Of a stretch of 64,000 nucleotides of DNA, positions 1-64,000 are shown one piece after another. The DNA lies in the IMG/VR virus record IMGVR_UViG_3300044640_001495, positions 1 to 64,000 of that record; one strand, written 5' to 3'. The notes beneath the pieces were generated by a model. That model was not told where the DNA came from and ran no database searches. It saw nothing but the letters and a program-made list of their open reading frames with translations. Position 1 is the stretch's first letter, and the number at the start of each line of letters is the position of its first letter. The position numbers were made by a program, and so were the translations under genes.

Positions 1-126
1 GTATTCTATAATGGTGTTGAGCAGACTAAAGTTTCAGGAACATTTGGCACAGCCAACTATACTAACTCTACAGACAGTTTAGCCATAGGTAATATAAGCG
101 GTGGCAACAACAGTTTTGATGGCAAG

Positions 127-792
127 ATGGCCATGGTTAGAATCAGTAACACGGCCAAGTATGCCGCGGCATTTACTTCCACAGTGACTTATGGTGTTGA
201 ATCAGATACTCGATTGTTCTTGGACTTGGGTTACCCGTTATCTGATACATCTTATTATGAGTTGAATGGTGTATCGGTAGTCACTAACACTCTGACCACT
301 ATCTATATTTCCAAGTCAGCGTATCCTAATTTAGATAAACAAGTTCGAGTAGGCAATACCGTAACAAATACTAGCGATTCCACAACTTGCATAGTCACCG
401 CACCAGTGTTCACAGCAGATCCTAGTAACTGGGGAGTAGATGTTTCACCTGGATGGGGCGGCGTGGCCACAGTAAACTTCACTGGTGCTAGACATACTAT
501 CGTCAACAACGGTACAACTGTGAGTGAAGAGTTCCCGAACACATTCACTGGATTAGTACATCCTTATAATGGCGGCACGCTAGGCCTTACTATGTGTCTT
601 GCAAATGATCCTAGATTTGCCGAGTCAGCGGCTATACCAATCGGTGCTAGAATAACCAGCAACATAGCAGGCTTTGGTATTAGAACTGTAACGGCCATCG
701 TGGTCTCGGGCGGCGACAGATTTATATCATACGATCCTACAGGATTGACCGGTGTTACCAGCACTTCACATGTGTTTAACTTCTATTGGTAA
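127..792 (+). CDS. C-terminal part of a virion/tail-fibre-like protein (LamG-type region); gene begins upstream of the window
   Basis: Thr/Ser/Gly-rich beta-type ORF. The upstream frame is open to the window edge, so the true start lies outside the window. Confidence 0.5.
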   Translation: MAMVRISNTAKYAAAFTSTVTYGVESDTRLFLDLGYPLSDTSYYELNGVSVVTNTLTTIYISKSAYPNLDKQVRVGNTVTNTSDSTTCIVTAPVFTADPSNWGVDVSPGWGGVATVNFTGARHTIVNNGTTVSEEFPNTFTGLVHPYNGGTLGLTMCLANDPRFAESAAIPIGARITSNIAGFGIRTVTAIVVSGGDRFISYDPTGLTGVTSTSHVFNFYW

Positions 793-795
793 TTG

Positions 796-1230
796 ATGTT
801 TGAACACCGGAGGCTGGCAGTTGACGCAGGGCTGGCAGAACAGATACAACATCAGCGTGGTTTGGACTATAGACGCAGGTACGGAGCAGGCTGGCAGAGT
901 ATAGGGTATACTGGTCAGCCTTTTCCATGGTTTGAATCAACATATAGGGCAGTTGAAGCAGAAGCGGGTAGTATAGACACATGGTGGTTTAATGCGAACC
1001 TACAGGGCGAAGGCACAGGTTGGCATAGTCACAGTCAGTGGGCACGAGTAGGTGTGCTGTATGTACAAGTTCCCGCGGGTCTTATAGAGTTTAAGCAGGG
1101 CGAAGCATACTGGACAGAATCACCCCAAGCAGGAGATTTACTAGTATTTCCCGGGGCATTAGAGCATAGAGTAAGGCCCAACACTAGCGAGCAGGTTAGA
1201 ATCAGCGTGGCGTTCAACTTTAAACGGTAA
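796..1230 (+). CDS. 2OG-Fe(II) oxygenase superfamily protein (TIGR02466-like)
   Basis: WHSH facial-triad motif, then LLVFPGALEHRV and RISVAFN. Confidence 0.8.
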   Translation: MFEHRRLAVDAGLAEQIQHQRGLDYRRRYGAGWQSIGYTGQPFPWFESTYRAVEAEAGSIDTWWFNANLQGEGTGWHSHSQWARVGVLYVQVPAGLIEFKQGEAYWTESPQAGDLLVFPGALEHRVRPNTSEQVRISVAFNFKR

Positions 1231-1251
1231 ATACTCACAGAGGATATAATA

Positions 1252-1998
1252 ATGGCCGCAAACGGAATATCAACACTATCAACTAAACAGTTAAAGCAAG
1301 AAGCCAAGCTAGGCATCGCACAAACAAGACGACAAGCAGCAGGCGATACTACTGCGCCATACTATAGAGAAAATAACACCTACGATATAGATAATCTGCC
1401 TACTAAGTATTCTGGAAATACATTAGTGAATAATTCTAATCCAGGTGGATTATTGCAAGGGCGTCCATGGATTAACGTTGCAGCTATTACATTTACATCT
1501 GGAGTTTATCATCGCACAGTAACTGGCACAACAAATGCTAATGGCTATTTTGGTACTGATTTTACTCCGGCTAACGATGATCTAACATTTTTCGATACCT
1601 ATGCTGCTACTTCTCAAGGTGTCTATACAAGTTTAAACTTATCCAGCCTACCAGAATATACCAGCATTATGCTGACAGGATACTTCTTAGCACCTACTAC
1701 AGATACCTATACATTCTACACCAGCACCGACGATGCTAGTTATATGTGGATAGGCCCGGATGCTATTACAGGATATACTCATACTAATGCCGTTGTAAAG
1801 AACGGCGGTCTTCACGGTGTTACAGAAGTGAGCGGGACTATAGCAATGACAGCGAACATCTACTATCCTTTCCGTGTTATGTTTGGTAACCTAACAGGAC
1901 CAGGCACAATGACGGTTAGTTGGGCAAGTAGTACACAATCTAAAACATCAAACTGGTCTGGTAAACTGTTCTACAACTCAGCCACTAACGGATTCTAA
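1252..1998 (+). CDS. PA14-domain virion-associated protein
   Basis: GYFLAPTTDTYTFYTSTDDASYMWI is the PA14 DD Ca/carbohydrate-binding signature. Confidence 0.75.
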   Translation: MAANGISTLSTKQLKQEAKLGIAQTRRQAAGDTTAPYYRENNTYDIDNLPTKYSGNTLVNNSNPGGLLQGRPWINVAAITFTSGVYHRTVTGTTNANGYFGTDFTPANDDLTFFDTYAATSQGVYTSLNLSSLPEYTSIMLTGYFLAPTTDTYTFYTSTDDASYMWIGPDAITGYTHTNAVVKNGGLHGVTEVSGTIAMTANIYYPFRVMFGNLTGPGTMTVSWASSTQSKTSNWSGKLFYNSATNGF

Positions 1999-2400
1999 AT
2001 GTACAGAAAATATATCAACATTGTAGAAGCAGCAAACAAAGGCTGTCCTATTGCCACACACGATCTAGAAGTAAATGTCAAGAATAGACAAACAGCTATA
2101 GACAAACACCACTACGGTCCTGCCAATCCTGATGAGCCTGGCAACTATTGGAAAGACGCAGCCAAGCAGTGGGATATAAACGAAAAGACTGCCAAGACAA
2201 TGACCTGTGGTAATTGTGCGGCATTCAACATCACCGATGCAATGTACAAGTGCATACACGACGGAATGGGCGCAGAGGCATACGAAGCAGAGAAAACTCG
2301 CGAAGCAGCTGATCTAGGCTACTGTACTCTACTACACTTTAAATGTGCTGGAACCCGTAGCTGTCAACTTTGGATCACTGGCGGACCTATTGTAAAGTAA
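1999..2400 (+). CDS. Cys-rich hypothetical protein
   Basis: CGNC...C...YC...KC...SC..W pattern; 133 aa ORF abutting its neighbours. Confidence 0.6.
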   Translation: MYRKYINIVEAANKGCPIATHDLEVNVKNRQTAIDKHHYGPANPDEPGNYWKDAAKQWDINEKTAKTMTCGNCAAFNITDAMYKCIHDGMGAEAYEAEKTREAADLGYCTLLHFKCAGTRSCQLWITGGPIVK

Positions 2401-2401
2401 T

Positions 2402-3037
2402 ATGATTACGCTATCCGATAATCAGTTTGATGCAAATGGTTATTGGGACCAGCCCATAGAGAAACTGCTGTACCAACCCACCATAGATGATCTTGATCTA
2501 TTTGACCAGAACGGATACGACCTCACTCCCTTAGAACAACATTTTGCCTACGGCAACAGAGCTAAACCTAAAAAGCACAGAGAACATCTACGAGCCCTTA
2601 AACAGGATTGGTTTATGCAACAGCCTACCACAGAAGGCTCACATCTTAATCATAGCCTACTGTTTGAACGCAAAGGCTACACAGGTGCTGCACTAGAAGA
2701 ATTGGAATACTGGGCTCGTACACTGCCTTTGGTCAACAAGGTGATAGCACTACGTCCTAAATGGGGCTTGGACTTTTCTATGGACTATGCTGACCGTGCG
2801 GGCAATGTCTTTGAAGTACTACACTGGGAATGGGACAGCTTTGTCTACGAAGAAACAGAATATATTCGCAAAATTGTAGAACCTGTGTTGCTGGCCATAG
2901 ACTGGCGTGATGCTGCCCAACAGATCCTAGCACAGAAAGACAAGTGGCATCATCTAGACTTCTTTGCACAGAGTCGTTGGAAGTGTGAGTACTTTGGCAT
3001 CCCAGAGGAGCGATTCAAAATGGTTGCTTGGAACTAA
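2402..3037 (+). CDS. hypothetical protein
   Basis: 211 aa ORF in a tightly packed operon. Confidence 0.6.
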   Translation: MITLSDNQFDANGYWDQPIEKLLYQPTIDDLDLFDQNGYDLTPLEQHFAYGNRAKPKKHREHLRALKQDWFMQQPTTEGSHLNHSLLFERKGYTGAALEELEYWARTLPLVNKVIALRPKWGLDFSMDYADRAGNVFEVLHWEWDSFVYEETEYIRKIVEPVLLAIDWRDAAQQILAQKDKWHHLDFFAQSRWKCEYFGIPEERFKMVAWN

Positions 3038-3061
3038 ATAATAGCACTTATTGGAGTATAC

Positions 3062-3502
3062 ATGAAACAATTTCTATTACTGCTGTTGGCAGTACCTGCA
3101 CTAGCATTTGCACAGGGCAAGATGCCCGCAAAGTCAGCGACCTACGATGCACAGGTTATTAGAGTGAGTGATGGCGATACTATTGTAATCGCCGCTCCCT
3201 TTCTCCCACAGCCACTCAAGCCCGAACTTGCTGTTAGGATCTACGGAGTCGACACGCCAGAAAAAGGACACAGAGCTCAATGTCCACAAGAAGACCAACG
3301 AGCGCAATTGGCGAGTAAATTTACAACTCAAGCCTTACAATCCCACCCAAAGCACCAGGTTATTATCTATGGATGGGATAAGTTTGGTGGCCGTATATTG
3401 GGAGACATCTTGGTAAACGGACAAAGCATTAGACAGGGACTTATCAGCAATGGCTTGGCCCGTGAATACTACGGTGAAGCCAAACAAAGCTGGTGTAATT
3501 AA
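3062..3502 (+). CDS. thermonuclease (staphylococcal nuclease-like) with signal peptide
   Basis: RVSDGDTI, RIYGVDTPE and DKFGGRILG motifs; hydrophobic N-terminus; GGAG RBS. Confidence 0.9.
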   Translation: MKQFLLLLLAVPALAFAQGKMPAKSATYDAQVIRVSDGDTIVIAAPFLPQPLKPELAVRIYGVDTPEKGHRAQCPQEDQRAQLASKFTTQALQSHPKHQVIIYGWDKFGGRILGDILVNGQSIRQGLISNGLAREYYGEAKQSWCN

Positions 3503-3514
3503 TTTAGAACAGAA

Positions 3515-3616
3515 CATCTACCTTAGGAACGCTTGCGTTACTTAGATGTGCCCGGCTGCTGGGCAGAACGTTATGGGAGTCGTGCCCCGGAATGGCGTTC
3601 TAAGTGAGCATTTTTT
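3515..3616 (+). ncRNA. candidate structured intergenic RNA (three hairpins plus possible pseudoknot), family unknown
   Basis: Stems catcta/tagatg (containing aacg-CUUG-cgtt), tgcccgg/ctgggca and agaacgttat/atggcgttct, followed by a T-run. Confidence 0.5.
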
Positions 3617-3655
3617 TACGACCCTAGAATAAATACAGTACAGGAGGACACAACC

Positions 3656-3814
3656 ATGAAACAGCGTAAATTATTAATGAAGCTGTACAAGGCTTGCGTC
3701 GACCATGATACTGAAACAGTTTCCGAACTACGTAAAAAAGAGTTCGCTAAGATACGGAAACACAAGGCCGAAGGTAAGTCATTTACACGCAAATGGACTT
3801 TGGTACAGATTTAA
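3656..3814 (+). CDS. small basic hypothetical protein (52 aa; not in ORF track)
   Basis: AGGAGG RBS, ATG..TAA, MKQRKLLMKLYKACVDHD...; ATAAATA at 3629-3635 upstream. Confidence 0.7.
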   Translation: MKQRKLLMKLYKACVDHDTETVSELRKKEFAKIRKHKAEGKSFTRKWTLVQI

Positions 3815-3859
3815 CACAACTGTAACATTACACACAGCCTAGGGCGATAAATATTAGCT

Positions 3860-4744
3860 ATGCTAAAAACTTATCGCTCTATTTTTATATCCGATGTGCA
3901 TTTAGGTACTAGAGATAGTCAAGCTGATAAGTTAAACAACTTTCTCAAACACAACACCTGCGAAACACTCTATATGGTAGGGGACATACTAGATGTATGG
4001 CGCATACAACAAAACAAATGGCGTTGGAAGCAATCACACACCAATGTTGTAAGACGTATACTTGGACATGCCAAACGTGGCACACGAGTAATCTACGTAG
4101 CAGGCAATCACGATGAATTCTTAAGACCATTAATGCCCTACGGTATTAACTTTGGCAATGTGGAAGTGGTTAATCAATTTGAACATGTTGGGGTAGACGG
4201 CAAACACTATCTAGTCACCCACGGCGACCTGTTTGACGGCATTACCCGACTGGCACCGTGGTTGGCATTCTTAGGTGATAAGGCCTATGACTTTATTCTA
4301 TCTGCCAACAGCAAGTTCAATTGGCTACGACATCGTATGGGTTTTGGCTATTGGAGTTTGAGCAAGTATCTTAAAGCCCGTGTTAAGAAAGCAGTAGACT
4401 TTATATTTCAGTTTGAACGGAATCTAATGGCCTACTGTAAGAAACGCGGCTTTGACGGTGTCATATGCGGACACATACATCACGCAGAGATCAAAGAGAT
4501 AGATGGCATTACGTATATGAATGACGGCGACTGGGTTGAATCGTGTACAGCACTTGTAGAGCACCACGATGGTAAGTGGGAAATCATAACTTGGACTAAG
4601 GAGCGAGACGATGTGGATACTGATACTAATAGCGGTTCACGTGAACAATCCTCAAGACGTTCCGGGAAGAATAGAACTAGCATTCAAAGATCAAGCCAGT
4701 TGCGAGATGACCCTAGCGTCGATGAAGTGGCAGCTAAAGTTTAA
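3860..4744 (+). CDS. plcP: PlcP-like / LpxH-family metallophosphoesterase (putative phospholipase C)
   Basis: SDVHLG, VGDILDVW, GNHD, HGDLFD, GHIH and GDWVESCTA motifs, plus the amphipathic WLAFLGD..YWSLS segment typical of PlcP. Confidence 0.7.
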   Translation: MLKTYRSIFISDVHLGTRDSQADKLNNFLKHNTCETLYMVGDILDVWRIQQNKWRWKQSHTNVVRRILGHAKRGTRVIYVAGNHDEFLRPLMPYGINFGNVEVVNQFEHVGVDGKHYLVTHGDLFDGITRLAPWLAFLGDKAYDFILSANSKFNWLRHRMGFGYWSLSKYLKARVKKAVDFIFQFERNLMAYCKKRGFDGVICGHIHHAEIKEIDGITYMNDGDWVESCTALVEHHDGKWEIITWTKERDDVDTDTNSGSREQSSRRSGKNRTSIQRSSQLRDDPSVDEVAAKV

Positions 4745-4765
4745 TAATTTTAAGGTAGAAGGCAA

Positions 4766-5482
4766 ATGCCAAAAACAATAAGTGATAAAATTACCATAGT
4801 GGTACCCTGTAAGAATGAGGAAAACTACATTGCGCATTTGCTAATGCATCTACGCCAACAATCAATAGGCAACACCAGAATTATCATTGCAGATTGTTCC
4901 ACAGACAAAACACGAGAAGTTATCGAAATAATGAAAGGTGAGTTGAATGTTGAGGTTATCGATGGCGGGCCTGTTAGCTTTGCTAAGAACAACGGAGCTC
5001 GATTGGTTAATACGCCCTACATATTATTCATTGATGCTGATGTGCGCTTCTTTAAAGACACTGTGATTCAAGATGCTGTCAATTTGATTGAGAGTAAGAA
5101 CCTAGATCTCATTGGCCTAAACATCAAATGCTACGACAAGGATCTAAGAGCTAAAGTCGGATTTACTACATTTAATCTAATCAATCATGCATTAAAATTC
5201 TTCTCACCCTTTGCTGTGGGAGCATTCATGCTGACCCGCAGAGATCGTTTTGAAGAGTTTGGGGGATTTCCTGAACAGTTTTCCACAAGCGAAGACTTCT
5301 TCTTATCACGCAAGTATAGCCCTAAAAAGTTTAGAATCATTCGCCATCACTTTGGACAAGATAGCCGTAGGTTTAAGAAGATGGGCTATATGGGCATGGC
5401 CAAGTACCTAGTTAAGAACTTTGTCAATCGCAATAATAAAGCCTACTGGGACAGTTTAGACAGCAGTAGATACTGGAGTTAA
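4766..5482 (+). CDS. glycosyltransferase family 2
   Basis: IVVPCKNEE, IADCSTD, FIDADV (DxD) and SEDFFLSR motifs. Confidence 0.9.
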   Translation: MPKTISDKITIVVPCKNEENYIAHLLMHLRQQSIGNTRIIIADCSTDKTREVIEIMKGELNVEVIDGGPVSFAKNNGARLVNTPYILFIDADVRFFKDTVIQDAVNLIESKNLDLIGLNIKCYDKDLRAKVGFTTFNLINHALKFFSPFAVGAFMLTRRDRFEEFGGFPEQFSTSEDFFLSRKYSPKKFRIIRHHFGQDSRRFKKMGYMGMAKYLVKNFVNRNNKAYWDSLDSSRYWS

Positions 5483-6055
5483 AACAAGTTCGTAGAGTTC
5501 ACTCCAATTCTTGACTACAGGGTAAGAACACTTGTGATGCATATTATGCCCGTGTTCAATAAGAACAGATTTCAAACCTAAAGCATGTCCGACATCAGCA
5601 TTGGCAGGTTTATCTTCAATCCACCACAGGCCGCTGTCTTTGTATGGAGCCAATGCAGAATCTTTGTCTGCGCCTGTATCTAGGCAAATAACTGTTTCGA
5701 TAGCATTGCCAAACAACTTACGTAGATTCATTTCACGCAGTTTCTGTGCGTTCTTGTCCAGACTTAGGCTTGTGATAACACGGAATTCGTAGCCGTGTTC
5801 TTCATGTAGTCGTTTAACATAGTGAGCAGCATCTCTAAGTGCAGGAAGGAATCCAATTGCTGCAGATTCGTTAAAAGTCTTTACAACCTTTTTGGCATCT
5901 TTTTCTTCTAGTTCGTTATAGTGGTGATGTAGATAATAGCTTTTCTTGTTATCCGCTGTTAGTGTGTATCCACGTTCTTGCATCCAAACTGAGAACGCCC
6001 ATTCCCAATCTAACAAGACGCCATCGGCATCGGTGAGTATAAGTTTGTTTTTCAT
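5456..6055 (-). CDS. HAD-family 5'(3')-deoxyribonucleotidase-like phosphatase
   Basis: LTDADGVLLDW (DxDG), ITS and IEDKPAN motifs. Confidence 0.8.
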   Translation of the reverse strand: MKNKLILTDADGVLLDWEWAFSVWMQERGYTLTADNKKSYYLHHHYNELEEKDAKKVVKTFNESAAIGFLPALRDAAHYVKRLHEEHGYEFRVITSLSLDKNAQKLREMNLRKLFGNAIETVICLDTGADKDSALAPYKDSGLWWIEDKPANADVGHALGLKSVLIEHGHNMHHKCSYPVVKNWSELYELVLTPVSTAV

Positions 6056-6060
6056 ACTGT

Positions 6061-6089
6061 ATTATAACATACTTTAACCCTTGTGTCAA
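6061..6089 (-). promoter_or_regulatory. sigma70-type promoter
   Basis: TTGACA-N17-TATAAT on the minus strand just upstream of the HAD gene. Confidence 0.85.
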
Positions 6090-6104
6090 CGGGCTAAGTA
6101 AAAT

Positions 6105-6809
6105 ATGAATATAATAATCGCAACCTTGGTAATGGTTCAAATTACCATAGCCTGTGTCACTCTATACCTACATAGAAGTCAAGCACACAGAGCAGTACAA
6201 TTTCACCCAATCCTGGCACATCTAATGCGCTTTTGGCTATGGTTATCAACCGGTATGGTGACCAAACAATGGGTAGCCATCCATCGCAAACATCACCAGA
6301 AGAGTGATCAAGAGGGCGATCCGCATAGTCCCCAAATATACGGAATTTGGCGTGTGCTATTTGGCGGAGCATTCTTATATCACAAGGCTAGCAAAGATAC
6401 CGCAATGATCGATCAGTTGAGCACAGGCACACCTAATGACTGGATCGAGCGTAAACTTTATACCCCGCACAGCCGCTTAGGGATTCTTTTAATGTTGGTC
6501 ATAGACCTTGTTCTTTTTGGCCCTATAGGTTTAGTGGTGTGGGGTATTCAAATGATTTGGATTCCAATATGGGCAGCTGGAGTTATCAACGGACTCAGCC
6601 ATTGGTGGGGATATCGAAATGTTGAAACCAACGACACTTCGAAGAATTTAATACCCTGGGCTTTCTGGATAGGCGGCGAGGAGCTACACAACGGGCATCA
6701 TGCAGACGGAGCCAATGCTAAGTTTAGTCAACGTTGGTGGGAGTTCGATATTGGCTGGATGTATATCTGTATACTGCGGTTCTTTAAATTAGCAACAGTT
6801 AGAGCATAA
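6105..6809 (+). CDS. membrane acyl-CoA/acyl-lipid (delta-9 type) fatty acid desaturase
   Basis: Three His boxes HRSQAH, HRKHH and ELHNGHH, with transmembrane segments. Confidence 0.92.
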   Translation: MNIIIATLVMVQITIACVTLYLHRSQAHRAVQFHPILAHLMRFWLWLSTGMVTKQWVAIHRKHHQKSDQEGDPHSPQIYGIWRVLFGGAFLYHKASKDTAMIDQLSTGTPNDWIERKLYTPHSRLGILLMLVIDLVLFGPIGLVVWGIQMIWIPIWAAGVINGLSHWWGYRNVETNDTSKNLIPWAFWIGGEELHNGHHADGANAKFSQRWWEFDIGWMYICILRFFKLATVRA

Positions 6810-6840
6810 AGAAAAAGCACCCGAAGGTGCTTTTCTTTTT
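6810..6840. terminator. bidirectional intrinsic terminator
   Basis: aaaagcacc-CGAA-ggtgctttt with A and T tracts, between convergent genes. Confidence 0.85.
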
Positions 6841-6873
6841 ACCACTATATATTTTTGCTCTATGAGCGTAATA

Positions 6874-7146
6874 TTATTTCTTTACGCCTGCATTAACAAA
6901 TGCGTACATTTTTTCGGCGGTCTCTAATACTTTATCTAAACCTGGAAACTCTGGCATTTGAACTGTGCTAACAATTTGACCAGTCTTCTCATCACGAGTA
7001 GCTGTCATTTCCCAACCTGCAAACTTAGATTGAAAGTCGTCTTGCACTAGGCTTTTAGCCATGCCCAAGATATCTGTACGGATTTCATAACCGTTTTTAT
7101 TGAATTTAACTTCTGGTAGCTTTGGTGCTGTAAAAATTTCTGACAT
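6874..7146 (-). CDS. hypothetical protein (start moved to MSEIFTAP)
   Basis: AGGAG RBS before the ATG at 7146. Confidence 0.65.
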   Translation of the reverse strand: MSEIFTAPKLPEVKFNKNGYEIRTDILGMAKSLVQDDFQSKFAGWEMTATRDEKTGQIVSTVQMPEFPGLDKVLETAEKMYAFVNAGVKK

Positions 7147-7236
7147 AATAATCTCCTGTGTGTTAATGTCTGTTGCTAACAACTACTTCTTTTTCGCTGT
7201 TAGTTTATTATATATGCCTAGAGACAAAAAAGCAAC

Positions 7237-7812
7237 TTATTTTCTGAACTTTTTTACTCGTTCCTTGATAAGGGTTACCACTTCATCACTAAGCACTACT
7301 TCGTAGTGGTTGTATTGGACTTCCACTAGTTCCATATCCTTATGATGTTTCTGGCTAGCAATGGTCACAACCCCGTCATTGGGCTCGTGCATAAAAGGAC
7401 TTTGTCCTTTTACAGTCACAATGTTAGTCCACGGGTGCTGTATTTTAATACGGCTAGCTTGCTTCATAACCCACGAACTAGGACCAATGTCTCGCATTAG
7501 TCTGCTAAAAGGCAAAAAGTATTGAGCATAGTCCGCTACTTCGGCGCCCCCATACGGAGTACTAAGTGTAATAGCACCGTTAACAGATTCCGGAATACAG
7601 TTGGCTAAGTGTAGGCTGTAGATACCACCTAGACTGTGTGCAACAAATACTAGATCTTTATAATCTTTTAGTGTTGCCTGCATGTCTTTTAGGTTGTTTT
7701 CGAACCCGTTACGACTGTCGTAATTGATATCGATACCTTGACCTAATTTACTTCTGATATAATTGAAGCTTTCGCTGGTGGCATTAGCACCGTGTATGTA
7801 CACCAAGTTCAT
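7237..7812 (-). CDS. alpha/beta hydrolase (esterase/lipase-like)
   Basis: YIHG oxyanion region, AHSLGG nucleophile elbow, NDGVV Asp and NHYEV His. Confidence 0.85.
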   Translation of the reverse strand: MNLVYIHGANATSESFNYIRSKLGQGIDINYDSRNGFENNLKDMQATLKDYKDLVFVAHSLGGIYSLHLANCIPESVNGAITLSTPYGGAEVADYAQYFLPFSRLMRDIGPSSWVMKQASRIKIQHPWTNIVTVKGQSPFMHEPNDGVVTIASQKHHKDMELVEVQYNHYEVVLSDEVVTLIKERVKKFRK

Positions 7813-7830
7813 GCCAATATTTATCGGAAT

Positions 7831-7953
7831 TTATTTGGCTAACATTATGTCTCTAGCTTCTTTGTGCATGCCTGCACGAGCCATTGCCGCAGCGGCGCGA
7901 GCCTGTCCAATACTTAGGCCGATTTCGTATAATGCGTTTAAAAATGATTTCAT
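7831..7953 (-). CDS. small Ala-rich hypothetical protein (40 aa)
   Basis: MKSFLNALYEIGLSIGQARAAAAMARAG...; ATGA overlap with the upstream ORF. Confidence 0.55.
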   Translation of the reverse strand: MKSFLNALYEIGLSIGQARAAAAMARAGMHKEARDIMLAK

Positions 7954-8126
7954 AGATAGCTTTCCTTTTGAGAATTGAATTGTCGGATGTAGTTTTCCAA
8001 CTGTGCGGCATCGGTAATGCCTTTGGTGCTTAGATAAGCGTCTAAGCGGCTTTGGTAATTGGATCCTGGGAACATTTCTGCTAATCGTTCCAATATAGCC
8101 AGCATCCTGCTTGATAAGTATTTCAT
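7950..8126 (-). CDS. small protein resembling DUF3563 (58 aa; not in ORF track)
   Basis: MKYLSSRMLAILERLAEMFPGSNYQSRLDAYLSTKGITDAAQLENYIRQF; GAGAG RBS; translational coupling to the next ORF. Confidence 0.55.
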   Translation of the reverse strand: MKYLSSRMLAILERLAEMFPGSNYQSRLDAYLSTKGITDAAQLENYIRQFNSQKESYL

Positions 8127-8257
8127 ATTGTTCTCTCTGTGTTGTAGTACTCATGGTTTCTACTGAGTTATTTATCCAGCTCTTGTGCAATCGCGCATTT
8201 TTCAGTACAATGTTATAATTGTTTAAAATGAGTTAAATACATGATAGGAAACAATTT

Positions 8258-8545
8258 ATGAAACTTCGTACCAGATCAATTCTGCAGGAACTCAATGAAA
8301 TTGCCGAAGTACGCAATACGGATTCGTTGATCGAAAGCCGTGCCACCAACATCATTAATTCCGCTATTAATCTGTTGGAAAGCATACACAAGCATTATGA
8401 CGCTGAAAGTGCTGACGAATTAGAGCGTCGATTGATCAATGCTATCAAAGGACAAGATCCCAGTAAATTTACCCGCGGTGTACGAAGATTGGCAGAATCG
8501 CGTAAGGCCAAAAGAAAACTAGAAGAATCTAACAACAATGAATAA
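8258..8545 (+). CDS. hypothetical phage protein
   Basis: 95 aa ORF after a TAAATA motif. Confidence 0.65.
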   Translation: MKLRTRSILQELNEIAEVRNTDSLIESRATNIINSAINLLESIHKHYDAESADELERRLINAIKGQDPSKFTRGVRRLAESRKAKRKLEESNNNE

Positions 8546-9347
8546 GCTATTTGAAGGCGGTAATGTATTCAAGGACGCCGATAAAAAATCACTAACGCAA
8601 CGCATCGCCACAGGCGACGTTGAGTCGACGGTCCTGTATATCGAAAAGATCACAGGCCTGGACTTTACCAAAGAAAAACACGCAGATGACAAAAAACCGG
8701 TGAAATGGTTGGGCACCACAGGCCGCAAAGAAGATCCAGATGGCACCTTTGAGCGCAACAGTTCCGGGGATCTAGATCTTTCAGTGGATGCCAATGAAGT
8801 AGACAAAAGAGCCTTTGCCGACAAATTGATAGCACAGTTTGGCAAAGAAAATGTCAAGCTCAGCGGAGATAATGTGCATTGGAAAACTCCTATCAACGGT
8901 GATGCTGCCAATGGGTTTGTGCAAGCTGACTTTATGTTTTCCGCAAATCCCAAGTTTCAACAAGGTAGCATGATCGGTGGACAGGGTGAGTACCGTGGAG
9001 AGCACCGCCACATTGTATTGAGTTCAATTGCCCGTGCTAGAGGCATGAAGTACAGTCCCAAACATGGTTTACTAAACGCTACCACAGACGAACTGTTACC
9101 TGACGGCAACGATTGGAATGTGATCAGCAAGCAGCTATTGGGACAATCAGCCACGGTCAAAGACATTCGTTCTGTGGACACCATTCTCAATTATATCAAG
9201 AAACTGCCCAACTACGAAGAGCTAGTTGCAGGTGCTAGAGAAACACTAGGCAAACAAGGAATCGAATTGCCGAAGAACGAAGCCTTTGAAAGCTATCAAC
9301 CTGGAACAATAGGTTGGATGCGCAGAATGATAAACATTACAAAATGA
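8538..9347 (+). CDS. putative Pol-beta-superfamily nucleotidyltransferase-like protein
   Basis: LGTTG...SSGDLDLSVD and VQADFM (third acidic residue) pattern. Confidence 0.5.
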   Translation: MNKLFEGGNVFKDADKKSLTQRIATGDVESTVLYIEKITGLDFTKEKHADDKKPVKWLGTTGRKEDPDGTFERNSSGDLDLSVDANEVDKRAFADKLIAQFGKENVKLSGDNVHWKTPINGDAANGFVQADFMFSANPKFQQGSMIGGQGEYRGEHRHIVLSSIARARGMKYSPKHGLLNATTDELLPDGNDWNVISKQLLGQSATVKDIRSVDTILNYIKKLPNYEELVAGARETLGKQGIELPKNEAFESYQPGTIGWMRRMINITK

Positions 9348-10444
9348 GAGCATTTGAATTCCTAATTGAAGACGAAGCGGCTCCTGCACCCAAGAAAGTG
9401 GGCCGTGAGTTTAATCACCTAGAAGATCTAGTGTTCACAGAGGCCAATGGTGCTGTCAAAGCCATACAGATCCTAAAAGATTTAGCCAGTCCAGAAACCA
9501 GTATTACCATTAAGTGGGACGGCAACCCCACAGTCTATTGGGGACGTGAAGAAGATGGCACCTTCCGCATGGTAGGCAAGAACAACTGGGGACGTGAAGA
9601 AGGCAAAAGCTCTAACCCAGAAGAATTAAAACAGTTTATCATGAGTCGTGGCAAAGGTGAAGACTGGCGTCCTAAATTTGCCAGTGATATGGCCGCACTG
9701 TGGCCCATATTTGAAAAGGCAACACCTGCAGAATTCCGTGGCTATGTTTATGGAGATATTCTATTCCATCCAGGTAAACCCTATAAAGGTGGCGATGGTA
9801 AAATATCATTCACTCCTAATCAAACCACTTATTCCGTGACAGGCAGCAGTGAAGTTGGCCGTCAGTTGGCCAAGGCCAAAGTGGCAGTGGCAGCACACAA
9901 ACTGTTCAGTTACTTTGGAGACAAGAGTGGTGAAGACTTCAATGACGTTGAGCAGTTCAGTGGTAACCCTGAACTCAAGGTGTTTGGACTCACCAGTGTG
10001 AGTTACAGACCTGCTGTGGGAGCAGATAATCTCAGCAAGATAGAAGCATTGGCCAAAAATCAGCGGGCAATAAACAACCTGTTGGCTCCTGTAGCAGGCA
10101 TGGGCTATCTGCAGAGTGAGATCTATACCTTTGTGAACACTCAATCAAAGGCCAAGCAATTGGACAACATCAACACAGAAGCGTTCATGTCTTTTGTGCA
10201 AAAAACTCCTGCTAAAGCTGCCAAGATCACAGCACACAGCGAACAACATCCAGGAGTTATGGACAAGTTGTTTGAACTGGTGCGTGAAATCATGGCAGCC
10301 AAAGATGAAGTAATACGTGAGTTAGACGCTGCCGGAGGTGACATTACAGCCACAACAGGTGGCAAGCCCGGCGGGGAAGGCTATGTTGCTGGTGGTTCAA
10401 AGTTGGTACCTAGAGACCGCTGGACTCCTTTTAGAGCCGACTAA
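9344..10444 (+). CDS. ligase-like (KxDG) nucleotidyltransferase, DUF6267-like
   Basis: HLED..., TIKWDGNP motif I, YVYGDILF and GGEGYV; ATGA overlap places the start at 9344. Confidence 0.55.
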   Translation: MRAFEFLIEDEAAPAPKKVGREFNHLEDLVFTEANGAVKAIQILKDLASPETSITIKWDGNPTVYWGREEDGTFRMVGKNNWGREEGKSSNPEELKQFIMSRGKGEDWRPKFASDMAALWPIFEKATPAEFRGYVYGDILFHPGKPYKGGDGKISFTPNQTTYSVTGSSEVGRQLAKAKVAVAAHKLFSYFGDKSGEDFNDVEQFSGNPELKVFGLTSVSYRPAVGADNLSKIEALAKNQRAINNLLAPVAGMGYLQSEIYTFVNTQSKAKQLDNINTEAFMSFVQKTPAKAAKITAHSEQHPGVMDKLFELVREIMAAKDEVIRELDAAGGDITATTGGKPGGEGYVAGGSKLVPRDRWTPFRAD

Positions 10445-10478
10445 AATCAGCCGTATCGGCGTGATTTTTTCAATCCAA

Positions 10479-10486
10479 TATAAATA
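10479..10486 (+). promoter_or_regulatory. T4-like late promoter TATAAATA
   Basis: Exact TATAAATA. Related (A/C/T)TAAATA motifs precede many structural-type genes (3629, 3847, 11416, 12305, 15262, 17297, 24653, 31542, 45792). Confidence 0.65.
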
Positions 10487-10558
10487 CTGTATAAGAATCA
10501 AGGTGATTCTTATATATTGCCGGTCCCGGAGCGGGATCATTGATAAGGAGAAAACATC

Positions 10559-10924
10559 ATGGCAGAAACAACAAGAGTAAACCCCACAGCAGTAGCATTG
10601 GGCACACTACAATCTACACTACAACTAAAACTGTTTAAGTGTGTTTTGAATAACAGCGGCGATGCAACAGCACGTAACGCAGCAACTATGTCACTATTGA
10701 CAGATGAAATCGGCACTACCGGTGCATTGATGCAAGGCAAGGCCAACGGTCTTGAGCTAGCATTTATCGGTGACGGTCACGCTCTTGACGTTGACACAGT
10801 TGCAATCCGTTTAGGCCGTATCATTGCAGCAGGTTCACGTACATCTTCTGGTGTTTGGACATTTACAGGCGGTGGTACATTGACTGTAACTAACCCAACA
10901 ACTTTTGTTGGTCTACAGACCTAA
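10559..10924 (+). CDS. putative small virion structural protein
   Basis: Late promoter, AAGGAG RBS, Ala/Thr/Gly-rich, followed by a terminator. Confidence 0.55.
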   Translation: MAETTRVNPTAVALGTLQSTLQLKLFKCVLNNSGDATARNAATMSLLTDEIGTTGALMQGKANGLELAFIGDGHALDVDTVAIRLGRIIAAGSRTSSGVWTFTGGGTLTVTNPTTFVGLQT

Positions 10925-10953
10925 TTAGTTAATTCTCAGGGATGGGAAGCACT

Positions 10954-10976
10954 AAAGCACCTTCGGGTGCTTTTTT
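10954..10976 (+). terminator. intrinsic terminator
   Basis: aaagcacc-TTCG-ggtgcttttttg. Confidence 0.85.
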
Positions 10977-11014
10977 GTTGGCTGGTCAATCGTAGGCGTA
11001 AATAGTAGCACATT

Positions 11015-11419
11015 ATGGCACGCTATCAAGTTATTACTCTCGTAGACATCACTAGAACTCACGCTAGTAGATATGAAACTGATCAATTGAAATTAGGACA
11101 ACAGGCCAACTTCAACGCTCTTCAACAGGCAATTGGCCTGCGTTCTAATTTTTCCTTTCTGTCCGACCCCAGTCAACAGTCCGGACAGTTGCCAAGAGAC
11201 CTAGAAGGTAAGGCTACTTATTGGACTTGGAACTTTGATACAGAACGTGATAGTGTTTTTCTCAAAGGTCAAGACCCAGTTGGCCTGTTAATTGACGATA
11301 TCAATGGGGTTCCTATAACCAATCAACTAAATAATTCAGTTGATATAGATCCAGCAGCATTTATTAGTAAAGGTGATCGTGCAAATATTTGGATATACGA
11401 AATCACACAAGCGGGATAA
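11015..11419 (+). CDS. hypothetical protein
   Basis: 134 aa ORF after a TAAATA motif. Confidence 0.65.
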   Translation: MARYQVITLVDITRTHASRYETDQLKLGQQANFNALQQAIGLRSNFSFLSDPSQQSGQLPRDLEGKATYWTWNFDTERDSVFLKGQDPVGLLIDDINGVPITNQLNNSVDIDPAAFISKGDRANIWIYEITQAG

Positions 11420-11515
11420 ATACAATTTAACAGGCAAAACCATTAGGCATTTCGGAACACTTAGGCACATGGCTCGGAGCGAGCACTTGACTTAACATAA
11501 AAGGAAACAGCCATA

Positions 11516-11821
11516 ATGGCCACAACCGTAGAACGACTTGGTGTAGTAGAGACCAAGGTAGCAAACCTAGACGAAAAATTAGACGAGATCAAGGTTGATG
11601 TCAAAGACATGCACGACTGTCTAGACAAGACTCGCGACAGTGTCATGGCCAAATTAGATGACATGTACGGAGCAAGCTGTGAACAACATAGTCAATTGGC
11701 CAGTAAAATTACAGAATTAGAACGTTTCAAACAAAAATGGATCTATATGACAGCAGGCGGCATAGCAGTGTTGGGCTTTTTATCCGGCCACTCTGCAACA
11801 TTTGCCAGCTTGTTCAAGTGA
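11516..11821 (+). CDS. coiled-coil protein with C-terminal TM helix (XhlA/holin-like)
   Basis: Heptad repeats followed by WIYMTAGGIAVLGFLSG. Confidence 0.55.
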   Translation: MATTVERLGVVETKVANLDEKLDEIKVDVKDMHDCLDKTRDSVMAKLDDMYGASCEQHSQLASKITELERFKQKWIYMTAGGIAVLGFLSGHSATFASLFK

Positions 11822-11863
11822 CAGGTTGAATACAATTAAATAAGGGCCATAGGTCCTTTTTTT

Positions 11864-12304
11864 ATGACTAACATTTCTAAACGCTTAGAGCAAGTAGTTA
11901 GTTCTGCACAACAAAGATTAATTGAAAAACATCAAATTCTCCCAGTTAAAGTCGCAGAAGGAATCCTTGTGGGCGATGTACTCATTGTCAGCGAAGGCAT
12001 TGTCAAACACCTTAGATATAATGACACCTGGCTTTACAAAGACATTTACCTAAATGCAGCAGCCATACGATTGGCCAATATGTTGGCTGTAAACAAACTG
12101 TCAATTCACGCTGATAAGCTGCATAGGGCAGATCAGGAGTACGGCCGCTGGTACCATGACAGTCAAATGCTTCGTGCTCAATATCAAAAAGCACAGCTCA
12201 AACATGATCACAACCGTGCAGACATGTTATGGGCTAGATACTGTGAAAGCAGAGATCGAGCTATAAATGCCAAAAACATTGTGCAGCGATTGACCTGCAT
12301 ATGA
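11864..12304 (+). CDS. hypothetical protein
   Basis: 146 aa ORF. Confidence 0.6.
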   Translation: MTNISKRLEQVVSSAQQRLIEKHQILPVKVAEGILVGDVLIVSEGIVKHLRYNDTWLYKDIYLNAAAIRLANMLAVNKLSIHADKLHRADQEYGRWYHDSQMLRAQYQKAQLKHDHNRADMLWARYCESRDRAINAKNIVQRLTCI

Positions 12305-12337
12305 ATAAATATACTATCATTCTGGACCTTAACTAAT

Positions 12338-13879
12338 ATGAAAACAACAGACCTTTTTGCATTCAATAGATCATCTAAAAGACTAAATGAATCGTTGTCT
12401 AAAACTTTTGGGCGTAAACTAAACTTAGAAACATTCAGTGTTGAACAGCTGGAAGATGCACGTAATAAACTACGCACACAGATCTACACGGCCCGTAGCA
12501 GTTCTAACTTCAACGAAACGGTGGAAAACGATGCTCTAACACAGGCACAGTTCATGCACGATGCTATTGTTGCAGAACTTGCAGAGCGTGATGAGCCTAT
12601 TGTTGACAACACACAACTAGAAGAAGCACAAGCGTTCTATGTAATGCTCTTGGGACCACGTTCTGGCCAACGTGATCCATACCACGGTCCTTTTAATAGT
12701 CCAGACGAAGCACAGGCATGGATTGACACTGAATCACCTAATCCGGAAGATTACGAAGTAGGCGATTTCCCTGCTGGACAATTTGGACAATATGATAATG
12801 GCCAACCAGTACAAGAAGGTATGACGGAAGGTGGCAACTTTGACGAACAAGCGGTAGTAGATCTTCTTAAGAAATTCGACGAAGATATGAATGAAATTGG
12901 CGGCTACGGTGATCCCGACTATGATAAAATTATGGCGGCTCTAAGCAAGGGTGATATTGAGTCTGCCATCGATGAAATTTGGAATTCTTATTCCGATCAA
13001 GATGGCGGCGAACTTCGCAATATAGATTCGTATATTCAAGATCTAGAATCCGAAATTAGTTATGTTGTACAAGGATCAGACGACGAAGGCGGCGACACCG
13101 ATGATGCATATGCCCTAGCATCAGCAGGTCATGGTGGCGATGAAGACTATGGAACTTTTAATCAAGGCGAAAGTCTACAGAATGAAGCGTATATTAATAA
13201 TGCAGAAGATGCAATTAATTTACTAGCGGCAATTAGAGCACAATCTAAAATGGCAGAACGTGGTGGCGGCGAACCAGTCCGCCCTAATCAACTGGTCAAT
13301 GACCTTTGGGATGTCATGCAATGGATTGAAGCCAACATGAAAGAATCAATTGAAACAGAATCAAAAAATACAGGAGATAATATGCGTAATCTAAGAGAAG
13401 GTGAAATCCAGCAAGCGTCTGCGATTGTCACAGCAAAGACAATGGTTGACAGAGTTGGCCGTTGGATCGAGGAACTTTCTGGTATGGAGAACGATACTCT
13501 ATTACAGTTAGGCGATTCTATCCGTGACGAAATGGGACAAGAGCAGGCCAAGCAGTTTATATCTGCATCAGCTCCGGCTATCCAATCGGCACTAGAAAAT
13601 CTCAAAGCTACTCGCGAGGCCCTAGCTTCCAGCGTGAGAGCACTTACTGGCGAAGAACAAAGTGCTGAAATGCTAGGCGGCGAGCCAGGTGCAGACATGG
13701 CAGCTCCTGCAGAACCAGACGCCATGAATGCCGAGCCAGGAATGGATATGGGCGACGAAGTTGCAGGTGACGACTTTGATGCAGCTGAACCAGCAGCAGG
13801 GGGCCTAGGTGATGCAGGACGTGAACAGCGTGAAAGCATTGATCGTCAAAGCCGTTTGATGAAAGTATTGGCAGGATGA
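12338..13879 (+). CDS. acidic prohead core/scaffold-like protein
   Basis: Very Glu/Asp-rich, helical, many (L/I)xE sites, late promoter at 12305. Confidence 0.5.
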   Translation: MKTTDLFAFNRSSKRLNESLSKTFGRKLNLETFSVEQLEDARNKLRTQIYTARSSSNFNETVENDALTQAQFMHDAIVAELAERDEPIVDNTQLEEAQAFYVMLLGPRSGQRDPYHGPFNSPDEAQAWIDTESPNPEDYEVGDFPAGQFGQYDNGQPVQEGMTEGGNFDEQAVVDLLKKFDEDMNEIGGYGDPDYDKIMAALSKGDIESAIDEIWNSYSDQDGGELRNIDSYIQDLESEISYVVQGSDDEGGDTDDAYALASAGHGGDEDYGTFNQGESLQNEAYINNAEDAINLLAAIRAQSKMAERGGGEPVRPNQLVNDLWDVMQWIEANMKESIETESKNTGDNMRNLREGEIQQASAIVTAKTMVDRVGRWIEELSGMENDTLLQLGDSIRDEMGQEQAKQFISASAPAIQSALENLKATREALASSVRALTGEEQSAEMLGGEPGADMAAPAEPDAMNAEPGMDMGDEVAGDDFDAAEPAAGGLGDAGREQRESIDRQSRLMKVLAG

Positions 13880-14154
13880 AATTTTTTGACATCACCAACG
13901 AGGGCGACTTCTTAAAAATTAGAGAACTTGCCCCAACGGTTGCTCCTGGCACCCCTGGAGCGCCGTTAGGTGCTGCACCAGCAGCAGGTCCTGCACCTAC
14001 TGCTGCTCCTGCTCAAGATCCGCAGATGCAACAAAAGATGATGGCACAGCAGGCGTTGGATCGCGCCAATCAAAAAAAACAAATTCAAGATCAAATAAAA
14101 TCAAAGCAAGAAGAACTTGCTGAATTACAAAAACAGTTGGCGGCTATAAAATGA
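13876..14154 (+). CDS. hypothetical protein (Pro/Ala linker plus coiled coil)
   Basis: ATGA overlap; N-terminus MKFFDITNE. Confidence 0.6.
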   Translation: MKFFDITNEGDFLKIRELAPTVAPGTPGAPLGAAPAAGPAPTAAPAQDPQMQQKMMAQQALDRANQKKQIQDQIKSKQEELAELQKQLAAIK

Positions 14155-14537
14155 GATTTTTTGAATTTAGCGGCGATGATGAAGGTGATCGATTCGTTAT
14201 GGTTCTTCGTAATTACATTGGTCGTGCCGCCAGTAAGAAGGCGCCTGCTAAATTAAATTGGAATGGACTCAACAAAGTTCTAGCCACAAATGGATTTGAA
14301 CTAACAGCAGACTACGAAACATTCAAGGCCATGTACGATTCAATACCAACTATTCAGCAGATGGTTAAGAATTTTAACGCTGACGGCATTGAACTAAACG
14401 TACCAGGTGCACCAGACGAAGAGCCAAAAGGTGACGGAACCAAATCCCCAGAAGATAGTCAAACAGCAGTAGACCAAACAGCAGCATCAGCAGCGGCCGG
14501 ACAATTGGCACAATCACAAGCAACACCCCAGACTTGA
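14151..14537 (+). CDS. hypothetical protein
   Basis: ATGA overlap; N-terminus MRFFEF. Confidence 0.6.
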   Translation: MRFFEFSGDDEGDRFVMVLRNYIGRAASKKAPAKLNWNGLNKVLATNGFELTADYETFKAMYDSIPTIQQMVKNFNADGIELNVPGAPDEEPKGDGTKSPEDSQTAVDQTAASAAAGQLAQSQATPQT

Positions 14538-14562
14538 CGTCCCCGTAGTTTTCCTGTAATAT
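14534..14562 (+). promoter_or_regulatory. sigma70-type promoter
   Basis: TTGACG-N17-TAATAT just upstream of the exonuclease gene. Confidence 0.6.
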
Positions 14563-14569
14563 ATACAGT

Positions 14570-15265
14570 ATGACTATATCTCCACCTCCCTTTGTAGAAA
14601 AATTTCAATATAAGCCCTGTCAACAGGTCAACGATCCAATTACTCGCAAGCGAGTATATCTTACTCCGGACGGCGAAAGCCTTCCATCAGTGACCACTAT
14701 ACTTGGTGCTACTAAAGACATGACCCATTTGAATGAATGGCGTGATAGAATTGGGCATGCCAAGGCACAACAAATTACCACAGAAGCCGCAGGTGTAGGC
14801 ACAGCCATGCACGGCAATCTAGAACGTTTTGTGTGCGGCATGCAACGTCAACCTGGAAATAATCCTGTACACATACAGGCCAATAAAATGGCTGATGTGA
14901 TTATTGAAAACGGACTAAGCAAGGTAAACGAAATATGGGCCATGGAACAGAGCCTGTACTTTCCCGGTCTATTCTCGGGCACCACTGACCTAGTGGGCAT
15001 ACACGAAGGCGAGCCTGCGGTAATGGATTACAAGCAGACCAACAAGCCCAAGAAAGCAGAGTGGGTGGAAGATTACTATCTACAACTGATGGCCTATATA
15101 CTAGCACATAATGAAGTCTACGGCACAGATATTCGCAAGGGTGTTATCTTTATGTGCAGTCGTGCTTTTGAATATCAACAGTTTACTCTAGAGCCTGCAG
15201 ACTTCAACAAATGGCAGGACGCTTGGTTAAACAAGGTAGAGGAATACTACAGTCTAGGAAGATAA
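14570..15265 (+). CDS. PD-(D/E)XK exonuclease (Cas4/MGME1-like phage exonuclease)
   Basis: LPSVTTIL, GTAMH, E..L...FSGTTD, MDYKQT and YLQLMAY motifs. Confidence 0.85.
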   Translation: MTISPPPFVEKFQYKPCQQVNDPITRKRVYLTPDGESLPSVTTILGATKDMTHLNEWRDRIGHAKAQQITTEAAGVGTAMHGNLERFVCGMQRQPGNNPVHIQANKMADVIIENGLSKVNEIWAMEQSLYFPGLFSGTTDLVGIHEGEPAVMDYKQTNKPKKAEWVEDYYLQLMAYILAHNEVYGTDIRKGVIFMCSRAFEYQQFTLEPADFNKWQDAWLNKVEEYYSLGR

Positions 15266-15291
15266 ATACTCTATAACGGGAATTTACTACT

Positions 15292-16884
15292 ATGGCTGTT
15301 GTCCAGATATCAAAAATCCAGGTCAGAAGAGGCCTTAAAAATGCAGGAATCGGTGTTCCTCAACTGAGCGCGGCAGAATTTGCATGGGCAGTAGATTCCC
15401 AGGAACTGTTCATAGGTAACGGCAGCGTGGCTGACGGTGCCCCTTATGTTGGCAATACCAAAGTGCTCACCGAGCATGATAACATATTAGAACTTGCAGC
15501 CAGTTATAGATTCAGTGAATCTGAACCTTCTATAGCGCAAAGTGTTGCCAGGTCACTTCAGACCAAATTAGATGAATATGTCAGTGTGTTGGATTTTGGA
15601 GCCATACCGGATGGCAGCACAGACTGTGTGCCATTTTTTCAAAATGCCTTGAATGAATTGTTTAGAAACATAGATCCTAGATTCAAAAAAACTCTGCTGA
15701 TCCCCAACGGCACATATTTTTTCAGCAGCAACTTAAAAATTCCTAGCACGGCAAAGATACAAGGCGAAACCAGAGACGGTGCTATTCTGCAGATAGGCAA
15801 CAACAGTATTTTATTTGTCACAGCTAACGGTCAAGAAGTTGCAGAATTCACCAGTGGCAATAGACCAACCGATGTCAATATCAGTAATTTAACAATTGAT
15901 CACAATCAAGGTCAAACGGTATTAACCGGAGTAGCAGATAGTGCGTTCACCAATGTAAAATGGACCAGCGGCTATGTGTTGGGAGACCCTATCGTTGGTG
16001 ATATTCAAAACTCCAATCCATCATTGTACTGGGAAAACAGTCTTGATGGTACTAAAGTAACCAACATCACGCTCAAAGACTGTGTGTGGCAATCAACTCC
16101 GTTGGCCGTGAGATCTGATCAGATTACCATAGATTCCAGTGCTCCGCCAAGTTTTGATACCAGCGTGAAATTTGACGGCTGTAGATTTTTTGTCTGCAAC
16201 ACCGCAATAGTGATTAACGGTGTACCCGGCCAAGGAAACCTATGGCGTGTCTTTGACTGTGAGTTTGAAGAAATTGCCGCACACGCCTTTATATCTGACA
16301 ATGGTACAGGCACAGTTATACAACGTTCCAGATTCATCAACTGCGGCAACAACACCAACAACGCAGCCACGCCAACATCCAGTATCGTCAAGTTTGGAGA
16401 GAAAAATGGCAATACTGTGATTGACAGCACCAGCAACAGACATCAAGCAGCAGGATTCACCGCAGTGAGTACTAGACCTGCAATAACAGAAGTTGAAAAC
16501 GCCTCCAGGGTCAGTTTGATAGATATGAATTATGAAATAATCTATCTATCAGACGGTTTTAAACCACTGTCAGTATTTGCAGCATTCAACAGATATACCT
16601 ACATAGATTATGTTTTACAGTTAGGCGATCATTCACGAGCAGGACAAATAGTGGTAATGGTCACTGAGTCAGTAGGCGAATTTACATTCTCCGACAACTA
16701 CGTGTATTCATCACCCAGTTCATCTACACCAGAGGGGATTCTTATGACAGATTTTGTTTTTAATGTAGAATTAAAAGACAACGATGGCGACAGTGGAATT
16801 GAAACACTGTTGTTGTCATATCGAAATCCGCTGTCTTCCGGTCAAACTGGAACGATATCATATTCAATATCGTACGGTGTTTGA
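15292..16884 (+). CDS. tail/baseplate protein with N-terminal tropism-type domain and pectate-lyase-like beta-helix
   Basis: QISKIQVRRG...ELFIGNG N-terminus; VSVLDFGAIPDGSTDC...LLIPNGTYF beta-helix entry. Confidence 0.7.
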   Translation: MAVVQISKIQVRRGLKNAGIGVPQLSAAEFAWAVDSQELFIGNGSVADGAPYVGNTKVLTEHDNILELAASYRFSESEPSIAQSVARSLQTKLDEYVSVLDFGAIPDGSTDCVPFFQNALNELFRNIDPRFKKTLLIPNGTYFFSSNLKIPSTAKIQGETRDGAILQIGNNSILFVTANGQEVAEFTSGNRPTDVNISNLTIDHNQGQTVLTGVADSAFTNVKWTSGYVLGDPIVGDIQNSNPSLYWENSLDGTKVTNITLKDCVWQSTPLAVRSDQITIDSSAPPSFDTSVKFDGCRFFVCNTAIVINGVPGQGNLWRVFDCEFEEIAAHAFISDNGTGTVIQRSRFINCGNNTNNAATPTSSIVKFGEKNGNTVIDSTSNRHQAAGFTAVSTRPAITEVENASRVSLIDMNYEIIYLSDGFKPLSVFAAFNRYTYIDYVLQLGDHSRAGQIVVMVTESVGEFTFSDNYVYSSPSSSTPEGILMTDFVFNVELKDNDGDSGIETLLLSYRNPLSSGQTGTISYSISYGV

Positions 16885-17311
16885 TCTTTACGGAAACGAA
16901 AGATTATTTAAATGGAAGCAGTTCAGAGATAGTTTAGAAGTCAGCGCCACTCCATTAAGTGATGTTGCTGAACTCTGGAGCCATGCTCCGTTTGTCAATC
17001 CTTTCTTAGACCCCCAACAACCAAACACTTGGCCTGACCCTTGGCATTTGGTTATCGACGGCAAGCTAGATGATCTTGCTATTTGTCTCGGCATGCTGTA
17101 TACTATTAAATTAACACAGCGGTTTATGGATACCGTTTGTGAGATACATAAGTCTATGCTCCCCAAAGATCACGATTCAAAATTCTTTCTAGTAGCAGAT
17201 AACGCTGTGTTAAACTACGAACCAAGGATAGCTCATGATCTTAATGTGTTACAAGAAATCAAAACCGACATCGTGTGGTCCAGTTCGGCATTACCAATAA
17301 ATATCAAATAA
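16877..17311 (+). CDS. hypothetical protein (probable GTG start)
   Basis: GTG overlaps the end of the upstream gene; 144 aa. Confidence 0.55.
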   Translation: MFDLYGNERLFKWKQFRDSLEVSATPLSDVAELWSHAPFVNPFLDPQQPNTWPDPWHLVIDGKLDDLAICLGMLYTIKLTQRFMDTVCEIHKSMLPKDHDSKFFLVADNAVLNYEPRIAHDLNVLQEIKTDIVWSSSALPINIK

Positions 17312-17324
17312 AGTAGAGACATAG

Positions 17325-19658
17325 ATGGAAATAACAGTAATCAAAAGAAATGGTGATCGAGAGCCACTCACCATTGAGAAATGGCAGGCACAGGTGGCAA
17401 AAGTATGTAGCGGTATTGCAGATGTTAGCCAAAGCATGATCGAGATCAAAGCACAGCCACATTTTTATGACGGCATAACCACAAGAGAAGTAGATGAAAT
17501 CACTCTAAGAGCCATTGTGGATCTCATAGACGTTGAAAACAATCCCGACGTTGGTCATACCAATTATCAGTATGTAGCAGGCAAACAGCGAGTTAGCATG
17601 TTGCGTAAAGATGTTTACGGTAGCTACACTCCCCCTAGTCTATATGAAATAGTCAAGACAAATGTGGCCACCGGTCTGTACACGCCAGACCTACTTGTGT
17701 GGTACACAGAAGATGACTGGAACAAGATGAATGACATGTTGGATCATGAAAAGGATGAAACATATTCATATGCTGCCATTGAGCAATTGATAGAAAAGTA
17801 TCTAGTTAAAAATCGTAGTACAAAACAAACATACGAAACTCCACAAATTAGATATATGGTTGCAGCCGCTACTGTTTTTCATAAAGAAGAACCTAATGCA
17901 TCACGTATGCGTTATATCAAGGAATACTACAATGCAGCCTCCGATGGTCTATTTACTCTTGCTACTCCTGTCCTTGCTGGTCTCGGTACCCCTACTAAAC
18001 AATTCAGTTCGTGCGTACTTATTCGCAGTGATGATGACTTGGATAGTATTTTTGCTTCAGGTGAAATGATGGCCAAGTATGCCAGCAAACGTGCAGGCAT
18101 TGGTTTAGAAATTGGACGACTACGTCCATTAGGCAGTCCCATCCGTGGTGGTGAGATTATGCACACAGGTATGATACCCTTCTTGAAGAAGTGGTTTGGT
18201 GACCTGCGTAGTTGCAGTCAAGGAGGTATTCGTAATGCAAGTGCTACTGTTTTTTATCCTATTTGGCATCATCAGTTTGATGATCTTATTGTTCTTAAGA
18301 ACAACCAAGGAACAGAAGAAACCCGAGTCCGTCATATGGATTATGGGGTTGTGCTTAGTGCCTTCTTCTGGAGACGATTCAAAAACAAAGAAGACATAAC
18401 CTTCTTTGATCCCAACGAAGTACCTGACCTATACGAAGCGTTTTACAAAGACACTGAGTTGTTTGAAGAACTCTATGTCAAGTACGAAAAACAAAAAGGC
18501 CTCCGTAAGAAAACGATGAGTGCCGAAGAAGTGTTCAAGAGTGGTATACTAAAAGAGCGCACAGACACGGGTCGAATATATCTCGTATTCATTGATAATG
18601 TCATGAACCAAGGACCTTTTGATCCTGAGTACCATACGATTTATCAAAGTAACTTGTGCTGTGAGATCCTATTACCCACACGTTCATTTAAGCGATTAGA
18701 CGACGATAGTGGACGCATAGCGTTATGTACACTGGGATCTATCAACTGGGGATCGTTCCGCAATCCAGAGGATATGCGTAGAGCCTGTAGGATTCTACAG
18801 CGTAGCCTGTGTAACATTCTTGACTATCAAGATTTCTTGTCGATACAGAGTAAACTTAGTAACGACGAGATACAACCACTAGGTATTGGTGTTACAAATC
18901 TTGCCTACTGGCATGCCAAGCGTGGACTCAAGTATGGCGAGAAAGATGCACTACAGGATGTTAAAACCTGGATGGAGCACCAAGCGTTCTACTTAACAGA
19001 AGCCACAGTTGAATTAGCCAAAGAACGTGGCCCGTGTACAGAGAGTCATAAAACTAGATATGGACAAGGCGTCTTTCCCTGGGAACTTCGTGCCAAGGGT
19101 GTTAATGAACTGGCAGACTTCGCTCCTGAACTTGATTGGGAAACACTACGTGGTAATATGAAGCAGTACGGTGTGCGTAATGCCACATTGATGGCCATTG
19201 CCCCTGTTGAAAGTTCAAGTGTTGTTATTAACTCAACCAATGGCATTGAAATGCCCATGAGCCTAATATCAGTTAAAGAATCAAAGGCAGGATCATTTGT
19301 ACAGGTTGTTCCTGAATACCATAAACTAAAAAACAAATATCAAATGATGTGGGAACAGAAAGACTGTGATGGCTATTTGAAAACAGCCGCAGTTCTTGCT
19401 GCCTATGTTGATCAATCAATTTCAACTAACACATTCTACAATCCAGCACACTGGGCAGATCGTAAAGTGCCTACTACATTGATTGCTAAAAATTTGATGC
19501 AGGCGCACATGTGGGGATTGAAAACATTCTACTACAGCCTGATTAATAAGGCAGGTAGCAAAGCAATGGCCGAAGCAACTCCCGAAGTACACTACAACGG
19601 GTTCCATAACGAAAGAGAAGTAATCGAAGACGAAGACTGCGAGGCATGTAAATTATGA
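17325..19658 (+). CDS. nrdA: ribonucleoside-diphosphate reductase class Ia alpha subunit with ATP cone
   Basis: VIKRNG ATP cone, QFSSC, SNLCCEI, TFYYS and C-terminal CEACKL. Confidence 0.97.
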   Translation: MEITVIKRNGDREPLTIEKWQAQVAKVCSGIADVSQSMIEIKAQPHFYDGITTREVDEITLRAIVDLIDVENNPDVGHTNYQYVAGKQRVSMLRKDVYGSYTPPSLYEIVKTNVATGLYTPDLLVWYTEDDWNKMNDMLDHEKDETYSYAAIEQLIEKYLVKNRSTKQTYETPQIRYMVAAATVFHKEEPNASRMRYIKEYYNAASDGLFTLATPVLAGLGTPTKQFSSCVLIRSDDDLDSIFASGEMMAKYASKRAGIGLEIGRLRPLGSPIRGGEIMHTGMIPFLKKWFGDLRSCSQGGIRNASATVFYPIWHHQFDDLIVLKNNQGTEETRVRHMDYGVVLSAFFWRRFKNKEDITFFDPNEVPDLYEAFYKDTELFEELYVKYEKQKGLRKKTMSAEEVFKSGILKERTDTGRIYLVFIDNVMNQGPFDPEYHTIYQSNLCCEILLPTRSFKRLDDDSGRIALCTLGSINWGSFRNPEDMRRACRILQRSLCNILDYQDFLSIQSKLSNDEIQPLGIGVTNLAYWHAKRGLKYGEKDALQDVKTWMEHQAFYLTEATVELAKERGPCTESHKTRYGQGVFPWELRAKGVNELADFAPELDWETLRGNMKQYGVRNATLMAIAPVESSSVVINSTNGIEMPMSLISVKESKAGSFVQVVPEYHKLKNKYQMMWEQKDCDGYLKTAAVLAAYVDQSISTNTFYNPAHWADRKVPTTLIAKNLMQAHMWGLKTFYYSLINKAGSKAMAEATPEVHYNGFHNEREVIEDEDCEACKL

Positions 19659-20755
19659 GCAAACAACAATATAACCTAACCACAAAAACAGACTATCTCA
19701 ATCGCAAGATGTTTCTGGATCCAGCAGGGCCAGTGACCATTCAACGCTTTGAAGAAGTAAAATATAAAAAGATTGCAGACTTTGATTCAACTGCCCGAGG
19801 ATTCTTTTGGCAACCAGAAGAGATTAGTTTGACTAAAGATTCGAACGATTTTAAAGATGCCAGCGATGCTGTCAAACATATCTTCACTAGCAACCTACTT
19901 CGTCAAACAGCACTGGATAGTTTGCAAGGTCGTGGACCAACACAGGTATTTACTCCGGTGTGTAGTCTCCCTGAAGTAGAAGCACTTATGTACAACTGGG
20001 GATTCTTTGAAACAAATATTCACAGTAAGAGTTACAGCCATATTATTCGTAACATTTACAATGTACCCAAGGATGTGTTCAACACCATCCATGACACTCG
20101 AGAAATTGTAGACATGGCCAGTTCGGTAGGCAACTACTATGACAAGCTACACGTTATTAACTGCCGTAAAGAACTTGGACAAGAGGTTACTGAGAAAGAA
20201 CACGTTAAGGCTGTTTGGTTGGCACTACATGCCAGCTATGCGCTAGAAGCGTTCCGCTTTATGGTTAGCTTTGCCACCAGCTTGGCCATGGTAGAGAATA
20301 AAATCTTTATGGGTAATGGCAACATCATTCAATTGATCTTGCAAGATGAACTCTTACACAAAGGGTGGACTGCTTATATGATCAATCAAGTGGTCAAAGA
20401 GGATGCTCGATTTGTCGAAGCTCGAGAAGAATGCCATGCAGAAGTGTATCAACTTTACATGGATGTTATTCGTGAAGAAAAAGAATGGGCCACCTATTTG
20501 TTCAAGTTAGGTCCTGTTATTGGACTCAATGCCAACATCCTAAAAGATTTTGTAGATTATACCGCAGTGGGCGCATTAAAAGATATTGGTATCAAGTATC
20601 TTCAGGCCGCACCAAAATCAACTCCAATTCCGTGGTTCAACAAGCACACAGATACCAGCAAGAAACAAAGTGCTCTACAAGAAACAGAAAGCACAAACTA
20701 TGTTATCGGCGTCATGGGAGAAAATATTGACTATGCTGAATTGCCGGCTATATAA
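19655..20755 (+). CDS. nrdB: ribonucleoside-diphosphate reductase class Ia beta subunit
   Basis: FWQPEEISL, ETNIHSKSY, LEAFRF and DELLH di-iron motifs; QETESTNY tail. Confidence 0.97.
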   Translation: MSKQQYNLTTKTDYLNRKMFLDPAGPVTIQRFEEVKYKKIADFDSTARGFFWQPEEISLTKDSNDFKDASDAVKHIFTSNLLRQTALDSLQGRGPTQVFTPVCSLPEVEALMYNWGFFETNIHSKSYSHIIRNIYNVPKDVFNTIHDTREIVDMASSVGNYYDKLHVINCRKELGQEVTEKEHVKAVWLALHASYALEAFRFMVSFATSLAMVENKIFMGNGNIIQLILQDELLHKGWTAYMINQVVKEDARFVEAREECHAEVYQLYMDVIREEKEWATYLFKLGPVIGLNANILKDFVDYTAVGALKDIGIKYLQAAPKSTPIPWFNKHTDTSKKQSALQETESTNYVIGVMGENIDYAELPAI

Positions 20756-20775
20756 TACAGTTAAAAGGACACATC

Positions 20776-21024
20776 ATGGAAGTAATAGTTTGGAGCAAGT
20801 ACCATTGCCCTTATTGTGATCAAGCAAAAGCATTGTTGACACAGCAAGGTGTTAAATTTGAAGAACGTAAAATTGGTGACGGTTACACTCGAGAAGAATT
20901 GTTAGAAGCTGTACCAACTGCTAGAACAGTACCACAAATTATCATCAATGGTAATGTAATTGGTGGCTTTACAGAATTAAGAAAATATATCGATGAAACT
21001 GGTTTCAACGGTAGCGGATACTAA
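20776..21024 (+). CDS. grxC: glutaredoxin
   Basis: CPYC, TVPQI and IGGFTEL motifs. Confidence 0.92.
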   Translation: MEVIVWSKYHCPYCDQAKALLTQQGVKFEERKIGDGYTREELLEAVPTARTVPQIIINGNVIGGFTELRKYIDETGFNGSGY

Positions 21025-21038
21025 TTAGGAAAATATAA

Positions 21039-21356
21039 ATGTTATTTAATAAACAAAAATTTGCAGCAGGTGATATCATCTCAGTTAAATTGATTACTGG
21101 AGAAGAAGTCATGGGCAAATTTGTGGAAGACACAATGGGAACTATCACTCTAGATCGTCCTTTAATGTTGGCCATGACACAGAAAGGACCAGCAATGTCT
21201 CCAGTACTGATGACAGTTCATCCGGATGCCAAGTTGACATTTAATTCAAGTGCAATCATCACCATGGCAGAAACAGATCCGGAAGTTGGCAAGCAGTATG
21301 TATTCCAGACCACAGGCATTCAGCCAGTAAGTGCTGGTAGTATTATCAAAGGTTAA
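21039..21356 (+). CDS. conserved phage hypothetical protein (possible Sm-like beta-barrel)
   Basis: IISVKLITGEEVMGK pattern. Confidence 0.5.
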   Translation: MLFNKQKFAAGDIISVKLITGEEVMGKFVEDTMGTITLDRPLMLAMTQKGPAMSPVLMTVHPDAKLTFNSSAIITMAETDPEVGKQYVFQTTGIQPVSAGSIIKG

Positions 21357-21359
21357 TCT

Positions 21360-21740
21360 ATGGCCGCAGGAGACCCAATTGATTACAGTAGTTACTATGC
21401 CGATATTGCTACAGCATTAGGAACAATTGCAACGAATTCAACTGATATTAAGAATTCGTTGGCCATAATTGCTGCCCAAACAACTACCTTAGCTAGTACA
21501 TTAGGGGAAATCGAAGGTCATCAGCAAAAATTGCGTGAGCTTGGCGAAGGCCCTGGTATCCATATTATTGGGCCTTATGAATTAGTGCAATTCATCACCT
21601 CATATAGAAGTCTAATTGAAGAAGGCAAACTGCTGAGTTTTCGTGATAAACAGCCGTCGGACAAAGAAGTTAGCAAAGCACTAAATGATCTTGGCAACTA
21701 TATAGCAAAGATCAAACAGAATATTCCCAAGGATTTTTAA
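21360..21740 (+). CDS. hypothetical protein
   Basis: 126 aa ORF. Confidence 0.6.
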   Translation: MAAGDPIDYSSYYADIATALGTIATNSTDIKNSLAIIAAQTTTLASTLGEIEGHQQKLRELGEGPGIHIIGPYELVQFITSYRSLIEEGKLLSFRDKQPSDKEVSKALNDLGNYIAKIKQNIPKDF

Positions 21741-21741
21741 T

Positions 21742-22704
21742 ATGCCAGGAGTATCGAGACAAGGCGCCGATATTGCCGGCGGAACAATCGCAGCAGGTTC
21801 TTCTAATGTTTTTGTAAATGGTTCACCAATTGCAAGACTAGGAGATGCAGTAGCAGGTCACGGTCGTGGTTCGCATAGTAGCCCTACAATGGCTGGATCT
21901 AGTAGTACAGTATATGCTAACGGCATTCTAATATGTAGAGAAGGTGATGCGGCAACCTGTGGCCATCCTGCTACTGGCAGCGGAAATGTGTTCTCCGGAA
22001 CATTTGCATCCTTTGTAGTCCCTCCTGTAGTAATTGCTCCAGCAACACAAGCAGCCATTAACAGACAAACAAGTGCATATGTGGCTAATCCCGGTGCTTA
22101 CAATGTTGCATCTAACGACCAGGTTAAACAAAACTTTCCGGGTACTCCACAAGGAGCAGACGGTGAGAGTTTAATTGACACTGATGTGGTACTAGCCAGT
22201 GACATTCCTTCATTGCTGTCGCAGAATCTCGACGAAGCCGGCAAGGGGATTTGGGAAGAGACAGGAATGGGCGGCCGCGCCAGTAATTCTAGGATCACTG
22301 GTATATGGAAAGAACTTGGATATCCACAGACTGGTGCTTGGCTTACTGACCAAACTGCTTGGTGTATGGGTTATGTAAATTGGGTGTTGAAACGATGCGG
22401 CTACAGATTTGTGCAAACTGCCTGGGCTTTTGATATTAGGGATAAAGCTGCTGCATATAAAGCCGTTAAGATCCCACTTAATCAAGGACAGCCTGGAGAC
22501 ATAGCTTTATGGAGTTATGGTCATGTGAATTTTATCTATACTGCCAGTAGCGGAACATACTCTTTTGTTGGTGGTAATCAAAGCACTAAAGCAAAAAATG
22601 TTAATAATCCCTCGAGCGGGTCTGTGACAAGATCTTGGCCAAGCGGGTATCGAACACCCGGCGACAATTCCTTAATTGGAATATTTAGACCTGTTAAGGA
22701 ATAG
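21742..22704 (+). CDS. PAAR-domain spike tip fused to a CHAP/NlpC-P60-like peptidoglycan hydrolase domain
   Basis: PIARLGD...GH and CREGDAATCGH PAAR motifs; TAWCMGYVNW (Cys) and GHVNF (His) catalytic dyad. Confidence 0.8.
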   Translation: MPGVSRQGADIAGGTIAAGSSNVFVNGSPIARLGDAVAGHGRGSHSSPTMAGSSSTVYANGILICREGDAATCGHPATGSGNVFSGTFASFVVPPVVIAPATQAAINRQTSAYVANPGAYNVASNDQVKQNFPGTPQGADGESLIDTDVVLASDIPSLLSQNLDEAGKGIWEETGMGGRASNSRITGIWKELGYPQTGAWLTDQTAWCMGYVNWVLKRCGYRFVQTAWAFDIRDKAAAYKAVKIPLNQGQPGDIALWSYGHVNFIYTASSGTYSFVGGNQSTKAKNVNNPSSGSVTRSWPSGYRTPGDNSLIGIFRPVKE

Positions 22705-22705
22705 C

Positions 22706-23116
22706 ATGAAAAAATTCTTATGGAAAATATTAGGTTTCCTTAGTTTGGGAATGGCCTATGTTGGATTAGTTACACCAGGTATCCCCTACTCAATCTTTGT
22801 GGTGTTTGCGGCCTATTGCTTTGCCAAAGGTAGTCCCAAGATGCATGCCTGGATTTACAATCACAAACTGTTTGGACCGTTCCTTACTAACTGGGGTGAA
22901 AAGCGTGTGTTCCCACAGAAGATGAAATACTTCATGTTGTTCATGATGACAACCAGTTTGATCACCATGTGGTTGACAGCAGTCCCAGTTCGTGGTATAA
23001 TATACACAGCAGTGTTTATGATGCTGGTGGCCATATGGGCTTGGAGATTCCCCAGCTCAGTTGAAGAATATGACAACAGAAAAGCACAAGGTAAAAAAAT
23101 TGGATGGATTAAATGA
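22706..23116 (+). CDS. DUF454/YbaN-family inner membrane protein
   Basis: GLVTPGIP..F...AAYCFAKGSP..H.W...H..FGP..NW motif. Confidence 0.8.
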   Translation: MKKFLWKILGFLSLGMAYVGLVTPGIPYSIFVVFAAYCFAKGSPKMHAWIYNHKLFGPFLTNWGEKRVFPQKMKYFMLFMMTTSLITMWLTAVPVRGIIYTAVFMMLVAIWAWRFPSSVEEYDNRKAQGKKIGWIK

Positions 23117-23763
23117 CACCTACCTATAAGGTCACTCCACTGTTTGGCGTGCCTTTGTACCAGACCAACATTGGGTCATTGGATAAAGGCATGCGCGAAT
23201 TCATTGAAAATCAAGAATATGAACGCATGGCCGCCGACAACGGTGACTATACAGTGAACAAGTATATTTTAGATACTCCAGAACTTGCTCCGTTGAAAGC
23301 TAAAATTATGAAAGCGGCAGATAATTTTATCTACACAGTCTTAGACGTAAAACGCAACATGGATTTTCGCATGGAGAACAGTTGGGTGAATCGTCATTAC
23401 ACAGGCGACTACTCTGGACAACACTATCATGGCAACAGCCTTATCAGTGGTGTTTATTACATAGACACAGGCGTTGATACTGGTGCATTTGTATGTCACA
23501 AAGACAAGGGCAACTATAACCTATGGACCGAAACTGTGAGAGTGGACTTCAATTATCAAGACCACGGTAACGATGCCAAGCTGAATTTCTTCAATGCCGA
23601 TGCTTGGGGTTTGTATCCTGCCAAAAATGACCTAATCATGTTCCCATCCATGATGACTCATTCGGTTGAGGAAAATCAATCGTCAAAGATACGATACAGT
23701 TTGGCCTTTAACCTATTCCCCCGAGGCACAGCCGGTGGTGTAATCAATACCCTAACTGTTTAA
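23113..23763 (+). CDS. 2OG-Fe(II) oxygenase (TIGR02466-like)
   Basis: LFGVPLY, SWVN, HYHGNSLISGVYY, MFPSMMTHSV and RYSLAFN. Confidence 0.85.
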   Translation: MTPTYKVTPLFGVPLYQTNIGSLDKGMREFIENQEYERMAADNGDYTVNKYILDTPELAPLKAKIMKAADNFIYTVLDVKRNMDFRMENSWVNRHYTGDYSGQHYHGNSLISGVYYIDTGVDTGAFVCHKDKGNYNLWTETVRVDFNYQDHGNDAKLNFFNADAWGLYPAKNDLIMFPSMMTHSVEENQSSKIRYSLAFNLFPRGTAGGVINTLTV

Positions 23764-24411
23764 ATGCAACATAGAATAACGCCATTGTTTGCAATACCTT
23801 TGTTTCAAACACATCTAGGCAATCTCAATATCATTACCAAAACTTGGTTAAAAAATCTTGAGTATCCTTATCAACGAACCGGCCACGATGGCACTGACGA
23901 AGATCTCGATGAGGGATCAAAAGGCATGTACATTCTAGACAAACCTCAACTCAAGAATTTGCGTAAACAGATAACAGACGCAATTGATTATTTTGTGCAT
24001 CAATCGTTGGGCGTCGACGATGGTATAAAATTTGATATATCAACCAGCTGGGCCAATCGATATCTAAATGATGAACTTGTGATTAAACATAATCATAAAA
24101 ATTCTATGATCAGTGGAGTCTACTATATAGAAACAACAGCCACCACTGCTCCAATTGTGTTTGAACAGGCATGGTCGCATGTGAACCTGTTTCACTCAAC
24201 AACAACGCCCACGTTTAAAAAAACTCATGTGAACGAGTATAACTCAAGCACACATACCATTTATCCGAGAACTGGAGATCTCTTGTTGTTCCCTTCCCAT
24301 CTAGAACATACAGTTCCCGCAAGTGATTCAACAGACACTAGATACAGTCTAGCATTTAATTGTTTTGCTAGAGGACATATGGGATTTGGAACTGGACAAA
24401 TAACACTATGA
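23764..24411 (+). CDS. 2OG-Fe(II) oxygenase (TIGR02466-like), tandem paralog
   Basis: HNHKNSMISGVYY, LFPSHLEHTV and RYSLAFN. Confidence 0.85.
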   Translation: MQHRITPLFAIPLFQTHLGNLNIITKTWLKNLEYPYQRTGHDGTDEDLDEGSKGMYILDKPQLKNLRKQITDAIDYFVHQSLGVDDGIKFDISTSWANRYLNDELVIKHNHKNSMISGVYYIETTATTAPIVFEQAWSHVNLFHSTTTPTFKKTHVNEYNSSTHTIYPRTGDLLLFPSHLEHTVPASDSTDTRYSLAFNCFARGHMGFGTGQITL

Positions 24412-24656
24412 AAAAAATAACACTAGACCAATTGGTAGAAATTGCCGCAGAAGTAGAAGCTGGCGATCCCGCAGATTGGGGTAAACTTGCTGTTGGGCAA
24501 GAACAGGCATTTAGAATGATTGGCACAAGTATACTTGACATGTTTGACAAAGAAGTGTATACTGATGATGACAAACTGATAATGTTGGCAACTATTACTA
24601 AACTAACAGTTGAAAACATGTTGCTTAATCTAAAGATTATGGATAAAAGTTCATAA
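24408..24656 (+). CDS. hypothetical protein
   Basis: 82 aa ORF with ATGA overlap. Confidence 0.6.
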
Positions 24657-24703
24657 ATAACTCACACAGACAGCATAAATTTACAAACAAGGAAAATAGT
24701 AAA

Positions 24704-24907
24704 ATGGTAACAGGAAAAGTAAAATGGTTTAACGACGCCAAAGGTTTTGGATTCATTACTCCGGACGATGGTGGCGCAGACTTATTTGCTCACTTTTCAC
24801 AGATTAATTCGAGTGGCTTCAAGAGCCTACAAGAAGGACAAAGTGTAAGGTTTGAAGTGACTCAGGGTCAAAAAGGCGAGCAGGCTAGTAATATTCAAGC
24901 TGCCTAA
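24704..24907 (+). CDS. cspA: cold-shock protein
   Basis: [17 protein letters not shown] (RNP1) and LFAHFS (RNP2). Confidence 0.95.
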
Positions 24908-24910
24908 AAA

Positions 24911-25270
24911 ATTGTTGTAGAAGTCTTAAAGTAAGGCATTCTGGACGCGGGTTCGACTCCCGCCAGGTCCACCATAAAGGAGATTAGTATGGATAACGAA
25001 TATAGTGCTCTAGTTGGCTTTATTGTTGTTATCGTAGTATTTGCTCTAGTCCTTTTATGATGGGCCTGCCATGGTTTCGACAGGGTGAGATAGGATAAAG
25101 ATCAACACGTGGGGTCACGTAAAATACAAAAAACGTAAATGCAAACGCAGATACATTCGACTTCAGCGCAATGAGCTTCACTGGAAACACTGTTTCCGGC
25201 AAAAGCAAAGTTGCTCTAGCTGCCTAAAAAACAGCGGTCCGAGGTAGTTATACCTTGTCATCCAAAATAG
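24911..25270 (+). ncRNA. ssrA: circularly permuted (two-piece) tmRNA
   Basis: Acceptor piece ...GGACGCGGGTTCGACTCCCGCCAGGTCCACCA ends at 24974. The coding piece starts GGGCCTG at 25062 and pairs with CAGGTCC, including G3-U70. Tag ORF 25141-25227 encodes ANADTFDFSAMSFTGNTVSGKSKVALAA*. Outer boundaries are approximate. Confidence 0.9.
24989..25060 (+). CDS. 23-aa hydrophobic peptide encoded in the tmRNA intervening segment
   Basis: AAGGAG RBS directly after CCA; MDNEYSALVGFIVVIVVFALVLL*; stop ends 1 nt before the tmRNA 5' end. Confidence 0.55.
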   Translation: MDNEYSALVGFIVVIVVFALVLL

Positions 25271-25271
25271 C

Positions 25272-25298
25272 AGAACCCGCTTCGGCGGGTTTCTTTTT
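25272..25298 (+). terminator. intrinsic terminator after tmRNA
   Basis: agaacccgc-TTCG-gcgggtttcttttt. Confidence 0.88.
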
Positions 25299-25328
25299 GG
25301 CAATATTTCCAAATTATCGTCTCGAAGT

Positions 25329-25371
25329 TGTGCGTGTACGCACATGTTTTGTTTGAAAGTTCACGTATAAT
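25329..25371 (+). promoter_or_regulatory. putative activator-dependent promoter with CRP-family-like palindrome at -41.5
   Basis: TGTGCG-TGTA-CGCACA at 25329-25344, TATAAT at 25366-25371, no consensus -35. Confidence 0.5.
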
Positions 25372-25403
25372 GGTAGGATCATATTATTTAAAAAGGAAAA
25401 ATT

Positions 25404-26300
25404 ATGACAACAACAATTACAATCAAAGACAAACCGATTAACGCAACCTATCAAAATGTTACAGGCCTAACAGGCGGAACCGGAACAGGTGCTGCTTTTG
25501 ATGTTACTAAAACAGACGGAGTATACTCTGTTGTTCTAGACAGTCTAGTAGCCAGTGCAGGATCGGGATACCTTGCTGGTGACACAATCACTCTTGCTGG
25601 TACGGCACTAGGCGGAGCGGCAGCTAACAACTTGATCGTTACTGTTGCTACAGTTGGCACTGCTGGTAAAATTGCTACGTTCGGTGTAGTAGGTACAGGT
25701 CGTGCTGGCGACGGCACAGTTGATATTACAGTTGATGTTACCGGTACTACAGGTATTGACACTTACACAATGGGAGGCGCAAGCACAGAGTTCACAACAA
25801 CTAAAACTGCTAGTAAAGTAACCTTGGCAAGTACCTTGATATCTAACATGGAATTTAATCTTGCTGATCACGAGCGTGTTGTATTCACAGACAAAGCTAT
25901 TGCCTATGATGCCGCAGGTCGTGCAGGTGATGTATACTCATTACTAGCAGCCGCACTTGGTACTGCTGATGTTACTAACGCATACAAAGGCATTGGCATT
26001 GATCTAGCCGACAAAGGTTGGACCAACAAACAATTGGCAGAAGCCCTATTAAACACAGACGTTTACAAAACAGACGCAGGTGGGGTTGGCAATGAAACTT
26101 TCATCAAGCACGTTTACAAAAACGTATTTGGCACTGATGCTGCATTGACACAGGTTACAGACTACACAGTATGGATGACTAACAATAACCTGTCACAAGC
26201 TGATGTTTTGGTTGCCGCAAGTGAGTTAGCAGCTTTTGAAACAACTATTGGGTTGGTCGGTTTAGCCACAACCGGCATTGAATATACTCCTGTTGTATAA
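25404..26300 (+). CDS. surface-protein-like ORF with DUF4214-like C-terminal domain
   Basis: Thr/Gly/Ala-rich beta region, then YSLLAAALG...NETFIKHVYKNVFG...LSQADVL. Confidence 0.65.
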   Translation: MTTTITIKDKPINATYQNVTGLTGGTGTGAAFDVTKTDGVYSVVLDSLVASAGSGYLAGDTITLAGTALGGAAANNLIVTVATVGTAGKIATFGVVGTGRAGDGTVDITVDVTGTTGIDTYTMGGASTEFTTTKTASKVTLASTLISNMEFNLADHERVVFTDKAIAYDAAGRAGDVYSLLAAALGTADVTNAYKGIGIDLADKGWTNKQLAEALLNTDVYKTDAGGVGNETFIKHVYKNVFGTDAALTQVTDYTVWMTNNNLSQADVLVAASELAAFETTIGLVGLATTGIEYTPVV

Positions 26301-26318
26301 TTAATTACACGCCAAGAC

Positions 26319-26342
26319 AGGCTCTTCGGAGCCTTTTCTTTA
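26319..26342 (+). terminator. intrinsic terminator
   Basis: aggctc-TTCG-gagccttttctt. Confidence 0.8.
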
Positions 26343-26398
26343 TTAATTTTTTCTATTAGCGTCATTAAAATAATTATTGAAAAAACTATTAAAATTGC

Positions 26399-26427
26399 TT
26401 GACCTATAGGTTAAATAAACGTACAAT
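26399..26427 (+). promoter_or_regulatory. sigma70-type promoter
   Basis: TTGACC-N17-TACAAT upstream of ahpC. Confidence 0.7.
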
Positions 26428-26475
26428 ATAATATCAGTACAAACACTGAGTTTTTATCACACACAAGGAGAAGAT

Positions 26476-27015
26476 ATGAAAACAGTCGGACACAAATTAG
26501 AAAAATTCACAGTCACCGGCGTCAAGCCAGGACAACCAGAAGACGCTTTCTTTGACATTACAGAGAAGTCATTTGAAGGCAAGTGGAAAGTAATCGTTTA
26601 CTATCCAAAAGACTTTACATTTGTATGCCCAACAGAAATCGTAGCCTACGACAAATTGACAGGCGACTTTGCTGATCGTGATGCTGTATTGCTCACAGGT
26701 TCGACAGACAACGAGTTCTGTAAAGTTAGCTGGCAAACAGCTCACGCTGATTTGAAGAAGATCACACACAATCAGTTTGCCGACACACAACGTGGTGAGT
26801 TGAGCTTGATTGAACAGTTGGGCGTATTCTATGCACCTGCTGGTGCCGCACTTCGCGCAACATTCATTGTTGATCCAGACAACGTTATTCAACACGTTAC
26901 TGTCAACAACTTGAACGTTGGTCGTAGCCCAGAAGAAACTCTGCGTGTGTTGGATGCGCTACAAACCGGTGAGCTTTGCGCTTGTAACCGTACAGTTGGC
27001 GGCGAAACACTTTAA
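26476..27015 (+). CDS. ahpC: peroxiredoxin AhpC
   Basis: YYPKDFTFVCPTE peroxidatic Cys, GRSPEE and LCAC resolving Cys. Confidence 0.95.
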   Translation: MKTVGHKLEKFTVTGVKPGQPEDAFFDITEKSFEGKWKVIVYYPKDFTFVCPTEIVAYDKLTGDFADRDAVLLTGSTDNEFCKVSWQTAHADLKKITHNQFADTQRGELSLIEQLGVFYAPAGAALRATFIVDPDNVIQHVTVNNLNVGRSPEETLRVLDALQTGELCACNRTVGGETL

Positions 27016-27215
27016 TGGAAACTAGGACAAGGACCTTGGTCAAGACCATCATCTATAGGATTTGGGTCTTATGCTCAACCTATGTGATGTTGTTGGTAAC
27101 AGGACAAAGTTTAACACAGGCCCTTGTTCCTACAATCATTATAAATTGTGTCTGGATGACATCATACTATTTGTATGATAGACTTTGGGCACGTATTAAA
27201 TGGGGACGAAAATGA
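27015..27215 (+). CDS. DUF2061-like small membrane protein
   Basis: ET..RTLVKTIIYRI...YYLYDRLW.RIKWG signature. Confidence 0.7.
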   Translation: METRTRTLVKTIIYRIWVLCSTYVMLLVTGQSLTQALVPTIIINCVWMTSYYLYDRLWARIKWGRK

Positions 27216-27718
27216 GTTTTATTGAAACAGTAAAAGGCGCATTGCCAGACTACGCAAAAGACACCAAGTTAAATATTGACGCTGTGTTTGTGCGTAGTAC
27301 ATTGGATGCTGATGTTGCTATGGGTTGTGCCGTGGCCGCACTCGCCGCAACTGGCAACGGTAAGGTGTTAAGCATATTGTTAGCAGATGCGCCAGTACAC
27401 GCAGAGTCAGCAATGACAGCGGCGAGCATTATGGCACAGAACAACGTCTGGTATCCCTACGTTGAGATGGCCGATGATCCTGCTCTAAAAGGCCTGCCAG
27501 CACAGTTACGCATGAATGCCATTGCCAGTCACGGTGGAACAACCAAGAGCAACTTTGAGGCATTTAGTTTGGCCGCAAGTATTGTAGGCAAGTGCCACTT
27601 CTGTGTTAAGGCACATTACGAAACGCTCAAGCAAGAAGGCTACACTGTAGAACAGCTTCGTGATATTGGCCGCATTGCCAGTGTGATGAATTCGGTGGCA
27701 AAAGTGTTAAACAGCTAA
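27212..27718 (+). CDS. ahpD: alkyl hydroperoxide reductase AhpD
   Basis: LPDYAKD.KLN, MAQNNVWY and SIVGKCHFCVKAH (CxxC-H). Confidence 0.93.
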   Translation: MSFIETVKGALPDYAKDTKLNIDAVFVRSTLDADVAMGCAVAALAATGNGKVLSILLADAPVHAESAMTAASIMAQNNVWYPYVEMADDPALKGLPAQLRMNAIASHGGTTKSNFEAFSLAASIVGKCHFCVKAHYETLKQEGYTVEQLRDIGRIASVMNSVAKVLNS

Positions 27719-27723
27719 ACTAG

Positions 27724-27752
27724 TTGACAAGAGTTAGCGATTACTGTATTAT
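27724..27752 (+). promoter_or_regulatory. sigma70-type promoter overlapping a terminator-like hairpin
   Basis: TTGACA-N17-TATTAT; 11-bp inverted repeat 27736-27746/27755-27765 followed by a T-run. Confidence 0.65.
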
Positions 27753-27782
27753 AGCAGTAATCGCTTTTCTTTTGGAGAAATT

Positions 27783-28202
27783 ATGTTAGAGTGTTTGATT
27801 GTAGGTGATAGTATAGCAGTGGGCACACACATGTTTGCCAAAGAATGTACTCTTGTAGGCAAGGGAGGAATCAATACTTGGCAGTGGAATCGTGATTATC
27901 TAAAAAATGATTTAACCGCCAATACCGTTATTATAAGTTTAGGAAGTAATGATCATAAACATATACATACAGAAGCAGAGTTGTTAAAGATGCGTGACAA
28001 AATAAAAGGCAAACGTGTGTTTTGGATTTTGCCAGCTGGCAATCTTAAAGCAAGTCAAGTTAATATAAACTATATTCAACTAACAATAAAAGAAATTGCT
28101 AACAAATACGGCGATACTGTGTTGCCAATTACCAAATTGCAACCAGACGGCATACATCCAAGTTGGGCTGGATATAAACAACTAGCAGAACAGATAAAAT
28201 AA
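27783..28202 (+). CDS. SGNH/GDSL hydrolase-like protein
   Basis: VGDSIAVG, ISLGSND and DGIHP motifs. Confidence 0.8.
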   Translation: MLECLIVGDSIAVGTHMFAKECTLVGKGGINTWQWNRDYLKNDLTANTVIISLGSNDHKHIHTEAELLKMRDKIKGKRVFWILPAGNLKASQVNINYIQLTIKEIANKYGDTVLPITKLQPDGIHPSWAGYKQLAEQIK

Positions 28203-28246
28203 AATCTGTCGAACACAATACAGCTAAGTAAAACACAAGGAATATC

Positions 28247-28615
28247 ATGATTATAGAAATTAAACTAGGGCCAGATTTAACATTGGCATTTGAAGAGCCG
28301 GCAAATGATATGGGAATCGGCATTACTGCCAGTATCACTGCCATGCCAGTGCTTGACGATATAGCCAACCAGCTCTATTTCAAAGTAGATACCGGACCAA
28401 AACTTCGGTGTCGGACCGGCAACGGCAATTATCCCGAAGACATGCCAAACAGGAACAAAGCTGACAATCACGTCAGTTGGAGACTGGCGCAACACGAAGC
28501 TCGTTTATGGCAAATTGGTGGACAACCTTATCTAGGAATTGATCATCCAGACTACCAATATGAAATTGCCTTGACTGCAGAGCAGAGTGAGATATTCAGC
28601 AAGAGGTTTCCATAA
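28247..28615 (+). CDS. hypothetical protein
   Basis: 122 aa ORF with AAGGA RBS. Confidence 0.55.
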   Translation: MIIEIKLGPDLTLAFEEPANDMGIGITASITAMPVLDDIANQLYFKVDTGPKLRCRTGNGNYPEDMPNRNKADNHVSWRLAQHEARLWQIGGQPYLGIDHPDYQYEIALTAEQSEIFSKRFP

Positions 28616-28651
28616 GGCGTTATTCTTTGCAATAAATTGAATTGTAGGCAG

Positions 28652-28680
28652 TTGACAACCTCTAAACTAGATGCTATACT
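28652..28680 (+). promoter_or_regulatory. sigma70-type promoter
   Basis: TTGACA-N17-TATACT. Confidence 0.8.
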
Positions 28681-28713
28681 AGTCGTATAGTTTAACAAGT
28701 TTGGAGGTTTCTT

Positions 28714-29109
28714 TTGACAATGCATCTAGAAGGTCCGTGGCTTAGTACCACTGGCAAACCCAAAGGCAAGCAAAAGTTTGCATCAGCAGAACACGCAAGA
28801 AAGGCCCGTGAATTGAACGAATCGTGGAAAGAACTACAGAAGAAATGGGCTGTAGAGATTGAAGATAAGAAACGAACTCGTGGGCTGGCGGCAGAATCTT
28901 TGAGCAAATCATACTCACTGAAGATTCCTGAGGGCCGCAATACCACTGCACATATCAAAAGTGTGGATACCGGCGGCAATGCTGTGTTAAAAGCCAGTCC
29001 AATCTACACTGGAACCAAAGTCAAAGGCATTGCGACAATGCACAAGAGCAACGCTGTGCCTGTGTTCAGTGATGAAGAAGCACAAGATATCTCCAAAATG
29101 CGTCGATAA
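28714..29109 (+). CDS. conserved T4-like phage hypothetical protein
   Basis: GIATMHKSNAVPVFS..EA.DI..MRR C-terminal motif. Confidence 0.7.
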   Translation: MTMHLEGPWLSTTGKPKGKQKFASAEHARKARELNESWKELQKKWAVEIEDKKRTRGLAAESLSKSYSLKIPEGRNTTAHIKSVDTGGNAVLKASPIYTGTKVKGIATMHKSNAVPVFSDEEAQDISKMRR

Positions 29110-29204
29110 TCACCAGTTTCTCGGGAGATAACGCAAGTATGAGGTATATATTAAACGTTTCGCAAAGAAACTAAGATAGTTGGTTAGATGAAAATGTCAA
29201 AAGC

Positions 29205-29392
29205 ATGGAAGTTTAGCCCGCGGGTCTTGGCCAATGAGAAACCCGTATTTTCGGGATGCCAAGGGTCGCCAAAGGTACTAAGAGTTATGAACTTAGTGGC
29301 TAATGGAGACAACTACACGAAAGTAGGGTTCTTTCAGAGCCTCGTGAAGTTAACTCCCTTTATGTAATGTAATCTGAACTTTGGATTACACC
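29205..29392 (+). promoter_or_regulatory. structured 5' leader, possible ydaO/c-di-AMP-riboswitch-like variant
   Basis: Stems cccg/cggg, gcc..actaag/cttagt..ggc, ctac/gtag and tgtaatc/gattaca; 3' segment GAGCCTCGTGAAGTTAACTCC; lies upstream of a cell wall hydrolase. Confidence 0.4.
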
Positions 29393-29409
29393 AAGTCAAA
29401 GGAGGACTT

Positions 29410-29955
29410 ATGGAAAAATTTATTAGATTTACCACCTATGTTATAGGTTTAATTGTAGTATGCCTATTGGTGCAGAATGTAACTTTTGCCAAAATGGAAA
29501 AGCTACGTGAGGGTCAGATGTTATCATCGCCCGACATTGTGTCAATTAAAACTAGAGAACGACAACTAGAATGCCTAGCGATGAATATCTATCGCGAAGC
29601 AGGACACGAAAACTTTGAAGGCAAAGTAGCAGTGGCACAGGTCACCATGAACAGGGCGTCTCATCCCTCGTTCCCAAAAGATGTCTGTGCAGTTGTTTTT
29701 CAAAAGTCAGTAGTGATAGACAGAGTCATTTGCCAATTCTCATGGTATTGTGACACTGCGCACAAAGCTAGACCTATTAACCAATCGGCTTACAACGAAA
29801 GTATGGCTGTGGCTAAAAAGGTATTATTGGAAGGTTTCAGACTTGACGTAATGAAAGAAGCATTGTATTATCATGCTAACTATGTCAATCCGCAATGGAA
29901 TCTAGAAAAAATTGGAACAATCGGCAATCATATCTTTTACAGAGGAAAGAAATAA
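29410..29955 (+). CDS. sleB: cell wall hydrolase (SleB / Hydrolase_2) with N-terminal membrane anchor
   Basis: CLAMNIYREAG, AVAQVTMNR, CQFSWYC, LYYHANYVNP.W and IGNHIFY. Confidence 0.9.
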   Translation: MEKFIRFTTYVIGLIVVCLLVQNVTFAKMEKLREGQMLSSPDIVSIKTRERQLECLAMNIYREAGHENFEGKVAVAQVTMNRASHPSFPKDVCAVVFQKSVVIDRVICQFSWYCDTAHKARPINQSAYNESMAVAKKVLLEGFRLDVMKEALYYHANYVNPQWNLEKIGTIGNHIFYRGKK

Positions 29956-29956
29956 A

Positions 29957-30292
29957 ATGGTAGACTTCAACAAATTTAATCCGCTGCCTCATTTTGAAAA
30001 TCTTCAAGAGTTCAAAACCTGGGCTACCGCCAAAGTCAGCCACATTTCGGCAGAGACATTTGGTTGGCTAGCAGTCATTGTACTACACGCTGCCACTGTT
30101 CCTAGTCTGTTCGCTGTAATGAGTGGGTTAACTGACAAGATGCCCGCAGTGGATCTTGTGTTGTTATGCTGGGGCGGCCTAACCCTGTTATTTGTCAAAG
30201 CCACAGTGCAAAAAGACATGCTCAACGTAGTCACTATTGGATTTGGATTTATTGTCCAAGCAGTAATGATGGCGCTAATCTTCTTCAAATAA
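29957..30292 (+). CDS. small multi-pass membrane protein
   Basis: Three hydrophobic helices; start moved to MVDFNKF. Confidence 0.65.
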   Translation: MVDFNKFNPLPHFENLQEFKTWATAKVSHISAETFGWLAVIVLHAATVPSLFAVMSGLTDKMPAVDLVLLCWGGLTLLFVKATVQKDMLNVVTIGFGFIVQAVMMALIFFK

Positions 30293-30309
30293 ATTGGTTA
30301 AGCACCCGG

Positions 30310-30338
30310 TTGACATTGAGCAGCCGTGGTGCTATACT
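30310..30338 (+). promoter_or_regulatory. sigma70-type promoter
   Basis: TTGACA-N17-TATACT. Confidence 0.8.
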
Positions 30339-30372
30339 TATTATATCGTTAACACACACAGAAAGGTACACG

Positions 30373-30852
30373 ATGAAAAAGGCAATTCTAGTAGGCTTAC
30401 TTGCAACAGCTATTACAGGCTGTTCGTCAATGAAAGATATTCCAGAGCGCAAGACATTTGCTCAACCTGGTTGGTATCAAAGTTGCGCACAGGAAGGCGT
30501 TAAAGGTTGGTTCTGGTGGAGTGAAGATTATGTCTATGCCTGCGGTGCAGGAGACAGTAATTACGCTCAGGCAGCAGAAGAACAAATGGATGCGATTGCA
30601 ATGAACAACTTTGCAAAACGTATCAATGGTACAGTTAATAGCGAAACATCTATTGACATTGTCAACGACAAGAAAACAACTCGTACCAAGATTACCTACA
30701 AGGTAGAAGACACCGCCATCCGCCGTCATGTGAAAAGTGAACGCGGACACTTTACTATGGCCGGAAAACATTATACTTTTGTTCGTCTTGAGATGAAGAA
30801 GGCTACATTCGATCAATTGATCGCTGAAGCTCAGACCAAGCGAGCTCAATAA
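30373..30852 (+). CDS. lipoprotein (LPP20-like)
   Basis: MKKAILVGLLATAITG-C lipobox. Confidence 0.7.
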   Translation: MKKAILVGLLATAITGCSSMKDIPERKTFAQPGWYQSCAQEGVKGWFWWSEDYVYACGAGDSNYAQAAEEQMDAIAMNNFAKRINGTVNSETSIDIVNDKKTTRTKITYKVEDTAIRRHVKSERGHFTMAGKHYTFVRLEMKKATFDQLIAEAQTKRAQ

Positions 30853-31187
30853 TGAAGGCTCTGGTCATTACAGTAGTTCCTGCACTGGCATTATTGGCGC
30901 TAACAGGCTGCGGATCTGCATCAAAAGTTGTTGCTCAGAAACCGCAGTACTGTCATACTAGTCAAACTATTACTACTCATAACAAAGAAACAGTAGATAG
31001 CAAGACTGTGTTAGAATGCACAGACGACGATATCAAACGAATTACCACGGCAAGGTTAGGTATGTCAACTAACTGCGGTGAATTTACTTATTGGATGCAG
31101 ATTGGAGGAAGAGATGTTCAACGCAAAGGCGTCAGTTGTCAAAAAATGGATGGTGGCTGGGAAATTGTTAATACTGGTCGTAACTAG
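30852..31187 (+). CDS. Cys-containing lipoprotein
   Basis: LALLALTG-C lipobox; four further Cys. Confidence 0.65.
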   Translation: MKALVITVVPALALLALTGCGSASKVVAQKPQYCHTSQTITTHNKETVDSKTVLECTDDDIKRITTARLGMSTNCGEFTYWMQIGGRDVQRKGVSCQKMDGGWEIVNTGRN

Positions 31188-31545
31188 TCCAGCATTGGCT
31201 AATGACATCAGTAATCCTAGATTTTTCGAATATCGCTCAGGTTCGTTTATTAATGAAGTTGCGCAAATATCTTTTGGATGGTTCAAAACTTTGGACAATG
31301 ATCAAAAAGATTCTTACACCCAGGCGCTGTATCATGCCGTGATGTTTGCCGAAAATGGACAGGCTGTTGAATGGTACAAACGTGATGCTAGTGGTGTTGC
31401 AGTGCCTGTGATGACATGGCCCACTGGATCGGGATATTGTAGGAGGATGCATGTGCAGGCCATAGCTTATGGTGTGCAGAGAACATTGAGTAGCACAGCC
31501 TGTTTCTCAAATGCGAGCAGTAATTGGCGTTGGATAAGGGAATAA
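31150..31545 (+). CDS. RT0821/Lpp0805 (17-kDa surface antigen)-like exported protein; start uncertain
   Basis: Signal peptide, then WY....SG..VP..T....GYCR.......TAC...W motif. Confidence 0.6.
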   Translation: MVAGKLLILVVTSPALANDISNPRFFEYRSGSFINEVAQISFGWFKTLDNDQKDSYTQALYHAVMFAENGQAVEWYKRDASGVAVPVMTWPTGSGYCRRMHVQAIAYGVQRTLSSTACFSNASSNWRWIRE

Positions 31546-31554
31546 ATATTACAC

Positions 31555-32949
31555 ATGAAAATAAATCTCAGCGATAAAATTATTGCCTGGCTGGCCCTGT
31601 TCAGCGGGTTAACCATTTCTGCAGTGGCCATTTGGTACAGCGTAGCGGGTCTCGTTAGCATTTTCGCAGCCGCTGCTATCCCTATTATTGTTATGGGTGT
31701 AGTGCTAGAAGTCAGCAAATTAATTGCCACTGTATGGTTAAAAATCAATTGGGATAGAGCCCCTATTTACATTAGAAGTTATCTCATAGTTGCCATTGCC
31801 ATCCTTATGGTAATTACCTCCATGGGCATCTTTGGTTTTCTATCAAAGGCACACAGTGATCAAACATTAGTGTCCGGAGATGTTCAGAGCAAAATTGCTA
31901 TCTATGACGAAAAAATAAAAACTGAACGCGAAAACATCGAAGCTGGTCGCAAGGCCCTGAAACAAATGGATGCCACCATTGATGAAACCATTGCTCGCAG
32001 TAAAACTGATCAAGGGGCTGTCAATGCCAATACCATGCGTCAACGCCAGGCCAAAGAAAGAGCCCAGATAAATTCTGACATAACTAAATCGCAAAAGGCC
32101 ATTGCCACTCTTAATGAAGAACGTGCTCCAATTGCGGCCGAAATACGCAAGGTTGAAGCTGAAGTTGGTCCCATCAAATACATAGCTGCCTTTGTGTATG
32201 GCAGCAATCCCGATGCCAACCTATTAGAAAAAGCGGTGACTTGGGTAATTATTATCATTGTTTCAGTATTTGATCCTTTGGCAGTGATACTGCTGTTGGC
32301 CAGCCAATATAGTTTTCAATGGTTTCGCAGAGCCGAAGAAGACCACAAGGAATCTCTAGAAAATTCCATACCAACAGATAACAAAGATGGTCCTCCAACC
32401 AATGAAGAAATTACTCCAAGATCAGAACCTTTTATACCACCAGCCACAAATTTATGGCCGTTTCCCGCAGCCGCATATATACAAACAACACACACAGCAC
32501 CTGTCGTAGATTCTTTCACAACACAGCCGACCGCACTAGGAGGTGATATAACGGCGTCTGAGGAACTGCATGAAGAGGATGACGACTACGACGAAAATGA
32601 CACAGTTGAGATTAGAGAAGCCAAGCGAAATTGGAAACACGATCATCCGGACGATTCTTTGAAAAGACACAGACGTCTTTTAGAAAATGGTTTGATTGAT
32701 CGTCTTCCTTGGGAAGAGTACCTAAAAGCTGCCCCCGACTTTACAGACAATGAAGCCGCAGAAGAAGCAGCGAAATGGGCTCTAGAACAAGTTGAAGAAA
32801 CTAAAAAAAAAGATAACAGCATGGATGGAACGGGAACAGGGTCAACAGATTCGCAAGATTCAGGAAAGCTAGTGGGCTATATTCAAAATGCCGAGCAGAA
32901 TGAATCTACGATCTGGCAAAAGGTCAAACAAGTCAAAGGACAAGGATGA
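31555..32949 (+). CDS. membrane-anchored coiled-coil protein
   Basis: Three N-terminal TM helices, long coiled coil, TM helix with FDPLAV, acidic tail. Confidence 0.7.
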   Translation: MKINLSDKIIAWLALFSGLTISAVAIWYSVAGLVSIFAAAAIPIIVMGVVLEVSKLIATVWLKINWDRAPIYIRSYLIVAIAILMVITSMGIFGFLSKAHSDQTLVSGDVQSKIAIYDEKIKTERENIEAGRKALKQMDATIDETIARSKTDQGAVNANTMRQRQAKERAQINSDITKSQKAIATLNEERAPIAAEIRKVEAEVGPIKYIAAFVYGSNPDANLLEKAVTWVIIIIVSVFDPLAVILLLASQYSFQWFRRAEEDHKESLENSIPTDNKDGPPTNEEITPRSEPFIPPATNLWPFPAAAYIQTTHTAPVVDSFTTQPTALGGDITASEELHEEDDDYDENDTVEIREAKRNWKHDHPDDSLKRHRRLLENGLIDRLPWEEYLKAAPDFTDNEAAEEAAKWALEQVEETKKKDNSMDGTGTGSTDSQDSGKLVGYIQNAEQNESTIWQKVKQVKGQG

Positions 32950-33329
32950 CAGCCAAGGTAGTTGTAGTCACTGCTCCTGACGATGTATTGATTGATGGTT
33001 TTAGATTGTTGTTGGTAGATCTCAATGCTGAACAGACCAAAATCATTTCAGATAGTTTGTTGAATCTAAAATCACAGCATGATATCATTACCTATCTTTG
33101 GTCATCTGATCACGACACGGATTGGCTGCTGGACAAAAAATCCAAGAGCGATCTCATCATATTCAACGCAGATAGCGCAAACAGTCTTGTTATAGGATAC
33201 ATCTGCGCTCAAAAAAATTCACACTACTTTGGCAACCTAAGAAATTTATCACGTGCTAATGCAAAGGCTATATATGCTAGTGAGGATTGTGAATCTTTAC
33301 TTAACCTAACCATAAACAATTATGAATAA
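32946..33329 (+). CDS. hypothetical protein
   Basis: 127 aa ORF with ATGA overlap. Confidence 0.6.
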   Translation: MTAKVVVVTAPDDVLIDGFRLLLVDLNAEQTKIISDSLLNLKSQHDIITYLWSSDHDTDWLLDKKSKSDLIIFNADSANSLVIGYICAQKNSHYFGNLRNLSRANAKAIYASEDCESLLNLTINNYE

Positions 33330-33558
33330 ATCAAGAGTTACTCTAGGGAGAACCGTAGTTCTCAAAGAAGGCGAAAATATCAATCAGGCTCTCCGCCGAT
33401 TCAAAAAGAAAGTCGAAGAAAGTGGTATTCTCGATGAACTGAGACAAAAAGAGTTTTACGAAAAACCCACAACCATGCGCAAACGCCTCAAAGGTGCAGC
33501 AGTGGCTAGATGGCGCAAGAAACTGCGTGAAAACGAATTACCTAAAAAAATGTTTTAA
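33322..33558 (+). CDS. rpsU: 30S ribosomal protein bS21
   Basis: VLKEGENINQALRRFKKKVEESGILDELRQKEFYEKPTTMRKR. Confidence 0.92.
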   Translation: MNKSRVTLGRTVVLKEGENINQALRRFKKKVEESGILDELRQKEFYEKPTTMRKRLKGAAVARWRKKLRENELPKKMF

Positions 33559-33562
33559 TCTA

Positions 33563-33591
33563 TTGACATTCTGTCAGAAAGGTAGTATAAT
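33563..33591 (+). promoter_or_regulatory. sigma70-type promoter
   Basis: TTGACA-N17-TATAAT. Confidence 0.88.
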
Positions 33592-33597
33592 AACTGT

Positions 33598-34179
33598 ATG
33601 AACACAGATATTATGATCGACTTGGAGACGCTAGACGTTCTCCCCACAGCAACAATCTTAACCATTGGTGCAGTTAAATTTGATCCATTTGGTGATGATG
33701 TAAACGAAAAAAAATGTGAGAAATTTTATGTCCGTGTTGATGTTGATAGTTGTGATCGGATTGGTGCTACGGTTTCGCAGGCTACCTTAGATTGGTGGGC
33801 TTCACAATCACAGGAAGCTCAGAACGAAGCATTTGATCCTGCAAACAGAGTCTCTATTGAAGAAGCAATGACACAACTGTACAAGTTTTGTTGGGGCGGC
33901 AAAAGAGTATGGAGTCACGGTGCTGGCTTTGATGTTACTATTCTAGAATGGTATTTTCGTAAGATCGGCAAAGCTATTCCTTGGAGCTTCTGGGAAGTTC
34001 GCGACACTCGCACAATTTTCGATGTAGGTATCAATCCCAACCGTCCTCCAGTGCTAAAACATCATGCTCTCGAAGATGCGTGGAATCAAGCAGTAGGTGT
34101 GCAAAATGTCTACAAAGCTCTGCGGACCAGTACAATGAGCGACGGTAACTATATCGCACCATTTGCAAATCAAAGGTAA
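33598..34179 (+). CDS. DEDDh 3'-5' exonuclease (Rv2179c/DUF5051-like)
   Basis: IMIDLETL, WSHGAGFD, RDTRT and HHALEDA motifs. Confidence 0.85.
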   Translation: MNTDIMIDLETLDVLPTATILTIGAVKFDPFGDDVNEKKCEKFYVRVDVDSCDRIGATVSQATLDWWASQSQEAQNEAFDPANRVSIEEAMTQLYKFCWGGKRVWSHGAGFDVTILEWYFRKIGKAIPWSFWEVRDTRTIFDVGINPNRPPVLKHHALEDAWNQAVGVQNVYKALRTSTMSDGNYIAPFANQR

Positions 34180-34182
34180 TAT

Positions 34183-34467
34183 ATGGACAGTCAAACCAAA
34201 GAAGTAATGGACATTCTCCAAGAAGAATGTGCTGAAGTAATTCAAGCGGTAAGTAAAATCAGCCGCTTCGGACTAGACAATTTTAAACCAGGAAAACCTA
34301 AAACCAATAGGCAACATCTGGAAGAAGAGCTAGGCGATATGATAACCATGATTGATATCTTGCACAACATGGATATTGTAAGCTGGACAAATATCGACCG
34401 TGCAGCTGAAGCTAAACGTGAAAAACTAAAAAAATGGTCAAATATTCAGAATTTAGAGAATATTTGA
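34183..34467 (+). CDS. MazG-like NTP pyrophosphohydrolase
   Basis: LQEECAEVIQA...LEEELGD motif. Confidence 0.8.
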   Translation: MDSQTKEVMDILQEECAEVIQAVSKISRFGLDNFKPGKPKTNRQHLEEELGDMITMIDILHNMDIVSWTNIDRAAEAKREKLKKWSNIQNLENI

Positions 34468-34555
34468 TATAAATAAAATCGTAAGCTGCACCAAAGCGGG
34501 CGGTTTATAGAGCATAGTGCTCACAATCTAGATCTTACTTTAAAAGGAGATAATT

Positions 34556-36457
34556 ATGTCTAAGATCATCGGTATCGATTTAGGTACCACAAACTCATGT
34601 GTAGCTGTTATTGAAAACGGCATCCCCAAAGTAATTGAAAATGCAGAAGGTGCTAGAACAACACCTTCAATCGTTGCCTACGGCAAAGATGAAATTCTCG
34701 TAGGTGCTTCAGCAAAACGTCAATCAGTTACTAACCCCAAAAATACAATCTATGCTTCAAAGCGTTTGATTGGACGCAAGTTTAAAGAGGAAGCTGTTCA
34801 AAAGGACATCAACCTTATGCCCTACGAAATCATGGAAGCCAAGAATGGCGATGCATGGGTTCGTGCTAATGGTCAAGAGTTGGCGCCTCCACAAATCTCA
34901 GCAGAAGTTTTGCGTAAGATGAAAAAGACAGCGGAGGATTATCTAGGTCATGAAGTTACTCAAGCAGTTATCACAGTTCCTGCGTACTTTAACGACAGCC
35001 AAAGACAAGCTACTAAAGACGCTGGACAAATCGCAGGCCTGGAGGTACTCCGTATTATTAACGAGCCTACTGCGGCAGCTCTTGCTTATGGCGTTGATAA
35101 AGCTGATAAAAGAGATAGGAAAATTGCTGTTTACGATCTTGGTGGCGGTACATTCGATGTTTCGATCATCGAAATAGCCAACGTAGATGGAGACAAGCAG
35201 ATCGAAGTATTGAGCACAAACGGCGATACATTCCTTGGCGGTGAAGACTTTGACCAACGTATTATGGATTACTTGGTTGAAGAATTCCGCAAGGATCAAG
35301 GTGTTGATCTAACCAAAGATGTACTTGCTCTACAGCGTTTAAAAGAATCTGCTGAGAAGGCAAAAATTGAATTGTCTAGCTCTGCAAGCACAAGTGTTAA
35401 TTTGCCATACATCACAGCAGACGCAAGTGGCCCTAAGCACATGAATATCACTATTAGCCGTAGCAAGTTAGAACAGCTTGTTGACGAGTTAATCACTCGC
35501 TCAATTGAGCCATGTAAAGTTGCCATGAAAGATGCAGGTGTCACAGCCGCTGACATCGATGAAGTTATTCTTGTTGGTGGTATGACACGTATGCCAAAGG
35601 TACAAGAAGCCGTTGAAAAATTATTTGGCAAGGCACCACGTAAGGATGTTAATCCAGACGAAGCTGTTGCCGCAGGTGCCGCAGTACAAGGTGCTGTTCT
35701 CGGTGGCGATCGTACTGATGTGTTGTTGCTAGATGTGACTCCACTGAGTTTGGGTATTGAAACAATGGGCGGTGTGTTTGCAAAGGTTATTCAAAAGAAC
35801 ACAACCATTCCGACTAAGGGACAGCAGACATTCTCAACAGCAGAAGACAATCAACCTGCGGTGACTATCAAGGTATTCCAAGGTGAGCGTGATCTAGTAC
35901 AATACAACAAATTGCTAGGTGAATTCAATCTTGAAGGTATTCAACCGCAACGTCGTGGACAGCCGCAAATCGAAGTTACATTTGATATTGATGCTAACGG
36001 TATCATGAATATCTCGGCCAAGGACAAGAGCACAGGCAAAGAAAACAAGATCACTATTAAATCAGATAGCGGTCTAAGCAAAGAAGAAATTGAACGCATG
36101 GTACGTGAAGCTGAAGAAAATGCAGAGAGTGATCAAAAAGCTCGAACATTAATTGATGCTCGCAACCAAGCTGAAGCAACTGTACATGAAGTTAAAAAAG
36201 ATCTTGAAGAATTTAAAGATGAATTAACTGATACAGAAAAGACAGAAATCGAGACAGCAGTTAAATCAGTCGAAGACGCTATGAAAGAAGATGACGCTGA
36301 TAAAATTAAAGCTGAACTCGAAAAAGTTTTTCCGGCAATGAAAACATTGTTGGAGAAAAAGCAGGCCAAGGAACAGGCAGCTCAGGCGCCTCAACCAGAA
36401 GCCAAAGCAGATGACAATGTGGTAGACGCTACGTTTACAGAAACTAAGTCTAGCTAA
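34556..36457 (+). CDS. dnaK: Hsp70 chaperone DnaK
   Basis: [26 protein letters not shown] and VTFDIDANG motifs. Confidence 0.98.
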
Positions 36458-36513
36458 TTGTCTTGGGGGCACCTTCGGGGTCCCCATTGTTCTTACTTTA
36501 TAAGGAGACTATT

Positions 36514-36960
36514 ATGAACAATAACGCATTACAAAGAATTGAAGCTATTAATAGAGCACTGATTGGTTTTGACACCATGTTCGACCAAATGGAACGTAGA
36601 TTTTCCAACAGTGTGTCCAACAACTATCCTCCGCACAATATACTCAAGACTGGTGAGAATCAGTATGAGATTCAAATTGCTGTGACAGGATTTGAAAAAT
36701 CGGAAATTTCCGTAACTGTAGAAGCTAATGTGCTTACAGTAAAAGGCGAAGGAGCAGAATCTGTTCGCCATGAGAATCCGGAAATTGTTTACTTGCATCG
36801 TGGTCTAGCCACCCGCGACTTTGTTCGTGAGTTTCCACTTGCTGAACACATGGAAGTTGCAGGTGCAGAAATCCGCAATGGCATGCTGATTGTGAAATTG
36901 ATCCGCAATATTCCCGAGTCTGAAAAGCCACGTGTGATTGACATTGTGGAAGTTAAATAA
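36514..36960 (+). CDS. ibpA: small heat-shock protein (Hsp20/IbpA-like)
   Basis: NYPPHNI, AVTGF, YLHRGLA.R.F and NGML motifs; AAGGAG RBS places the start at 36514. Confidence 0.9.
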   Translation: MNNNALQRIEAINRALIGFDTMFDQMERRFSNSVSNNYPPHNILKTGENQYEIQIAVTGFEKSEISVTVEANVLTVKGEGAESVRHENPEIVYLHRGLATRDFVREFPLAEHMEVAGAEIRNGMLIVKLIRNIPESEKPRVIDIVEVK

Positions 36961-37001
36961 TCAATCAATGGGGGAGAAATCCCCCAGTTGGAGAAATAAA
37001 A

Positions 37002-37304
37002 ATGACCACTGAAATTCAAATAGAAGAAAAAATTATAACAAGTTTACAGCCACCTAAAATGTGGAAAGTAATCGTGCTCAACGATGAAAAGACTCCTATG
37101 GAGTTTGTGATAGAATTGTTAACTGACATATTTAAACACAGTGTAAGTGCAGCCAAAGATATCACTCTGGAAATACATAATTCTGGCAGTGCTGTGGCAG
37201 GAGTCTACACTCATGAGATTGCCGAGACCAAAGGCATAGAATCAACTCAACTGGCTCGAAGTAATGGGTTTCCATTGCGCATCACACTAGAACAAGAAGA
37301 ATGA
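37002..37304 (+). CDS. clpS: ClpS N-end-rule adaptor
   Basis: PKMWKVIVLNDEKTPMEFV, EIHNSG.AVAG.Y..EIAETK and FPLR. Confidence 0.92.
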   Translation: MTTEIQIEEKIITSLQPPKMWKVIVLNDEKTPMEFVIELLTDIFKHSVSAAKDITLEIHNSGSAVAGVYTHEIAETKGIESTQLARSNGFPLRITLEQEE

Positions 37305-37561
37305 CCTTTGACGATGTGCGATTAATCAAACATCAATTTACAGGGGCACGTAGATTCGGTTATTGGGTTCATTTTAGAGATCAGCGTCCCAGTTCTCAAG
37401 CCAGTGGCAAGTCCGGCAAACTAAGTATAATACGATTTGTAGAATCAGCTTTTGGTCCATTGGGAACACGTTGGCAGTATCAAAGATTCAATGTCAACGA
37501 TTATATTCTCAAGCTCAACAGTGAACAGGATCTTGTGATGCTGATACTACGTTTCAGATAA
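37301..37561 (+). CDS. hypothetical protein (member of the short paralog family)
   Basis: C-terminal LNSEQDLVMLILRF. Confidence 0.6.
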   Translation: MTFDDVRLIKHQFTGARRFGYWVHFRDQRPSSQASGKSGKLSIIRFVESAFGPLGTRWQYQRFNVNDYILKLNSEQDLVMLILRFR

Positions 37562-37574
37562 TTACGGAGTCATA

Positions 37575-38126
37575 ATGAGCCTAAGAGAATTAACCAAAGA
37601 CAATCACACCAATGCAGAAAGACAGGAGTTTGTAAAAATACTGTTTTCAGGAACCATAGATCCCAAACTGTACGCTACATATCTCTACAATCAATTTCCT
37701 ATGTATGAGCTGTTAGAAGTATGTGCCATGCCGCATGGACTGCTGTCTGACATGCCAGGAATCTTACGGGCCAAGGCCATTAGAGCTGACTTTGAGGAAT
37801 TATGGGGATCAGACGAAGAAGATAGACCCAAAATGTGTGCAGTGGTAAAAGAGTATATGGATCATATTATGAAAATTAAAGATGATCCTAAATTGCTAAT
37901 GGCACACCTTTATGTACGACACATGGGCGATCTAGCTGGCGGACAAATGATTGCCAAAAAGGTGCCCGGGGCTGGCAAGTACTATCAATTTGAAGATGCC
38001 GATAGTCTAAAAGCAGCAGTTCGTTTAAAAATCGACGACAGCATGGCCGACGAAGCAAAAGTCTGTTTTGATTTTGCTACACAATTTTTTAAAGAGATGA
38101 TGGAAATTGCAAACATCAACAAGTAA
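37575..38126 (+). CDS. hemO: heme oxygenase
   Basis: LRELTKDNH.NAE (proximal His) and AHLYVRHMGDLAGGQ. Confidence 0.92.
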   Translation: MSLRELTKDNHTNAERQEFVKILFSGTIDPKLYATYLYNQFPMYELLEVCAMPHGLLSDMPGILRAKAIRADFEELWGSDEEDRPKMCAVVKEYMDHIMKIKDDPKLLMAHLYVRHMGDLAGGQMIAKKVPGAGKYYQFEDADSLKAAVRLKIDDSMADEAKVCFDFATQFFKEMMEIANINK

Positions 38127-38799
38127 AGTCTGGCAAACACTCATTGAAGTGCAAGAGCTGTTTATTGAACAGTTCAACAAAACCGGAAAGGAAGTATATG
38201 AAACGGGTATGGATCGCTTCAACAGCCCTGGTTGGGTTAATCGTGTTTGGACCAGTAGCAGTTATCGTAGGGCTCACGTTGATGTTGTGGATGCTAGAGA
38301 AACCAAAGGACTCTGGATGATGCACTGTTGCATCTTCCCGCATACACATAATCCTGCACCGATCTTTGGATTCGATGTAATTGCAGGCAAGAACAAGATC
38401 ACCGGGTGTTTCTATGATTACTCAGCTGCCGGCGATAAAGAACATGCTATGATGGATTGGTTTGCAGAAGAAGCACAAAAGCTAGAGTGGAATAAAACTC
38501 GCAAACTGCCAGATTGGGCAGAACGTATCTTTAGCCCTAGTATGGTAGCTGCTGGGAACGTTAGCGATGAAGAAGAACTAGCACAGATTATTGCCATGGC
38601 AAAAGAGGGCATACAGCACTATTTGAGCACGGTAGCAGAAACCAATAATACAGCTAACGATACTACAGAGGCACAGAACTACTACTGCGAAAATCAAAAG
38701 CAGAACCCGCATACACCACGTGTAATGGTTAGTTTAGGGCTTTCAGAAGAGGACGTTAAACATTTTATTCAAGAATGCCTGTTCCCTGAAATCAGCTAA
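38107..38799 (+). CDS. pcyX: ferredoxin-dependent bilin reductase, PcyX/PcyA type
   Basis: HVDVV (Asp where PcyA has Glu76), MMHCCIFP, PIFGFDV, LPDWA..IFS and QNPHT. Confidence 0.8.
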   Translation: MQTSTSKVWQTLIEVQELFIEQFNKTGKEVYETGMDRFNSPGWVNRVWTSSSYRRAHVDVVDARETKGLWMMHCCIFPHTHNPAPIFGFDVIAGKNKITGCFYDYSAAGDKEHAMMDWFAEEAQKLEWNKTRKLPDWAERIFSPSMVAAGNVSDEEELAQIIAMAKEGIQHYLSTVAETNNTANDTTEAQNYYCENQKQNPHTPRVMVSLGLSEEDVKHFIQECLFPEIS

Positions 38800-38808
38800 A
38801 TATTAGCT

Positions 38809-40233
38809 ATGAGAGCATTTGAAATAATTACAGAATCAGAAGGCGGGATTATCCGTCGTGCCCAAGAGGTTAGTCAGGGCAAAACTATCACGTTTGCTAA
38901 AGATGGTAAAAAAATTAACCTAGTTAGCACAACAGTTATTCCTGAAACTGAATTGAGATATGAAGTTCAAACTGATCTCGAACAAGGTTTAAAAGATGCT
39001 CTTGCAGCACTGGGCAATCCCACAGTATATTATTACAGTAAAGTGCAGGGAAAATCCGGAGCAGCATTAATTACCCTATGGGAAGACGAAAACAAGAAAT
39101 CAATTGCGTTCGTTAAATTTACTAATACAAAAAAAGCCGGAGCATTTCCAATTGCATGGACAAATGCAGATTTTGGAAGAGATACTGGCTACACACAAAC
39201 TGATAATAAAATTGCAGAACGTGCGCAGTTTGATATTAAACCCAACAAGTTGTTTGCTACAGACATTGATATTCCTGTTGCAACACTGCCTAAGCAGATT
39301 AAACAAAAAGAAGATCTATCTCCAGAGATTAATCAACAGATTAGTCAACTGTTGACAAATGTACTAACCAACTCAACAACTCCAGTTCCGGGTGCTGATC
39401 AATATATGACAACCTATGAAGTTGATCTTGGTGAAAGTGCAGCACCAATTGCACTAGTCACCGGTAATTTTGTCACCGGTAGTTATAGAGAAGCTGAAGC
39501 AGCATTATTAACTCCTATTGGGCTAACTTGGAACGGTATTAAATCTGTACTGTTTCCAGGCGGTGGATCAAATTTATTATACGACAGTTATCTAAGACTG
39601 AACAAAACTACTTCTTTAAAAGTAAGTAGCAAAGATAAAAAAGGTGGTGCTGCTGCCGCAGTCACAGGGCTATTAAAAGATATTCAAGAAAATCCAGAAC
39701 GTTTTTCAGAAGTCACAGACAAGCCCAACTATCAAGAGATTTTAAAAATTATTAACGTAATTGCATCTAACTCTGCAATTACAGGTCCATTAGAATTAGC
39801 AGTAAAATTTGGCTTTATTGACAGTACTGATGCGGCCAATGTCCAACAGAATTTAGGCCAGGCAATTAAATATAATCCGCAACTACCGTGGGCAACTACT
39901 CCCGGAGTACAGTCGGCATTTAAAAGAAAAGGTGCAAAGTTTGAAGACCCTGCATATGATATGGGATATCACGCATTGGCAGGTATCGCTGAACTAGTAG
40001 CAGATCATTTGAACAAGATGCCAGGTATGAGCGATTTCTTTAAAGCCGTACTTGAGAGATCAACAATGATCCAGGTAAAATCTAGAATTGCCAAAGGTAG
40101 TGGTGGCGCATTCTTTAACTCTTTCCAGGTCATTTATCCGCCAGTGTTCGACGGCATTATCAAAGTGGTCGCTGGCAACAACTACATGTCTACTCGTAGA
40201 CCAGTTGGCAAAATTAGTTTTAAAATCCCCTAA
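38809..40233 (+). CDS. large hypothetical protein, possibly capsid-internal; possible PD-(D/E)XK-like core
   Basis: MRAFEIITE N-terminus; YDSYL...KVSSK segment. Confidence 0.55.
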   Translation: MRAFEIITESEGGIIRRAQEVSQGKTITFAKDGKKINLVSTTVIPETELRYEVQTDLEQGLKDALAALGNPTVYYYSKVQGKSGAALITLWEDENKKSIAFVKFTNTKKAGAFPIAWTNADFGRDTGYTQTDNKIAERAQFDIKPNKLFATDIDIPVATLPKQIKQKEDLSPEINQQISQLLTNVLTNSTTPVPGADQYMTTYEVDLGESAAPIALVTGNFVTGSYREAEAALLTPIGLTWNGIKSVLFPGGGSNLLYDSYLRLNKTTSLKVSSKDKKGGAAAAVTGLLKDIQENPERFSEVTDKPNYQEILKIINVIASNSAITGPLELAVKFGFIDSTDAANVQQNLGQAIKYNPQLPWATTPGVQSAFKRKGAKFEDPAYDMGYHALAGIAELVADHLNKMPGMSDFFKAVLERSTMIQVKSRIAKGSGGAFFNSFQVIYPPVFDGIIKVVAGNNYMSTRRPVGKISFKIP

Positions 40234-40304
40234 GTAAACTAGTATTTTAATATAATCGGTTTTTGCTCTAAATATACATAACAAGTATAACCGGGAGCGA
40301 ATCG

Positions 40305-40787
40305 ATGGTTAAGTTTATAATAGCCACCATATTAATGGCTACAGCATCAGTAGTCAATGGTGCAGAATTACAACACAATTTTAATAGTCCATCCTTTTCA
40401 GGGATTGGATATAGTTCTCACGTTCTAACACTCTATCAATTAGAGACACAGGCCAGAGACAAAAATAAAGCAGCAGCTGATGCTCTTAAAGCAAAGGCAG
40501 AGAGTGATGCATTAAACACTCCGCAGGCTAAGTTTCAAGCAAACTTAGAAAGTCGTATCTATTCACAGTTGGCCAAGCAGATTACAGATAGTTTGTTTGG
40601 TGTTAACGGTGTTCCAGTGTGTACTGCTAACAGTGCAGGTAATTGCGGACAAATGGAAGTTGCCGGTAATAACATCACCTGGAAAGTAGAAGGTACATTT
40701 ATTATTGTTAGAATTGAAAATGTATTAGATCCAAGACAATTTACAGAAATGAAGGTGCCAAGTGGCACATTTGGATTTGGAGGATAA
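40305..40787 (+). CDS. csgF: curli assembly protein CsgF-like
   Basis: Signal peptide then AELQHNFNSPSFSG.G...Q motif; LESRIYSQLAKQI..SLFG. Confidence 0.8.
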   Translation: MVKFIIATILMATASVVNGAELQHNFNSPSFSGIGYSSHVLTLYQLETQARDKNKAAADALKAKAESDALNTPQAKFQANLESRIYSQLAKQITDSLFGVNGVPVCTANSAGNCGQMEVAGNNITWKVEGTFIIVRIENVLDPRQFTEMKVPSGTFGFGG

Positions 40788-40790
40788 TAC

Positions 40791-42026
40791 ATGAAACAAA
40801 CACTATTATCCCTGGCCGTTGTAGCAGTATTGAGTGGGTGCGCATCAAGTTCGGCTATCAAAGAAAAAATAACTGGAAACCAGTTTGACGAACCGAAAGT
40901 CGAGTCTAGTAAATTTCTAAAGAAAGACTCTAATAAATTACAACCACCAGAAGGCGGACCGTTAACAGTGGCAGTGTATGGATTTAGAGATCTAACAGGG
41001 CAACGTAAAAGCCAGCCACTGATTGCGTCATTAAGTTCAGCTGTTACACAAGGTGCTGAAAACTATCTAATCAAGGCCCTACAGGATGTAGGTGATCAAC
41101 GCTGGTTCACAGTACTAGAACGTGTTGGCCTAGAGAACTTGATCAAAGAACGTCAAATGATTCGTCAAATGCGTGAGCAATACCAAGGCCGTGATGCCAA
41201 GATGTTGCCCCCAATGATGTTTGCCGGGATCATCATGGAAGGTGGCATTGTTGGCTACGATAGCAATACACTAACAGGCGGTAGTGGAGTAAGACTGTTT
41301 GGTATTGGGGCAAGCACACAATACCAATCAGACACTGTGACAGTTACCTTAAGAACAGTGAGCGTGTCTACAGGCGAAATTTTAACAACTGTGACAGTAA
41401 CTAAAACAGTGTTAAGTTATATGGACAAAGTGACATTATTGCGATTTGTTGGAGATGGCACAACTTTAGGTGCAAATGCAAATGCATTAGAGGGTGAGAT
41501 CGGCGGCAGCATAAATGAAAGTATCAACAAGGCAATCGACGTAGCTGTACAGGCAGCAGTGATTCAAACTATTAATGAAGGTGCTCGTAAAGGACACTGG
41601 GCATTTAAAAGCAATAAAGTAAGTTCTCCGGTTGCCGTTATTCCGGCGATACCTGCACCAGTAGTAATACCTGCACCAGTAGTAATACCTGCACCAGTAG
41701 TAATATCAGTACCAGTAGTAGAGGAGAAGAAAGATGTCGTGGTTCAATCACAAGCCAAACCCGAAACCAAAACCGAAGCCGTATCCAGTGCCCCCGCAGA
41801 AATAAAGAAAGAAGTTGTACCGGTTGAAAAACTTTCAGGTGAGATGATTTTAAAGGAAGCTTCTTACATTTATAAAGAGCCCGACCTAACAAGTCAAAAA
41901 ACTTGGCAGTTTAAGAAAGGTGCTTTAGTTACAATTATAGGACAAGAGGGTGATTGGGTAGCAGTCAGTGACTCACAAAAACGAAAAGGATTTGTTAATA
42001 AGGATGTACTGGTTAACAAACCTTAA
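40791..42026 (+). CDS. csgG: curli secretion channel CsgG-like lipoprotein with C-terminal Pro/Val linker and SH3-like domain
   Basis: LSG-C lipobox; VAVYGFRDLTGQRK, SSAVTQGA, LERVGLENLIKERQMIR, EGGIVGYD and VTVTLRTVSV.TGEI. Confidence 0.9.
   Translation: MKQTLLSLAVVAVLSGCASSSAIKEKITGNQFDEPKVESSKFLKKDSNKLQPPEGGPLTVAVYGFRDLTGQRKSQPLIASLSSAVTQGAENYLIKALQDVGDQRWFTVLERVGLENLIKERQMIRQMREQYQGRDAKMLPPMMFAGIIMEGGIVGYDSNTLTGGSGVRLFGIGASTQYQSDTVTVTLRTVSVSTGEILTTVTVTKTVLSYMDKVTLLRFVGDGTTLGANANALEGEIGGSINESINKAIDVAVQAAVIQTINEGARKGHWAFKSNKVSSPVAVIPAIPAPVVIPAPVVIPAPVVISVPVVEEKKDVVVQSQAKPETKTEAVSSAPAEIKKEVVPVEKLSGEMILKEASYIYKEPDLTSQKTWQFKKGALVTIIGQEGDWVAVSDSQKRKGFVNKDVLVNKP
41649..41720 (+). repeat. 18-bp coding tandem repeat (IPAPVV x3 plus one degenerate unit)
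   Basis: atacctgcaccagtagta x3, then atatcagtaccagtagta. Confidence 0.9.
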
Positions 42027-42029
42027 TGG

Positions 42030-42077
42030 TGTTGGAATTTTAACATGTTGAAATTTTAACATGTTGAAATTTTAACA
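42030..42077 (+). repeat. three tandem 16-bp quasi-palindromes TGTT-N8-AACA
   Basis: tgttggaattttaaca, tgttgaaattttaaca, tgttgaaattttaaca in the csgG-curlin intergenic region. Confidence 0.92.
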
Positions 42078-42220
42078 GCGGCATTTAATTTCTAGAGTAC
42101 AGAGATTAAATAAAATTACAAGAAGTAAGTCTACGGAGAGGAGTAGATTAGAGAAGTGGTATAATTATAGGTCAATGACCAGGAACTTGTCAGCAAACAA
42201 TAAACTGACATTTTAAAAAA

Positions 42221-43036
42221 ATGAAACAAACAATGACAGGCGGTTGTGGGTTGTCGAGAAAATTACTCACAGTGATGCTGATGAGCTTTGCCACCATAAG
42301 TGGTGCTCAGACAGCAACAGGTCCTAACAAGGTTTATATCGAACAAGTGGGTAGTAGCAATACTATCACAATTGAACAAGTTGGCGGGACTAACAATGTT
42401 GGCGGCGTTACTACAACTGTAGCAACGACAGTAGCAGGAACAGGTATTACTACACTGACTCCAGACGCACCGAGTGCTACTAACTATGGAACTATTACCG
42501 GAAGCACAAACATAGTTGACATTACACAAACAGGAAATGCTAACAGTAGCCAATACAATATTCGTGGAAGTAATAACAGCTACACTACTAATATGTTAGG
42601 CAATGGTAATCAAACTAGATTAACTATTGGCAATACCAACAACGCTACAAACAGCCAAAACGTTATTACAGAACAAATTATCGGTAATAACAATATGATT
42701 CTACAAGATCTAGTTGGTAGCAATATTACTACTAACACAGTTTTGGATGGAGATAATAACCAAGTTACTAGTAGTTTGTTAAGCAGCAGAGGTAGTGTAT
42801 CAAATGTAGCTAATGGAAACGCTAACGTGTTCAACATCCAGCAATTAGATGCAGCGGGTGCTAACGGACATGTTCTTGCTATGATGACCACAGGCGACTA
42901 CAACAGCATCACCACACAGCAACAAGGCACCAACGATACCACAGTTAATATACAAACACAGGGTAGCAACAACACTATCACAGTTCGTACAAGTAGTTCA
43001 GCTATTGTATCTCCAGCCACAGCGATTGCGAGATAA
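42221..43036 (+). CDS. curlin-repeat protein (CsgA/CsgB-like)
   Basis: Signal peptide; repeated x-Q-x-G-x-x-N units (IEQVGSSN, ITQTGNAN, QQQGTND, QTQGSNN); Asn/Thr/Gly-rich. Confidence 0.8.
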   Translation: MKQTMTGGCGLSRKLLTVMLMSFATISGAQTATGPNKVYIEQVGSSNTITIEQVGGTNNVGGVTTTVATTVAGTGITTLTPDAPSATNYGTITGSTNIVDITQTGNANSSQYNIRGSNNSYTTNMLGNGNQTRLTIGNTNNATNSQNVITEQIIGNNNMILQDLVGSNITTNTVLDGDNNQVTSSLLSSRGSVSNVANGNANVFNIQQLDAAGANGHVLAMMTTGDYNSITTQQQGTNDTTVNIQTQGSNNTITVRTSSSAIVSPATAIAR

Positions 43037-43038
43037 TT

Positions 43039-44133
43039 ATGCGTGTCTTGTTGTTAGCCCTACTGCTAACAGTGGCCAGCCCTTCTTGGGCTGGCATTGG
43101 CACGGTTTCAGAAAACAAAGGCACAGCCTGTGAAGTTGAACGCAATAAGAAAAAGATGTCAGGAGTTAAGGGTGCTGAAATTGAAAGCATGGACACTTAT
43201 ACAACCGGTGCTTGTGTAAGTAATATAACATTCAAAGATGATACCAAAGTCAAAGTTACAGAAAACAGCAGATTGCTTATCGACGATTTTGTTTTCGATC
43301 CTAAGAAATCAGATGCAGGCAAGCTCGCGCTCAAAGTTGGTATGGGCACTGTCCGATACGCTAGCGGACAAATTGCTAAAAATAATCCGCAACAGGTAAA
43401 CATCAAAACTCCAACAGCTACAGTAGCAGTGCGTGGCACTGATTTCACTATGACTGTGGATGAAACTGGGCAAAGTCTTATCATGCTGGTTCCTAGTTGT
43501 AAAGACGAAAAAGACGTTAAACAATTTGAACTAGATGAACAACGATGTAAGGTTGGCAGTATCACAGTGACTACAGGCATTGGATCAGTGACCTTAGACA
43601 AGGCATTCGAAGCTACCTATGTCACCAGTGCTTCAATGATGCCAACTTCCCCAGTTATTGTCAATACCGTTGAAGGCAAGATAGGTAATAACTTAATCAT
43701 TGTTAAGCCTCAAGAAGTCTTGCAGGCAATTAAAGATGCCGGCAGATCAAAACGTGATACTGAATTAGAAGAACTCGAGGCAGACGCCCAACGACAAATA
43801 GCTATGCGTGTTGAAAAAGCCAACGAAAAAAGCGACCCTGTACTATTGCCAGATACATTTTCTGATGGTAAGAAAGGATGTAATCCAAGTACTACTGTTT
43901 GCGTGGCATGGGAAAAGAACGACTCTCCTGATATACAAAGTAAAGGCAAAGGTACAGCCTATAGAAGTAATACAGATCATTATGCTGAAGTTAAAACCAC
44001 AGGCTATGATTCAAACACATTTGTGTCTATAAGCCACAATGATCAATATGCGTTTACGTTTGTTGGTAGCGGAGATCCAGGCGGTAATGTAGTAAACATT
44101 GTACAAAAGACTGGAGTGTTAAGACGTCCATGA
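43039..44133 (+). CDS. FecR-domain exported protein
   Basis: Signal peptide; ITFKDDTKVKVTENSRLLIDDF, GTVRYASG and IKTPTATVAVRGTDF. Confidence 0.85.
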   Translation: MRVLLLALLLTVASPSWAGIGTVSENKGTACEVERNKKKMSGVKGAEIESMDTYTTGACVSNITFKDDTKVKVTENSRLLIDDFVFDPKKSDAGKLALKVGMGTVRYASGQIAKNNPQQVNIKTPTATVAVRGTDFTMTVDETGQSLIMLVPSCKDEKDVKQFELDEQRCKVGSITVTTGIGSVTLDKAFEATYVTSASMMPTSPVIVNTVEGKIGNNLIIVKPQEVLQAIKDAGRSKRDTELEELEADAQRQIAMRVEKANEKSDPVLLPDTFSDGKKGCNPSTTVCVAWEKNDSPDIQSKGKGTAYRSNTDHYAEVKTTGYDSNTFVSISHNDQYAFTFVGSGDPGGNVVNIVQKTGVLRRP

Positions 44134-45785
44134 AACGAATAATTTTTTTATTGTTATTATTCTGCTCTAACGCATTTGGCGCCCTAACAGATATAAAGTT
44201 TGGACGATACCAAATTGCAGACAGCCAATGGAATGTCAGTGCCTGTTTGAATACAACAACCTGCCAAATTTACAGTAAGCAACCTGGTACTATGTACAAA
44301 ATACCATGGTTCAATGGAACTTGGAGTTGGCAGTCAGGACAGTATGTACAATTTGGGTTGACAGGGAATGCCAGCTATCCCTACGAAGGCAAAGTTTACA
44401 ACAGCAACGGCACACTAGCTGGTACTATAGGCACAGGTAAAATTGTCAACATGGGTCCAGATTATTTCTTCTTTGTAGGCAATGACAACAATACAGGACA
44501 GCTATTCAGTGGCAGCTCGGGTATGTCAACTACCAGCGGAGTATCGTGGACTGGCGCACTTAATCCGACTATACAACAGGCCGATACATACGCTAACGCC
44601 ACGTATTCTACAGTACCGTTAAGTTCAGGGCAGACTGCTACATCTACTCCTAGTAATGCGGCGCCGCCGCCACCTGCGCCTACCGCAATTTACAATAACA
44701 GTTCTGGTGTGTATGTTACCAGAGCAATACCAACTAGCAATAATAGTCCAAGCAATGAAGGTCCTACTAATGCGTTTGATAACAATCCCTATACCAAGTA
44801 CTTAAACTTCGATAAACAAAATGCTGGAGTTACTATCCAATTAAATGCTGGGCGAGTTGTTACTAGTTTTAAATTAACTACAGCTAATGATGCTGTAGAG
44901 CGAGATCCAACAAGTTATAAACTCTACGGATCAAATGACGGATCAACATGGACATTAATTCAACAAGGCGCACTATCTTTGTCCGATAATAGATTTAGTG
45001 TTAGTAGCGATATCGCAGTAACTAACTCTACGGCCTATGTTTATTATTTTATGATATTCCCTTCTATTAAAAACAATGCTGGTAATAGCGTACAAATTGC
45101 AGAGATTACCTATTTCTATGATGCTAATAGTACAACCACAAGTACAGCAACTAGCAATACTATTGTTGATCCAACAACCGCCGCCGCAAATACGTTATGT
45201 TGCGGTGGATCAGCAGCCGCATTTAATGCTAACACAACAAACACGGCTAAAGTTTTAACATTCGTTAATAGAACAACTGCCGATAGCCAAGTACACATAG
45301 AACAGATCGGCACACAAAACGTAGTTGAAGTAAATCAAAGCGGGACTAAAAATAATTATGTCGAATATTACGGCAATGGTCTAAGCAATGATATTAATAT
45401 CGCACAAACAGGAAATGCTACAACACAGGCAAATTATGTTGACTTGAGAGTTGTGGGTAATTTTAACTTAGTAGATCTACAACAGACCAGTACTGGTGGT
45501 ACTAAAGGAATATTTGCTGATGTCAGCGGCAATAACAATAGTTTGCTGGTACAACAAAAAGACGGCGGCAGTCACTATGCTGAAATCACACTAAGTGGCG
45601 GTAATAAGAATGTCGACGTACTGCAACAAGGCAGCGCCAGTCATATGGCCAAAGTTAATCTAAGCGGTACACCTACTGATCTAAGTCTAACACAAAGTGG
45701 CAGTACTCAAAACTACTATTCAATCACTCACAACTGCACCACTGTAGGCGGTTGTGCTAAAATTACTGTGACACAGGGACAATAA
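44130..45785 (+). CDS. exported protein with discoidin/F5-8-like domain and C-terminal curlin repeats
   Basis: EGPTNAFDNNPYTKYL...RDPTSYKLYGSNDGSTW discoidin-like segment; C-terminal IEQIGTQN, NQSGTKNN, AQTGNAT and LQQGSASH repeats. Confidence 0.72.
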   Translation: MKRIIFLLLLFCSNAFGALTDIKFGRYQIADSQWNVSACLNTTTCQIYSKQPGTMYKIPWFNGTWSWQSGQYVQFGLTGNASYPYEGKVYNSNGTLAGTIGTGKIVNMGPDYFFFVGNDNNTGQLFSGSSGMSTTSGVSWTGALNPTIQQADTYANATYSTVPLSSGQTATSTPSNAAPPPPAPTAIYNNSSGVYVTRAIPTSNNSPSNEGPTNAFDNNPYTKYLNFDKQNAGVTIQLNAGRVVTSFKLTTANDAVERDPTSYKLYGSNDGSTWTLIQQGALSLSDNRFSVSSDIAVTNSTAYVYYFMIFPSIKNNAGNSVQIAEITYFYDANSTTTSTATSNTIVDPTTAAANTLCCGGSAAAFNANTTNTAKVLTFVNRTTADSQVHIEQIGTQNVVEVNQSGTKNNYVEYYGNGLSNDINIAQTGNATTQANYVDLRVVGNFNLVDLQQTSTGGTKGIFADVSGNNNSLLVQQKDGGSHYAEITLSGGNKNVDVLQQGSASHMAKVNLSGTPTDLSLTQSGSTQNYYSITHNCTTVGGCAKITVTQGQ

Positions 45786-45802
45786 AACAGCATAAATATT
45801 TC

Positions 45803-47845
45803 ATGCTGAAAAAAATCCTAACTAGTCCTTGGACTGCCCTATTAACATTGGCACTTATTGTAAGTATAAGAATCGCCGATCCTGTCTTTGTAGAAAGTGT
45901 AAGACTACGCTACTTTGACACACTGATTACTAATAAAACTCCAACTGCCAATAACATCTATACGGTAAACATAGATGAAGCAGCATTGGACAAATATGGC
46001 CAGTGGCCTTTACCAAGGGCAGAGTATGCAAAAATTATTAAAGATCTTTATGATCGTGGTGCTGGCCTTGTTGTGCTCAATGTTATCATGGCTGAGCCTG
46101 ATCGCACTGGTGGCGATGCTGTTCTCGCAACGGCCCTAAAACAATATCCAGTTGTAATGGGCAGCGTACCATCACAAAAAACTAAGAACTCTCCTCGCAA
46201 TCCAGGTAGTGCTGTACTAGGTCCAGAGTGGCAGGATCAAATTGTACAATACCCGGGACTTATTGCCAATGTACCTCAGTTAGAAAATGCAGCAGCAGGC
46301 ATTGGTATCGTTAGTACACTGCCAGAAGTAGACGGTGTTAATCGACGACTGCCCCTAGTTGTATCCGTTGATGGTAAATTATATCCCAGTATGTCTATGG
46401 AAGCACTTAGAGTCGCAGCTGGTGATTCAACCTTCCAAGTCAAGCTCAATGAAAATGGTGTTGAGAAAATGCGCATACCCAAGTTTGGTCCTATTACAAC
46501 AGATGCGTTAGGTCGTGTATGGATCGATTGGAGTCAAGAAAACCAACAGGCGAGTCTTTTGGACTTGCCCAAAAACTTTAATGGTGCTATAGTTATAGTA
46601 GGTCCAACAGCCGCAGGCATTGCTAATCCTTTGCCTACAGCTAAAGGTGCAGTGTGGCCGCAGGATGTACAAGCGGCAGCAATGGCAACTATGATCAACG
46701 GAGTGGTAATTCAACGTCCCGACTATGCCGACGGAGTTGAAATCCTAGCATTACTAGTATTCGGCATATTGTTAATTTTCTTATCGAGGTGGACTTATGT
46801 TGGAATTGGTTCTGCTGTGGTTATTGTTGGTGCCGTCGTTCCTGGTACTATGTACGCTTTCAGTAATTGGCTCATCCTATCAGATGCGACTGCAATCACG
46901 TTTGGGCTTGTTATCGTTGCTCTTCATACTTATGGCGTTAAATTTGTAAGCGAGTTCTTACAGAAGCAGGCCATAAAGAAACAGTTTGCGGGTTATTGCT
47001 CTAAAGAAGTTGTAGAGCTACTACAAAAAGATCCAGACTTAATCAAGCGTGGTGTACGCAAAGATGTATCAGTTATGTTCAGTGACCTGCGTGGCTTTAC
47101 TCCTATTGGTGAACACTATGGTGATGATGTAGGCGGACTAGGCAAGTATATGAACGGCTACATGGATGCTATCAGTCGTCCTATCATGAACAACAACGGC
47201 ATGATATTAAAGTATGTAGGTGATGCGAGTATGCACATACATGGTGCTCCTATCGAAGACACCAATCATGCTAGAACTATTGTTGCTGTTGGCCTAGAGA
47301 TGCTGGATGCTGTTGACGAATACACAAAACTGATGGAAGCACAAGGATTACCACCTGCCGCAATGGGTTGGGGTTGCAATACTGGTATTGGCTTTATTGG
47401 CGAGATGGGATCAACTGACAGACACGGTTATGACATCTTAGGTGATATGGTGTCAACCGCGGCACGACTAGAAGCACGTTGTAAGGCCTATGGTGTACTA
47501 TGTATTATTGGTGCTGAAACATACAATCGTACCAAAGACGACTTCTTTTATCTAATGATAGATAACTTACAGCCTAAAGGAAAAACTGTGGCAGACTTGA
47601 TCTATACAGTATTACGTACTAAGGGTGCAGACTACACTAGAGATAAGATAGCACACGAAGTGATGCATGACTTGTACCGACAGAAAAAGTTTGACGAAGC
47701 TGCCGCTATGTGTGCAAAGCTAAAGGGCAACTTTGGTGGACAAATGGACAAGTACTACAAAATCTGGATCGAGCGTTGCGACTTTATGAAACTGCAAGAT
47801 CTAGGCGACAACTGGAACGGCGAGTTTGTTGCTCACGAGAAGTAA
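45803..47845 (+). CDS. CHASE2 sensor plus class III adenylate/guanylate cyclase
   Basis: VNIDEAALDKYGQWP.PR and EVDGVNRRLPL CHASE2 motifs; three TM helices; VMFSDLRGFT, LKYVGD and GDMVSTAARLE. Confidence 0.92.
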   Translation: MLKKILTSPWTALLTLALIVSIRIADPVFVESVRLRYFDTLITNKTPTANNIYTVNIDEAALDKYGQWPLPRAEYAKIIKDLYDRGAGLVVLNVIMAEPDRTGGDAVLATALKQYPVVMGSVPSQKTKNSPRNPGSAVLGPEWQDQIVQYPGLIANVPQLENAAAGIGIVSTLPEVDGVNRRLPLVVSVDGKLYPSMSMEALRVAAGDSTFQVKLNENGVEKMRIPKFGPITTDALGRVWIDWSQENQQASLLDLPKNFNGAIVIVGPTAAGIANPLPTAKGAVWPQDVQAAAMATMINGVVIQRPDYADGVEILALLVFGILLIFLSRWTYVGIGSAVVIVGAVVPGTMYAFSNWLILSDATAITFGLVIVALHTYGVKFVSEFLQKQAIKKQFAGYCSKEVVELLQKDPDLIKRGVRKDVSVMFSDLRGFTPIGEHYGDDVGGLGKYMNGYMDAISRPIMNNNGMILKYVGDASMHIHGAPIEDTNHARTIVAVGLEMLDAVDEYTKLMEAQGLPPAAMGWGCNTGIGFIGEMGSTDRHGYDILGDMVSTAARLEARCKAYGVLCIIGAETYNRTKDDFFYLMIDNLQPKGKTVADLIYTVLRTKGADYTRDKIAHEVMHDLYRQKKFDEAAAMCAKLKGNFGGQMDKYYKIWIERCDFMKLQDLGDNWNGEFVAHEK

Positions 47846-47847
47846 TC

Positions 47848-48330
47848 TTATCTAACTATCATAGCAAAAGTAAACATCACCGTAGGGACCGCTATTGCCA
47901 TAAAACTTGTACCTATAAGTACTCTGTCTATCATGTCAGACTGTGCTTGTATTTTGGCATTTTTTATGTCTGCTTCTAGTTTAGCACGTTCTTTATACAT
48001 ACGCACACGCTCGGCCATCATCTCGTCCCAAACATCTTTGTTACCTGACCATATCAACATTTCTTTCAATTCTTTTTCAGTGTCACGCAAGGCCTTGCTC
48101 TGCATGGCAATCTGAACTGACATGGCTCTAATCTGACCGTCTGTGAGAATCTTTTTGCTAGTTTGTGCCTCTACATTAGCACTGTGAATCTTATCGCTGT
48201 TTTCAAAGAACTTGGCAAACTGTCCATAGAGACTGTTGACATCTTTGCCCAGAGCAATGGCCTTTTTAATATAGCTCACTGACTGTTGTGCGGCCGTGAA
48301 GGCAATACCAAGTGTGATAGGATCAATCAT
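47848..48330 (-). CDS. hypothetical protein with C-terminal TM helix
   Basis: MIDPIT..IAF..A....IKKAI..GKDV N-terminus, coiled coil, hydrophobic C-terminus. Confidence 0.65.
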   Translation of the reverse strand: MIDPITLGIAFTAAQQSVSYIKKAIALGKDVNSLYGQFAKFFENSDKIHSANVEAQTSKKILTDGQIRAMSVQIAMQSKALRDTEKELKEMLIWSGNKDVWDEMMAERVRMYKERAKLEADIKNAKIQAQSDMIDRVLIGTSFMAIAVPTVMFTFAMIVR

Positions 48331-48485
48331 GTTTTCTTGGGTGCCTTATCTTTAGGTGGAGGTTTAGACCATTCCAGGCATACCACTTTGCGATTGTATA
48401 CATCGCCAGTCCATGTCCATTTGACACACCGAGGCTCGTTTGATAACATGCCTGCTAGTAATAGCGAGGCAATTGCATTTACCAT
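48327..48485 (-). CDS. small exported Cys/Trp protein (52 aa; not in ORF track)
   Basis: GGAG RBS; MVNAIASLLLAGMLSNEPRCVKWTWTGDVYNRKVVCLEW...; ATGA overlap. Confidence 0.6.
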   Translation of the reverse strand: MVNAIASLLLAGMLSNEPRCVKWTWTGDVYNRKVVCLEWSKPPPKDKAPKKT

Positions 48486-48503
48486 AATCGCTCCTCCTAC
48501 AAA

Positions 48504-48836
48504 TTAACTTTCGCCTGCTGCGGCTGACTTATCGTCCTCAGATTTCTTTTTAGATTGTGTAATCTTGTTAATTTCTGTTTCTGCTTCTACACGTTCAAAC
48601 TCAATTGTCTTGCCTCGTAGGTGTAATACTGTATTGACCTTTTGATTTAGTCGAATCAAATCGTTGTCCAACATACGTATACGATCGATTAGGGCGATAA
48701 GAACGGTGTTAGCTTCGCTGATAACGGGCTTGACTTCTTTCGTGGCCCATTCCCAAACATACTTGATGATAAAGCCCATTCCCACTGCCATGACAATTGG
48801 AAAACCATATTTGTTTACAAGTTCAACTATATCCAT
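48504..48836 (-). CDS. N-terminal TM plus coiled-coil protein (YvrJ/holin-like)
   Basis: KYGFPIVMAVGMGFII, then LIALIDRIRMLDNDLIRL. Confidence 0.65.
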   Translation of the reverse strand: MDIVELVNKYGFPIVMAVGMGFIIKYVWEWATKEVKPVISEANTVLIALIDRIRMLDNDLIRLNQKVNTVLHLRGKTIEFERVEAETEINKITQSKKKSEDDKSAAAGES

Positions 48837-48977
48837 TTATTTTACCTCCTTCCAGATTCCCCAAGGGTCCCAGATTTTCTTTTCTTTTTCTGCGGGCTCG
48901 TAATAATACCAAACTGCTACTGATGCTAGAACTAAAACCTCTAGCATCCAAAACACTAGAAATGCTTCAAACAACAT
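48837..48977 (-). CDS. small single-TM protein (46 aa; not in ORF track)
   Basis: AGGAG RBS; MLFEAFLVFWMLEVLVLASVAVWYYY... Confidence 0.55.
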   Translation of the reverse strand: MLFEAFLVFWMLEVLVLASVAVWYYYEPAEKEKKIWDPWGIWKEVK

Positions 48978-48997
48978 AGTTCGCTCCTATTTGTTGA

Positions 48998-49144
48998 TTA
49001 AACTGTTAACCCAAATATCAATCCTATTACGAATCCTACTAGTCCTGCCTTAACAAGATCAATATCATGCCACAACGGTTGATTTTTTAAATATTCTCTA
49101 GTATGTTCAGGCAAACTGTCATACCAGTTAGTCCACTTGTCCAT
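48998..49144 (-). CDS. small C-terminal TM protein (48 aa; not in ORF track)
   Basis: MDKWTNWYDSLPEHTREYLKNQPLWHD...GFVIGLIFG. Confidence 0.55.
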   Translation of the reverse strand: MDKWTNWYDSLPEHTREYLKNQPLWHDIDLVKAGLVGFVIGLIFGLTV

Positions 49145-49322
49145 TTTCACCGTCCTTTAAAAATTTTACCAACGGGTCTACTTTTTTAAGATAGCATCTT
49201 CCGTCAATGTTAACTAGCTGGAAATAGTCTCCGCCTTTCCATCCTAGCTTATCTACGTTAAGTTCGTTATCCAATATTATTCCATTTGGACTTAGATCCC
49301 ACGAATAGTCAAAATGCAACAT
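49128..49322 (-). CDS. small hypothetical protein (64 aa)
   Basis: MLHFDYSWDL...; start moved to the ATG at 49322. Confidence 0.55.
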   Translation of the reverse strand: MLHFDYSWDLSPNGIILDNELNVDKLGWKGGDYFQLVNIDGRCYLKKVDPLVKFLKDGENGQVD

Positions 49323-49552
49323 CAATCTCTCCTCGCCCACTCTGCTGGCCATTTTGGGTTTGTAGCCTTTTGCTCGCGCACCATTCGAAACCATTCTTTC
49401 CTTACTGCTAGATCATGTTTCATACGATCTAATTTAGAGTCTGAATTATCGCTATAAAATATATAATAGAATGCTATGCCAAATCCAAAACTTAATAAAA
49501 AATATGCGATCAGTTTTAGATCTAGAACGAAATTAATCTCTACGAGCATCAT
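49322..49552 (-). CDS. small membrane protein
   Basis: One hydrophobic helix; start uncertain. Confidence 0.5.
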   Translation of the reverse strand: MMLVEINFVLDLKLIAYFLLSFGFGIAFYYIFYSDNSDSKLDRMKHDLAVRKEWFRMVREQKATNPKWPAEWARRD

Positions 49553-49814
49553 TCTTTCCATCGGCTCGGGCAATACGATCTGCATCAGGCCGTAGACCTA
49601 GTGCATTGGATACAATAGTATCAATACGTATTACATCGTGATTCATGGTTTTGACACGATTGTCTAGAGCAATAATAATGCCCTTCATGCCGTTGATAGA
49701 GCCAAGTACGCCCTGTAGCAATAGCTTAATGGTTAAGTATACAAAATACCCACCTGCTAGTGCAGCGGCTACTGGCATGCCCAGATCGCCTATAATCTTG
49801 AAAATGTCGCCCAT
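49533..49814 (-). CDS. N-terminal TM plus coiled-coil protein (paralog of 48504..48836)
   Basis: DLGMPVAAALAGGYFVY, then IIALDNRVKTMNHDVIRI. Confidence 0.65.
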   Translation of the reverse strand: MGDIFKIIGDLGMPVAAALAGGYFVYLTIKLLLQGVLGSINGMKGIIIALDNRVKTMNHDVIRIDTIVSNALGLRPDADRIARADGKNDARRD

Positions 49815-49848
49815 CGGTTCGCTCCCGGTTATATGAGTATTTAACCGA

Positions 49849-49877
49849 TTGACAGGGTTTTAAACTGATGCTATAAT
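49849..49877 (+). promoter_or_regulatory. sigma70-type promoter
   Basis: TTGACA-N17-TATAAT. Confidence 0.88.
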
Positions 49878-49901
49878 ATATGTACATTATCGGAAAATAC
49901 C

Positions 49902-50753
49902 ATGAAAATTAAATTGGTTTCAGACCTGCACTTAGAGTTCTCGGACATTATGATCCCTAACGATGCTGATTACGATCTACTAATTTTGAGCGGCGATATT
50001 ATGGTTGCCCAAGATCTCCACGACCATCAGGACGAAAATGTTAGAACTGCGGCCATGCTTGAAATGTTAGGCAGCAGACAGCTTAAGGCTCAGCGATTCC
50101 GTGATTTCTTAAAGCGTTGTAGTTTTCAATTTCCGCATGTGATTTATGTTGCAGGTAATCACGAGTTCTACCACGGTAAATTCTTTGCCAGCATTGATCA
50201 TCTGCGTGAAGAATGTGCCAAGTATCCCAATATCTATTTCTTGGAAAATGACACCAAGGTAATCAACGACATTGTGTTTATGGGTGCAACACTTTGGACT
50301 GACTGCAACAAGCATGACCCATTTACACTTCATGCGCTTGCGGACATGATGAACGATTTTAGAATTATTCGACATGATCAATCCGGCTACCGAGCTCTCA
50401 AGCCTGCTGACATTGCAGATCGTCATCGCAAAACACTGCAATATTTTAAGACTGTAATGGACGGCTATCCTCAAGAGCAAAAGTTTGTTGTGGTAGGACA
50501 TCACACTCCTAGCCATATGAGTTGTCATCCGCAGTATGCACATGACTACATCATGAACGGTGGCTATCACAGCGACCTAAGTGATTTTATTCTTGATCAT
50601 CCACAGATTAAACTTTGGACTCACGGACATACTCATCATCCGTTTGATTATGTGTTAGGCAGTACTCGTGTAGTTTGTAATCCTAGGGGGTACGAAAGCG
50701 ATGGCTATACTGAAGATACTGGCTGGAATCCCAACATTGTATTGGAAGTTTAA
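49902..50753 (+). CDS. calcineurin-like metallophosphoesterase
   Basis: SDLHLE, LSGD, AGNHE, VVVGHH and HGHTH motifs. Confidence 0.88.
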   Translation: MKIKLVSDLHLEFSDIMIPNDADYDLLILSGDIMVAQDLHDHQDENVRTAAMLEMLGSRQLKAQRFRDFLKRCSFQFPHVIYVAGNHEFYHGKFFASIDHLREECAKYPNIYFLENDTKVINDIVFMGATLWTDCNKHDPFTLHALADMMNDFRIIRHDQSGYRALKPADIADRHRKTLQYFKTVMDGYPQEQKFVVVGHHTPSHMSCHPQYAHDYIMNGGYHSDLSDFILDHPQIKLWTHGHTHHPFDYVLGSTRVVCNPRGYESDGYTEDTGWNPNIVLEV

Positions 50754-51031
50754 TGTACGCCTATTCAGAAGAATGGAAGAAGTTTAAGCCACCTGATGAT
50801 GTTCTGGAACAATGTCATCAGGTGCTTATCACAGACGTTGATTGCGAGCAAGCAGGAGAGCCTTTCTGGAAAATCAAAAAATGGTGTCTAGCACATTGTA
50901 AAAGTTATGTTTGGTTTGACGTCACTGATGTCAGCGATGTAGGTTATCAGTGGGATGAAATTGCTGCCTACTGGTTCCATGACGAAAAGGATGCAGTAAT
51001 GTTTACACTAAAATACAAGAGCGGAAAATGA
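50753..51031 (+). CDS. short paralog-family protein
   Basis: C-terminal WFHDEKDAVMFTLKY. Confidence 0.65.
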   Translation: MYAYSEEWKKFKPPDDVLEQCHQVLITDVDCEQAGEPFWKIKKWCLAHCKSYVWFDVTDVSDVGYQWDEIAAYWFHDEKDAVMFTLKYKSGK

Positions 51032-51210
51032 ACACTAGACTTAAAGAACTTAAACAATGTGCAGGTATAGATTTTAATCCTGATCAAGAAGGGTTAGATC
51101 TGTTTGCGCAACTGATCATAGAACGGTGTGTAGAATCCTTTCACCAGACTCGAATGGCTGAAACTACACTGGAACAACATTTTAGACGTGCAATAGGATT
51201 AGAAGAATGA
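51028..51210 (+). CDS. hypothetical protein
   Basis: 60 aa, ATGA overlaps. Confidence 0.55.
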   Translation: MNTRLKELKQCAGIDFNPDQEGLDLFAQLIIERCVESFHQTRMAETTLEQHFRRAIGLEE

Positions 51211-51443
51211 GTGGTACACCTGCAGACAAAAGCCCGGGCATAACAGGCTTTATTGAAATCTTTGAAGGCCGTCTTCAGAAAATGAAGCTACACCTTAAAG
51301 AAGAATTGGGCAAGGCCAAACACGATAGGGATCGTAAGAGTATACGCAGGATTATTGCTGATTCTCGTAAACTAAACAAGACACTAAAAGAAATGCGTAA
51401 TGCTACAACCAAACTATGTCCACATTGCGGAGAGAAACTATGA
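51207..51443 (+). CDS. coiled-coil protein with C-terminal zinc-ribbon half-site
   Basis: LCPHCGEKL. Confidence 0.6.
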   Translation: MSGTPADKSPGITGFIEIFEGRLQKMKLHLKEELGKAKHDRDRKSIRRIIADSRKLNKTLKEMRNATTKLCPHCGEKL

Positions 51444-51760
51444 CACACGAACAACTGATTAAAACTCTCAGGGGTATTCAATTTATTGTTATCAATACCT
51501 GCTATGGTGGATTTGGACTCAGCGGCCGTGCTGAAAAAGAATACAAACAGATGGCAGGTATAACTGATCCAAAATGGTACGGACGAGAGATTCCTAGAGA
51601 CGATCCTTATCTTGTAAAGATTGTGAGAGACCTAGGCATGGCAGCAAACGGAGACCACGCCAATCTAAAAATTGTTGAGGTACCTGGTGATGTTGAATGG
51701 GAAATTGCGGAATATGACGGCAACGAATGGGTGGCTGAAAAACACAGGACCTGGTCGTGA
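51440..51760 (+). CDS. conserved phage hypothetical protein
   Basis: IVIN.CYGGFGLS...RDDP.LVKIV..LG..ANG...L.IVE.P....W.I.EYDG.EW. Confidence 0.7.
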   Translation: MTHEQLIKTLRGIQFIVINTCYGGFGLSGRAEKEYKQMAGITDPKWYGREIPRDDPYLVKIVRDLGMAANGDHANLKIVEVPGDVEWEIAEYDGNEWVAEKHRTWS

Positions 51761-52026
51761 AAGTCAGTGTGCATCATTGGAGGTTTGAAGATGGTAAAAC
51801 TTCCCCTAATGCCGGGCATCCTATTAAAGAATTGATTTTAGATCCTCCTCCTCGCGGTTGGTACTGTTGGGTATATCCCGAGGATGATCGAGCATTTGAA
51901 GAATGGATGAAGAGAGTCTGTCCGACTGCGGATATGTGTCATCGTTTTAACAGCGGCGATCCTATGTGGACCATCTACATTAAAGAAGACGTTGAGGCAA
52001 CTGTATTCCAGTTGATGTGGATGTGA
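51757..52026 (+). CDS. short paralog-family protein
   Basis: C-terminal IKEDVEATVFQLMW. Confidence 0.6.
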   Translation: MKVSVHHWRFEDGKTSPNAGHPIKELILDPPPRGWYCWVYPEDDRAFEEWMKRVCPTADMCHRFNSGDPMWTIYIKEDVEATVFQLMWM

Positions 52027-52247
52027 TTTCAAAAGAACGCTACAAGGAATTTGAACAGCATTGGATTATGGAATTCATGCGTAATCCTCACTATCGACTT
52101 GGGCAGGCGTTCTTGAATTATTTTCCAGAGATTGGTAAAATCTATCTCAATGATGGAGATCGCGGGCACAACGAAGAATACCGTCTTTGGAATACTCGAG
52201 ACCTAAAAGAAGCTAACACCATTATACAAAAGTGGTTAAATGAGTAA
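52017..52247 (+). CDS. hypothetical protein
   Basis: YRLGQAF.NYF motif. Confidence 0.6.
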   Translation: MDVISKERYKEFEQHWIMEFMRNPHYRLGQAFLNYFPEIGKIYLNDGDRGHNEEYRLWNTRDLKEANTIIQKWLNE

Positions 52248-52551
52248 GCCAATTGTGATGACTCCTGGTCAATGGACCAGTGTGCTCGAGCGTATTAAAC
52301 AACGTGAAAAGCCCTCTGTGTATCTTTCACGAACAAAGATGAAAGATGTCTTAGGTTTCACACTACGTGATCATAGAGAATACGTAAAGGATACGGAATA
52401 TGTTAGACCTCCAGAGGGCGGTGAATGGTGGCCGGTAGTAGAGTTAGGATGGTATGAAGGCAAAAAATCACAGCATACTGTTCGATTGGATTTTTATGAT
52501 GATCAAAAACGCACAATGTTCCTGTTAAAATATGGTAATGGCCAAGACTAG
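52240..52551 (+). CDS. short paralog-family protein
   Basis: C-terminal LDFYDDQKRTMFLLKY. Confidence 0.62.
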   Translation: MSKPIVMTPGQWTSVLERIKQREKPSVYLSRTKMKDVLGFTLRDHREYVKDTEYVRPPEGGEWWPVVELGWYEGKKSQHTVRLDFYDDQKRTMFLLKYGNGQD

Positions 52552-52783
52552 AGTAGGTACAATTAATGAAGTTCTCAGCACTAGGGCTAGAGCTGTGTTT
52601 CCCTATAGAGTAAACTTCAATCAGATAACTGTTGCCCAGGTTGAAGAAATGGCTGTGTGGTGTATAAACAACTGTAAAGAACTATGGCGTGAAGAGCACT
52701 ATCATGCCTTGTACTTTCAGTTTACAGATGAACGTGATGCCATGATGTTCATGCTGAAATTTGGGGGCAGAGGCAATGTCTAA
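52538..52783 (+). CDS. short paralog-family protein
   Basis: C-terminal FQFTDERDAMMFMLKF. Confidence 0.62.
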   Translation: MAKTRVGTINEVLSTRARAVFPYRVNFNQITVAQVEEMAVWCINNCKELWREEHYHALYFQFTDERDAMMFMLKFGGRGNV

Positions 52784-53138
52784 AATGAAATTCAAATGGG
52801 AAACTGATCAGTGGGGGCATGAATACATTTTTCTTGGCGACCGACCCACTAAGACTATATATCAGTATATGATAATAGATGATCGTGTAGAAGAAACCAA
52901 AGAAATCATAGTATATACATTTACAATGGGAGATGTAGAAGACCCAGACCTATATGCTGCCCAACCGCTTTGGGACTGGCAACAGAGCGAACAAGGCAAA
53001 TGGATAATGGAACATGCAGTCGAAACTCCTGTATGGCATAGAATGGTAGATCACTTTGATCGTGGTTACAAGTATCAAGTCCGTGCCAAATTACAGGGTG
53101 CCAGGCTAACAGAATGGTTGTTGAGACACGGTAAATGA
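52776..53138 (+). CDS. hypothetical protein
   Basis: VEDPDLYAAQPLWDW...G.W.ME motif; ends LTEWLLRHG. Confidence 0.62.
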   Translation: MSKMKFKWETDQWGHEYIFLGDRPTKTIYQYMIIDDRVEETKEIIVYTFTMGDVEDPDLYAAQPLWDWQQSEQGKWIMEHAVETPVWHRMVDHFDRGYKYQVRAKLQGARLTEWLLRHGK

Positions 53139-53392
53139 TAGATCCGGATCCAACTCCAACTATTATGAGGGCTCAACGGGCAGAAGAACATCTCAAAGTA
53201 GACGATAAGCTAATGACACTATTAGGTACCTATCATGCTATAGTGTTACGAGATGATGACTTTGCAGAAAAACTCACATGGTGTTTAGAGAATTGTCAAA
53301 ACAAATTCCGTGATCTTGCACACCCAACCGGTCGTGCTTGGTATTTTCAAAATGAACAGGATGCAACTATGTTTGCAATGAAATGGGCATGA
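53135..53392 (+). CDS. short paralog-family protein
   Basis: C-terminal WYFQNEQDATMFAMKW. Confidence 0.62.
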   Translation: MIDPDPTPTIMRAQRAEEHLKVDDKLMTLLGTYHAIVLRDDDFAEKLTWCLENCQNKFRDLAHPTGRAWYFQNEQDATMFAMKWA

Positions 53393-53646
53393 CACTAGAA
53401 GAAGAAATTGCCAATAAGGCCGCTAGTGAAATGGCTAGAGAAATAGATCGAGAGGTACTTTGGGGTCTGTTTGAAGGCATTGGTTGGACTCGATTTAAAA
53501 TCAGTCGACTAACGGACAACAATCATGCCATAGATATCACCAATTGGTTATCGGATAATTGTAAGGGCCAGTTTGAACGAAACGGTGCAGAATTTCTTTT
53601 TGAAGATTCCAAAGATGCTGTACTCTTTATGTTGCGTTGGGGTTGA
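53383..53646 (+). CDS. short paralog-family protein
   Basis: C-terminal FLFEDSKDAVLFMLRW. Confidence 0.62.
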   Translation: MGMTLEEEIANKAASEMAREIDREVLWGLFEGIGWTRFKISRLTDNNHAIDITNWLSDNCKGQFERNGAEFLFEDSKDAVLFMLRWG

Positions 53647-53671
53647 CTTGTGAGCAGTATGGTGTTATAAT
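53643..53671 (+). promoter_or_regulatory. sigma70-type promoter
   Basis: TTGACT-N17-TATAAT. Confidence 0.8.
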
Positions 53672-53700
53672 ATACATATCGTTAATTACTAGGAGTTGGC

Positions 53701-53928
53701 ATGTTATATCAATTGGTACTAATTACTAATCTGGGTGCTATTACACCGTTGGTGTCTTACAACGATCTCACTGCTTGCCTGCAACAACGTGCGATGATGT
53801 CAAAATCAGCACAGTACTCAGCAGAGTGTTTGCCCACTCAGAGTCCCGAAGAACTTAAAAAACAGATACAATCGCAATTTAAAATGATGAACGAACTTCT
53901 GCAAGAACTACAGAGAACACAAAAATGA
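53701..53928 (+). CDS. hypothetical protein
   Basis: 75 aa ORF with GGAG RBS. Confidence 0.55.
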   Translation: MLYQLVLITNLGAITPLVSYNDLTACLQQRAMMSKSAQYSAECLPTQSPEELKKQIQSQFKMMNELLQELQRTQK

Positions 53929-54329
53929 AAATAGGTTTCAGTTTTGGACGATGTATTCGAGACATTGTCAATGGTGAAGTGAGTTATGACGATGTTGCTT
54001 GGATCATTTCGGGTACTGCACTTCGCGATATAGAAACCGTTAAATTCTGCATTCAAGATTATATGTATCGTCATGATTATCTAGAAGGACTAGACGAAGA
54101 GCAGTGTATGGAAGTAGGCATGCGATTGTACAACGAAGGCAAGGTGTTTCAACCTCGTCTACAAGATATTCGTGCTTTTCGTATTCCCGAAGGCGCAATT
54201 TGGGCCGACCTATTCCCTACTAACATGGCCAATAACCATGCAGCCAAAACAGCATGGGAAGCCTACAGATTCATGCTACATATGACTGTACAAGTTCCAG
54301 AGGATGTAAAAGAAAATTGGAAAGGATAA
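53925..54329 (+). CDS. hypothetical protein
   Basis: MKIGFSFGRCIRDIV.GEV motif. Confidence 0.6.
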   Translation: MKIGFSFGRCIRDIVNGEVSYDDVAWIISGTALRDIETVKFCIQDYMYRHDYLEGLDEEQCMEVGMRLYNEGKVFQPRLQDIRAFRIPEGAIWADLFPTNMANNHAAKTAWEAYRFMLHMTVQVPEDVKENWKG

Positions 54330-54332
54330 AAC

Positions 54333-54524
54333 ATGACAATAATCAAAGAAGGCAGTAAATGGGATGGCGGCAACGGTAAGATTTTTAGGGTAATACAGAT
54401 TGTGGAAGTAGAAAATCATACTTGGATTCACTACATCAATGATCATTTGCCAGAAAGCAAAAATAGAGAATACAGTTGTTATCGAGAAAGTTTTTTATCT
54501 AGATTTAGACCACTACCAGAATGA
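54333..54524 (+). CDS. hypothetical protein
   Basis: 63 aa ORF. Confidence 0.55.
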   Translation: MTIIKEGSKWDGGNGKIFRVIQIVEVENHTWIHYINDHLPESKNREYSCYRESFLSRFRPLPE

Positions 54525-54799
54525 TACACATAAATTTTAGTATAGATAATCCGTGGCGTCGATCAAGATTTTACTATCTTAGCAACATCAACGGACAGCT
54601 TACTGAAAATAAATGCTGGGAGATAGAACAGTATCTATCAGGCGGTCTAGTTGAGTTTGAATTTAACTTTACTGTTAGACAAGACCATGCAGGATTTGAA
54701 TTATCTTTGGGCCTGCTAGGCTATAACATTCATTTTAATTTTTACGATCGACGACATTGGGACAACGAAACAAACACTTGGAAAACATATGAAAATTAA
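54521..54799 (+). CDS. hypothetical protein
   Basis: 92 aa ORF with ATGA overlap. Confidence 0.55.
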   Translation: MIHINFSIDNPWRRSRFYYLSNINGQLTENKCWEIEQYLSGGLVEFEFNFTVRQDHAGFELSLGLLGYNIHFNFYDRRHWDNETNTWKTYEN

Positions 54800-54956
54800 A
54801 TTTGATAAAAACACAATGCCAGATGAACTCTACAATTCACTCCTACAACATTTTGTAAATGAAGCTGTAGGACTCGGAGTCAATGTAAACAAGTTTACAG
54901 AATTTAACAATTGGGTCGTTGAGTGTGAAGTAGACGCAAAAGAGGCGGTACATTAA
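54789..54956 (+). CDS. small hypothetical protein (55 aa; not in ORF track)
   Basis: MKIKFDKNTMPDELYNSLLQHFVNEA...; fills the gap in the operon. Confidence 0.55.
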   Translation: MKIKFDKNTMPDELYNSLLQHFVNEAVGLGVNVNKFTEFNNWVVECEVDAKEAVH

Positions 54957-54958
54957 TT

Positions 54959-55180
54959 ATGAAAACATTTGATACATTTGAACAAGTAGCGGACATGGGT
55001 GCCTGTGTTAAGCGTCCTATTGTTGTTCATGCTAAAAAAATTGATGAGGAATTTCGTGTTAACACACTGGAAGGCAATTACAAACAGGGCAAGCCCGGTG
55101 ACTACCTAATGCGTGGCATTGATGGCGAGTTGTATATTTGTGATGGCCCTATTTTTGAACGCTCATACGATTTCGTCTAA
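54959..55180 (+). CDS. PGDYG-like small protein
   Basis: TLEG...GKPGDYLMRGIDGELY.C...IF..SY. Confidence 0.7.
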   Translation: MKTFDTFEQVADMGACVKRPIVVHAKKIDEEFRVNTLEGNYKQGKPGDYLMRGIDGELYICDGPIFERSYDFV

Positions 55181-55186
55181 TACAGT

Positions 55187-55648
55187 ATGACTAAAAAGAT
55201 CTATTATGAAAAACTTGGAAGACGTTATGTCCCTGTGGCAGAGTATGATAATGACCTGTTGGATAGCTTTACAAAAGGTACTCACTTGGTTATGTCTTAC
55301 CCCGGAGGGCAGTCTCGCTGTTTTAATATTGATCCTAACTATGCTGCCATGATTGCGGCAGGCCGTGTGGCTGAAGATGCCATCTGTCGAGCCATATCCA
55401 AAGCCAGCGAAATGAAGCCACAGAGAACTCCTATTACTCCCGGACAAAAGAAAGCCTGGGAGAAGCTAGCCAAAGAGTTTGGAGATGAATTATGTCCGTT
55501 GACCTATGGTAGTTACAGAGATCATGCGGAAGCTGGTGTTAAGGCCATGCAAGAGGAAGCAGACAAACTGATGCAACACGAAAGTGTACGCAAAGCCTAC
55601 GATCACTTTCAATTGATGTGCGAACTTACCAAGGAAAAAAATGAATGA
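55187..55648 (+). CDS. hypothetical protein
   Basis: 153 aa ORF. Confidence 0.62.
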   Translation: MTKKIYYEKLGRRYVPVAEYDNDLLDSFTKGTHLVMSYPGGQSRCFNIDPNYAAMIAAGRVAEDAICRAISKASEMKPQRTPITPGQKKAWEKLAKEFGDELCPLTYGSYRDHAEAGVKAMQEEADKLMQHESVRKAYDHFQLMCELTKEKNE

Positions 55649-55826
55649 TCCTATAAAAGAACGAATGATAGAACTAATGGAACCCATTGATCGTCAGATC
55701 ATGATGTGTGACGACAGACATGATCAGCTCATGTTGGCCTGCGCCATGCTGACCACAGTAAAAGATCTGTTTGATCTGCATATTGGCGAAGATGGCCGTA
55801 AGCAGATGTTTAAGGATTTTGTATAA
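55641..55826 (+). CDS. hypothetical protein
   Basis: 61 aa ORF. Confidence 0.55.
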   Translation: MNDPIKERMIELMEPIDRQIMMCDDRHDQLMLACAMLTTVKDLFDLHIGEDGRKQMFKDFV

Positions 55827-56047
55827 TGTATAAAACTATGTATAAAGAAGTCGAAGTAGATGTTGATTTAAGTGACTTTGACACCGATGATCTAATTGAA
55901 GAATTGGAGTCACGTGGCTCAGGTGTTATGAACTACGGTGATGGGACAGATGTACTACGAGCGATCTATGAAAAACGTAGACTAGGACAAGATTATCAAA
56001 CAGAATTAGATCAACTTATTTGGTTAGGATTGGGCAAAGTTGTATGA
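55826..56047 (+). CDS. hypothetical protein
   Basis: 73 aa acidic ORF. Confidence 0.55.
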   Translation: MYKTMYKEVEVDVDLSDFDTDDLIEELESRGSGVMNYGDGTDVLRAIYEKRRLGQDYQTELDQLIWLGLGKVV

Positions 56048-56424
56048 CTGAAATACAGCTGATTATACTGCTTTTGGCTCTCTTTGGCATTAAACATTTT
56101 ATATGTGATTTTCTACTGCAATTTCCCTATATGCTAGAACAAAAGGGCATCTACGGTGCAGAGGGTGGGGTACATCACGCCACTATGCACGGAGTTTGGA
56201 CTTGGGTTATTTTGTTGCCATTTTTAGGCACAATGGCAGTTTTTGCCGCACTATTTGACATGGTAGCACACTATCATATCGATTGGGCAAAACAACAGTT
56301 GAATCAAGGGCTGACTCCTGCAGATCGCACATTTTGGGTTTGGTTTGGGCTAGATCAAGCTCTCCATTATTTGACCTATATCGTTATTATTGGCTGGGCT
56401 GTAGGTGTATTCTCTATTAACTGA
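56044..56424 (+). CDS. DUF3307-family membrane protein
   Basis: KHFICDF.LQ...M...KG, H...H, HY.ID..K and GLDQ.LH. Confidence 0.8.
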   Translation: MTEIQLIILLLALFGIKHFICDFLLQFPYMLEQKGIYGAEGGVHHATMHGVWTWVILLPFLGTMAVFAALFDMVAHYHIDWAKQQLNQGLTPADRTFWVWFGLDQALHYLTYIVIIGWAVGVFSIN

Positions 56425-56471
56425 TAGTATAATTACTAGATATGATAAGTAATAGTACGCAAGGGGCAGCA

Positions 56472-57029
56472 GTGAAAAAAATAGACGAATTTAACGCCAG
56501 CGATCGTATTGGCATAAAATTACTGGAAAATTCGGTTCATTTTCTAACCGGCGAAATTACCGAAGAAAACGTCAACGAATGCATCAAATGGTTGGTCTAC
56601 GAAAATCTAGAAGCTAAAGAAAAAGTTCTTACTCTGTATGTTAATTCATCGGGCGGAGATCTTTACCAGGCATTTGCTCTCATTGACATCATGCGAAACA
56701 GCAAACACATTGTTCGCACTGTGGGTATAGGCAGTGTTATGAGTGCTGCATTTTTGATTTTTACCAGTGGCGATCATGGAGAAAGACACATTGCAGCCAA
56801 CACAGGTATTATGTGTCATCAATTCTCCGGCGGAACTGACGCCAAGTTTCACGACCTAAAAGCAGAAATGAAAGAGAATGAGATGTTAAACAAGAAGATG
56901 GTTGACATACTTAAGAACGCAACCGGATTAGCCCCATCAAGAATTAAAACAAAACTGTTGCCAGCCAGTGATGTTTATCTAACAGCACAAGAAGCCATCG
57001 AACTCGGCATTGCCGATCATTTAATATAA
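56472..57029 (+). CDS. clpP: ClpP-like ATP-dependent protease proteolytic subunit
   Basis: LYVNSSGG, GSVMSAAF (Ser), MCHQF (His) and DVYLTAQEAIELGIAD. Confidence 0.88.
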   Translation: MKKIDEFNASDRIGIKLLENSVHFLTGEITEENVNECIKWLVYENLEAKEKVLTLYVNSSGGDLYQAFALIDIMRNSKHIVRTVGIGSVMSAAFLIFTSGDHGERHIAANTGIMCHQFSGGTDAKFHDLKAEMKENEMLNKKMVDILKNATGLAPSRIKTKLLPASDVYLTAQEAIELGIADHLI

Positions 57030-57039
57030 AAGGTCAAAT

Positions 57040-57294
57040 ATGGAAGTCGTAAGCATTAACAGCAGACGCAAAGAACAGATTCAAGAAGAAGAGCAAAAAA
57101 AAGCCATGCTGGAGGTGGTTGACTTTATCAGGCAGTCAATTGACCAAGGTGTCATAAAAGAATTCGTTGCCTGCTCAATTGACAATAGTGGAGAGTGCCA
57201 GATACATGTGGCTGCAATGGACCTGCCCGGCAGCGTGGGTCTTTTTGAAATTGGCAAACACATTCTAATCAGCGGCGAATCAACATTTGATTAA
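57040..57294 (+). CDS. hypothetical protein
   Basis: 84 aa ORF. Confidence 0.6.
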   Translation: MEVVSINSRRKEQIQEEEQKKAMLEVVDFIRQSIDQGVIKEFVACSIDNSGECQIHVAAMDLPGSVGLFEIGKHILISGESTFD

Positions 57295-57332
57295 ATGTGG
57301 CAAAAAAGCCACATAATGTGACCGTATTTCTA

Positions 57333-57447
57333 TTGACACATAAATAAAAAGACAATATAATACATACAGTTGGTTAGGAAGGCGTCAAAATTTATTTTGC
57401 CTAAAATGCAAATAAAGGTTGACACAGAGACTAAATAACTGTATAAT
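57333..57447 (+). promoter_or_regulatory. tandem sigma70-type promoters upstream of the tRNA region
   Basis: TTGACA-N17-TATAAT at 57333-57361 and again at 57419-57447. Confidence 0.85.
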
Positions 57448-57504
57448 TAAAACATAGACAGCAAGGTGTTGTCTATAAAAGGAAAAGAAAGGAAAAGAAA
57501 GCAA

Positions 57505-57648
57505 ATGAAACTCAGATCATCTTTTAGTCATTTTAATTCGATACCTAAGCAGGTAGGCGTGATGGCCTCTTGCTGGTTAGCGATTAATAGTCTATCATAT
57601 GATCGTACACCAGAGCTAGAGCCGGGGTCCGTGGAGATGTTAGTGTAA
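57505..57648 (+). CDS. putative leader peptide (47 aa)
   Basis: ATG after a purine-rich tract; overlaps the antiterminator strand of a terminator. Confidence 0.4.
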   Translation: MKLRSSFSHFNSIPKQVGVMASCWLAINSLSYDRTPELEPGSVEMLV

Positions 57649-57676
57649 ACTCAAAATACACTTAAACTTCAAAGGA

Positions 57677-57704
57677 CCCTAGGATTAAAACCCTGGGGTT
57701 TTTT
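57677..57704 (+). terminator. intrinsic terminator with competing antiterminator
   Basis: ccctagg-attaaaac-cctgggg-tttttt; ggggtcc (57624-57630) can pair with ggaccct (57674-57680). Confidence 0.7.
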
Positions 57705-57721
57705 GTTTTCCGCAAGGAAAA

Positions 57722-57883
57722 ATGGAATTAGAGATAGATAAAAACTACGAAGTTGAACATAGCGAGAATTTTGTGCTAACGGCAGAACAGACAAGGAAAC
57801 TTATCTGGCAAAAGTTTGCAAGAAATAACATGCTAGATCAACTAGAAGAGCGAGAAAGGCAGTTTCAAAAACTTGCTGAATAA
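57722..57883 (+). CDS. small hypothetical protein (53 aa; not in ORF track)
   Basis: AAGGA RBS; MELEIDKNYEVEHSENF... Confidence 0.5.
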   Translation: MELEIDKNYEVEHSENFVLTAEQTRKLIWQKFARNNMLDQLEERERQFQKLAE

Positions 57884-58124
57884 CGCAAAAGTGCAATAGA
57901 TTACGGGAACGAGGCCCGGGCAGCGCACTCAAAACATGCTGCGAACGGGCGGACTAGTGGATGGCTTATCCTTGTGTGGATAAAAAAATACTAGTTATAT
58001 TAAAGCGTACTCCAAAACTAGAATGTTTAGGGGACAAGGCCACGAGCCGAGTACGTTTTAATATACACTCTTCATTCACCTTTGAACGGTGTCTAAAAGC
58101 ATAGCGGAGAGTGTAAACAATTTT

Positions 58125-58213
58125 GGACGAGTGCGCTGAATTGGTTGAAGGCAACGGACTGTAAATCCGCCACATAAGAAACATTGTAGGTTCGACTCCT
58201 ACCTCGTCCACCA
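58125..58213 (+). tRNA. tRNA-Tyr(GTA)
   Basis: Acceptor ggacgag/ctcgtcc, loop CT-GTA-AA, long variable arm, CCA. Confidence 0.9.
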
Positions 58214-58222
58214 AACGAATGG

Positions 58223-58251
58223 TTGACTTTTTTTTGGATTGGTGTTATACT
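58223..58251 (+). promoter_or_regulatory. sigma70-type promoter
   Basis: TTGACT-N17-TATACT. Confidence 0.75.
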
Positions 58252-58281
58252 ATTAATACTGTGAACTTAAAAGGAAATCAA

Positions 58282-58476
58282 ATGCAATCGTATCGTGTTT
58301 ATGTTGAAGTGGGTTCGTATGCAGGTGAAGGTACCAGCGGTGCTTTTCAAACTGAGAGCCTTCGACAATTTGAAACTGTAGTAAATGCCCAGACATCCGG
58401 AGATGCTGTGCGTATAGCAGAAGCCCAATATGGTGGCCAAGAACGGTGCCGTGTCACGTTCCGCGGCGTTGCTTAA
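58282..58476 (+). CDS. small hypothetical protein within the tRNA array
   Basis: AAGGA RBS; own promoter; 64 aa. Confidence 0.6.
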   Translation: MQSYRVYVEVGSYAGEGTSGAFQTESLRQFETVVNAQTSGDAVRIAEAQYGGQERCRVTFRGVA

Positions 58477-58484
58477 CAATTTTA

Positions 58485-58559
58485 GGTCTGTTCGTATAGA
58501 GGTTATTACTGCGGATTGTCTATCCGCTTACGGGGGTTCGATTCCCCCACAGACCGCCA
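58485..58559 (+). tRNA. tRNA-Asp(GTC)
   Basis: gcgga-TT GTC TA-tccgc; T-loop TTCGATT; CCA. Confidence 0.92.
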
Positions 58560-58566
58560 AGTTTAT

Positions 58567-58643
58567 TCCTCGGTAGCACAGTTGGTAGTTGCGCGGCACT
58601 GTTAATGCCGATGTCGGAAGTTCGAGCCTTCCCCGGGGAGCCA
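58567..58643 (+). tRNA. tRNA-Asn(GTT)
   Basis: cggca-CT GTT AA-tgccg; CCA. Confidence 0.92.
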
Positions 58644-58648
58644 ATAAT

Positions 58649-58724
58649 GTATCCTTAGCTCAATTGGCAGAGCGCTGGTCTCCAAAACCAGAGGTTCGCG
58701 GTTCGAGGCCGTGAGGGTACGCCA
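58649..58724 (+). tRNA. tRNA-Trp(CCA)
   Basis: ctggt-CT CCA AA-accag; CCA. Confidence 0.92.
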
Positions 58725-58732
58725 AGTTTTAT

Positions 58733-58807
58733 GGACCGTTCGTCTATCGGTTAGGACACTAGGTTTTCATCCTGGTAAGAGGGGTTCGACTCCCCTACGG
58801 TCTTCCA
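58733..58807 (+). tRNA. tRNA-Glu(TTC)
   Basis: ctagg-TT TTC AT-cctgg; CCA. Confidence 0.92.
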
Positions 58808-58814
58808 AATTTAT

Positions 58815-58892
58815 GTGGCGGTGGCAGAGAGGCCCATTGCAACGGATTGCAAATCCGTAAAATCGTGAGTTCAAATCTCACCCGCCACTCCA
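58815..58892 (+). tRNA. tRNA-Cys(GCA)
   Basis: acgga-TT GCA AA-tccgt; U73; CCA. Confidence 0.9.
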
Positions 58893-58942
58893 AACATGGC
58901 TCCACTCGTTCGACATAGTCGATGCTGTGGAGTTTTTCTTTT

Positions 58943-59023
58943 GCCCCGGTAGACAAATTGGCAAAGTCGTCTCTCTCAAAAAGAGAAATTTAAATGCGGG
59001 TTCAACTCCCGCCCGGGGTACCA
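58943..59023 (+). tRNA. tRNA-Leu(CAA)
   Basis: tctct-CT CAA AA-agaga; small variable arm; CCA. Confidence 0.88.
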
Positions 59024-59028
59024 ATCAT

Positions 59029-59118
59029 GGAAGTATGGCTGAGCATGGCTTAAGGCAGCAGTCTTGAAAACTGAAGGCTCGAAAGGGTCCGTGGGTTCGA
59101 ATCCTACTACTTCCGCCA
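59029..59118 (+). tRNA. tRNA-Ser(TGA)
   Basis: cagt-CT TGA AA-actg; long variable arm; G73; CCA. Confidence 0.9.
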
Positions 59119-59240
59119 ACTATGGACGAATCATTTGAGCAGTGTTAGATGCACACGGGTTACCTTTCCTAACCGCCAAGTGGCGTACCCCTGCCGAATG
59201 ACCTGGGCGTGGCAGTGATAATGATTCGTCCGCCTAATAC

Positions 59241-59315
59241 AGCCTATTAGCTCAGTGGTAGAGCACCGTCTTGATAAGGCGGGGGTCCTTGGATCGTTCC
59301 CAAGATAGGCTACCA
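59241..59315 (+). tRNA. tRNA-Ile(GAT) with non-canonical T-loop ATCGTTC
   Basis: ccgtc-TT GAT AA-ggcgg; acceptor agcctat/ataggct; CCA. Confidence 0.88.
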
Positions 59316-59337
59316 ATTTTTTAAAAGGAGATCTGTC

Positions 59338-59382
59338 ATGACTAGTGACAAGAGTGATAAGATAACGGGGGTGAAACTTTAA
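59338..59382 (+). CDS. 14-aa mini-ORF overlapping the 5' end of tRNA-Lys
   Basis: AAGGAG RBS; MTSDKSDKITGVKL*. Confidence 0.35.
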   Translation: MTSDKSDKITGVKL

Positions 59383-59440
59383 GGTGAAGTAACTGGCTTT
59401 TAACCAGTAAAACTCGGATCGTTCCCGAGCACCCCTACCA
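59367..59440 (+). tRNA. tRNA-Lys(TTT) with non-canonical T-loop ATCGTTC
   Basis: actgg-CT TTT AA-ccagt; CCA. Confidence 0.85.
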
Positions 59441-59521
59441 TATAAAAACACATTAGGCCTGGTCATAGACCATCGCGGGTATAGTGCCTTCCGTGCCGCG
59501 GACTTGAGTGTGTTTTTATAT

Positions 59522-59597
59522 GGTAATATAGCATAGTGGCTAATGCAGTTGCTTCATACGCAGCCTATCGTTGGTTCGAGTCCAACTATTACCACCA
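59522..59597 (+). tRNA. tRNA with CAT anticodon (elongator Met or lysidine-Ile2)
   Basis: gttgc-TT CAT AC-gcagc; paired G1-C72, so not initiator-like; CCA. Confidence 0.88.
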
Positions 59598-59603
59598 AGT
59601 TGT

Positions 59604-59677
59604 TGGGGGTTAGTTAAATGGTATAACCGCGGATTTTGATTCCGCTATTAAAGGTTCGATTCCTTTACCCTCTGCCA
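59604..59677 (+). tRNA. tRNA-Gln(TTG)
   Basis: gcgga-TT TTG AT-tccgc; U1-U72 mismatch; CCA. Confidence 0.88.
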
Positions 59678-59685
59678 AAAAATAA

Positions 59686-59760
59686 CGGTCCTTAGTTCAA
59701 TGGATAGAATGCTTGGCTTCGAACCAAGCGGTGTGGGTTCGATTCCTGCAGGACCGGCCA
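59686..59760 (+). tRNA. tRNA-Arg(TCG)
   Basis: cttgg-CT TCG AA-ccaag; CCA. Confidence 0.9.
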
Positions 59761-59761
59761 A

Positions 59762-60436
59762 CTAGATAATAGTAGATAGTTCAGCAGGAGTTAACTTAGG
59801 TGGCTCTGGAAAAGGACGTGGATCAGAAAACCCAACTGTTGTTGGTCCGTTGTTTACCGTTTCTCTTACTCGAGAGTCATTGGGTTGGCCAACAGATAGA
59901 AACACAATGGGCCATTCATTTTCTGCAAGACCTAAAATCTTGTGAGCTTGGTCTTCGAAAAAGCATGATGTAAAGGCAGTACGATATCCTAGAGATTCTG
60001 CTTGTATCATAGAAAAACTAGCAGCAATCATTGTATCTTTTTCAGAACGTGTTCGAACAGTATATTGTGTTTTAGGATCAGCAGATCTAGAAGATACATT
60101 TATTCCTTGTTCACGTACTGTAGTACCATTAGAAACAAGACCTAGGTCAAAGTTGTCTAAGATAGGAACTCCTATCCATGCTAACAGTAAAGGTGATTGG
60201 GCTGTTAGTAAATGTTTACGAATTGGCATGTTAATGAAACTGTCTAAGAACAGTTTATTTTTTAATTCAAGAGCTTTGTGGCTTTGAGTTAATGCAATAA
60301 CACGCCAAGGATATGCACGTTGCTTACTAGGGGCTGAACAACCAGCTGTTAGTATTGAGTCAATATGCTCTTGAGGTATAGCGTCATTAGTAAATGCTCG
60401 CTGTGTTCGTCGATTTAAAAAGATGTCTAACATCAA
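59762..60436 (-). CDS. nitroreductase-family flavoprotein inserted antisense in the tRNA array
   Basis: NRRTQRAF, I..IL.AG..APS...AYPW, MIQAESLGYRTAF and FLSVG. Confidence 0.8.
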   Translation of the reverse strand: MMLDIFLNRRTQRAFTNDAIPQEHIDSILTAGCSAPSKQRAYPWRVIALTQSHKALELKNKLFLDSFINMPIRKHLLTAQSPLLLAWIGVPILDNFDLGLVSNGTTVREQGINVSSRSADPKTQYTVRTRSEKDTMIAASFSMIQAESLGYRTAFTSCFFEDQAHKILGLAENEWPIVFLSVGQPNDSRVRETVNNGPTTVGFSDPRPFPEPPKLTPAELSTII

Positions 60437-60447
60437 GTATTTATTTT

Positions 60448-60521
60448 ATCGCTGTAGTGAAAAGATATCACAAGACCCTGCGAAGGTCTAAGTCCACGTT
60501 CAACTCGTGGCAGCGATACCA
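60448..60521 (+). tRNA. tRNA-Arg(GCG)
   Basis: agacc-CT GCG AA-ggtct; acceptor atcgctg/cagcgat; D-loop lacks GG; CCA. Confidence 0.82.
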
Positions 60522-60591
60522 AAATTAGTAAAATTCTATTACGTAAGATCCAAGCAAAGTGCAAGGATTGGCCATAACAAGGAGATATAAA

Positions 60592-60798
60592 ATGAAACCT
60601 ATTACTTTTAAAAATCGTTTAAACAACGAACGAGTAGTCTGTGAAGATTCTCGTCAAACTCAGAATATAGATGGCGTTGAGTATCTCTTGGTTCATCGCC
60701 CTGACAATCAACGACAGTTCCTTATGCGTAAGGATGTGTTAGAAAAAGTTAATGGTGTTGGTAGTGTAGTGGCTGCACGGCTGTCTGTGAAACAGTAA
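60592..60798 (+). CDS. small hypothetical protein whose C-terminus is read through tRNA-His
   Basis: AAGGAG RBS; MKPITFKNRLNNERVVCED...; stop lies inside the tRNA. Confidence 0.6.
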   Translation: MKPITFKNRLNNERVVCEDSRQTQNIDGVEYLLVHRPDNQRQFLMRKDVLEKVNGVGSVVAARLSVKQ

Positions 60799-60827
60799 GA
60801 GAGAGTTCGATTCTCCCCTTCACCCCA
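60754..60827 (+). tRNA. tRNA-His(GTG), atypical (two U-U pairs in acceptor stem)
   Basis: gctgt-CT GTG AA-acagt; G-1/C73; CCA. Confidence 0.72.
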
Positions 60828-60829
60828 AT

Positions 60830-60905
60830 GCCGCTTTAGCTGATGTGGTCATAGCACCGGTTTGAAGAACCGAGGAACTAGGTTCGATCCCTAGAGGCGG
60901 CACCA
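60830..60905 (+). tRNA. tRNA-Phe(GAA)
   Basis: cggt-TT GAA GA-accg; CCA. Confidence 0.88.
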
Positions 60906-60911
60906 AGATAT

Positions 60912-60995
60912 GTGAGCGTGGTGGAATGGTATACACAGCAGACTTAAAATCTGCCGCCTTCGGGATTGAGGGTTCAAGTCCCTCCGCTCATACCA
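60912..60995 (+). tRNA. tRNA-Leu(TAA)
   Basis: gcaga-CT TAA AA-tctgc; variable arm; CCA. Confidence 0.92.
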
Positions 60996-61002
60996 AATAA
61001 AT

Positions 61003-61094
61003 GCCAGCGAGACTTGGTAGTCAGAGAGGTTTTATAAACCTTTTAGCGCCAGATTAGCGTTCTTGAGAGGGTTCGATTCCCTCCGCTGGTACCA
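61003..61094 (+). tRNA. tRNA-Ile(TAT) with long variable arm
   Basis: gaggt-TT TAT AA-acctt; variable arm agcgc-cagatta-gcgtt; acceptor gccagcg/cgctggt; A73; CCA. Confidence 0.8.
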
Positions 61095-61124
61095 AATTAT
61101 TTTATAAGTTTTTTCATAAAGTTG

Positions 61125-61153
61125 TTGACACACAGGTGATTAGACTATATAAT
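61125..61153 (+). promoter_or_regulatory. sigma70-type promoter inside the tRNA array
   Basis: TTGACA-N17-TATAAT. Confidence 0.85.
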
Positions 61154-61175
61154 GTATATTATTAGTTAGAAATTT

Positions 61176-61259
61176 GCGCAAGTGGTGGAATGGTATACAC
61201 GCTGGTCTTAGAAGCCAGTGCCGAAAGGATTGAGAGTTCGAGTCTCTCCTTGCGCACCA
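61176..61259 (+). tRNA. tRNA-Leu(TAG)
   Basis: ctggt-CT TAG AA-gccag; variable arm; CCA. Confidence 0.92.
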
Positions 61260-61266
61260 TAGTTTA

Positions 61267-61342
61267 GGGTTCTTAGCTCAGTTGGTAGAGCGTCTGCCTT
61301 ACACGCAGAATGTCGTCAGTTCGACCCTGGCAGAACCCACCA
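61267..61342 (+). tRNA. tRNA-Val(TAC)
   Basis: tctgc-CT TAC AC-gcaga; CCA. Confidence 0.93.
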
Positions 61343-61350
61343 AGCAACAC

Positions 61351-61438
61351 GGAGCATTGGCCGACCGGTTAAGGCAACAGATTGCTAATCTGTCATTCAG
61401 TAATGGGTGAGTAGGTTCGATTCCTACATGCTCCGCCA
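61351..61438 (+). tRNA. tRNA-Ser(GCT)
   Basis: acaga-TT GCT AA-tctgt; long variable arm; CCA. Confidence 0.92.
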
Positions 61439-61441
61439 TAA

Positions 61442-61641
61442 CGTTCCGAGTGTCTTCGGATAGTGTGACCCACACGATGAGAAGTAGTGTGACAACTACG
61501 GGTGGTAGTCTTTAAACCCAAAGGCCGCTAGCAATGCGAGAACGGTCCCTGTCGGGAAGCGGGTGGAAGGTACGAGTGAGGGGTATGATAGCGTCATATC
61601 TTTCTGTACTATAATTACCGCCGGGGGATGCAGAGCAACCA
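61442..61641 (+). ncRNA. candidate ~200-nt structured RNA of unknown family in the tRNA array
   Basis: At least seven short stems, GC-richer than flanks, no ORF of 60 aa or more, ends in ACCA. Confidence 0.55.
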
Positions 61642-61662
61642 GATTTTAATAAAGGAAATACA

Positions 61663-61875
61663 ATGAAACCAGGTCCAAATTATAGAATGAGTGCTTTGAC
61701 TAAAGCAAGTCTAGCAATGAGTAGAGTTCTAGATCCGCACAAACGAGGTGAATGGAAACGTGCTATGATTGATGCTGAACTATGTGCTGCCGTGGTGCCA
61801 AAACGTGAACCACGCAAACAGGGAGGTGGTAATTTTACCACTCATGCATCCGGAACAGTATCCAGTGGAGGCTAA
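61663..61875 (+). CDS. small basic hypothetical protein
   Basis: AAGGA RBS; 70 aa. Confidence 0.6.
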   Translation: MKPGPNYRMSALTKASLAMSRVLDPHKRGEWKRAMIDAELCAAVVPKREPRKQGGGNFTTHASGTVSSGG

Positions 61876-61876
61876 C

Positions 61877-62026
61877 ATGCAAGTTCGAGTTAAAGAAAAT
61901 GCAGATCAGGTTGGTAAGTGTGGTTGCGGTCGTTCGCCTACTGGTAAGTGCATCGGTTGGCACGGACTAACCGAACAAGCATTTAAAGAAAAACTTCAAG
62001 AGTATAAACTCAACGAAGGTAAGTAA
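61877..62026 (+). CDS. CDGSH-like Fe-S / zinc-finger small protein
   Basis: GGAGG RBS; CGCGRSPTGKCIGWHG. Confidence 0.65.
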   Translation: MQVRVKENADQVGKCGCGRSPTGKCIGWHGLTEQAFKEKLQEYKLNEGK

Positions 62027-62032
62027 AATATT

Positions 62033-62107
62033 GGGCTGTTGGTATAGATGGGAACACAGTAGCTTTGCAAGCTTCAATCCCCGGTTCGATCCCGGGACGG
62101 TCCACCA
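62033..62107 (+). tRNA. tRNA-Ala(TGC)
   Basis: G3-U70 in gggctgt/acggtcc; TT TGC AA loop; CCA. Confidence 0.88.
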
Positions 62108-62124
62108 AGTTTTAAGTAAGTATT

Positions 62125-62198
62125 GCCCCTTTAGTATAATGGTATTACACCTGTTTTGTAATCAGGTTACGGCAGTTCGATTCTGTCAAGGGGCACCA
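62125..62198 (+). tRNA. tRNA-Thr(TGT)
   Basis: cctg(t)-TT TGT AA-(t)cagg; CCA. Confidence 0.9.
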
Positions 62199-62212
62199 TT
62201 TTTTAGGTACAT

Positions 62213-62830
62213 ATGAAATTTGCATATTTTAATCCAACTGTGATGGCTGTGGCCGATGTGCCGGCGGATGTATTCACCAATTTGAAAAGTCTAGTAGATA
62301 CTGCACATACCAAGACAGAACTCAATGATGAGGGTAATCCTGCTATTAGCATACGTGGCGGACAGCAGATTCAACTCTTGCCAAATCAATTCAATCTAGA
62401 CACAGGGCATATCAAACGCTATGTAGAAGCGCAGTGCCAGGAATACATGGATGCGCAGATCAAACAAAGCGGTCGCAACGATCTGTCAGCATTTCAACCC
62501 ATGTTGGTTTCAGCATGGACTATACGTCAGACTGCAGGCGACTATCAGGCCATGCACAATCATGAAGCACATATCAGCGGCAACATCTACATTGATGTTC
62601 CTGATCTTGATCTCACAGACAACATATCGGATGCTGTGATTGAGTTTAGATTGCCGGTGGTAAGAAACCCTGCACATTTTGTTTTTGTAGATCAATGGCG
62701 GTTTACCCCAAATCCCATGAAGATGATCATATTTCCCAGCTATATTCCACACACTGTGTATCCGTGGAAAGGCAAGGGCCACAGAACAATTTTGGCTTGG
62801 GATGTGAAATTAGTGGCAAAAAAGACTTGA
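62213..62830 (+). CDS. 2OG-Fe(II) oxygenase (TIGR02466-like)
   Basis: SAWT...GDYQAMHNH..ISGNIY, IFPSYIPHTVYP and RTILAWD. Confidence 0.82.
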   Translation: MKFAYFNPTVMAVADVPADVFTNLKSLVDTAHTKTELNDEGNPAISIRGGQQIQLLPNQFNLDTGHIKRYVEAQCQEYMDAQIKQSGRNDLSAFQPMLVSAWTIRQTAGDYQAMHNHEAHISGNIYIDVPDLDLTDNISDAVIEFRLPVVRNPAHFVFVDQWRFTPNPMKMIIFPSYIPHTVYPWKGKGHRTILAWDVKLVAKKT

Positions 62831-62855
62831 CATTTAGTCTAAAGAGTGCTATAAT
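62827..62855 (+). promoter_or_regulatory. sigma70-type promoter
   Basis: TTGACA-N17-TATAAT. Confidence 0.88.
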
Positions 62856-62862
62856 AGTTTTG

Positions 62863-63120
62863 TTGTGTAGCAATACATGACCGGTAAAGCGAAGGGTAGA
62901 TGAGAATAGACACAAAGGTGTGAGCTTCATGCTTACTCCAAACTTACAACCATCTGAACAATGGCCGTGTTTATGTGATCCGATCCCTAATAGAATGTCA
63001 TTTGTTAATCGGAAATATATGGACCTCTGTGTATTGTATTTTGCACATTGTCAACGAAGACTACAACTCTTCATTGTATATTGTCCGGTCTATTACTTGA
63101 CCTTTCGTTGACCCGTTATT
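62863..63120 (+). ncRNA. candidate structured RNA / long 5' leader upstream of the rpoZ-like gene
   Basis: Long-range pairings cgaagggt/acctttcg, aatagac/gtctatt and acacaaaggt/acctctgtgt, plus local hairpins. Confidence 0.45.
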
Positions 63121-63138
63121 TTTAACCTAAAGGAATAT

Positions 63139-63387
63139 ATGAACAAACAACTTTCATCAGAAGACGCAGTGGCAGCATACGGCGATAGATTTGAAATGGT
63201 ATTGGCTGCAAGTCAACGAGCTCGAGAGTTGAAAAACGGTCATGCTCCTAGAGTTGATAAAGGTAGTCATGGATTTATTGTTACTGCTCTAAACGAAATC
63301 GAACAGGGCAAGTATACTAGACTTGATTTTTTAAAAACTGTTAAAACAAAGAAGAAAGGACAACGTGATGAACATTTCCCTACGTAA
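63139..63387 (+). CDS. rpoZ: RNA polymerase omega subunit-like protein
   Basis: EDAV...GDRFEMVLAASQRARELKNG..P.V......IVTALNEIEQG. Confidence 0.8.
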   Translation: MNKQLSSEDAVAAYGDRFEMVLAASQRARELKNGHAPRVDKGSHGFIVTALNEIEQGKYTRLDFLKTVKTKKKGQRDEHFPT

Positions 63388-63940
63388 GGCAAACGCAGTT
63401 CAGAATTCGATCAATGAAGCAATCAAGGGTATTAAGATTGATACCAGCATTGAGATCAACGAGTTCCAGAACGCACAAGATGAGATTCAAAAGGCCAATA
63501 ACCTTTTGATCACAAATGATGGTCGCCGACAAAAGCTGTTGTTGGCCTTGTACAACATTCGCGGACTGGTTGGTACAGCCAACGCAAATTGCGGAATTGA
63601 CCTGTCATTGGCCAAGGCTGCGTTCATTGACAAGCGTGTCACACAGTTGACTGAAATAGCCACATTGAATCCAGTGAGTGACTTGGCTGTGGTCAACGGC
63701 AAGTTGGACAAGATCCGCAGCCGCAAAGAAGAAAGCCGTGCAAGTTTGTACGGCCGTGACGACACGGTATCTACCAGTGTTGTTGGACGAGATCAAATTG
63801 ATCAAGCCAAGGCAGAGATCCAAAATCTCAAGAAGCAGAAACAAAAACTCAATGATGAAGTTCTTGAGTTAAATATCAAAACTGAAATTCCACTCAGTGA
63901 TGATGTTGTAGCAACACTGCAAGCTGAAGGCTTGATCTAA
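63368..63940 (+). CDS. coiled-coil hypothetical protein
   Basis: 190 aa helical ORF with AAAGGA RBS. Confidence 0.65.
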   Translation: MNISLRKANAVQNSINEAIKGIKIDTSIEINEFQNAQDEIQKANNLLITNDGRRQKLLLALYNIRGLVGTANANCGIDLSLAKAAFIDKRVTQLTEIATLNPVSDLAVVNGKLDKIRSRKEESRASLYGRDDTVSTSVVGRDQIDQAKAEIQNLKKQKQKLNDEVLELNIKTEIPLSDDVVATLQAEGLI

Positions 63941-64000
63941 CAGACCCCGGGCGCCCTTGCCCGTTATACAAAGGGGGTGGGGCAGTCACCATAAAGAGTG

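What the first reader, a model, noticed from the sequence alone, without database searches (positions are those of the whole stretch)
25329..25378. CRP/FNR-family-like palindrome centred exactly at -41.5 of the promoter for the surface-protein-like gene
Seen: TGTGCG-TGTA-CGCACA (25329-25344) and TATAAT at 25366-25371, with no consensus -35. If TATAAT is -12..-7, the palindrome centre is -41.5. Established: -41.5 is the class II CRP/FNR activation position and the CRP core is TGTGA-N6-TCACA. Inference: this gene is switched on by a host Crp-family regulator, possibly in response to cAMP made by the phage cyclase at 45803.
Basis: partly seen in the sequence, partly recalled or inferred. Interest (0 to 1): 0.65.

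Follow-up and report, generated by a model that had tools for sequence, protein, structure and literature searches.

The report
Conserved CRP-type activator site, phage promoter
A 16-base palindrome in front of one accessory gene of a 353-kb freshwater jumbo phage is conserved in dozens of related phages, placed exactly where a CRP-type activator sits, so this gene probably depends on a bacterial regulator; no dependence on the phage's own cyclase was seen.

Summary
TGTGCG-TGTA-CGCACA lies at 25329-25344 and TATAAT at 25366-25371. No -35 hexamer is present (CATGTT, 2 of 6), and the dyad centre is 29.5 bp before the -10 hexamer, which is -41.5.

One genome alone proves little, but relatives settle it. 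In 24 distinct upstream variants the arms are invariant and the 29.5-bp spacing is exact, while flanks, the central 4 nt, leader length and the upstream gene all vary.

Other relatives carry the dyad about 2 or 3 helical turns further upstream. Most of those have the near-ideal CRP core TGTGATCCGGATCACA, and all have a 4-6 of 6 -35 hexamer. Others lost the dyad and mostly have a 5 of 6 -35 hexamer.

This is the class II / class I / activator-independent pattern expected of a CRP-type activator site. It is not a terminator: the tmRNA upstream has its own terminator, and RNA contigs stop there.

No Crp-family protein is encoded by this phage or by nine relatives, so the regulator would come from the host. 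The host is unknown; the phage DnaK points to Burkholiderales-type betaproteobacteria, many of which have CRP-like proteins.

The phage cyclase is real and of adenylate type. Three near-complete relatives keep the dyad without any class III cyclase, so that link is unsupported. No transcription start, binding or effector was measured.

The parts
25329..25344 (.). 16-bp dyad TGTGCG-TGTA-CGCACA, proposed binding site of a dimeric CRP-type activator, centred at -41.5
   Evidence: One search gives the sequence. It is unique in the genome. The arms are invariant (2.0 bits) in 24 distinct relatives' variants while the centre varies.
25325..25350 (.). Extended conserved block AA-NN-dyad-NG-TT(T/C)T. 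The flanks are partly symmetric (ACA..TGT or ACT..AGT in some relatives).
   Evidence: Per-column information; variants listed.
25343..25348 (+). Position where a -35 hexamer would lie (CATGTT, 2 of 6), overlapped by the dyad
   Evidence: All class II variants score 1-2 of 6 here. The phage's ordinary promoters are TTGACA-17-TATAAT.
25366..25371 (+). -10 hexamer TATAAT
   Evidence: It is conserved as TATAAT, TACAAT or TATACT at a fixed 29.5 bp from the dyad centre in 24 variants.
25378..25378 (+). Predicted transcription start (A, 7 nt after the -10 hexamer); inferred, not mapped
   Evidence: Inference from the -10 position. Metatranscriptome contig depth in run X1 rises from 2.6 (25304-25370) to 20.6 (25371-25437), which is compatible but cannot define a start.
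25394..25397 (+). Shine-Dalgarno AGGA, 6 nt before the ATG
   Evidence: AAGGAA(A) is conserved in all relatives.
25404..26300 (+). Regulated gene, 298 aa (P0001). It has an N-terminal beta-rich unit and a C-terminal DUF4214-containing module like the C-termini of RTX / Ig-like surface proteins.
   Evidence: weak DUF4214 match; profile search and Pfam scan of the hits; Atlas leads.
26319..26344 (+). Intrinsic terminator (AGGCTC-TTCG-GAGCCT plus T-run) that closes a monocistronic unit
   Evidence: -11.4 kcal/mol, z -3.2. The next promoter, TTGACC-17-TACAAT, is at 26399.
25273..25300 (+). Terminator of the upstream two-piece tmRNA gene; it insulates the promoter from upstream transcription
   Evidence: -13.3 kcal/mol. 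RNA contig depth falls from about 130-160 to 2.6 after 25303.
24882..25318 (+). Permuted (two-piece) tmRNA gene. This is context, not part of the regulatory unit.
   Evidence: ARAGORN; Rfam RF04321 at 120.5 bits and RF01850 at 102 bits.
45803..47845 (+). It is context only; no link to the dyad is shown.
   Evidence: Its distribution in relatives does not follow the dyad.

Best explanation
The palindrome is the DNA binding site of a dimeric transcription activator of the CRP type. That type belongs to the CRP/FNR superfamily and recognises GTG...CAC half-sites. The activator is most likely encoded by the host.

The site sits at the class II position of a sigma-70-type promoter that has a perfect -10 hexamer but no -35 hexamer. 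The bound activator would replace the missing -35 contact and recruit host RNA polymerase. This would switch on a monocistronic, moron-like gene (25404-26300) for a small RTX / DUF4214-like, probably exported, protein.

Shown here: the sequence anatomy, its conservation, the fixed spacing, the trade-off with the -35 hexamer, the absence of a phage Crp-family gene, and the presence of CRP-like proteins in the bacterial order that gave the phage its DnaK.

Inferred, not shown: the transcription start, the binding itself, the direction of regulation (activation), the identity of the regulator and its effector, and the host.
For: 1. Conservation. In 24 distinct upstream variants from related phage contigs the twelve arm positions are invariant (2.0 bits). 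The flanks carry about 1.0-1.1 bits, the central 4 nt 1.35 and the 21-bp spacer 1.25.

2. Spacing. The dyad centre lies exactly 29.5 bp before the -10 hexamer in all 24 variants, and 30.5 bp in one more. The -10-to-ATG distance varies from 35 to 61 nt, and the upstream neighbour varies (tmRNA, different ORFs, a divergent gene).

3. Trade-off with the -35 hexamer.
- Class II variants match TTGACA at 1-2 of 6 positions.
- Variants with the dyad 49.5-51.5 or 61.5 bp before the -10 match at 4-6 of 6.
- Eight of the ten variants without a dyad match at 5 of 6.
- The offsets from the class II position are 20-22 and 32 bp, about 2 and 3 helical turns, so the site stays on the same face of the helix.

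4. Sequence type. Seven variants replace TGTGCG-N4-CGCACA with TGTGA-N6-TCACA. In five of them it is TGTGATCCGGATCACA, which is 14 of 16 identical to the ideal CRP core TGTGATCTAGATCACA (the ideal site is from my knowledge of Busby and Ebright).

5. Contrast with the phage's own promoters. G000 has 11 perfect TTGACA-17-TATAAT promoters in intergenic regions. The 25404 promoter is the only TATAAT without a -35 that carries the dyad. The dyad is unique in the genome and in relatives G009 and G010.

6. Source of the regulator. There is no cNMP_binding or HTH_Crp_2 domain in this phage, and no HTH_Crp_2 in nine relatives.

7. A plausible host regulator exists.
- The phage DnaK is closest to Burkholderiales.
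- 76 of 151 sampled genomes of that order encode CRP-like proteins (100-165 bits to NF008732).
- These proteins have FGE..RSA cNMP cassettes and a GASREMV(N/S)R recognition helix, the R-E-x-x-x-R pattern of CRP.
- One such genome (G021) has 9 intergenic TGTG-N8-CACA + 21 nt + TAnnnT sites against 0 for the reversed control. One of them is TGTGCGATAACGCACA, and most are followed by a gene.
Against: - No transcription start, binding or expression dependence was measured.
- The window's own site matches the CRP core at only 8 of 10 positions (TGTGC..GCACA).
- The host is unknown. The candidate genera tested have one-piece tmRNAs, unlike the phage. Polynucleobacter, Limnohabitans and Methylophilaceae genomes carry 0-1 copies of the dyad.
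- Class-I-like spacings are 1-2 bp longer than the E. coli optimum if TATACT is the -10 hexamer.
- The dyad is followed by a conserved TGTTTT, so it also looks like a weak terminator.
- Other dimeric helix-turn-helix families could give the same symmetry.
- The variants are related to each other, so the counts are not independent events, although the gene tree needs several changes of promoter type.
Confidence: 0.58

Rival explanations
1. The dyad is an operator for a repressor, or for an activator of another helix-turn-helix family (host or phage encoded, for example MarR, GntR, Cro/CI or LysR type). It is not a CRP-family site.
For: Dyad symmetry with a variable centre fits many dimeric DNA-binding proteins. 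At -41.5 a repressor would occlude the -35 region. The jumbo phage has hundreds of unannotated ORFs (455 crude ORFs). The window's site is only 8 of 10 to the CRP core.
Against: - A repressor does not explain why every promoter with the dyad at -41.5 lacks a -35 hexamer, while every promoter with the dyad further upstream or absent has one.
- A site at about -62 or -73 would not occlude polymerase.
- Orthologous sites in relatives are near-ideal CRP cores.
- The site is unique in 353 kb, so a dedicated phage factor would serve a single operator.
- No conserved neighbouring regulator gene exists, because the upstream neighbours differ.
Confidence: 0.2
2. The palindrome acts only as an RNA hairpin: a back-up intrinsic terminator or insulator after the tmRNA or upstream gene. 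It has no role in promoter activation.
For: The terminator scan lists it (6-bp stem, 4 GC pairs, tail TGTTTTGTTT). The T-rich tail is conserved within the class II group. In some relatives the flanks lengthen the stem to 9-10 bp, and no other terminator precedes it.
Against: - The hairpin is weak (-9.6 kcal/mol, z -1.5) compared with the phage's UUCG-loop terminators (-13.3 and -11.4).
- A proper terminator lies 29 nt upstream (25273-25300), and RNA contig depth collapses there, before the dyad.
- The fixed 29.5-bp distance to the -10 hexamer has no meaning for a terminator.
- Class-I-like relatives keep the dyad without a T-run (AGTTCAG.., CGTTTAGCC, TCCTGTG).
- In L051 the upstream gene is divergent.
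Confidence: 0.07
3. Dual role: the same dyad is an activator site on DNA and, when transcribed by read-through from upstream, a modest terminator that insulates the regulated promoter.
For: Both sets of features coexist in the class II group: the fixed promoter geometry and a conserved (T/A)GTTTT tail on one side only.
Against: The tail is not kept in class-I-like relatives. Read-through past 25303 is already very low.
Confidence: 0.1
4. A structural DNA element without a dedicated protein. The 16-22-nt perfectly alternating pyrimidine-purine palindrome could form Z-DNA or a cruciform and make the promoter sensitive to supercoiling. Alternatively it is a neutral relic kept by descent.
For: The whole dyad is alternating Py-Pu, and in some relatives so are its flanks (ACATGTGCGTACACGCACATGT). 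All six central variants keep the alternation, and they come in reverse-complement pairs (TGTA/TACA, TGTG/CACA), as after small loop inversions.
Against: - The TGTGA-type sites of relatives are not alternating, yet they occupy the equivalent place.
- The central changes are explained by three transitions plus inversions, so the alternation need not be selected.
- Invariance of 12 arm positions amid diverged flanks argues against neutrality.
Confidence: 0.05

Closest known systems
Class II CRP-dependent promoters of E. coli (for example galP1, melR and synthetic CC(-41.5); Busby and Ebright model; from my knowledge)
   Same: A 16-bp dyad with TGTG...CACA spaced as in TGTGA-N6-TCACA, centred at -41.5, overlapping a missing -35 hexamer, with a good -10 hexamer. 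Relatives show the same site at class-I-like distances with a -35 hexamer present.
   Different: The half-site is TGTGC(G), not TGTGA, in this phage. The regulator, effector and host are unknown, and the start site is not mapped. The promoter lies in a phage genome and drives a single accessory gene.
NtcA-dependent promoters in cyanophage genomes (GTA-N8-TAC at -41.5; from my knowledge)
   Same: A host global regulator of the CRP/FNR superfamily is co-opted by a T4-like phage at class II promoters of auxiliary genes.
   Different: The half-sites here are GTG/CAC, not GTA/TAC. The site is single, not a set of phage promoters. The host is probably a betaproteobacterium rather than a cyanobacterium.
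Vfr / Clp / GlxR-type CRP homologues outside the enterobacteria
   Same: CRP-like proteins of Burkholderiales found here share the R-E-x-x-x-R recognition helix and the FGE..RSA cassette. G021 shows class II-type sites with both TGTGA and TGTGCG half-sites.
   Different: None of these proteins was tested on this DNA. Some homologues (Clp) respond to c-di-GMP rather than cAMP (my knowledge), so the effector cannot be assumed.
T4 middle promoters (MotA box replacing the -35 hexamer)
   Same: A sigma-70 -10 hexamer with the -35 hexamer replaced by an activator site, in a T4-like phage.
   Different: MotA boxes are asymmetric, centred at -30 and present many times per genome. This dyad is symmetric, centred at -41.5 and unique in 353 kb.
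CsgGF-FecR-cyclase cassette of Methylophilales phage Melnitz and Pelagibacter phage HTVC008M (PMC9004378)
   Same: The cyclase at 45803-47845 is 44.5% identical to the Melnitz cyclase and lies in the same gene order. Both phages carry a two-piece tmRNA.
   Different: The paper's text has no occurrence of 'cyclase' and proposes no cAMP-CRP circuit or CRP site. Here the cassette is absent from five near-complete relatives, three of which keep the dyad.

Membership tests
CRP-type (CRP/FNR superfamily) activator binding site | Dyad of two 5-bp half-sites spaced as TGTGA-N6-TCACA | tested here: met
   The geometry is met. The window has TGTGC-N6-GCACA (8 of 10). Seven relatives' variants have 10 of 10, and five of those are 14 of 16 to the ideal core. 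It is not the FNR type TTGAT-N4-ATCAA.
CRP-type (CRP/FNR superfamily) activator binding site | Class II placement: centre near -41.5, overlapping a weak or absent -35 hexamer | tested here: met
   The centre is 29.5 bp before the -10 hexamer in the window and in 23 other distinct variants. The -35 match is 1-2 of 6. The position is measured from the -10 hexamer; the start site is not mapped.
CRP-type (CRP/FNR superfamily) activator binding site | The same site works from class I positions on the same helix face when a -35 hexamer is present | tested here: inconclusive
   Relatives place the dyad 49.5-51.5 and 61.5 bp before the -10 hexamer (20-22 and 32 bp further), always with a 4-6 of 6 -35 hexamer. 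This is anatomy only; function was not assayed.
CRP-type (CRP/FNR superfamily) activator binding site | A CRP-family protein is available in the infected cell | tested here: inconclusive
   None is found in the phage or in nine relatives. 76 of 151 sampled Burkholderiales genomes have one, but the host is not identified.
CRP-type (CRP/FNR superfamily) activator binding site | Bound by the protein, with effector-dependent activation (cAMP for CRP) | not testable with these tools
   This needs EMSA or footprinting and reporter assays.
Intrinsic (Rho-independent) terminator | Stable GC-rich stem-loop directly followed by a U-tract | tested here: inconclusive
   6-bp stem, -9.6 kcal/mol, z -1.5, tail UGUUUUGUUU. 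It is weaker than the phage's UUCG-loop terminators.
Intrinsic (Rho-independent) terminator | Marks the 3' end of the upstream transcript | tested here: not met
   The tmRNA has its own terminator at 25273-25300, and metatranscriptome contig depth falls there, before the dyad. The upstream genes differ among relatives.
Intrinsic (Rho-independent) terminator | The U-tract is retained wherever the hairpin is retained | tested here: not met
   Class-I-like relatives keep the dyad without a T-run.
Phage-specific promoter class (T4 MotA-type middle or TATAAATA late promoter) | The motif recurs at many promoters of the same genome | tested here: not met
   The dyad is unique in 353 kb. No other TATAAT-without-35 promoter carries it.
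LexA SOS box of beta/gammaproteobacteria (CTGT-N8-ACAG) | CTGT...ACAG dyad | tested here: not met
   The sequence reads TTGTG...CACAT; no C precedes TGT and no G follows ACA.

The most novel reading that the evidence does not exclude
In the subset of these phages that carry the CsgGF-FecR-CHASE2 cyclase cassette, including this one, the phage-made cAMP charges a host CRP-type regulator. That regulator then fires this phage promoter. The result would be a phage-built second-messenger switch that times export of a small RTX-like surface protein, for example for superinfection exclusion or surface remodelling.
Probability: 0.12. Interest if true: 0.75.

Novelty: new member of a known kind. Interest (0 to 1): 0.5.

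Why it matters
The finding suggests that a clade of abundant freshwater T4-like jumbo phages puts one accessory gene under a cellular global regulator instead of the phage's own consensus promoters. That would tie the gene's expression to the physiological state of the host.

The relatives form a natural series that a simple reporter experiment could test directly:
- a class II promoter without a -35 hexamer;
- a class-I-like promoter with a -35 hexamer;
- a promoter with no dyad and a near-consensus -35 hexamer.

The finding also gives a concrete readout for the unexplained adenylate-type cyclases of pelagiphage-like and Melnitz-like phages. The distribution seen here, however, argues that the promoter does not depend on that cyclase.

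The site could also help identify the host. The true host should encode a CRP-type protein that accepts both TGTGCG and TGTGA half-sites.

Tried and rejected
- DNA search of the locus against 50,697 phage records found only csp-like and tmRNA fragments. tblastn of the 298-aa protein found nothing. No cultured relative carries this gene.
- PHROGs gave no family for the protein. AlphaFold2 on a 17-row alignment gave pLDDT 50, so no fold search was run.
- Host identification stayed open. The nearest MCP relatives infect alpha- and gammaproteobacteria. DnaK points to Burkholderiales. Polynucleobacter, Limnohabitans and Methylophilaceae genomes have no beta-type permuted tmRNA above cut-off and 0-1 copies of the dyad.
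- One Limnohabitans copy lies 21 nt before TACGGT, upstream of a rubrerythrin-like ORF. This is a single anecdote.
- Across 301 Burkholderiales genomes the dyad is about three times as frequent as its reversed control (about 171 against 57 sites by my count). The clustered copies in G112 and G098 sit among short ORFs and may be some other repeated element. I treat this as a weak hint only.
- A scan of viral contigs for dyad + 21 nt + TAYAAT found 74 matches. Of these, 62 precede a P0001 homologue, 4 are cut by contig ends and 4 are reverse-strand matches in one subgroup. Only 3 distinct unrelated cases remain, which is about chance level, so no wider phage regulon was found.
- More distant homologues (below 50% identity) have no dyad.
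- An alternative promoter, TTCACG-16-TATTAT (25360-25387), was rejected. It would start inside the ribosome-binding region and is not conserved.
- LexA, LacI-type, MotA and late-promoter readings were rejected on sequence (see Membership tests).
- A literature search for the motif found nothing relevant. The moraphage paper (PMC12619734) describes another lineage.

Full report
**What is there**

The window is the first 64 kb of a 353,123-bp virus record (GC 41%, CheckV 98% complete). The phage is T4-like. A Gp23 capsid gene lies at 221179-222168. Its closest cultured relatives are the giant Rak2 / PA5oct-like myoviruses of Proteobacteria.

At 25329-25344 the sequence reads TGTGCG-TGTA-CGCACA, and at 25366-25371 TATAAT. 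The hexamer where a -35 would lie is CATGTT (2 of 6). There is no extended -10. The dyad centre is 29.5 bp before the first base of the -10 hexamer, which is -41.5 if transcription starts at A25378.

Upstream lies a permuted two-piece tmRNA gene (24882-25318) with its own strong terminator at 25273-25300. Downstream are an AGGA ribosome-binding site, a 298-aa ORF (25404-26300), a terminator at 26319-26344, and then a fresh TTGACC-17-TACAAT promoter for the next gene. The ORF is therefore a self-contained, moron-like unit.

**Is it more than chance?**

On its own, hardly. TGTG-N8-CACA occurs 4 times in the window against 2.09 expected. It occurs 20 times in the genome, and 18 of those are inside ORFs. 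The full dyad is unique in the genome. The joint event, the dyad exactly 29.5 bp before a good intergenic -10 hexamer, is improbable (about 5e-4 by my estimate). The real test is comparative.

**Relatives**

The 298-aa protein has orthologues (75-100% identity) on 80 viral contigs from lake metagenomes. It has more than 1,600 90%-identity clusters in the large protein collection, all unnamed. The upstream 200 nt fall into 44 distinct variants.

In 24 of them the twelve arm positions are invariant (2.0 bits), while the other parts carry less:

| Region | Information (bits) |
|---|---|
| Dyad arms | 2.0 |
| -10 hexamer | 1.84 |
| Central four bases | 1.35 |
| 21-bp spacer | 1.25 |
| Flanks | about 1.0-1.1 |

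In all 24 the centre-to-hexamer distance is exactly 29.5 bp, and in one more it is 30.5 bp. Meanwhile the leader length ranges from 35 to 61 nt. The upstream neighbour is in turn the tmRNA, various ORFs with or without their own terminator, or a divergent gene. The dyad therefore travels with the promoter, not with whatever lies upstream.

**The trade-off with the -35 hexamer**

| Variant class | Distance from dyad centre to -10 hexamer | Match to TTGACA |
|---|---|---|
| Dyad at class II position (25 variants) | 29.5 bp (30.5 in one) | 1-2 of 6 |
| TGTGCG dyad further upstream (2 variants) | 49.5 and 50.5 bp | TAGACT, TTGACT |
| TGTGA-N6-TCACA (7 variants) | 51.5 bp (one at 61.5) | TTGACA, 6 of 6 |
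| No dyad (10 variants) | none | TTGACT, 5 of 6, in eight of them |

Five of the seven TGTGA variants read TGTGATCCGGATCACA.

The offsets from the class II position are 20-22 and 32 bp, about two and three helical turns. This is the textbook relation between class II (-41.5) and class I (-61.5, -71.5) CRP-dependent promoters and activator-independent promoters (Busby and Ebright; my knowledge). TGTGATCCGGATCACA differs from the ideal CRP core only at its two central bases.

A gene tree of the protein needs several changes of promoter type, so these are not just two clades.

**The phage's ordinary promoters**

G000 has 11 perfect TTGACA-17-TATAAT promoters in intergenic regions and more near-perfect ones. 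The host polymerase therefore reads the standard sigma-70 consensus, and the missing -35 hexamer at this gene is an exception. No other TATAAT-without-35 promoter in the genome carries the dyad.

**Terminator or hairpin?**

The scan lists the dyad as terminator-like. Several results speak against that role.
- As RNA it folds at only -9.6 kcal/mol (z -1.5). The phage's UUCG-loop terminators fold at -13.3 and -11.4.
- Contigs of four freshwater metatranscriptomes cover the csp gene and the tmRNA well. Depth drops from about 130-160 to 2.6 after 25303, before the dyad. Some cover resumes from 25371. Contigs cannot define ends, and DNA carry-over is possible, so this is supportive only.
- The class-I-like relatives keep the dyad without any T-run.

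A minor insulating role in the class II group cannot be excluded.

**Who binds?**

No cNMP-binding or Crp-type HTH domain is found in six-frame searches of this phage, and no Crp-type HTH domain in nine relatives. The controls for these searches rang. A CRP-family regulator would therefore be the host's.

The host is not known.
- The phage DnaK (34556-36457) is 65-76% identical to DnaK of Burkholderiales. All 80 best genome hits are beta- or gammaproteobacterial, with Polynucleobacter, Rubrivivax and Limnohabitans on top.
- The tmRNA scores as beta-type permuted, yet representatives of those genera lack such a tmRNA.

In a sample of 151 Burkholderiales genomes, 76 encode full-length CRP-like proteins. 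These carry the FGE..RSA cNMP cassette and a GASREMV(N/S)R recognition helix, the R-E-x-x-x-R pattern that reads GTG in CRP (the residue roles are from my knowledge).

One of these genomes, G021, has nine intergenic TGTG-N8-CACA + 21 nt + TAnnnT sites against none for the reversed control. They include TGTGCGATAACGCACA and a TGTGA/CGCACA hybrid, and most lie before a gene. A cellular CRP-type regulon with this architecture, tolerating both half-site types, therefore exists in that order. Whether G021 is close to the host is unknown.

**The cyclase idea**

The ORF at 45803-47845 has a CHASE2 sensor domain and a class III cyclase domain. It lies in a CsgF/CsgG-FecR cassette syntenic with Methylophilales phage Melnitz (44.5% identity) and Pelagibacter phage HTVC008M. 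The Melnitz paper's text has no occurrence of 'cyclase' and names no function for this gene.

In the alignment to solved cyclases it has Lys (..ILKYVGD..) and Asp (..YDILGD..) at the two substrate-specifying positions. These are the adenylate pair. The transition-state Asn appears as Ser (the residue roles are from my knowledge).

Its distribution does not follow the dyad (with a positive control):

| Genome | Completeness | Class III cyclase | Dyad |
|---|---|---|---|
| G000 | 98% | present | class II |
| G011 | 86% | present | class II |
| G012 | 79% | present | class II |
| G010 | 92% | absent | class II |
| G008 | 95% | absent | class-I-like |
| G009 | 99% | absent | class-I-like |
| G006 | 100% | absent | none |
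| G007 | 95% | absent | none |

The promoter element therefore does not depend on a phage cyclase. A modulating role in the cyclase-bearing phages is possible but has no support here.

**The regulated gene**

P0001 has a weak C-terminal DUF4214 match. A profile search of 1.8 billion representatives shows two modules.
- Residues about 12-110 recur up to nine times in proteins of 2,000-2,900 aa.
- Residues about 112-297 form the extreme C-terminus of many proteins of 450-1,950 aa.

The larger proteins carry RTX nonapeptide repeats and Ig-like or cadherin-like domains. These are typical substrates of type I secretion and surface-layer proteins (my knowledge). 'Surface-protein-like' is thus a fair label, and export by a host type I system is an inference. 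The structure model was too poor to use.

**Verdict**

The core of the interpretation, a CRP-type activator site at the class II position, is well supported by comparative anatomy. The host origin of the regulator is the economical reading. The cyclase link is not supported.

The finding is a new member of a known kind: a phage accessory gene placed under a host global regulator, as with NtcA sites in cyanophages. It comes with an unusually clean natural series of promoter architectures.

Noticed in passing
window 24976-25062: The intervening segment of the permuted tmRNA gene lies between the CCA end of the acceptor piece and the 5' end of the coding piece. It holds a 23-codon hydrophobic ORF (24990-25061, MDNEYSALVGFIVVIVVFALVLL) with AAAGGAG 8 nt upstream. 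RNA contigs of one run join 24977 to 25053, which suggests variants with another or no intervening segment.
   Followed up: partly
window 40305-47845: A CsgF-like / CsgG / FecR / F5-8C / CHASE2-cyclase cassette, syntenic with Methylophilales phage Melnitz and partly with Pelagibacter phage HTVC008M. The cyclase has adenylate-type Lys/Asp residues, but Ser at the catalytic Asn position. The cassette is absent from five near-complete relatives.
   Followed up: partly
window 34556-36457: A full-length DnaK (Hsp70) gene in the phage, 65-76% identical to DnaK of Burkholderiales (Polynucleobacter, Rubrivivax, Limnohabitans). This is the best clue to the host lineage.
   Followed up: partly
G000:C1 6055, 49902, 57466, 92588, 306488, 311292-323186: Eleven perfect 12-of-12 sigma-70 promoters (TTGACA-17-TATAAT) about 30-40 nt before start codons. 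Six of them form a run on the minus strand at 311-323 kb, probably an early gene block.
   Followed up: no
window 25404-26300 (P0001): The protein is modular. Its N-terminal unit (about 12-110) recurs up to 9 times in 2,000-2,900-aa proteins. Its C-terminal module (about 112-297) is the C-terminus of RTX, Ig-like and cadherin-like proteins.
   Followed up: partly
window 25329-25344 and relatives L013, L028, L043: The dyad is a perfect alternating pyrimidine-purine tract, up to 22 nt with flanks in relatives. The central variants come as reverse-complement pairs (TGTA/TACA, TGTG/CACA), as after small inversions of a hairpin loop. This gives possible Z-DNA or cruciform potential.
   Followed up: partly
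L007:2960-3000 and similar (L006, L013, L023, L042): Many relatives have an insert of about 20-26 nt in the 5' leader with an inverted repeat (TAAAC...GTTTA) that the window lacks. The leader length therefore varies from 35 to 61 nt while the dyad-to-hexamer spacing stays fixed.
   Followed up: no
L187, L216, L217, L230 (L007-type relatives): In one subgroup a TATAAT also lies 21 nt from the dyad on the opposite strand, reading into the antisense of the tmRNA terminator. This may be a chance match or a divergent promoter sharing the site.
   Followed up: no
G021 (loci L273-L281): An unnamed Burkholderiales genome with two CRP-like genes has nine intergenic TGTG-N8-CACA + 21 nt + TAnnnT sites against 0 for the control. 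They lie before genes that look like PilC, a PP2C phosphatase, a Ser/Thr kinase and CsbD, which suggests a class II CRP-type regulon.
   Followed up: partly
G112:C1:526148-529786 (L260); G098:C1:1706998-1708682 (L263): TGTGCG-N4-CGCACA copies cluster, with four copies within 3.6 kb among short ORFs, often as GTC-TGTGCG..CGCACA-GAC. They may be operators of a mobile element or another repeated element.
   Followed up: partly
window 58125-62198: An array of 23 tRNA genes on the plus strand, including tRNA-Ile(tat).
   Followed up: no
window 23113-24411 and 26476-27718: The regulated gene is flanked by stress and redox accessory genes. Upstream are two tandem 2OG-Fe(II) oxygenases and a cold-shock protein (24704-24907). 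Downstream are a peroxiredoxin and a CMD / AhpD-like protein.
   Followed up: no

What the first reader, a model, noticed from the sequence alone, without database searches (positions are those of the whole stretch)
29205..29400. Long structured leader before the SleB cell-wall hydrolase with ydaO/c-di-AMP-riboswitch-like elements
Seen: about 300 nt of non-coding sequence with several stems. GAGAAACCCG-UAUUUU-CGGGAUG and the 3' GAGCCUCGUGAAGUUAACUCC loosely parallel the ydaO GGGGACCC..UUU..GGGGUG and GAGCCCGUCAGCUAACCUC segments as I recall them. A tgtaatc/gattaca hairpin lies just before the RBS. Established: c-di-AMP riboswitches commonly control cell-wall hydrolases. Inference: a variant riboswitch, possibly with a different ligand, timing a phage lysis or wall enzyme.
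Basis: partly seen in the sequence, partly recalled or inferred. Interest (0 to 1): 0.6.

Follow-up and report, generated by a model that had tools for sequence, protein, structure and literature searches.

The report
Conserved RNA leader before phage lysis enzyme
The 300 bases in front of this giant freshwater phage's cell-wall-cutting enzyme encode a large folded RNA that is better conserved than the enzyme gene, matches no catalogued RNA family (it is not a c-di-AMP riboswitch), and probably controls when the lysis enzyme is made.

Summary
No Rfam 15 family, including c-di-AMP and c-di-GMP-I, matches the window or nine diverse relatives.

The element is a ~255-nt 5' leader (29157-29409) behind a conserved TATATA box. 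It has six helices (P1-P6):
- P2, P4, P5 and P6 covary.
- P3 keeps pairing through changes on one strand only.
- P1 carries a GNRA-type loop.

I found 116 distinct full-length versions in freshwater phage and metagenome contigs. There is one copy per genome. None was found in 151 Burkholderiales genomes.

The leader is more conserved (82.6% nt) than the gene behind it (70.5% nt). It lies directly before exported murein hydrolases of two unrelated families: SleB-like Hydrolase_2 and RlpA-like DPBB_1. In the window that gene opens a lysis cassette.

The strand CUCCCUUU can pair with an internal copy of the Shine-Dalgarno (SD) half-site (CAAAGG plus GGAG). It can also pair with the real CAAAGGAGG. 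The two states differ by about 1.6 kcal/mol in the model.

My best reading is a new, riboswitch-like translational switch that times lysis. The trigger is unknown, and the switch itself is inferred, not shown.

The parts
29145..29150 (+). TATATA box, a promoter-like -10 element. The transcription start is inferred at about 29154-29157.
   Evidence: Conserved at a fixed distance (5-7 nt) before P1 in most relatives. The hexamer is depleted genome-wide, 106 per strand against about 225 expected, and it recurs shortly before gene and tRNA starts. The start site was not mapped.
29157..29171 (+). P1 hairpin GUUUC-GCAAA-GAAAC with a GNRA-type loop.
   Evidence: The stem is 97-100% paired in 116 sequences. 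The loop is GCAAA in most relatives and GCAA, GAAA, GUAA or GAGA in others. It is recovered by the unconstrained MFE.
29172..29181 (+). J1/2, a nearly invariant single strand (U)AAGAUAGU(U).
   Evidence: AGAU is invariant in 85 sequences. No partner could be established.
29182..29218 (+). P2, a variable hairpin.
   Evidence: The five basal pairs are 89-100% paired, with up to 5 standard pair types per position. With the partner slid by one base, pairing falls to 14-59% at positions 1-4; the basal pair stays at 84-87%.
29220..29269 (+). P3 domain. Outer and inner helix 29220-31/29258-69. Conserved 10-nt internal loop CAAUGAGAAA at 29232-41. Capping hairpin P3a at 29242-45/29252-55.
   Evidence: The 5' strand is nearly invariant. 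The 3' strand occurs in more than 7 forms that all keep pairing. 20 (later 38) distinct variants each fold alone into the same shape. Only one-sided changes were seen, no double compensations.
29270..29275 (+). J3/4 CAAAGG, an internal copy of the SD's 5' half (the proposed SD mimic and 5' strand of helix Px).
   Evidence: It is the same hexamer as 29397-29402. A29271-U29361 becomes U-A in 6 DPBB-clade sequences. Px is weak or broken in the AAUGG and some AAAAG variants. Px remains inconclusive.
29273..29301 (+). P4, a variable hairpin.
   Evidence: Positions 5-8 of the stem are 87-95% paired, each with 4 standard pair types. The slid control gives 13-50% from stem position 2 inward; the two basal pairs stay high when slid +1 (93-95%).
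29305..29357 (+). P5, a long irregular hairpin. P5a: GGAG 29305-08 with CUCC 29354-57. P5b: 29311-14/29348-51. P5c: 29316-20/29342-46. P5d: 29327-31/29337-41.
   Evidence: 46 distinct variants fold alone to the same shape. In the covariance-model alignment of 100 relatives, P5b, P5c and P5d hold 7 pairs with double changes. P5a never varies.
29354..29361 (+). CUCCCUUU, the proposed anti-SD strand.
   Evidence: Nearly invariant. It is complementary both to GGAG 29305-08 plus AAAG 29271-74 and to AAAGGAG 29398-29404.
29362..29396 (+). Helix 8 (A29362-U29396, U29363-R29395), a 4x4 internal loop and the variable hairpin P6 (29368-74/29384-90).
   Evidence: P6 has 6 of 8 pairs with double changes. 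Helix 8 shows AU, GU and GC at one pair and UG, UA and AU at the other, at 99% pairing.
29398..29412 (+). Shine-Dalgarno AAAGGAGG (29398-29405) and the start codon (29410-29412) of the hydrolase.
   Evidence: Read from the sequence. GGAG is invariant in relatives.
29410..29955 (+). SleB-like murein hydrolase, 181 aa, with an N-terminal membrane or signal segment (about aa 9-27).
   Evidence: Pfam Hydrolase_2 PF07486, E 2.6e-25. PHROG endolysin families. Hydrophobic segment.
29957..30292 (+). Holin-like ORF, 111 aa, with three hydrophobic segments. It starts 2 nt after the hydrolase stop.
   Evidence: Hydropathy scan. No family match. The role is inferred.
28714..29109 (+). Upstream 131-aa basic protein of unknown function (phrog_27048). 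It usually, but not always, precedes the leader.
   Evidence: PHROG match. Adjacent in most SleB-type relatives. Absent or not detected in the divergent and DPBB clades.

Best explanation
The region is the structured 5' untranslated leader of the phage's exported murein hydrolase, which is the first gene of the lysis cassette. It belongs to an RNA family that Rfam does not hold.

Transcription probably starts just behind a TATATA box. The RNA folds into six helices (P1-P6) held together by nearly invariant junctions.

It most likely acts in cis on translation initiation. The strand CUCCCUUU (29354-61) can pair in two ways:
- Inside the folded core, with GGAG (29305-08) and the SD-like CAAAGG (29270-75). 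This forms a three-way junction with P4 and P5 and leaves the real Shine-Dalgarno free (ON).
- With the real CAAAGGAGG (29397-29405). This forms a long hairpin around P6 that hides the ribosome binding site (OFF).

Some signal would decide between the two states and so set the time of lysis. It could be a small molecule bound by the conserved core (a riboswitch) or a phage or host factor.

Shown: conservation, the helices, the gene association and the absence of a known family. Inferred: the transcription start, the switch and the trigger.
For: No known family:
- Rfam 15 gives nothing at gathering scores or at E<=10 on the locus.
- It gives nothing on 9 diverse relatives.
- Direct scans with RF00379 and RF01051 find nothing at the locus.

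Conservation:
- 116 distinct full-length versions in freshwater phage and metagenome contigs.
- In 55 relatives whose hydrolase is under 75% identical, the leader is 82.6% identical in nucleotides against 70.5% for the coding sequence.

Structure:
- z = -3.3.
- The unconstrained MFE reproduces the comparative helices.
- P2, P4 and P6 covary strongly.
- For the 3' half, 95.3% of cells are paired against 86.5% in shuffles. 17 pairs show double changes. The covariation score is 0.29, against 0.13 shuffled and 0.02-0.06 slid.
- P3 and P5 variants all fold alike.

Not coding.

Cis role:
- The leader sits 8-16 nt before the start of the hydrolase ORF in essentially all complete cases.
- It precedes two unrelated exported murein hydrolase families, Hydrolase_2 and DPBB_1.
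- In the DPBB clade the upstream neighbours differ.
- There is one copy per genome.

Switch:
- The two CAAAGG hexamers are identical.
- Hand-built states score -61.9 (SD free) and -60.3 kcal/mol (SD paired).
- The MFE picks an SD-occluding hybrid and the centroid picks the SD-free form.
- RNAalifold on the 3' half picks SD pairing.
- There is an A-U to U-A exchange at 29271/29361.
- Helix 8, next to the SD helix, is supported.
Against: - The nucleotides that would make the switch (GGAG, CUCC, AAAG, CUUU) almost never vary, so covariation cannot confirm either state.
- Px is weakened in the AAUGG variants and some AAAAG variants.
- The single compensatory exchange comes from one clade.
- Any GGAG/CUCC helix near an SD gives some anti-SD potential by chance.
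- No ligand, no transcription start and no expression data are available. Metatranscriptome contigs show presence only.
- 72 of the 80 closest SleB-encoding viral loci do without the leader. It is therefore a lineage-specific addition, not a requirement of such enzymes.
Confidence: 0.55

Rival explanations
1. It is a divergent ydaO-type c-di-AMP riboswitch, or a c-di-GMP one.
For: c-di-AMP riboswitches are known to precede cell-wall hydrolase genes (established knowledge).
Against: - There is no hit to RF00379 or RF01051 at the locus even at E<=10, nor in 9 relatives.
- The fold is a row of six helices with a three-way junction candidate, not the pseudo-twofold-symmetric ydaO fold.
- The phage encodes no diadenylate cyclase and no GGDEF domain.
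- The tmRNA type and the nearest named relative (a Delftia phage) point to a Gram-negative host. c-di-AMP signalling is uncommon in such hosts (general knowledge).
Confidence: 0.03
2. It is a protein-operated leader. A phage late protein or a host factor binds the conserved core and represses or activates translation, as T4 RegA or gp32 do on their targets. No small molecule is involved.
For: - Phages commonly use translational repressors (review PMC3014915).
- Every structural and gene-association result above fits this reading as well.
- The basic 131-aa protein encoded just upstream in most relatives would be an obvious candidate.
Against: - The upstream 131-aa gene is missing or not adjacent in the divergent and DPBB clades that still keep the leader.
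- About 250 nt with many invariant junction nucleotides and a GNRA loop is more elaborate than typical protein operators.
Confidence: 0.2
3. It is a constitutive structured leader that does not switch. It would protect the lysis mRNA from 5' decay, or set a fixed low or delayed translation rate through its folding.
For: - A hairpin sits at the very 5' end (P1).
- The overall fold is very stable.
- No variation proves alternative states.
Against: - Stability elements rarely need about 80 invariant unpaired nucleotides.
- They rarely stay more conserved than the coding sequence.
- The duplicated CAAAGG and the near-isoenergetic alternatives would be unexplained.
Confidence: 0.15
4. It is an independent RNA gene, either a trans-acting small RNA or a self-cleaving ribozyme, that merely lies before the hydrolase gene.
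For: - It has its own promoter-like box.
- In one metatranscriptome the contig depth is higher over 29240-29347 than over the flanks (run X4).
Against: - There is no terminator between the element and the ORF.
- The conserved block runs without a break into the SD and the start codon.
- The position relative to the ORF start is fixed across two gene families.
- No ribozyme family matches.
- The depth over conserved sequence sums many relatives, so it cannot rank expression.
Confidence: 0.07

Closest known systems
ydaO-yuaA / c-di-AMP riboswitch (Rfam RF00379)
   Same: A long structured leader placed before cell-wall hydrolase genes. It presumably couples wall remodelling to a signal.
   Different: There is no covariance-model match and the helix layout differs. 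This element is found only in freshwater phage and metagenome contigs, and its expression platform acts on translation. No ligand is known.
Translational ON riboswitches built on a three-way junction, such as the Vibrio vulnificus add adenine riboswitch (from my own knowledge)
   Same: The proposed logic is the same. A strand complementary to the SD is captured inside the folded sensor, which frees the ribosome binding site. Otherwise that strand pairs with the SD.
   Different: This RNA is about three times larger and unrelated in sequence. It uses a split internal SD mimic (CAAAGG ... GGAG) flanking helix P4. Ligand binding is untested.
Translational silencing of the phage T4 lysozyme gene e by an mRNA hairpin (McPheeters 1986, as summarised in PMC3014915)
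   Same: A phage keeps its wall-degrading enzyme from being made too early by hiding the SD or the start codon in RNA structure.
   Different: In T4 a single hairpin forms only in long early transcripts, and late promoters start inside it. Here the promoter-like box lies upstream of the whole 255-nt structure, so every transcript carries it. The structure is also far more complex and more conserved.
Uncharacterised candidate structured RNAs of viruses (10,006 csRNAs from IMG/VR; PMC10690425)
   Same: The data source and the kind of object are the same: a conserved structured intergenic RNA of phages.
   Different: That paper's text mentions no motif tied to hydrolase, endolysin or lysis genes, and its tables are not held here. 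I therefore could not tell whether this motif is in the list.

Membership tests
c-di-AMP riboswitch (ydaO, RF00379) | Match to the family covariance model at or near its gathering score (38 bits). | tested here: not met
   No match in the window at gathering scores. None at E<=10 in 29000-29520. None in the whole 353-kb genome. The same search rang in the control genomes.
c-di-AMP riboswitch (ydaO, RF00379) | Pseudo-twofold symmetric fold with two ligand pockets. | tested here: not met
   The comparative structure is P1-P6 in a row, with one candidate three-way junction. No internal symmetry or repeated core motif was seen.
c-di-AMP riboswitch (ydaO, RF00379) | Binding of c-di-AMP. | not testable with these tools
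   This needs in-line probing or ITC.
c-di-GMP-I riboswitch (RF01051) | Match to the family covariance model. | tested here: not met
   The only two weak hits (12.5 and 10.5 bits, cut-off 35) lie elsewhere in the genome, at 3106-3187 and 90220-90329. There is nothing at the locus.
Any Rfam 15 family | Covariance-model match at E<=5-10. | tested here: not met
   Only noise hits (miRNA, snoRNA and sRNA models at 12-14 bits) in the window region. One noise hit in 9 relatives.
Riboswitch (generic definition) | Conserved, covarying structured domain in a 5' leader. | tested here: met
Riboswitch (generic definition) | Association with functionally related genes across non-homologous gene families. 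| tested here: met
   The leader precedes Hydrolase_2 proteins and DPBB_1 lytic transglycosylases, both with export signals.
Riboswitch (generic definition) | Expression platform with mutually exclusive pairings. | tested here: inconclusive
   Alternative pairings of 29354-61 with the mimic or with the SD exist and are near-isoenergetic. The bases involved are invariant, and only one clade shows a compensatory exchange.
Riboswitch (generic definition) | Direct, specific ligand binding that changes gene expression. | not testable with these tools
   No ligand can be inferred from sequence. The phage encodes no DAC or GGDEF enzyme.
SleB/CwlJ-type cell wall hydrolase (Pfam Hydrolase_2), the downstream gene | Match to PF07486 above the curated cut-off. 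| tested here: met
   89.4 bits against a cut-off of 27, covering profile positions 2-100 of 100.

The most novel reading that the evidence does not exclude
The leader is a new riboswitch class. It is carried only by giant freshwater phages and senses a metabolite or second messenger of the infected cell. It then switches on translation of an exported murein hydrolase. Lysis timing would thus be set directly by an RNA sensor rather than only by a holin clock.
Probability: 0.3. Interest if true: 0.85.

Novelty: new variant of a known kind. Interest (0 to 1): 0.62.

Why it matters
Phage lysis timing is classically explained by holins and antiholins. Here the enzymes carry their own export signals, so their synthesis may itself be the trigger. 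A 255-nt RNA that is better conserved than the enzyme guards that synthesis.

If the RNA senses a signal, it would be:
- a rare phage-borne riboswitch class;
- a handle on what giant phages monitor before they lyse;
- a new large RNA fold for structural study.

Even if it is protein-operated, it marks a conserved control point of lysis in an abundant, uncultured group of freshwater jumbo phages.

Tried and rejected
- **BLAST against named phages.** Near-identity search found nothing. The distant search hit only the end of the upstream ORF in Delftia phage PhiW-14 and BUCT-ZZ01, and neither has the leader.
- **RNAalifold on full-length or 5'-half MAFFT alignments.** It gave wrong long-range pairs, because the P3 3' strand shifts register between clades. 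P3 was therefore judged from per-variant folds, which lean towards the structure.
- **Rejected pairings.**
  - The local CUAC/GUAG hairpin inside P5, because GUAG is not conserved.
  - A hairpin around the SD, 29391-97/29405-13, which is broken by the GUC/GUG/AUG variants.
  - Pairing between the P4 loop and UGUAAU, because the P4 loop is absent in several clades.
  - Pairing between J1/2 and the start region, which is lost in the DPBB clade.
  - The RNAalifold CCA/UGG helix. It never covaries, and the U29271 variants break it.
- **AUG-UAA 'start-stop' at 29362-67.** It is not conserved.
- **Coding potential of the 59-aa ORF.** Rejected.
- **T4 gene-e-like promoter-inside-hairpin model.** The promoter-like box lies upstream of the whole structure.
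- **Scan of prokaryote genomes with a loosened pattern.** It returned only chance matches among the first 120. The covariance model found nothing in 151 Burkholderiales genomes. The motif was not found in those searched, which is not proof of absence.
- **Metatranscriptome contigs.** They cover the leader and both flanks in relatives. They cannot show a start, an end or a level.
- **Fifth shift control.** It crashed with a division by zero. Only shifts 0, +1 and -1 are used.

Full report
**Setting**

The window is the first 64 kb of a 353-kb virus record, estimated 98% complete. It carries a permuted tmRNA and 23 tRNA genes. Its only named distant relatives are Delftia phage PhiW-14 and a phage filed under Synechococcus. 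It is therefore a jumbo phage, probably of a Gram-negative freshwater host.

The finding lies in the 300-nt gap between two ORFs:
- a 131-aa ORF (28714-29109, phrog_27048, function unknown);
- a 181-aa ORF (29410-29955) that matches Pfam Hydrolase_2, the SleB/CwlJ type, at 89 bits, and also PHROG endolysin families.

The hydrolase has an N-terminal hydrophobic segment. Two nucleotides after its stop comes a 111-aa ORF with three hydrophobic segments, which looks like a holin. Two lipoprotein-like ORFs follow. The gap therefore precedes a lysis cassette. The roles of the downstream ORFs are inferred from hydropathy only.

**Observation**

The leader from 29155 to 29412 folds to -75.6 kcal/mol, with z = -3.3, and none of 200 shuffles folds as well. 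The opposite strand gives z = -2.2. The 59-aa ORF inside the gap is not conserved.

**Not a known family**

- Rfam 15 gives no match at gathering scores in the window apart from the tmRNA and tRNAs.
- At E<=10 on 29000-29520 there are only three noise hits of 12-14 bits.
- Direct scans of the whole genome with the c-di-AMP and c-di-GMP-I models find nothing at the locus.
- Nine diverse relatives are also blank.
- The phage encodes no diadenylate cyclase and no GGDEF domain.

The ydaO reading fails its membership test.

**Distribution and conservation**

Searches with the two flanking proteins and with conserved DNA patterns found the same leader in many IMG/VR contigs and JGI/ENA metagenome contigs.
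- A profile HMM of the leader finds 101 distinct sequences in the first set of loci and 42 further loci in the metagenome set.
- This gives 116 distinct full-length versions.
- The source contigs reach 280-384 kb.
- There is one copy in the window's own genome, by HMM and by covariance model.
- Words of the stretch occur in metatranscriptomes from 23 studies, most of them freshwater or lake. Laid contigs cover the leader and both flanks in relatives. This shows presence in RNA libraries but no more.
- The 3'-half model found nothing in 151 sampled Burkholderiales genomes.
- A loosened pattern found only chance matches among the first 120 prokaryote hits.

In the 55 relatives whose hydrolase is under 75% identical in protein, the leader averages 82.6% nucleotide identity. 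The coding sequence averages 70.5%.

**Structure**

Comparative analysis gives six helices. The unconstrained MFE of the window sequence reproduces all of them.

| Helix | Window coordinates | Evidence |
|---|---|---|
| P1 | 29157-71 | Invariant 5-bp stem. The loop is GCAAA in most relatives and GCAA, GAAA, GUAA or GAGA in others, so it is GNRA-type. |
| P2 | 29182-29218 | Variable hairpin. Basal pairs are about 87-100% paired with 3-6 pair types. Mostly 13-59% when the partner is slid by one base; the basal pairs stay high. |
| P3 | 29220-69 | The 5' strand is almost invariant. The 3' strand has more than seven forms that all keep pairing, with one-sided changes only. It encloses a conserved 10-nt internal loop, CAAUGAGAAA, and the capping hairpin P3a. 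|
| P4 | 29273-29301 | Variable hairpin, with evidence like that for P2. |
| P5 | 29305-57 | A four-segment hairpin. 46 variants fold to the same shape. |
| P6 | 29368-90 | Variable hairpin, with evidence like that for P2. |

A covariance model of the 3' half aligned 100 relatives. On that alignment:
- 95.3% of cells are paired, against 86.5% in shuffles;
- 17 of 31 pairs show changes on both sides;
- the covariation score is 0.29, against 0.13 shuffled and 0.02-0.06 for slid partners.

That alignment was fitted to the model's structure, which favours it. The slid controls and the independent anchored counts point the same way.

The junctions are nearly invariant: AAGAUAGU, CAAUGAGAAA, CAAAGG, AAUGGAGAC and CUCCCUUWAUGUAAUGU.

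**Gene association**

In all complete cases but a few, the leader ends 8-16 nt before a Hydrolase_2 ORF that is 40-100% identical to the window's.

In a divergent clade it instead precedes proteins of about 155-168 aa. These have a cleavable-looking signal peptide and a DPBB_1 (RlpA-type lytic transglycosylase) domain. In that clade the upstream neighbours are different and, in L306, on the other strand.

Two unrelated exported murein hydrolases behind the same leader argue that the RNA belongs functionally to the enzyme gene.

Conversely, only 8 of the 80 closest SleB-encoding viral loci carry it. It is a lineage-specific control device.

**Mechanism (inferred)**

The hexamer CAAAGG occurs twice: at 29270-75, just 5' of P4, and at 29397-29402 as the 5' half of the SD. 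GGAG occurs at 29305-08, just 3' of P4, and again in the SD. The nearly invariant strand CUCCCUUU (29354-61) can therefore pair in two ways.
- **SD free.** It pairs with the split internal mimic. CUCC pairs with GGAG to close P5. CUUU pairs with AAAG to form a short helix Px, which makes a three-way junction with P4.
- **SD hidden.** It pairs with the real SD, extending the P6 hairpin.

With all other helices kept, the two states score -61.9 and -60.3 kcal/mol. The MFE of 29155-29412 is a hybrid in which CCUUUAU pairs with the SD's AAAGG. The centroid is the SD-free form. RNAalifold on the 3' half chooses SD pairing.

Natural variation helps little, because these bases are invariant.
- Position 29271/29361 is A-U in 38 sequences, A/A in 72 and U-A in 6, the last all from the DPBB clade.
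- Helix 8 next to the SD helix (29362-63/29395-96) keeps pairing through G-U, G-C, U-A and A-U variants. It is compatible with both states.
- Px is weak in the AAUGG and some AAAAG variants.

I therefore rate the switch as plausible, not shown.

The rationale is biological. Enzymes with their own export signal reach the wall without a holin, so premature synthesis would be lethal to the infection. T4 solves the same problem for lysozyme with a simpler SD-hiding hairpin (PMC3014915).

**Promoter**

A TATATA box sits 5-7 nt before P1 in most relatives. The hexamer is depleted genome-wide and recurs before genes and tRNAs. There is no terminator between the upstream ORF and the leader. That ORF has a near-consensus sigma-70-type promoter. 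Read-through early transcripts would therefore also carry the whole leader. The transcription start is inferred, not mapped.

**Rivals**

- A protein-operated leader fits all the structural data. The adjacent 131-aa basic protein is a candidate, but it is not kept in the clades that keep the leader.
- A static stability or attenuating leader is possible. It does not explain the invariant junctions or the duplicated SD half-site.
- A separate small RNA or ribozyme is unlikely. Conservation runs into the SD and the start codon, the spacing to the ORF is fixed, and no terminator or ribozyme family is found.

**Novelty**

The kind of object is known: a structured cis-regulatory leader, possibly a riboswitch. 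The family is not in Rfam 15. I found no paper describing an RNA motif before phage SleB-like or RlpA-like genes. It may be an unnamed entry among the 10,006 candidate structured RNAs mined from IMG/VR. That paper's text does not mention hydrolase or lysis genes, and its tables are not held here.

**Limits**

- No experiment is included.
- The P3 evidence rests on per-sequence folding.
- The alignments are enriched by pattern searches that require parts of the motif.
- Related sequences are not independent events.
- The host is unknown.

Noticed in passing
window 24880-25227: A phage-encoded tmRNA. It matches both the permuted (two-piece) tmRNA model at 120 bits and the betaproteobacterial tmRNA model at 102 bits. 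This hints at a betaproteobacterial host.
   Followed up: no
window 58125-62195: An array of 23 tRNA genes on the + strand.
   Followed up: no
window 28652-28680 and 30310-30338: Two identical near-consensus sigma-70-type promoters, TTGACA-17 nt-TATACT with TG (11 of 12 matches). One lies before the 131-aa ORF. The other lies before a lipoprotein-like ORF starting at 30373.
   Followed up: partly
whole genome; for example window 20749 and 61146: The hexamer TATATA is depleted genome-wide: 106 per strand against about 225 expected. Copies often lie 20-35 nt before gene or tRNA starts. This suggests a phage-specific promoter box.
   Followed up: partly
L274:10712-10940 and L184 (oriented 2141-2368): Two broken versions of the leader. 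In L274 the leader is cut after P5 and joined to SleB residue 53, so P6, the SD and the signal segment are lost. In L184 the leader ends after P5 and no hydrolase follows.
   Followed up: partly
L175:43-300 (- strand) and L285:332-586 (- strand): The most divergent leader precedes an 85-aa ORF with a signal-peptide-like N-terminus and no Pfam family. This is a possible third kind of downstream gene.
   Followed up: partly
window 27783-28202: A short ORF (139 aa) with a GDSL-like lipase/acylhydrolase match, upstream of the lysis region.
   Followed up: no
window 29362-29367: An AUG directly followed by UAA (a 'start-stop') lies inside the invariant AUGUAAUG segment. There is no SD before it, and several clades have changed it. 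It is probably structural rather than translated.
   Followed up: partly

What the first reader, a model, noticed from the sequence alone, without database searches (positions are those of the whole stretch)
37575..38799. Heme oxygenase plus PcyX-type bilin reductase in a phage with no photosynthesis genes in view
Seen: overlapping hemO and FDBR genes. The reductase has Asp59-His73-Asp90 (spacing 14 and 17) and an NPH motif. Established, as I recall: PcyX has Asp55/His69/Asp86, makes phycoerythrobilin from biliverdin and occurs with HemO in phages inferred to infect non-cyanobacterial hosts, whereas PcyA has Glu76/His88/Asp105. The role of these bilins in infection is unknown, and no bilin-binding protein is evident in this window.
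Basis: partly seen in the sequence, partly recalled or inferred. Interest (0 to 1): 0.65.

Follow-up and report, generated by a model that had tools for sequence, protein, structure and literature searches.

The report
Phage heme-to-pink-bilin gene pair
A 353-kb lake-water phage carries the known two-gene viral cassette (heme oxygenase plus PcyX reductase) that should turn host heme into the pink pigment phycoerythrobilin; the cassette is a known kind, and why a phage of a non-photosynthetic host makes this pigment is still unknown.

Summary
hemO (37575-38126) and an FDBR gene (38107-38799) overlap by 20 nt on the + strand. The reductase is a genuine PcyX:
- Its best solved-structure match is PcyX 5OWG (E 4.6e-70), against about 1e-16 for PcyA.
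- It has Asp59/His73/Asp90 and N-P-H.
- It falls inside a strongly supported PcyX clade.
- The PcyX Asp is present in 173/173 PcyX-like sequences and is Glu in 76/76 PcyA.

Both genes are under purifying selection (dN/dS 0.10 and 0.16). Relatives appear in freshwater RNA libraries.

The genome is a 353-kb, distantly T4-like jumbo phage from lake water. It has no psbA/psbD, phycobiliprotein, GAF, globin, CpeS/T or plant-type ferredoxin. It does have a 5-aminolevulinate synthase elsewhere on the contig.

The cassette, including its occurrence with alaS and in large freshwater phages, is already published, so this is a new member of a known kind. New details:
- A large freshwater clade (386 IMG/VR loci) keeps the true PcyX signature.
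- Its cassette always follows a DnaK-Hsp20-ClpS block.
- No neighbouring gene is a conserved partner.

The product (PEB) and the physiological role remain untested.

The parts
37575..38126 (+). hemO: canonical (HO-1 type) heme oxygenase, 183 aa
   Evidence: Pfam PF01126 at 8.3e-25. Best PDB match is Synechocystis HO-1 1WE1 at 1.6e-16, with the proximal His11 and the distal helix G118-D119-L-A-G122-G123-Q124 aligned. These residues are invariant in 25 freshwater homologues. dN/dS 0.16.
38107..38799 (+). pcyX: ferredoxin-dependent bilin reductase of the PcyX type, 230 aa, TTG start
   Evidence: PF05996 at 3.9e-19. PDB 5OWG PcyX_EBK42635 at 4.6e-70 against PcyA 2D1E at 4.2e-16. Asp59/His73/Asp90, the V61-D62 insertion, Met71 and N200-P201-H202-T203-P204 are shared with all PcyX and differ from all PcyA. 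Placed in the PcyX clade, SH-aLRT 99. dN/dS 0.10.
38107..38126 (+). 20-nt overlap of the hemO 3' end with the pcyX start (probable translational coupling)
   Evidence: An overlap of 8-23 nt is seen in nearly all freshwater loci and of 14-23 nt in most marine loci. Mosig overlaps by 14 nt.
33563..33591 (+). Perfect sigma-70 consensus promoter-like site (TTGACA-17-TATAAT) ahead of the gene block
   Evidence: 12 of 12 matches. The total number of promoter-like sites in the region (26) does not exceed the shuffled expectation (22.4). No convincing + strand terminator before 40755. This is a consensus match only, not evidence of function.
34556..36457 (+). dnaK (Hsp70), part of the conserved upstream block
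   Evidence: Present in 75 of 80 related loci. HSP70 called in identical contigs.
36463..36960 (+). hsp20 small heat-shock protein (other callers start it later, giving 148 aa)
   Evidence: PF00011 at 5.1e-16. Present in 74 of 80 loci. 148-aa call in identical contigs.
37002..37304 (+). clpS, Clp protease N-degron adaptor; directly precedes hemO in most relatives
   Evidence: PF02617 at 5.3e-28. Present in 76 of 80 loci, and at position -2 relative to pcyX in 66 loci.
37301..37561 (+). 86-aa ORF of unknown function between clpS and hemO; not a conserved partner
   Evidence: No family hit. Found in only 10 of 80 loci, all near-identical.
38809..40233 (+). 474-aa ORF in a variable slot after pcyX; unknown function, no bilin-binding fold found
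   Evidence: No Pfam, PHROG or NCBIfam hit. Found in 16 of 80 loci; the slot is filled by unrelated families elsewhere. dN/dS 0.42. AF2 model pLDDT 83 with no PDB match. One RNA-library contig joins 38807 to 40262, skipping the gene.

Best explanation
This is a functional viral hemO-pcyX cassette.

Inferred mechanism:
- The heme oxygenase opens host heme to biliverdin IX-alpha, releasing iron and CO.
- PcyX, made from an overlapping reading frame and so in step with HemO, takes four electrons from a host ferredoxin, because the phage encodes none.
- It reduces biliverdin through 15,16-dihydrobiliverdin to phycoerythrobilin, using Asp59, His73 and Asp90.

Shown here: both genes are intact, conserved, under purifying selection and tightly packed behind dnaK-hsp20-clpS in a 353-kb freshwater, distantly T4-like phage that has no photosynthesis or bilin-binding genes.

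Inferred from characterised relatives: the two reactions, the electron donor and the product.

Physiological role: I take the most likely role to be control of heme, iron and tetrapyrrole turnover in the infected cell rather than light harvesting. This is the least certain part (about 0.35).
For: Family and catalytic motifs.

The PcyX-specific Asp is present in 87/87 freshwater, 81/81 marine and 5/5 MAG-contig sequences, and is Glu in 76/76 PcyA.

Published work ties Asp at this position to PEB rather than PCB. A freshwater phage enzyme lacking it makes PCB.

Tree: PcyX clade SH-aLRT 99, window inside a freshwater subclade at 97.

dN/dS: pcyX 0.10, hemO 0.16, against dnaK 0.09.

hemO-pcyX are adjacent in 80/80 loci and the overlap is conserved.

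Contigs from four freshwater RNA libraries cover hsp20, clpS, hemO and part of pcyX at 90-99% identity.

No Fer2 ferredoxin in the genome. No psbA/D, phycobiliprotein, GAF, globin or CpeS/T.

alaS is present in the same genome.
Against: No enzyme of this freshwater subclade has been assayed. It is only 55% identical to the crystallised marine PcyX.

The only freshwater phage FDBR tested so far was a PcyA, though it lacks the Asp.

Contigs in RNA libraries do not prove transcription.

The role is unsupported by any direct datum. A phage alaS that pushes tetrapyrrole synthesis sits oddly with simple heme destruction for iron. The strict conservation of product-determining residues hints that PEB itself matters, yet no acceptor was found.

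Family searches of the genome use a fast first look and Pfam models only, so divergent bilin binders or unusual ferredoxins could be missed.
Confidence: 0.75

Rival explanations
1. The reductase is functionally a PcyA and makes phycocyanobilin, as the freshwater phage CB_2 'PcyA/X' does.
For: The one freshwater phage FDBR that has been characterised is a true PcyA. JGI annotates the homologues as phycocyanobilin:ferredoxin oxidoreductase. NCBIfam's PcyA model hits at 95 bits, below its cut-off of 206.
Against: Glu76, which PcyA needs for 18-vinyl reduction, is Asp here and in all 173 PcyX-like sequences. The authors explain CB_2's activity by the absence of this Asp. The score to PcyX is 239 bits against 62 bits to PcyA. 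The protein lies in the PcyX clade, not with the alpha-proteobacterial or cyanobacterial PcyA.
Confidence: 0.07
2. PEB is made as a ligand or chromophore for a bilin-binding protein of the host, or for an unrecognised phage protein. That would mean a sensory or regulatory function rather than metabolic housekeeping.
For: The product-determining residues are invariant and pcyX is as constrained as dnaK. Bilin-binding globins (BBAGs) exist in heterotrophic bacteria and have been proposed as possible partners. alaS in the genome would feed the pathway towards its end product.
Against: The 353-kb genome has no GAF, phycobiliprotein, globin, CpeS or CpeT. Neither flanking unknown ORF is conserved with the cassette. 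The 474-aa neighbour shows no bilin-binding fold. The host is unknown, so no host partner can be named.
Confidence: 0.2
3. The pair serves only to free iron from host heme. PcyX just removes biliverdin so that the oxygenase keeps turning over, and the identity of the bilin is irrelevant.
For: An iron-supply role has been discussed for these cassettes in nutrient-poor waters. The cassette lies beside clpS and chaperones, which would fit turnover of host proteins, hemoproteins included. A FecR-like gene is nearby.
Against: If any biliverdin sink would do, the strict retention of PcyX-specific residues over a deep clade is unexplained. alaS raises tetrapyrrole synthesis, which costs iron rather than yielding it. 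alaS is, however, only in 2 of 4 large relatives.
Confidence: 0.25
4. The genes are decaying passengers with no function, or the contig is cellular rather than phage DNA.
For: HemO is short (183 aa; Pfam match to profile positions 6-145 of 204). pcyX uses a TTG start.
Against: dN/dS is 0.10-0.16 with all catalytic residues invariant. Short HemO is the norm in this family (Mosig's is 188 aa). Both ORFs are intact. The record is an IMG/VR virus, 98% complete by CheckV, with TerL, neck and sheath-stabiliser homologues, 23 tRNAs and a tmRNA. No relative above 54% identity was found in 185,579 species genomes, and those at 50-54% are on phage-like MAG contigs.
Confidence: 0.03

Closest known systems
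PcyX (PEB synthase of the FDBR 'AX' clade) with PhiHemO, from marine phage metagenomes; structure 5OWG (EBK42635)
   Same: Full-length alignment at about 55% identity. Same Asp/His/Asp set, same Pro at the PcyA-Asp220 position, same 2-residue insertion after the Asp. hemO lies directly upstream and overlaps. Phage-borne.
   Different: This copy belongs to a separate freshwater subclade, roughly 50% identical to the marine one. It sits in a 353-kb genome, behind dnaK-hsp20-clpS rather than before the neck genes. Its activity has not been measured.
Pelagibacter phage Mosig EXVC030M hemO/'pcyA' pair (MT647606), the closest cultured phage
   Same: hemO 47% and pcyX 52% identical, with overlapping genes. 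Distantly homologous T4-type TerL (31%), neck and sheath-stabiliser genes. Homologous 2OG-Fe(II) oxygenases in the genome.
   Different: Mosig is 141 kb, marine and infects SAR11. Its cassette lies between 2OG-Fe(II) oxygenases/ferrochelatase and the neck genes. The window's genome has no ferrochelatase, is 2.5 times larger and comes from lakes.
hemO-pcyA/X-alaS cassettes of aquatic phages (Wegner et al. 2024, PMC11480375) and the large freshwater phages of Chen et al. 2020 (ho1 + pcyX-like + ALAS)
   Same: Same three gene families in one phage genome, in the 'broken cassette' form. Freshwater origin and large genome.
   Different: The characterised freshwater enzyme (CB_2) lacks the Asp and makes PCB, whereas this clade keeps the Asp. 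alaS here is about 308 kb away in contig coordinates, not 'nearby'. No pmoC in this genome.
PcyA (phycocyanobilin:ferredoxin oxidoreductase) of cyanobacteria, cyanophages and alpha-proteobacteria
   Same: Same fold family. His and Asp equivalent to His88/Asp105. Four-electron reduction of biliverdin.
   Different: 21-33% identity. PcyA has Glu76, no 2-residue insertion, Ile/Val for Met71, and N-D-K-T-R instead of N-P-H-T-P. Its product is PCB.
PebS (cyanophage PEB synthase)
   Same: Same predicted overall reaction, carried out by one phage-borne polypeptide.
   Different: Belongs to a different FDBR lineage (PebA/PebS/PUBS) and was not detected by sequence search with this protein. Occurs in cyanophages, whose hosts use PEB in antennae.

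Membership tests
PcyX (FDBR, AX clade) | Ferredoxin-dependent bilin reductase domain | tested here: met
   PF05996 at 69.6 bits (cut-off 31), residues 43-227. PHROG 7278 at 1.9e-25.
PcyX (FDBR, AX clade) | Closer to characterised PcyX than to any PcyA | tested here: met
   5OWG PcyX_EBK42635 at 239 bits, E 4.6e-70, residues 7-230. Best PcyA (2D1E) at 62.5 bits.
PcyX (FDBR, AX clade) | Asp at the position of PcyA Glu76 (PcyX Asp55) | tested here: met
   Asp59 here. Asp in 173/173 PcyX-like rows and Glu in 76/76 PcyA rows. The significance is stated.
PcyX (FDBR, AX clade) | His and Asp equivalent to PcyA His88 and Asp105, with spacing 14 and 17 | tested here: met
   His73 and Asp90 are invariant in all 250 aligned FDBRs. 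The spacing matches Asp72/His86/Asp103 of EBK42635.
PcyX (FDBR, AX clade) | Pro at the position of PcyA Asp220 (the N-P-H motif) | tested here: met
   Pro201, present in all PcyX-like rows; Asp in PcyA. Table 2 of PMC13446030 lists Pro216 for PcyX.
PcyX (FDBR, AX clade) | Phylogenetic placement inside the phage PcyX clade | tested here: met
   PcyX clade SH-aLRT 99. Alpha-proteobacterial PcyA lies next to it and cyanobacterial PcyA forms the outgroup. EBK42635 itself could not be included because no reference sequence was available.
PcyX (FDBR, AX clade) | Two-gene cassette with hemO on a phage genome | tested here: met
   Adjacent in 80/80 loci and overlapping. Virus record with TerL, neck, tRNAs and tmRNA.
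PcyX (FDBR, AX clade) | Converts biliverdin IX-alpha to phycoerythrobilin via 15,16-DHBV with ferredoxin | not testable with these tools
   Needs an enzyme assay. Predicted from the residue signature only.
PcyA | Glu76 (needed for 18-vinyl reduction) and the N-D-K-T-R motif | tested here: not met
   Asp59 replaces Glu and N-P-H-T-P replaces N-D-K-T-R. NCBIfam PcyA equivalog scores 95 bits against a cut-off of 206.
Canonical heme oxygenase (HO-1 type, PF01126) | Domain match, proximal His ligand and distal-helix GDLxGGQ | tested here: met
   88.2 bits against a cut-off of 23. His11 and G118-D119-L-A-G122-G123-Q124 align to Synechocystis HO-1 and are invariant in 25 homologues.
Canonical heme oxygenase (HO-1 type, PF01126) | Alpha-regiospecific cleavage giving biliverdin IX-alpha | not testable with these tools
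   Shown for marine and CB_2 phage HemO, not for this protein.
Viral three-gene tetrapyrrole cassette (hemO, pcyA/X, alaS) | 5-aminolevulinate synthase in the same phage genome | tested here: met
   410-aa ORF at G000:345347-346579 (-). TIGR01821 at 570 bits (cut-off 338.55). PDB ALAS at 8e-131.
Viral three-gene tetrapyrrole cassette (hemO, pcyA/X, alaS) | alaS contiguous with, or close to, hemO-pcyX | tested here: not met
   About 308 kb apart on the linear contig, or about 45 kb if the ends are joined. alaS is found in only 2 of 4 large relatives.

The most novel reading that the evidence does not exclude
In this lineage of 335-353-kb phages, found both in lakes and in marine or saline MAG contigs, hemO-pcyX is fixed directly behind dnaK-hsp20-clpS. 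This could mean that the bilin pathway is part of a phage stress and proteolysis programme. For example, it might dispose of heme released as host hemoproteins are degraded. Alternatively, PEB or biliverdin depletion might act as a signal on a host heme or bilin sensor in heterotrophic bacteria. That would be a non-photosynthetic, regulatory use of a 'light-harvesting' pigment.
Probability: 0.15. Interest if true: 0.75.

Novelty: new member of a known kind. Interest (0 to 1): 0.38.

Why it matters
PcyX is one of the few enzymes known only from viruses, and its purpose in phages of non-photosynthetic hosts is openly called enigmatic.

This case adds a very abundant freshwater clade that keeps the full PEB-determining signature. 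The literature states that PcyX has so far been seen only in marine viruses, and the one freshwater enzyme tested turned out to be a PcyA.

It also supplies constraints that any functional hypothesis must meet:
- no phage-encoded ferredoxin or bilin acceptor;
- no conserved neighbouring partner;
- selection on pcyX as strong as on dnaK;
- a fixed position behind a chaperone/ClpS block;
- alaS as an optional companion.

It does not answer what the pigment is for.

Tried and rejected
1. HemO-PcyX complex prediction (paired 25-row alignments): no verdict, score 0.02 against a mark of 0.32. This is not evidence either way.

2. The 474-aa downstream ORF as a hidden bilin binder or lyase:
- No family hit.
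- The Atlas gives virus-only hypothetical clusters.
- AF2 model pLDDT 83, but Foldseek E >= 0.2 and VIA-align Z <= 4.0.
- Only weak restriction/homing-endonuclease-like rows appear.
- Rejected as a partner because it is present in 16 of 80 loci and evolves fast.

3. The 86-aa ORF as a partner: present only in near-identical contigs.

4. Close relatives in bacterial genomes: none with the single-protein scan. The profile scan found phage-like MAG contigs, one divergent Shewanella gene and true PcyAs.

5. Methanotroph host: no pmoC.

6. 'Moraphage' identity (PMC12619734): that paper does not mention heme or bilin genes and places its phages apart from T4-like phages. No link was shown.

7. Host identification via 'relatives' is not available for virus records. 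The DnaK sweeps give only a class-level lean.

8. The costly representative-protein search was not used, because the word search and family scans left nothing open.

9. EBK42635, CB_2 and Bradyrhizobium PcyA could not be put into the tree because no reference sequence was available, and I did not type sequences.

Full report
**1. The observation.** The window has two + strand ORFs at exactly the stated coordinates. One runs 37575-38126 (183 aa). The other runs 38107-38799 (230 aa, TTG start), and they overlap by 20 nt.
- Pfam assigns them to Heme_oxygenase (8.3e-25) and Fe_bilin_red (3.9e-19), both well above the curated cut-offs. PHROGs agrees.
- In the pcyX frame a TGA sits at 38098-38100. 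TTG at 38107 is therefore the only start that preserves the N-terminal residues that align with the PcyX crystal sequence. The overlap is real.

**2. Which reductase it is.**
- Solved structures: the best match is PcyX_EBK42635 (5OWG), E 4.6e-70 and 239 bits over residues 7-230. The best PcyA (2D1E) scores 62.5 bits.
They comprise 87 freshwater relatives, 81 marine relatives including the cultured pelagimyophage Mosig, 5 MAG contigs, 66 cyanobacterial PcyA, 3 cyanophage PcyA, 7 alpha-proteobacterial PcyA and one Shewanella sequence.
- Asp59: it is Asp in 173/173 PcyX-like rows and Glu in 76/76 PcyA rows.
- Other markers: a Val-Asp insertion two residues later, Met71 and the N-P-H-T-P motif partition in the same way. 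His73 and Asp90 are invariant everywhere.
- Published meaning of these positions: PcyA Glu76 is needed for 18-vinyl reduction. PcyX has Asp there and makes PEB. Pro replaces PcyA Asp220. A freshwater phage 'PcyA/X' that lacks the Asp is a true PCB-forming PcyA.
- Tree: a maximum-likelihood tree of 74 thinned rows puts the window in a freshwater subclade (SH-aLRT 97) of a PcyX clade (99). Alpha-proteobacterial PcyA lies next to it and cyanobacterial PcyA forms the outgroup. This reproduces the published 'AX' topology.

The PcyX call is therefore well supported at sequence level. The product itself is untested.

**3. The oxygenase.** HemO aligns to Synechocystis HO-1 with the proximal histidine (His11) and the distal-helix GDLxGGQ motif in place. 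These residues are invariant in 25 freshwater homologues. Its short length is normal for this viral family (Mosig's is 188 aa).

**4. Are the genes in use?**
- Selection: against freshwater relatives, dN/dS is 0.10 for pcyX and 0.16 for hemO, compared with 0.09 for dnaK and 0.42 for the variable gene downstream. dS is near saturation, so the ratios are approximate.
- RNA libraries: contigs from four freshwater metatranscriptome runs, each from a different study, cover hsp20, clpS, hemO and part of pcyX at 90-99% identity. This is presence in RNA libraries, not proof of transcription.

**5. The genome.**
- The window is the first 64 kb of a single 353,123-bp IMG/VR virus record, 98% complete by CheckV.
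- The window holds 23 tRNAs and a permuted tmRNA. The genome has distant T4-type TerL (31% to Mosig), neck and sheath-stabiliser genes.
- Eighteen DNA runs labelled 'lake water metagenome', each listed under its own study code, hold at least 94% of the locus. Thirteen of them are flagged as possible sources of this DNA. This is a freshwater jumbo phage.
- Whole-genome family searches found no Photo_RC, Phycobilisome, GAF, Globin, CpeT, CpeS, plant-type ferredoxin, ferrochelatase or pmoC.
- They did find a 5-aminolevulinate synthase at 345347-346579 (TIGR01821 at 570 bits). alaS is in 2 of 4 large relatives, so it is an optional companion.

**6. Context across relatives.**
- IMG/VR holds 386 loci of the freshwater type and 194 of the Mosig type.
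- In 80 freshwater loci hemO and pcyX are always adjacent. The upstream order exoribonuclease, MazG, DnaK, Hsp20, ClpS is kept in most of them.
- The gene after pcyX is a variable slot filled by several unrelated families. One RNA-library contig lacks it altogether.
- Four MAG contigs, one of 335 kb, share the Hsp20-ClpS-hemO-pcyX order. Two others have the Mosig order, hemO-pcyX-neck.
- The stop/start overlap is conserved in both the freshwater and marine groups.
- No conserved neighbour can serve as a candidate bilin acceptor. The 474-aa neighbour gave a confident model with no match to any solved fold.

**7. Host.** The host is not identified.
- The phage DnaK is 72-73% identical at best to genomes of the GTDB class that contains Shewanella, which by GTDB convention (my knowledge) is Gammaproteobacteria including the former Betaproteobacteria. 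The best values are 64-67% in Alphaproteobacteria and 54% to Synechococcus.
- The tmRNA scores best with the betaproteobacterial model.
- A CsgF/CsgG curli module points to a Gram-negative host.
- AlaS is a Shemin-pathway enzyme, typical of Alphaproteobacteria.
- Together these make a cyanobacterial host unlikely but do not name one.

**8. How it most likely works.**
- Shown: intact, conserved, co-oriented, overlapping genes with the right catalytic residues, and no phage ferredoxin.
- Inferred from characterised relatives: heme is cleaved to biliverdin IX-alpha, which is then reduced to PEB by four ferredoxin-derived electrons via 15,16-DHBV.
- Role: the literature offers iron supply or an unknown bilin acceptor and calls the matter enigmatic. 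The fixed position behind chaperones and ClpS, and the optional alaS, lead me to favour a role in heme, iron and tetrapyrrole homeostasis of the infected cell.
- Against a purely housekeeping role: the strict retention of PEB-determining residues keeps a ligand role alive.

**9. Comparison and novelty.** The cassette was described in marine phage metagenomes. The 2024 paper treats hemO-pcyX as previously identified and cites its references 6 and 16 for it. From my own knowledge these are Ledermann et al. 2016 and 2018. They were not readable here.
- The cassette is present in the cultured pelagimyophage Mosig.
- It has been reported together with alaS in marine and freshwater phage contigs.
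- It has been noted as 'pcyX-like' in large freshwater phages.

This is a new member of a known kind. The modest additions are these:
- A very abundant freshwater clade keeps the genuine PcyX signature. The literature says PcyX has so far been seen only in marine viruses.
- The cassette has a second, conserved genomic setting in 335-353-kb phages.
- The genome-wide search for acceptors and for a ferredoxin was negative.
Noticed in passing
window:24880-25318 (+): Phage-encoded permuted (two-piece type) tmRNA. Rfam tmRNA_permuted scores 120 bits. Within the tmRNA clan the betaproteobacterial model scores best (102 bits, above gathering).
   Followed up: partly
window:58125-62198 (+): Array of 23 tRNA genes covering most amino acids.
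   Followed up: no
window:33322-33558 (+): Phage-encoded ribosomal protein bS21 (PF01165, 2.9e-19), conserved in 67 of 80 related loci and in the marine MAG contigs.
   Followed up: partly
window:40305-45785 (+): Curli-type secretion block: CsgF, CsgG with a C-terminal SH3 domain, a weak curlin-repeat protein (19.9 bits, just under the Pfam cut-off of 20.7), a FecR-domain protein and an F5/8 type C domain protein. It is conserved downstream of the variable slot in about half of the related loci.
   Followed up: partly
window:38809-40233 (+): 474-aa protein in a hypervariable slot after pcyX. It belongs to a virus-only family and gives a confident AF2 model (pLDDT 83) with no solved-structure match. 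Weak, repeated resemblance of residues ~180-474 to PD-(D/E)XK restriction/homing endonucleases, from both fold and Atlas leads. dN/dS 0.42.
   Followed up: yes
window:23113-24411 (+): Two tandem 2OG-Fe(II) oxygenase genes, 35-37% identical to those that flank hemO in pelagimyophage Mosig. Here they lie 13 kb from the cassette.
   Followed up: no
L002:1468-2700 (-) = G000:345347-346579, outside the window: Viral 5-aminolevulinate synthase (TIGR01821, 570 bits), flanked by an ADP-heptose-epimerase-like gene and a collagen-like repeat protein. Present in 2 of 4 large related phage records.
   Followed up: yes
L178:360-1130 (+), Shewanella surugensis DSM 17177 contig: A cultured gammaproteobacterium carries a long-branch FDBR that groups with the PcyX clade (34% identity) but has Asn at the Asp59 position. 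It sits next to IS91 and DDE transposase genes, and no hemO was found on the 3.6-kb contig. PcyX is described as confined to phages.
   Followed up: partly
L172-L177 (MAG contigs labelled Anaerolineales, Verrucomicrobiales, Halobacteroidaceae, Coraliomargarita, Neomarinimicrobiota, Rickettsiales): Six MAGs assigned to five different phyla (two to Verrucomicrobiota) hold phage-type hemO-pcyX with phage synteny, so these are probably mis-binned phage contigs. One (L176) is a 335-kb contig that looks like a marine counterpart of this jumbo phage.
   Followed up: partly
window:31555-32949 (+): 464-aa predicted membrane protein with a sub-threshold tetraspanin-like match, conserved in 71 of 80 related loci and in the marine MAG contigs. 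Function unknown.
   Followed up: no
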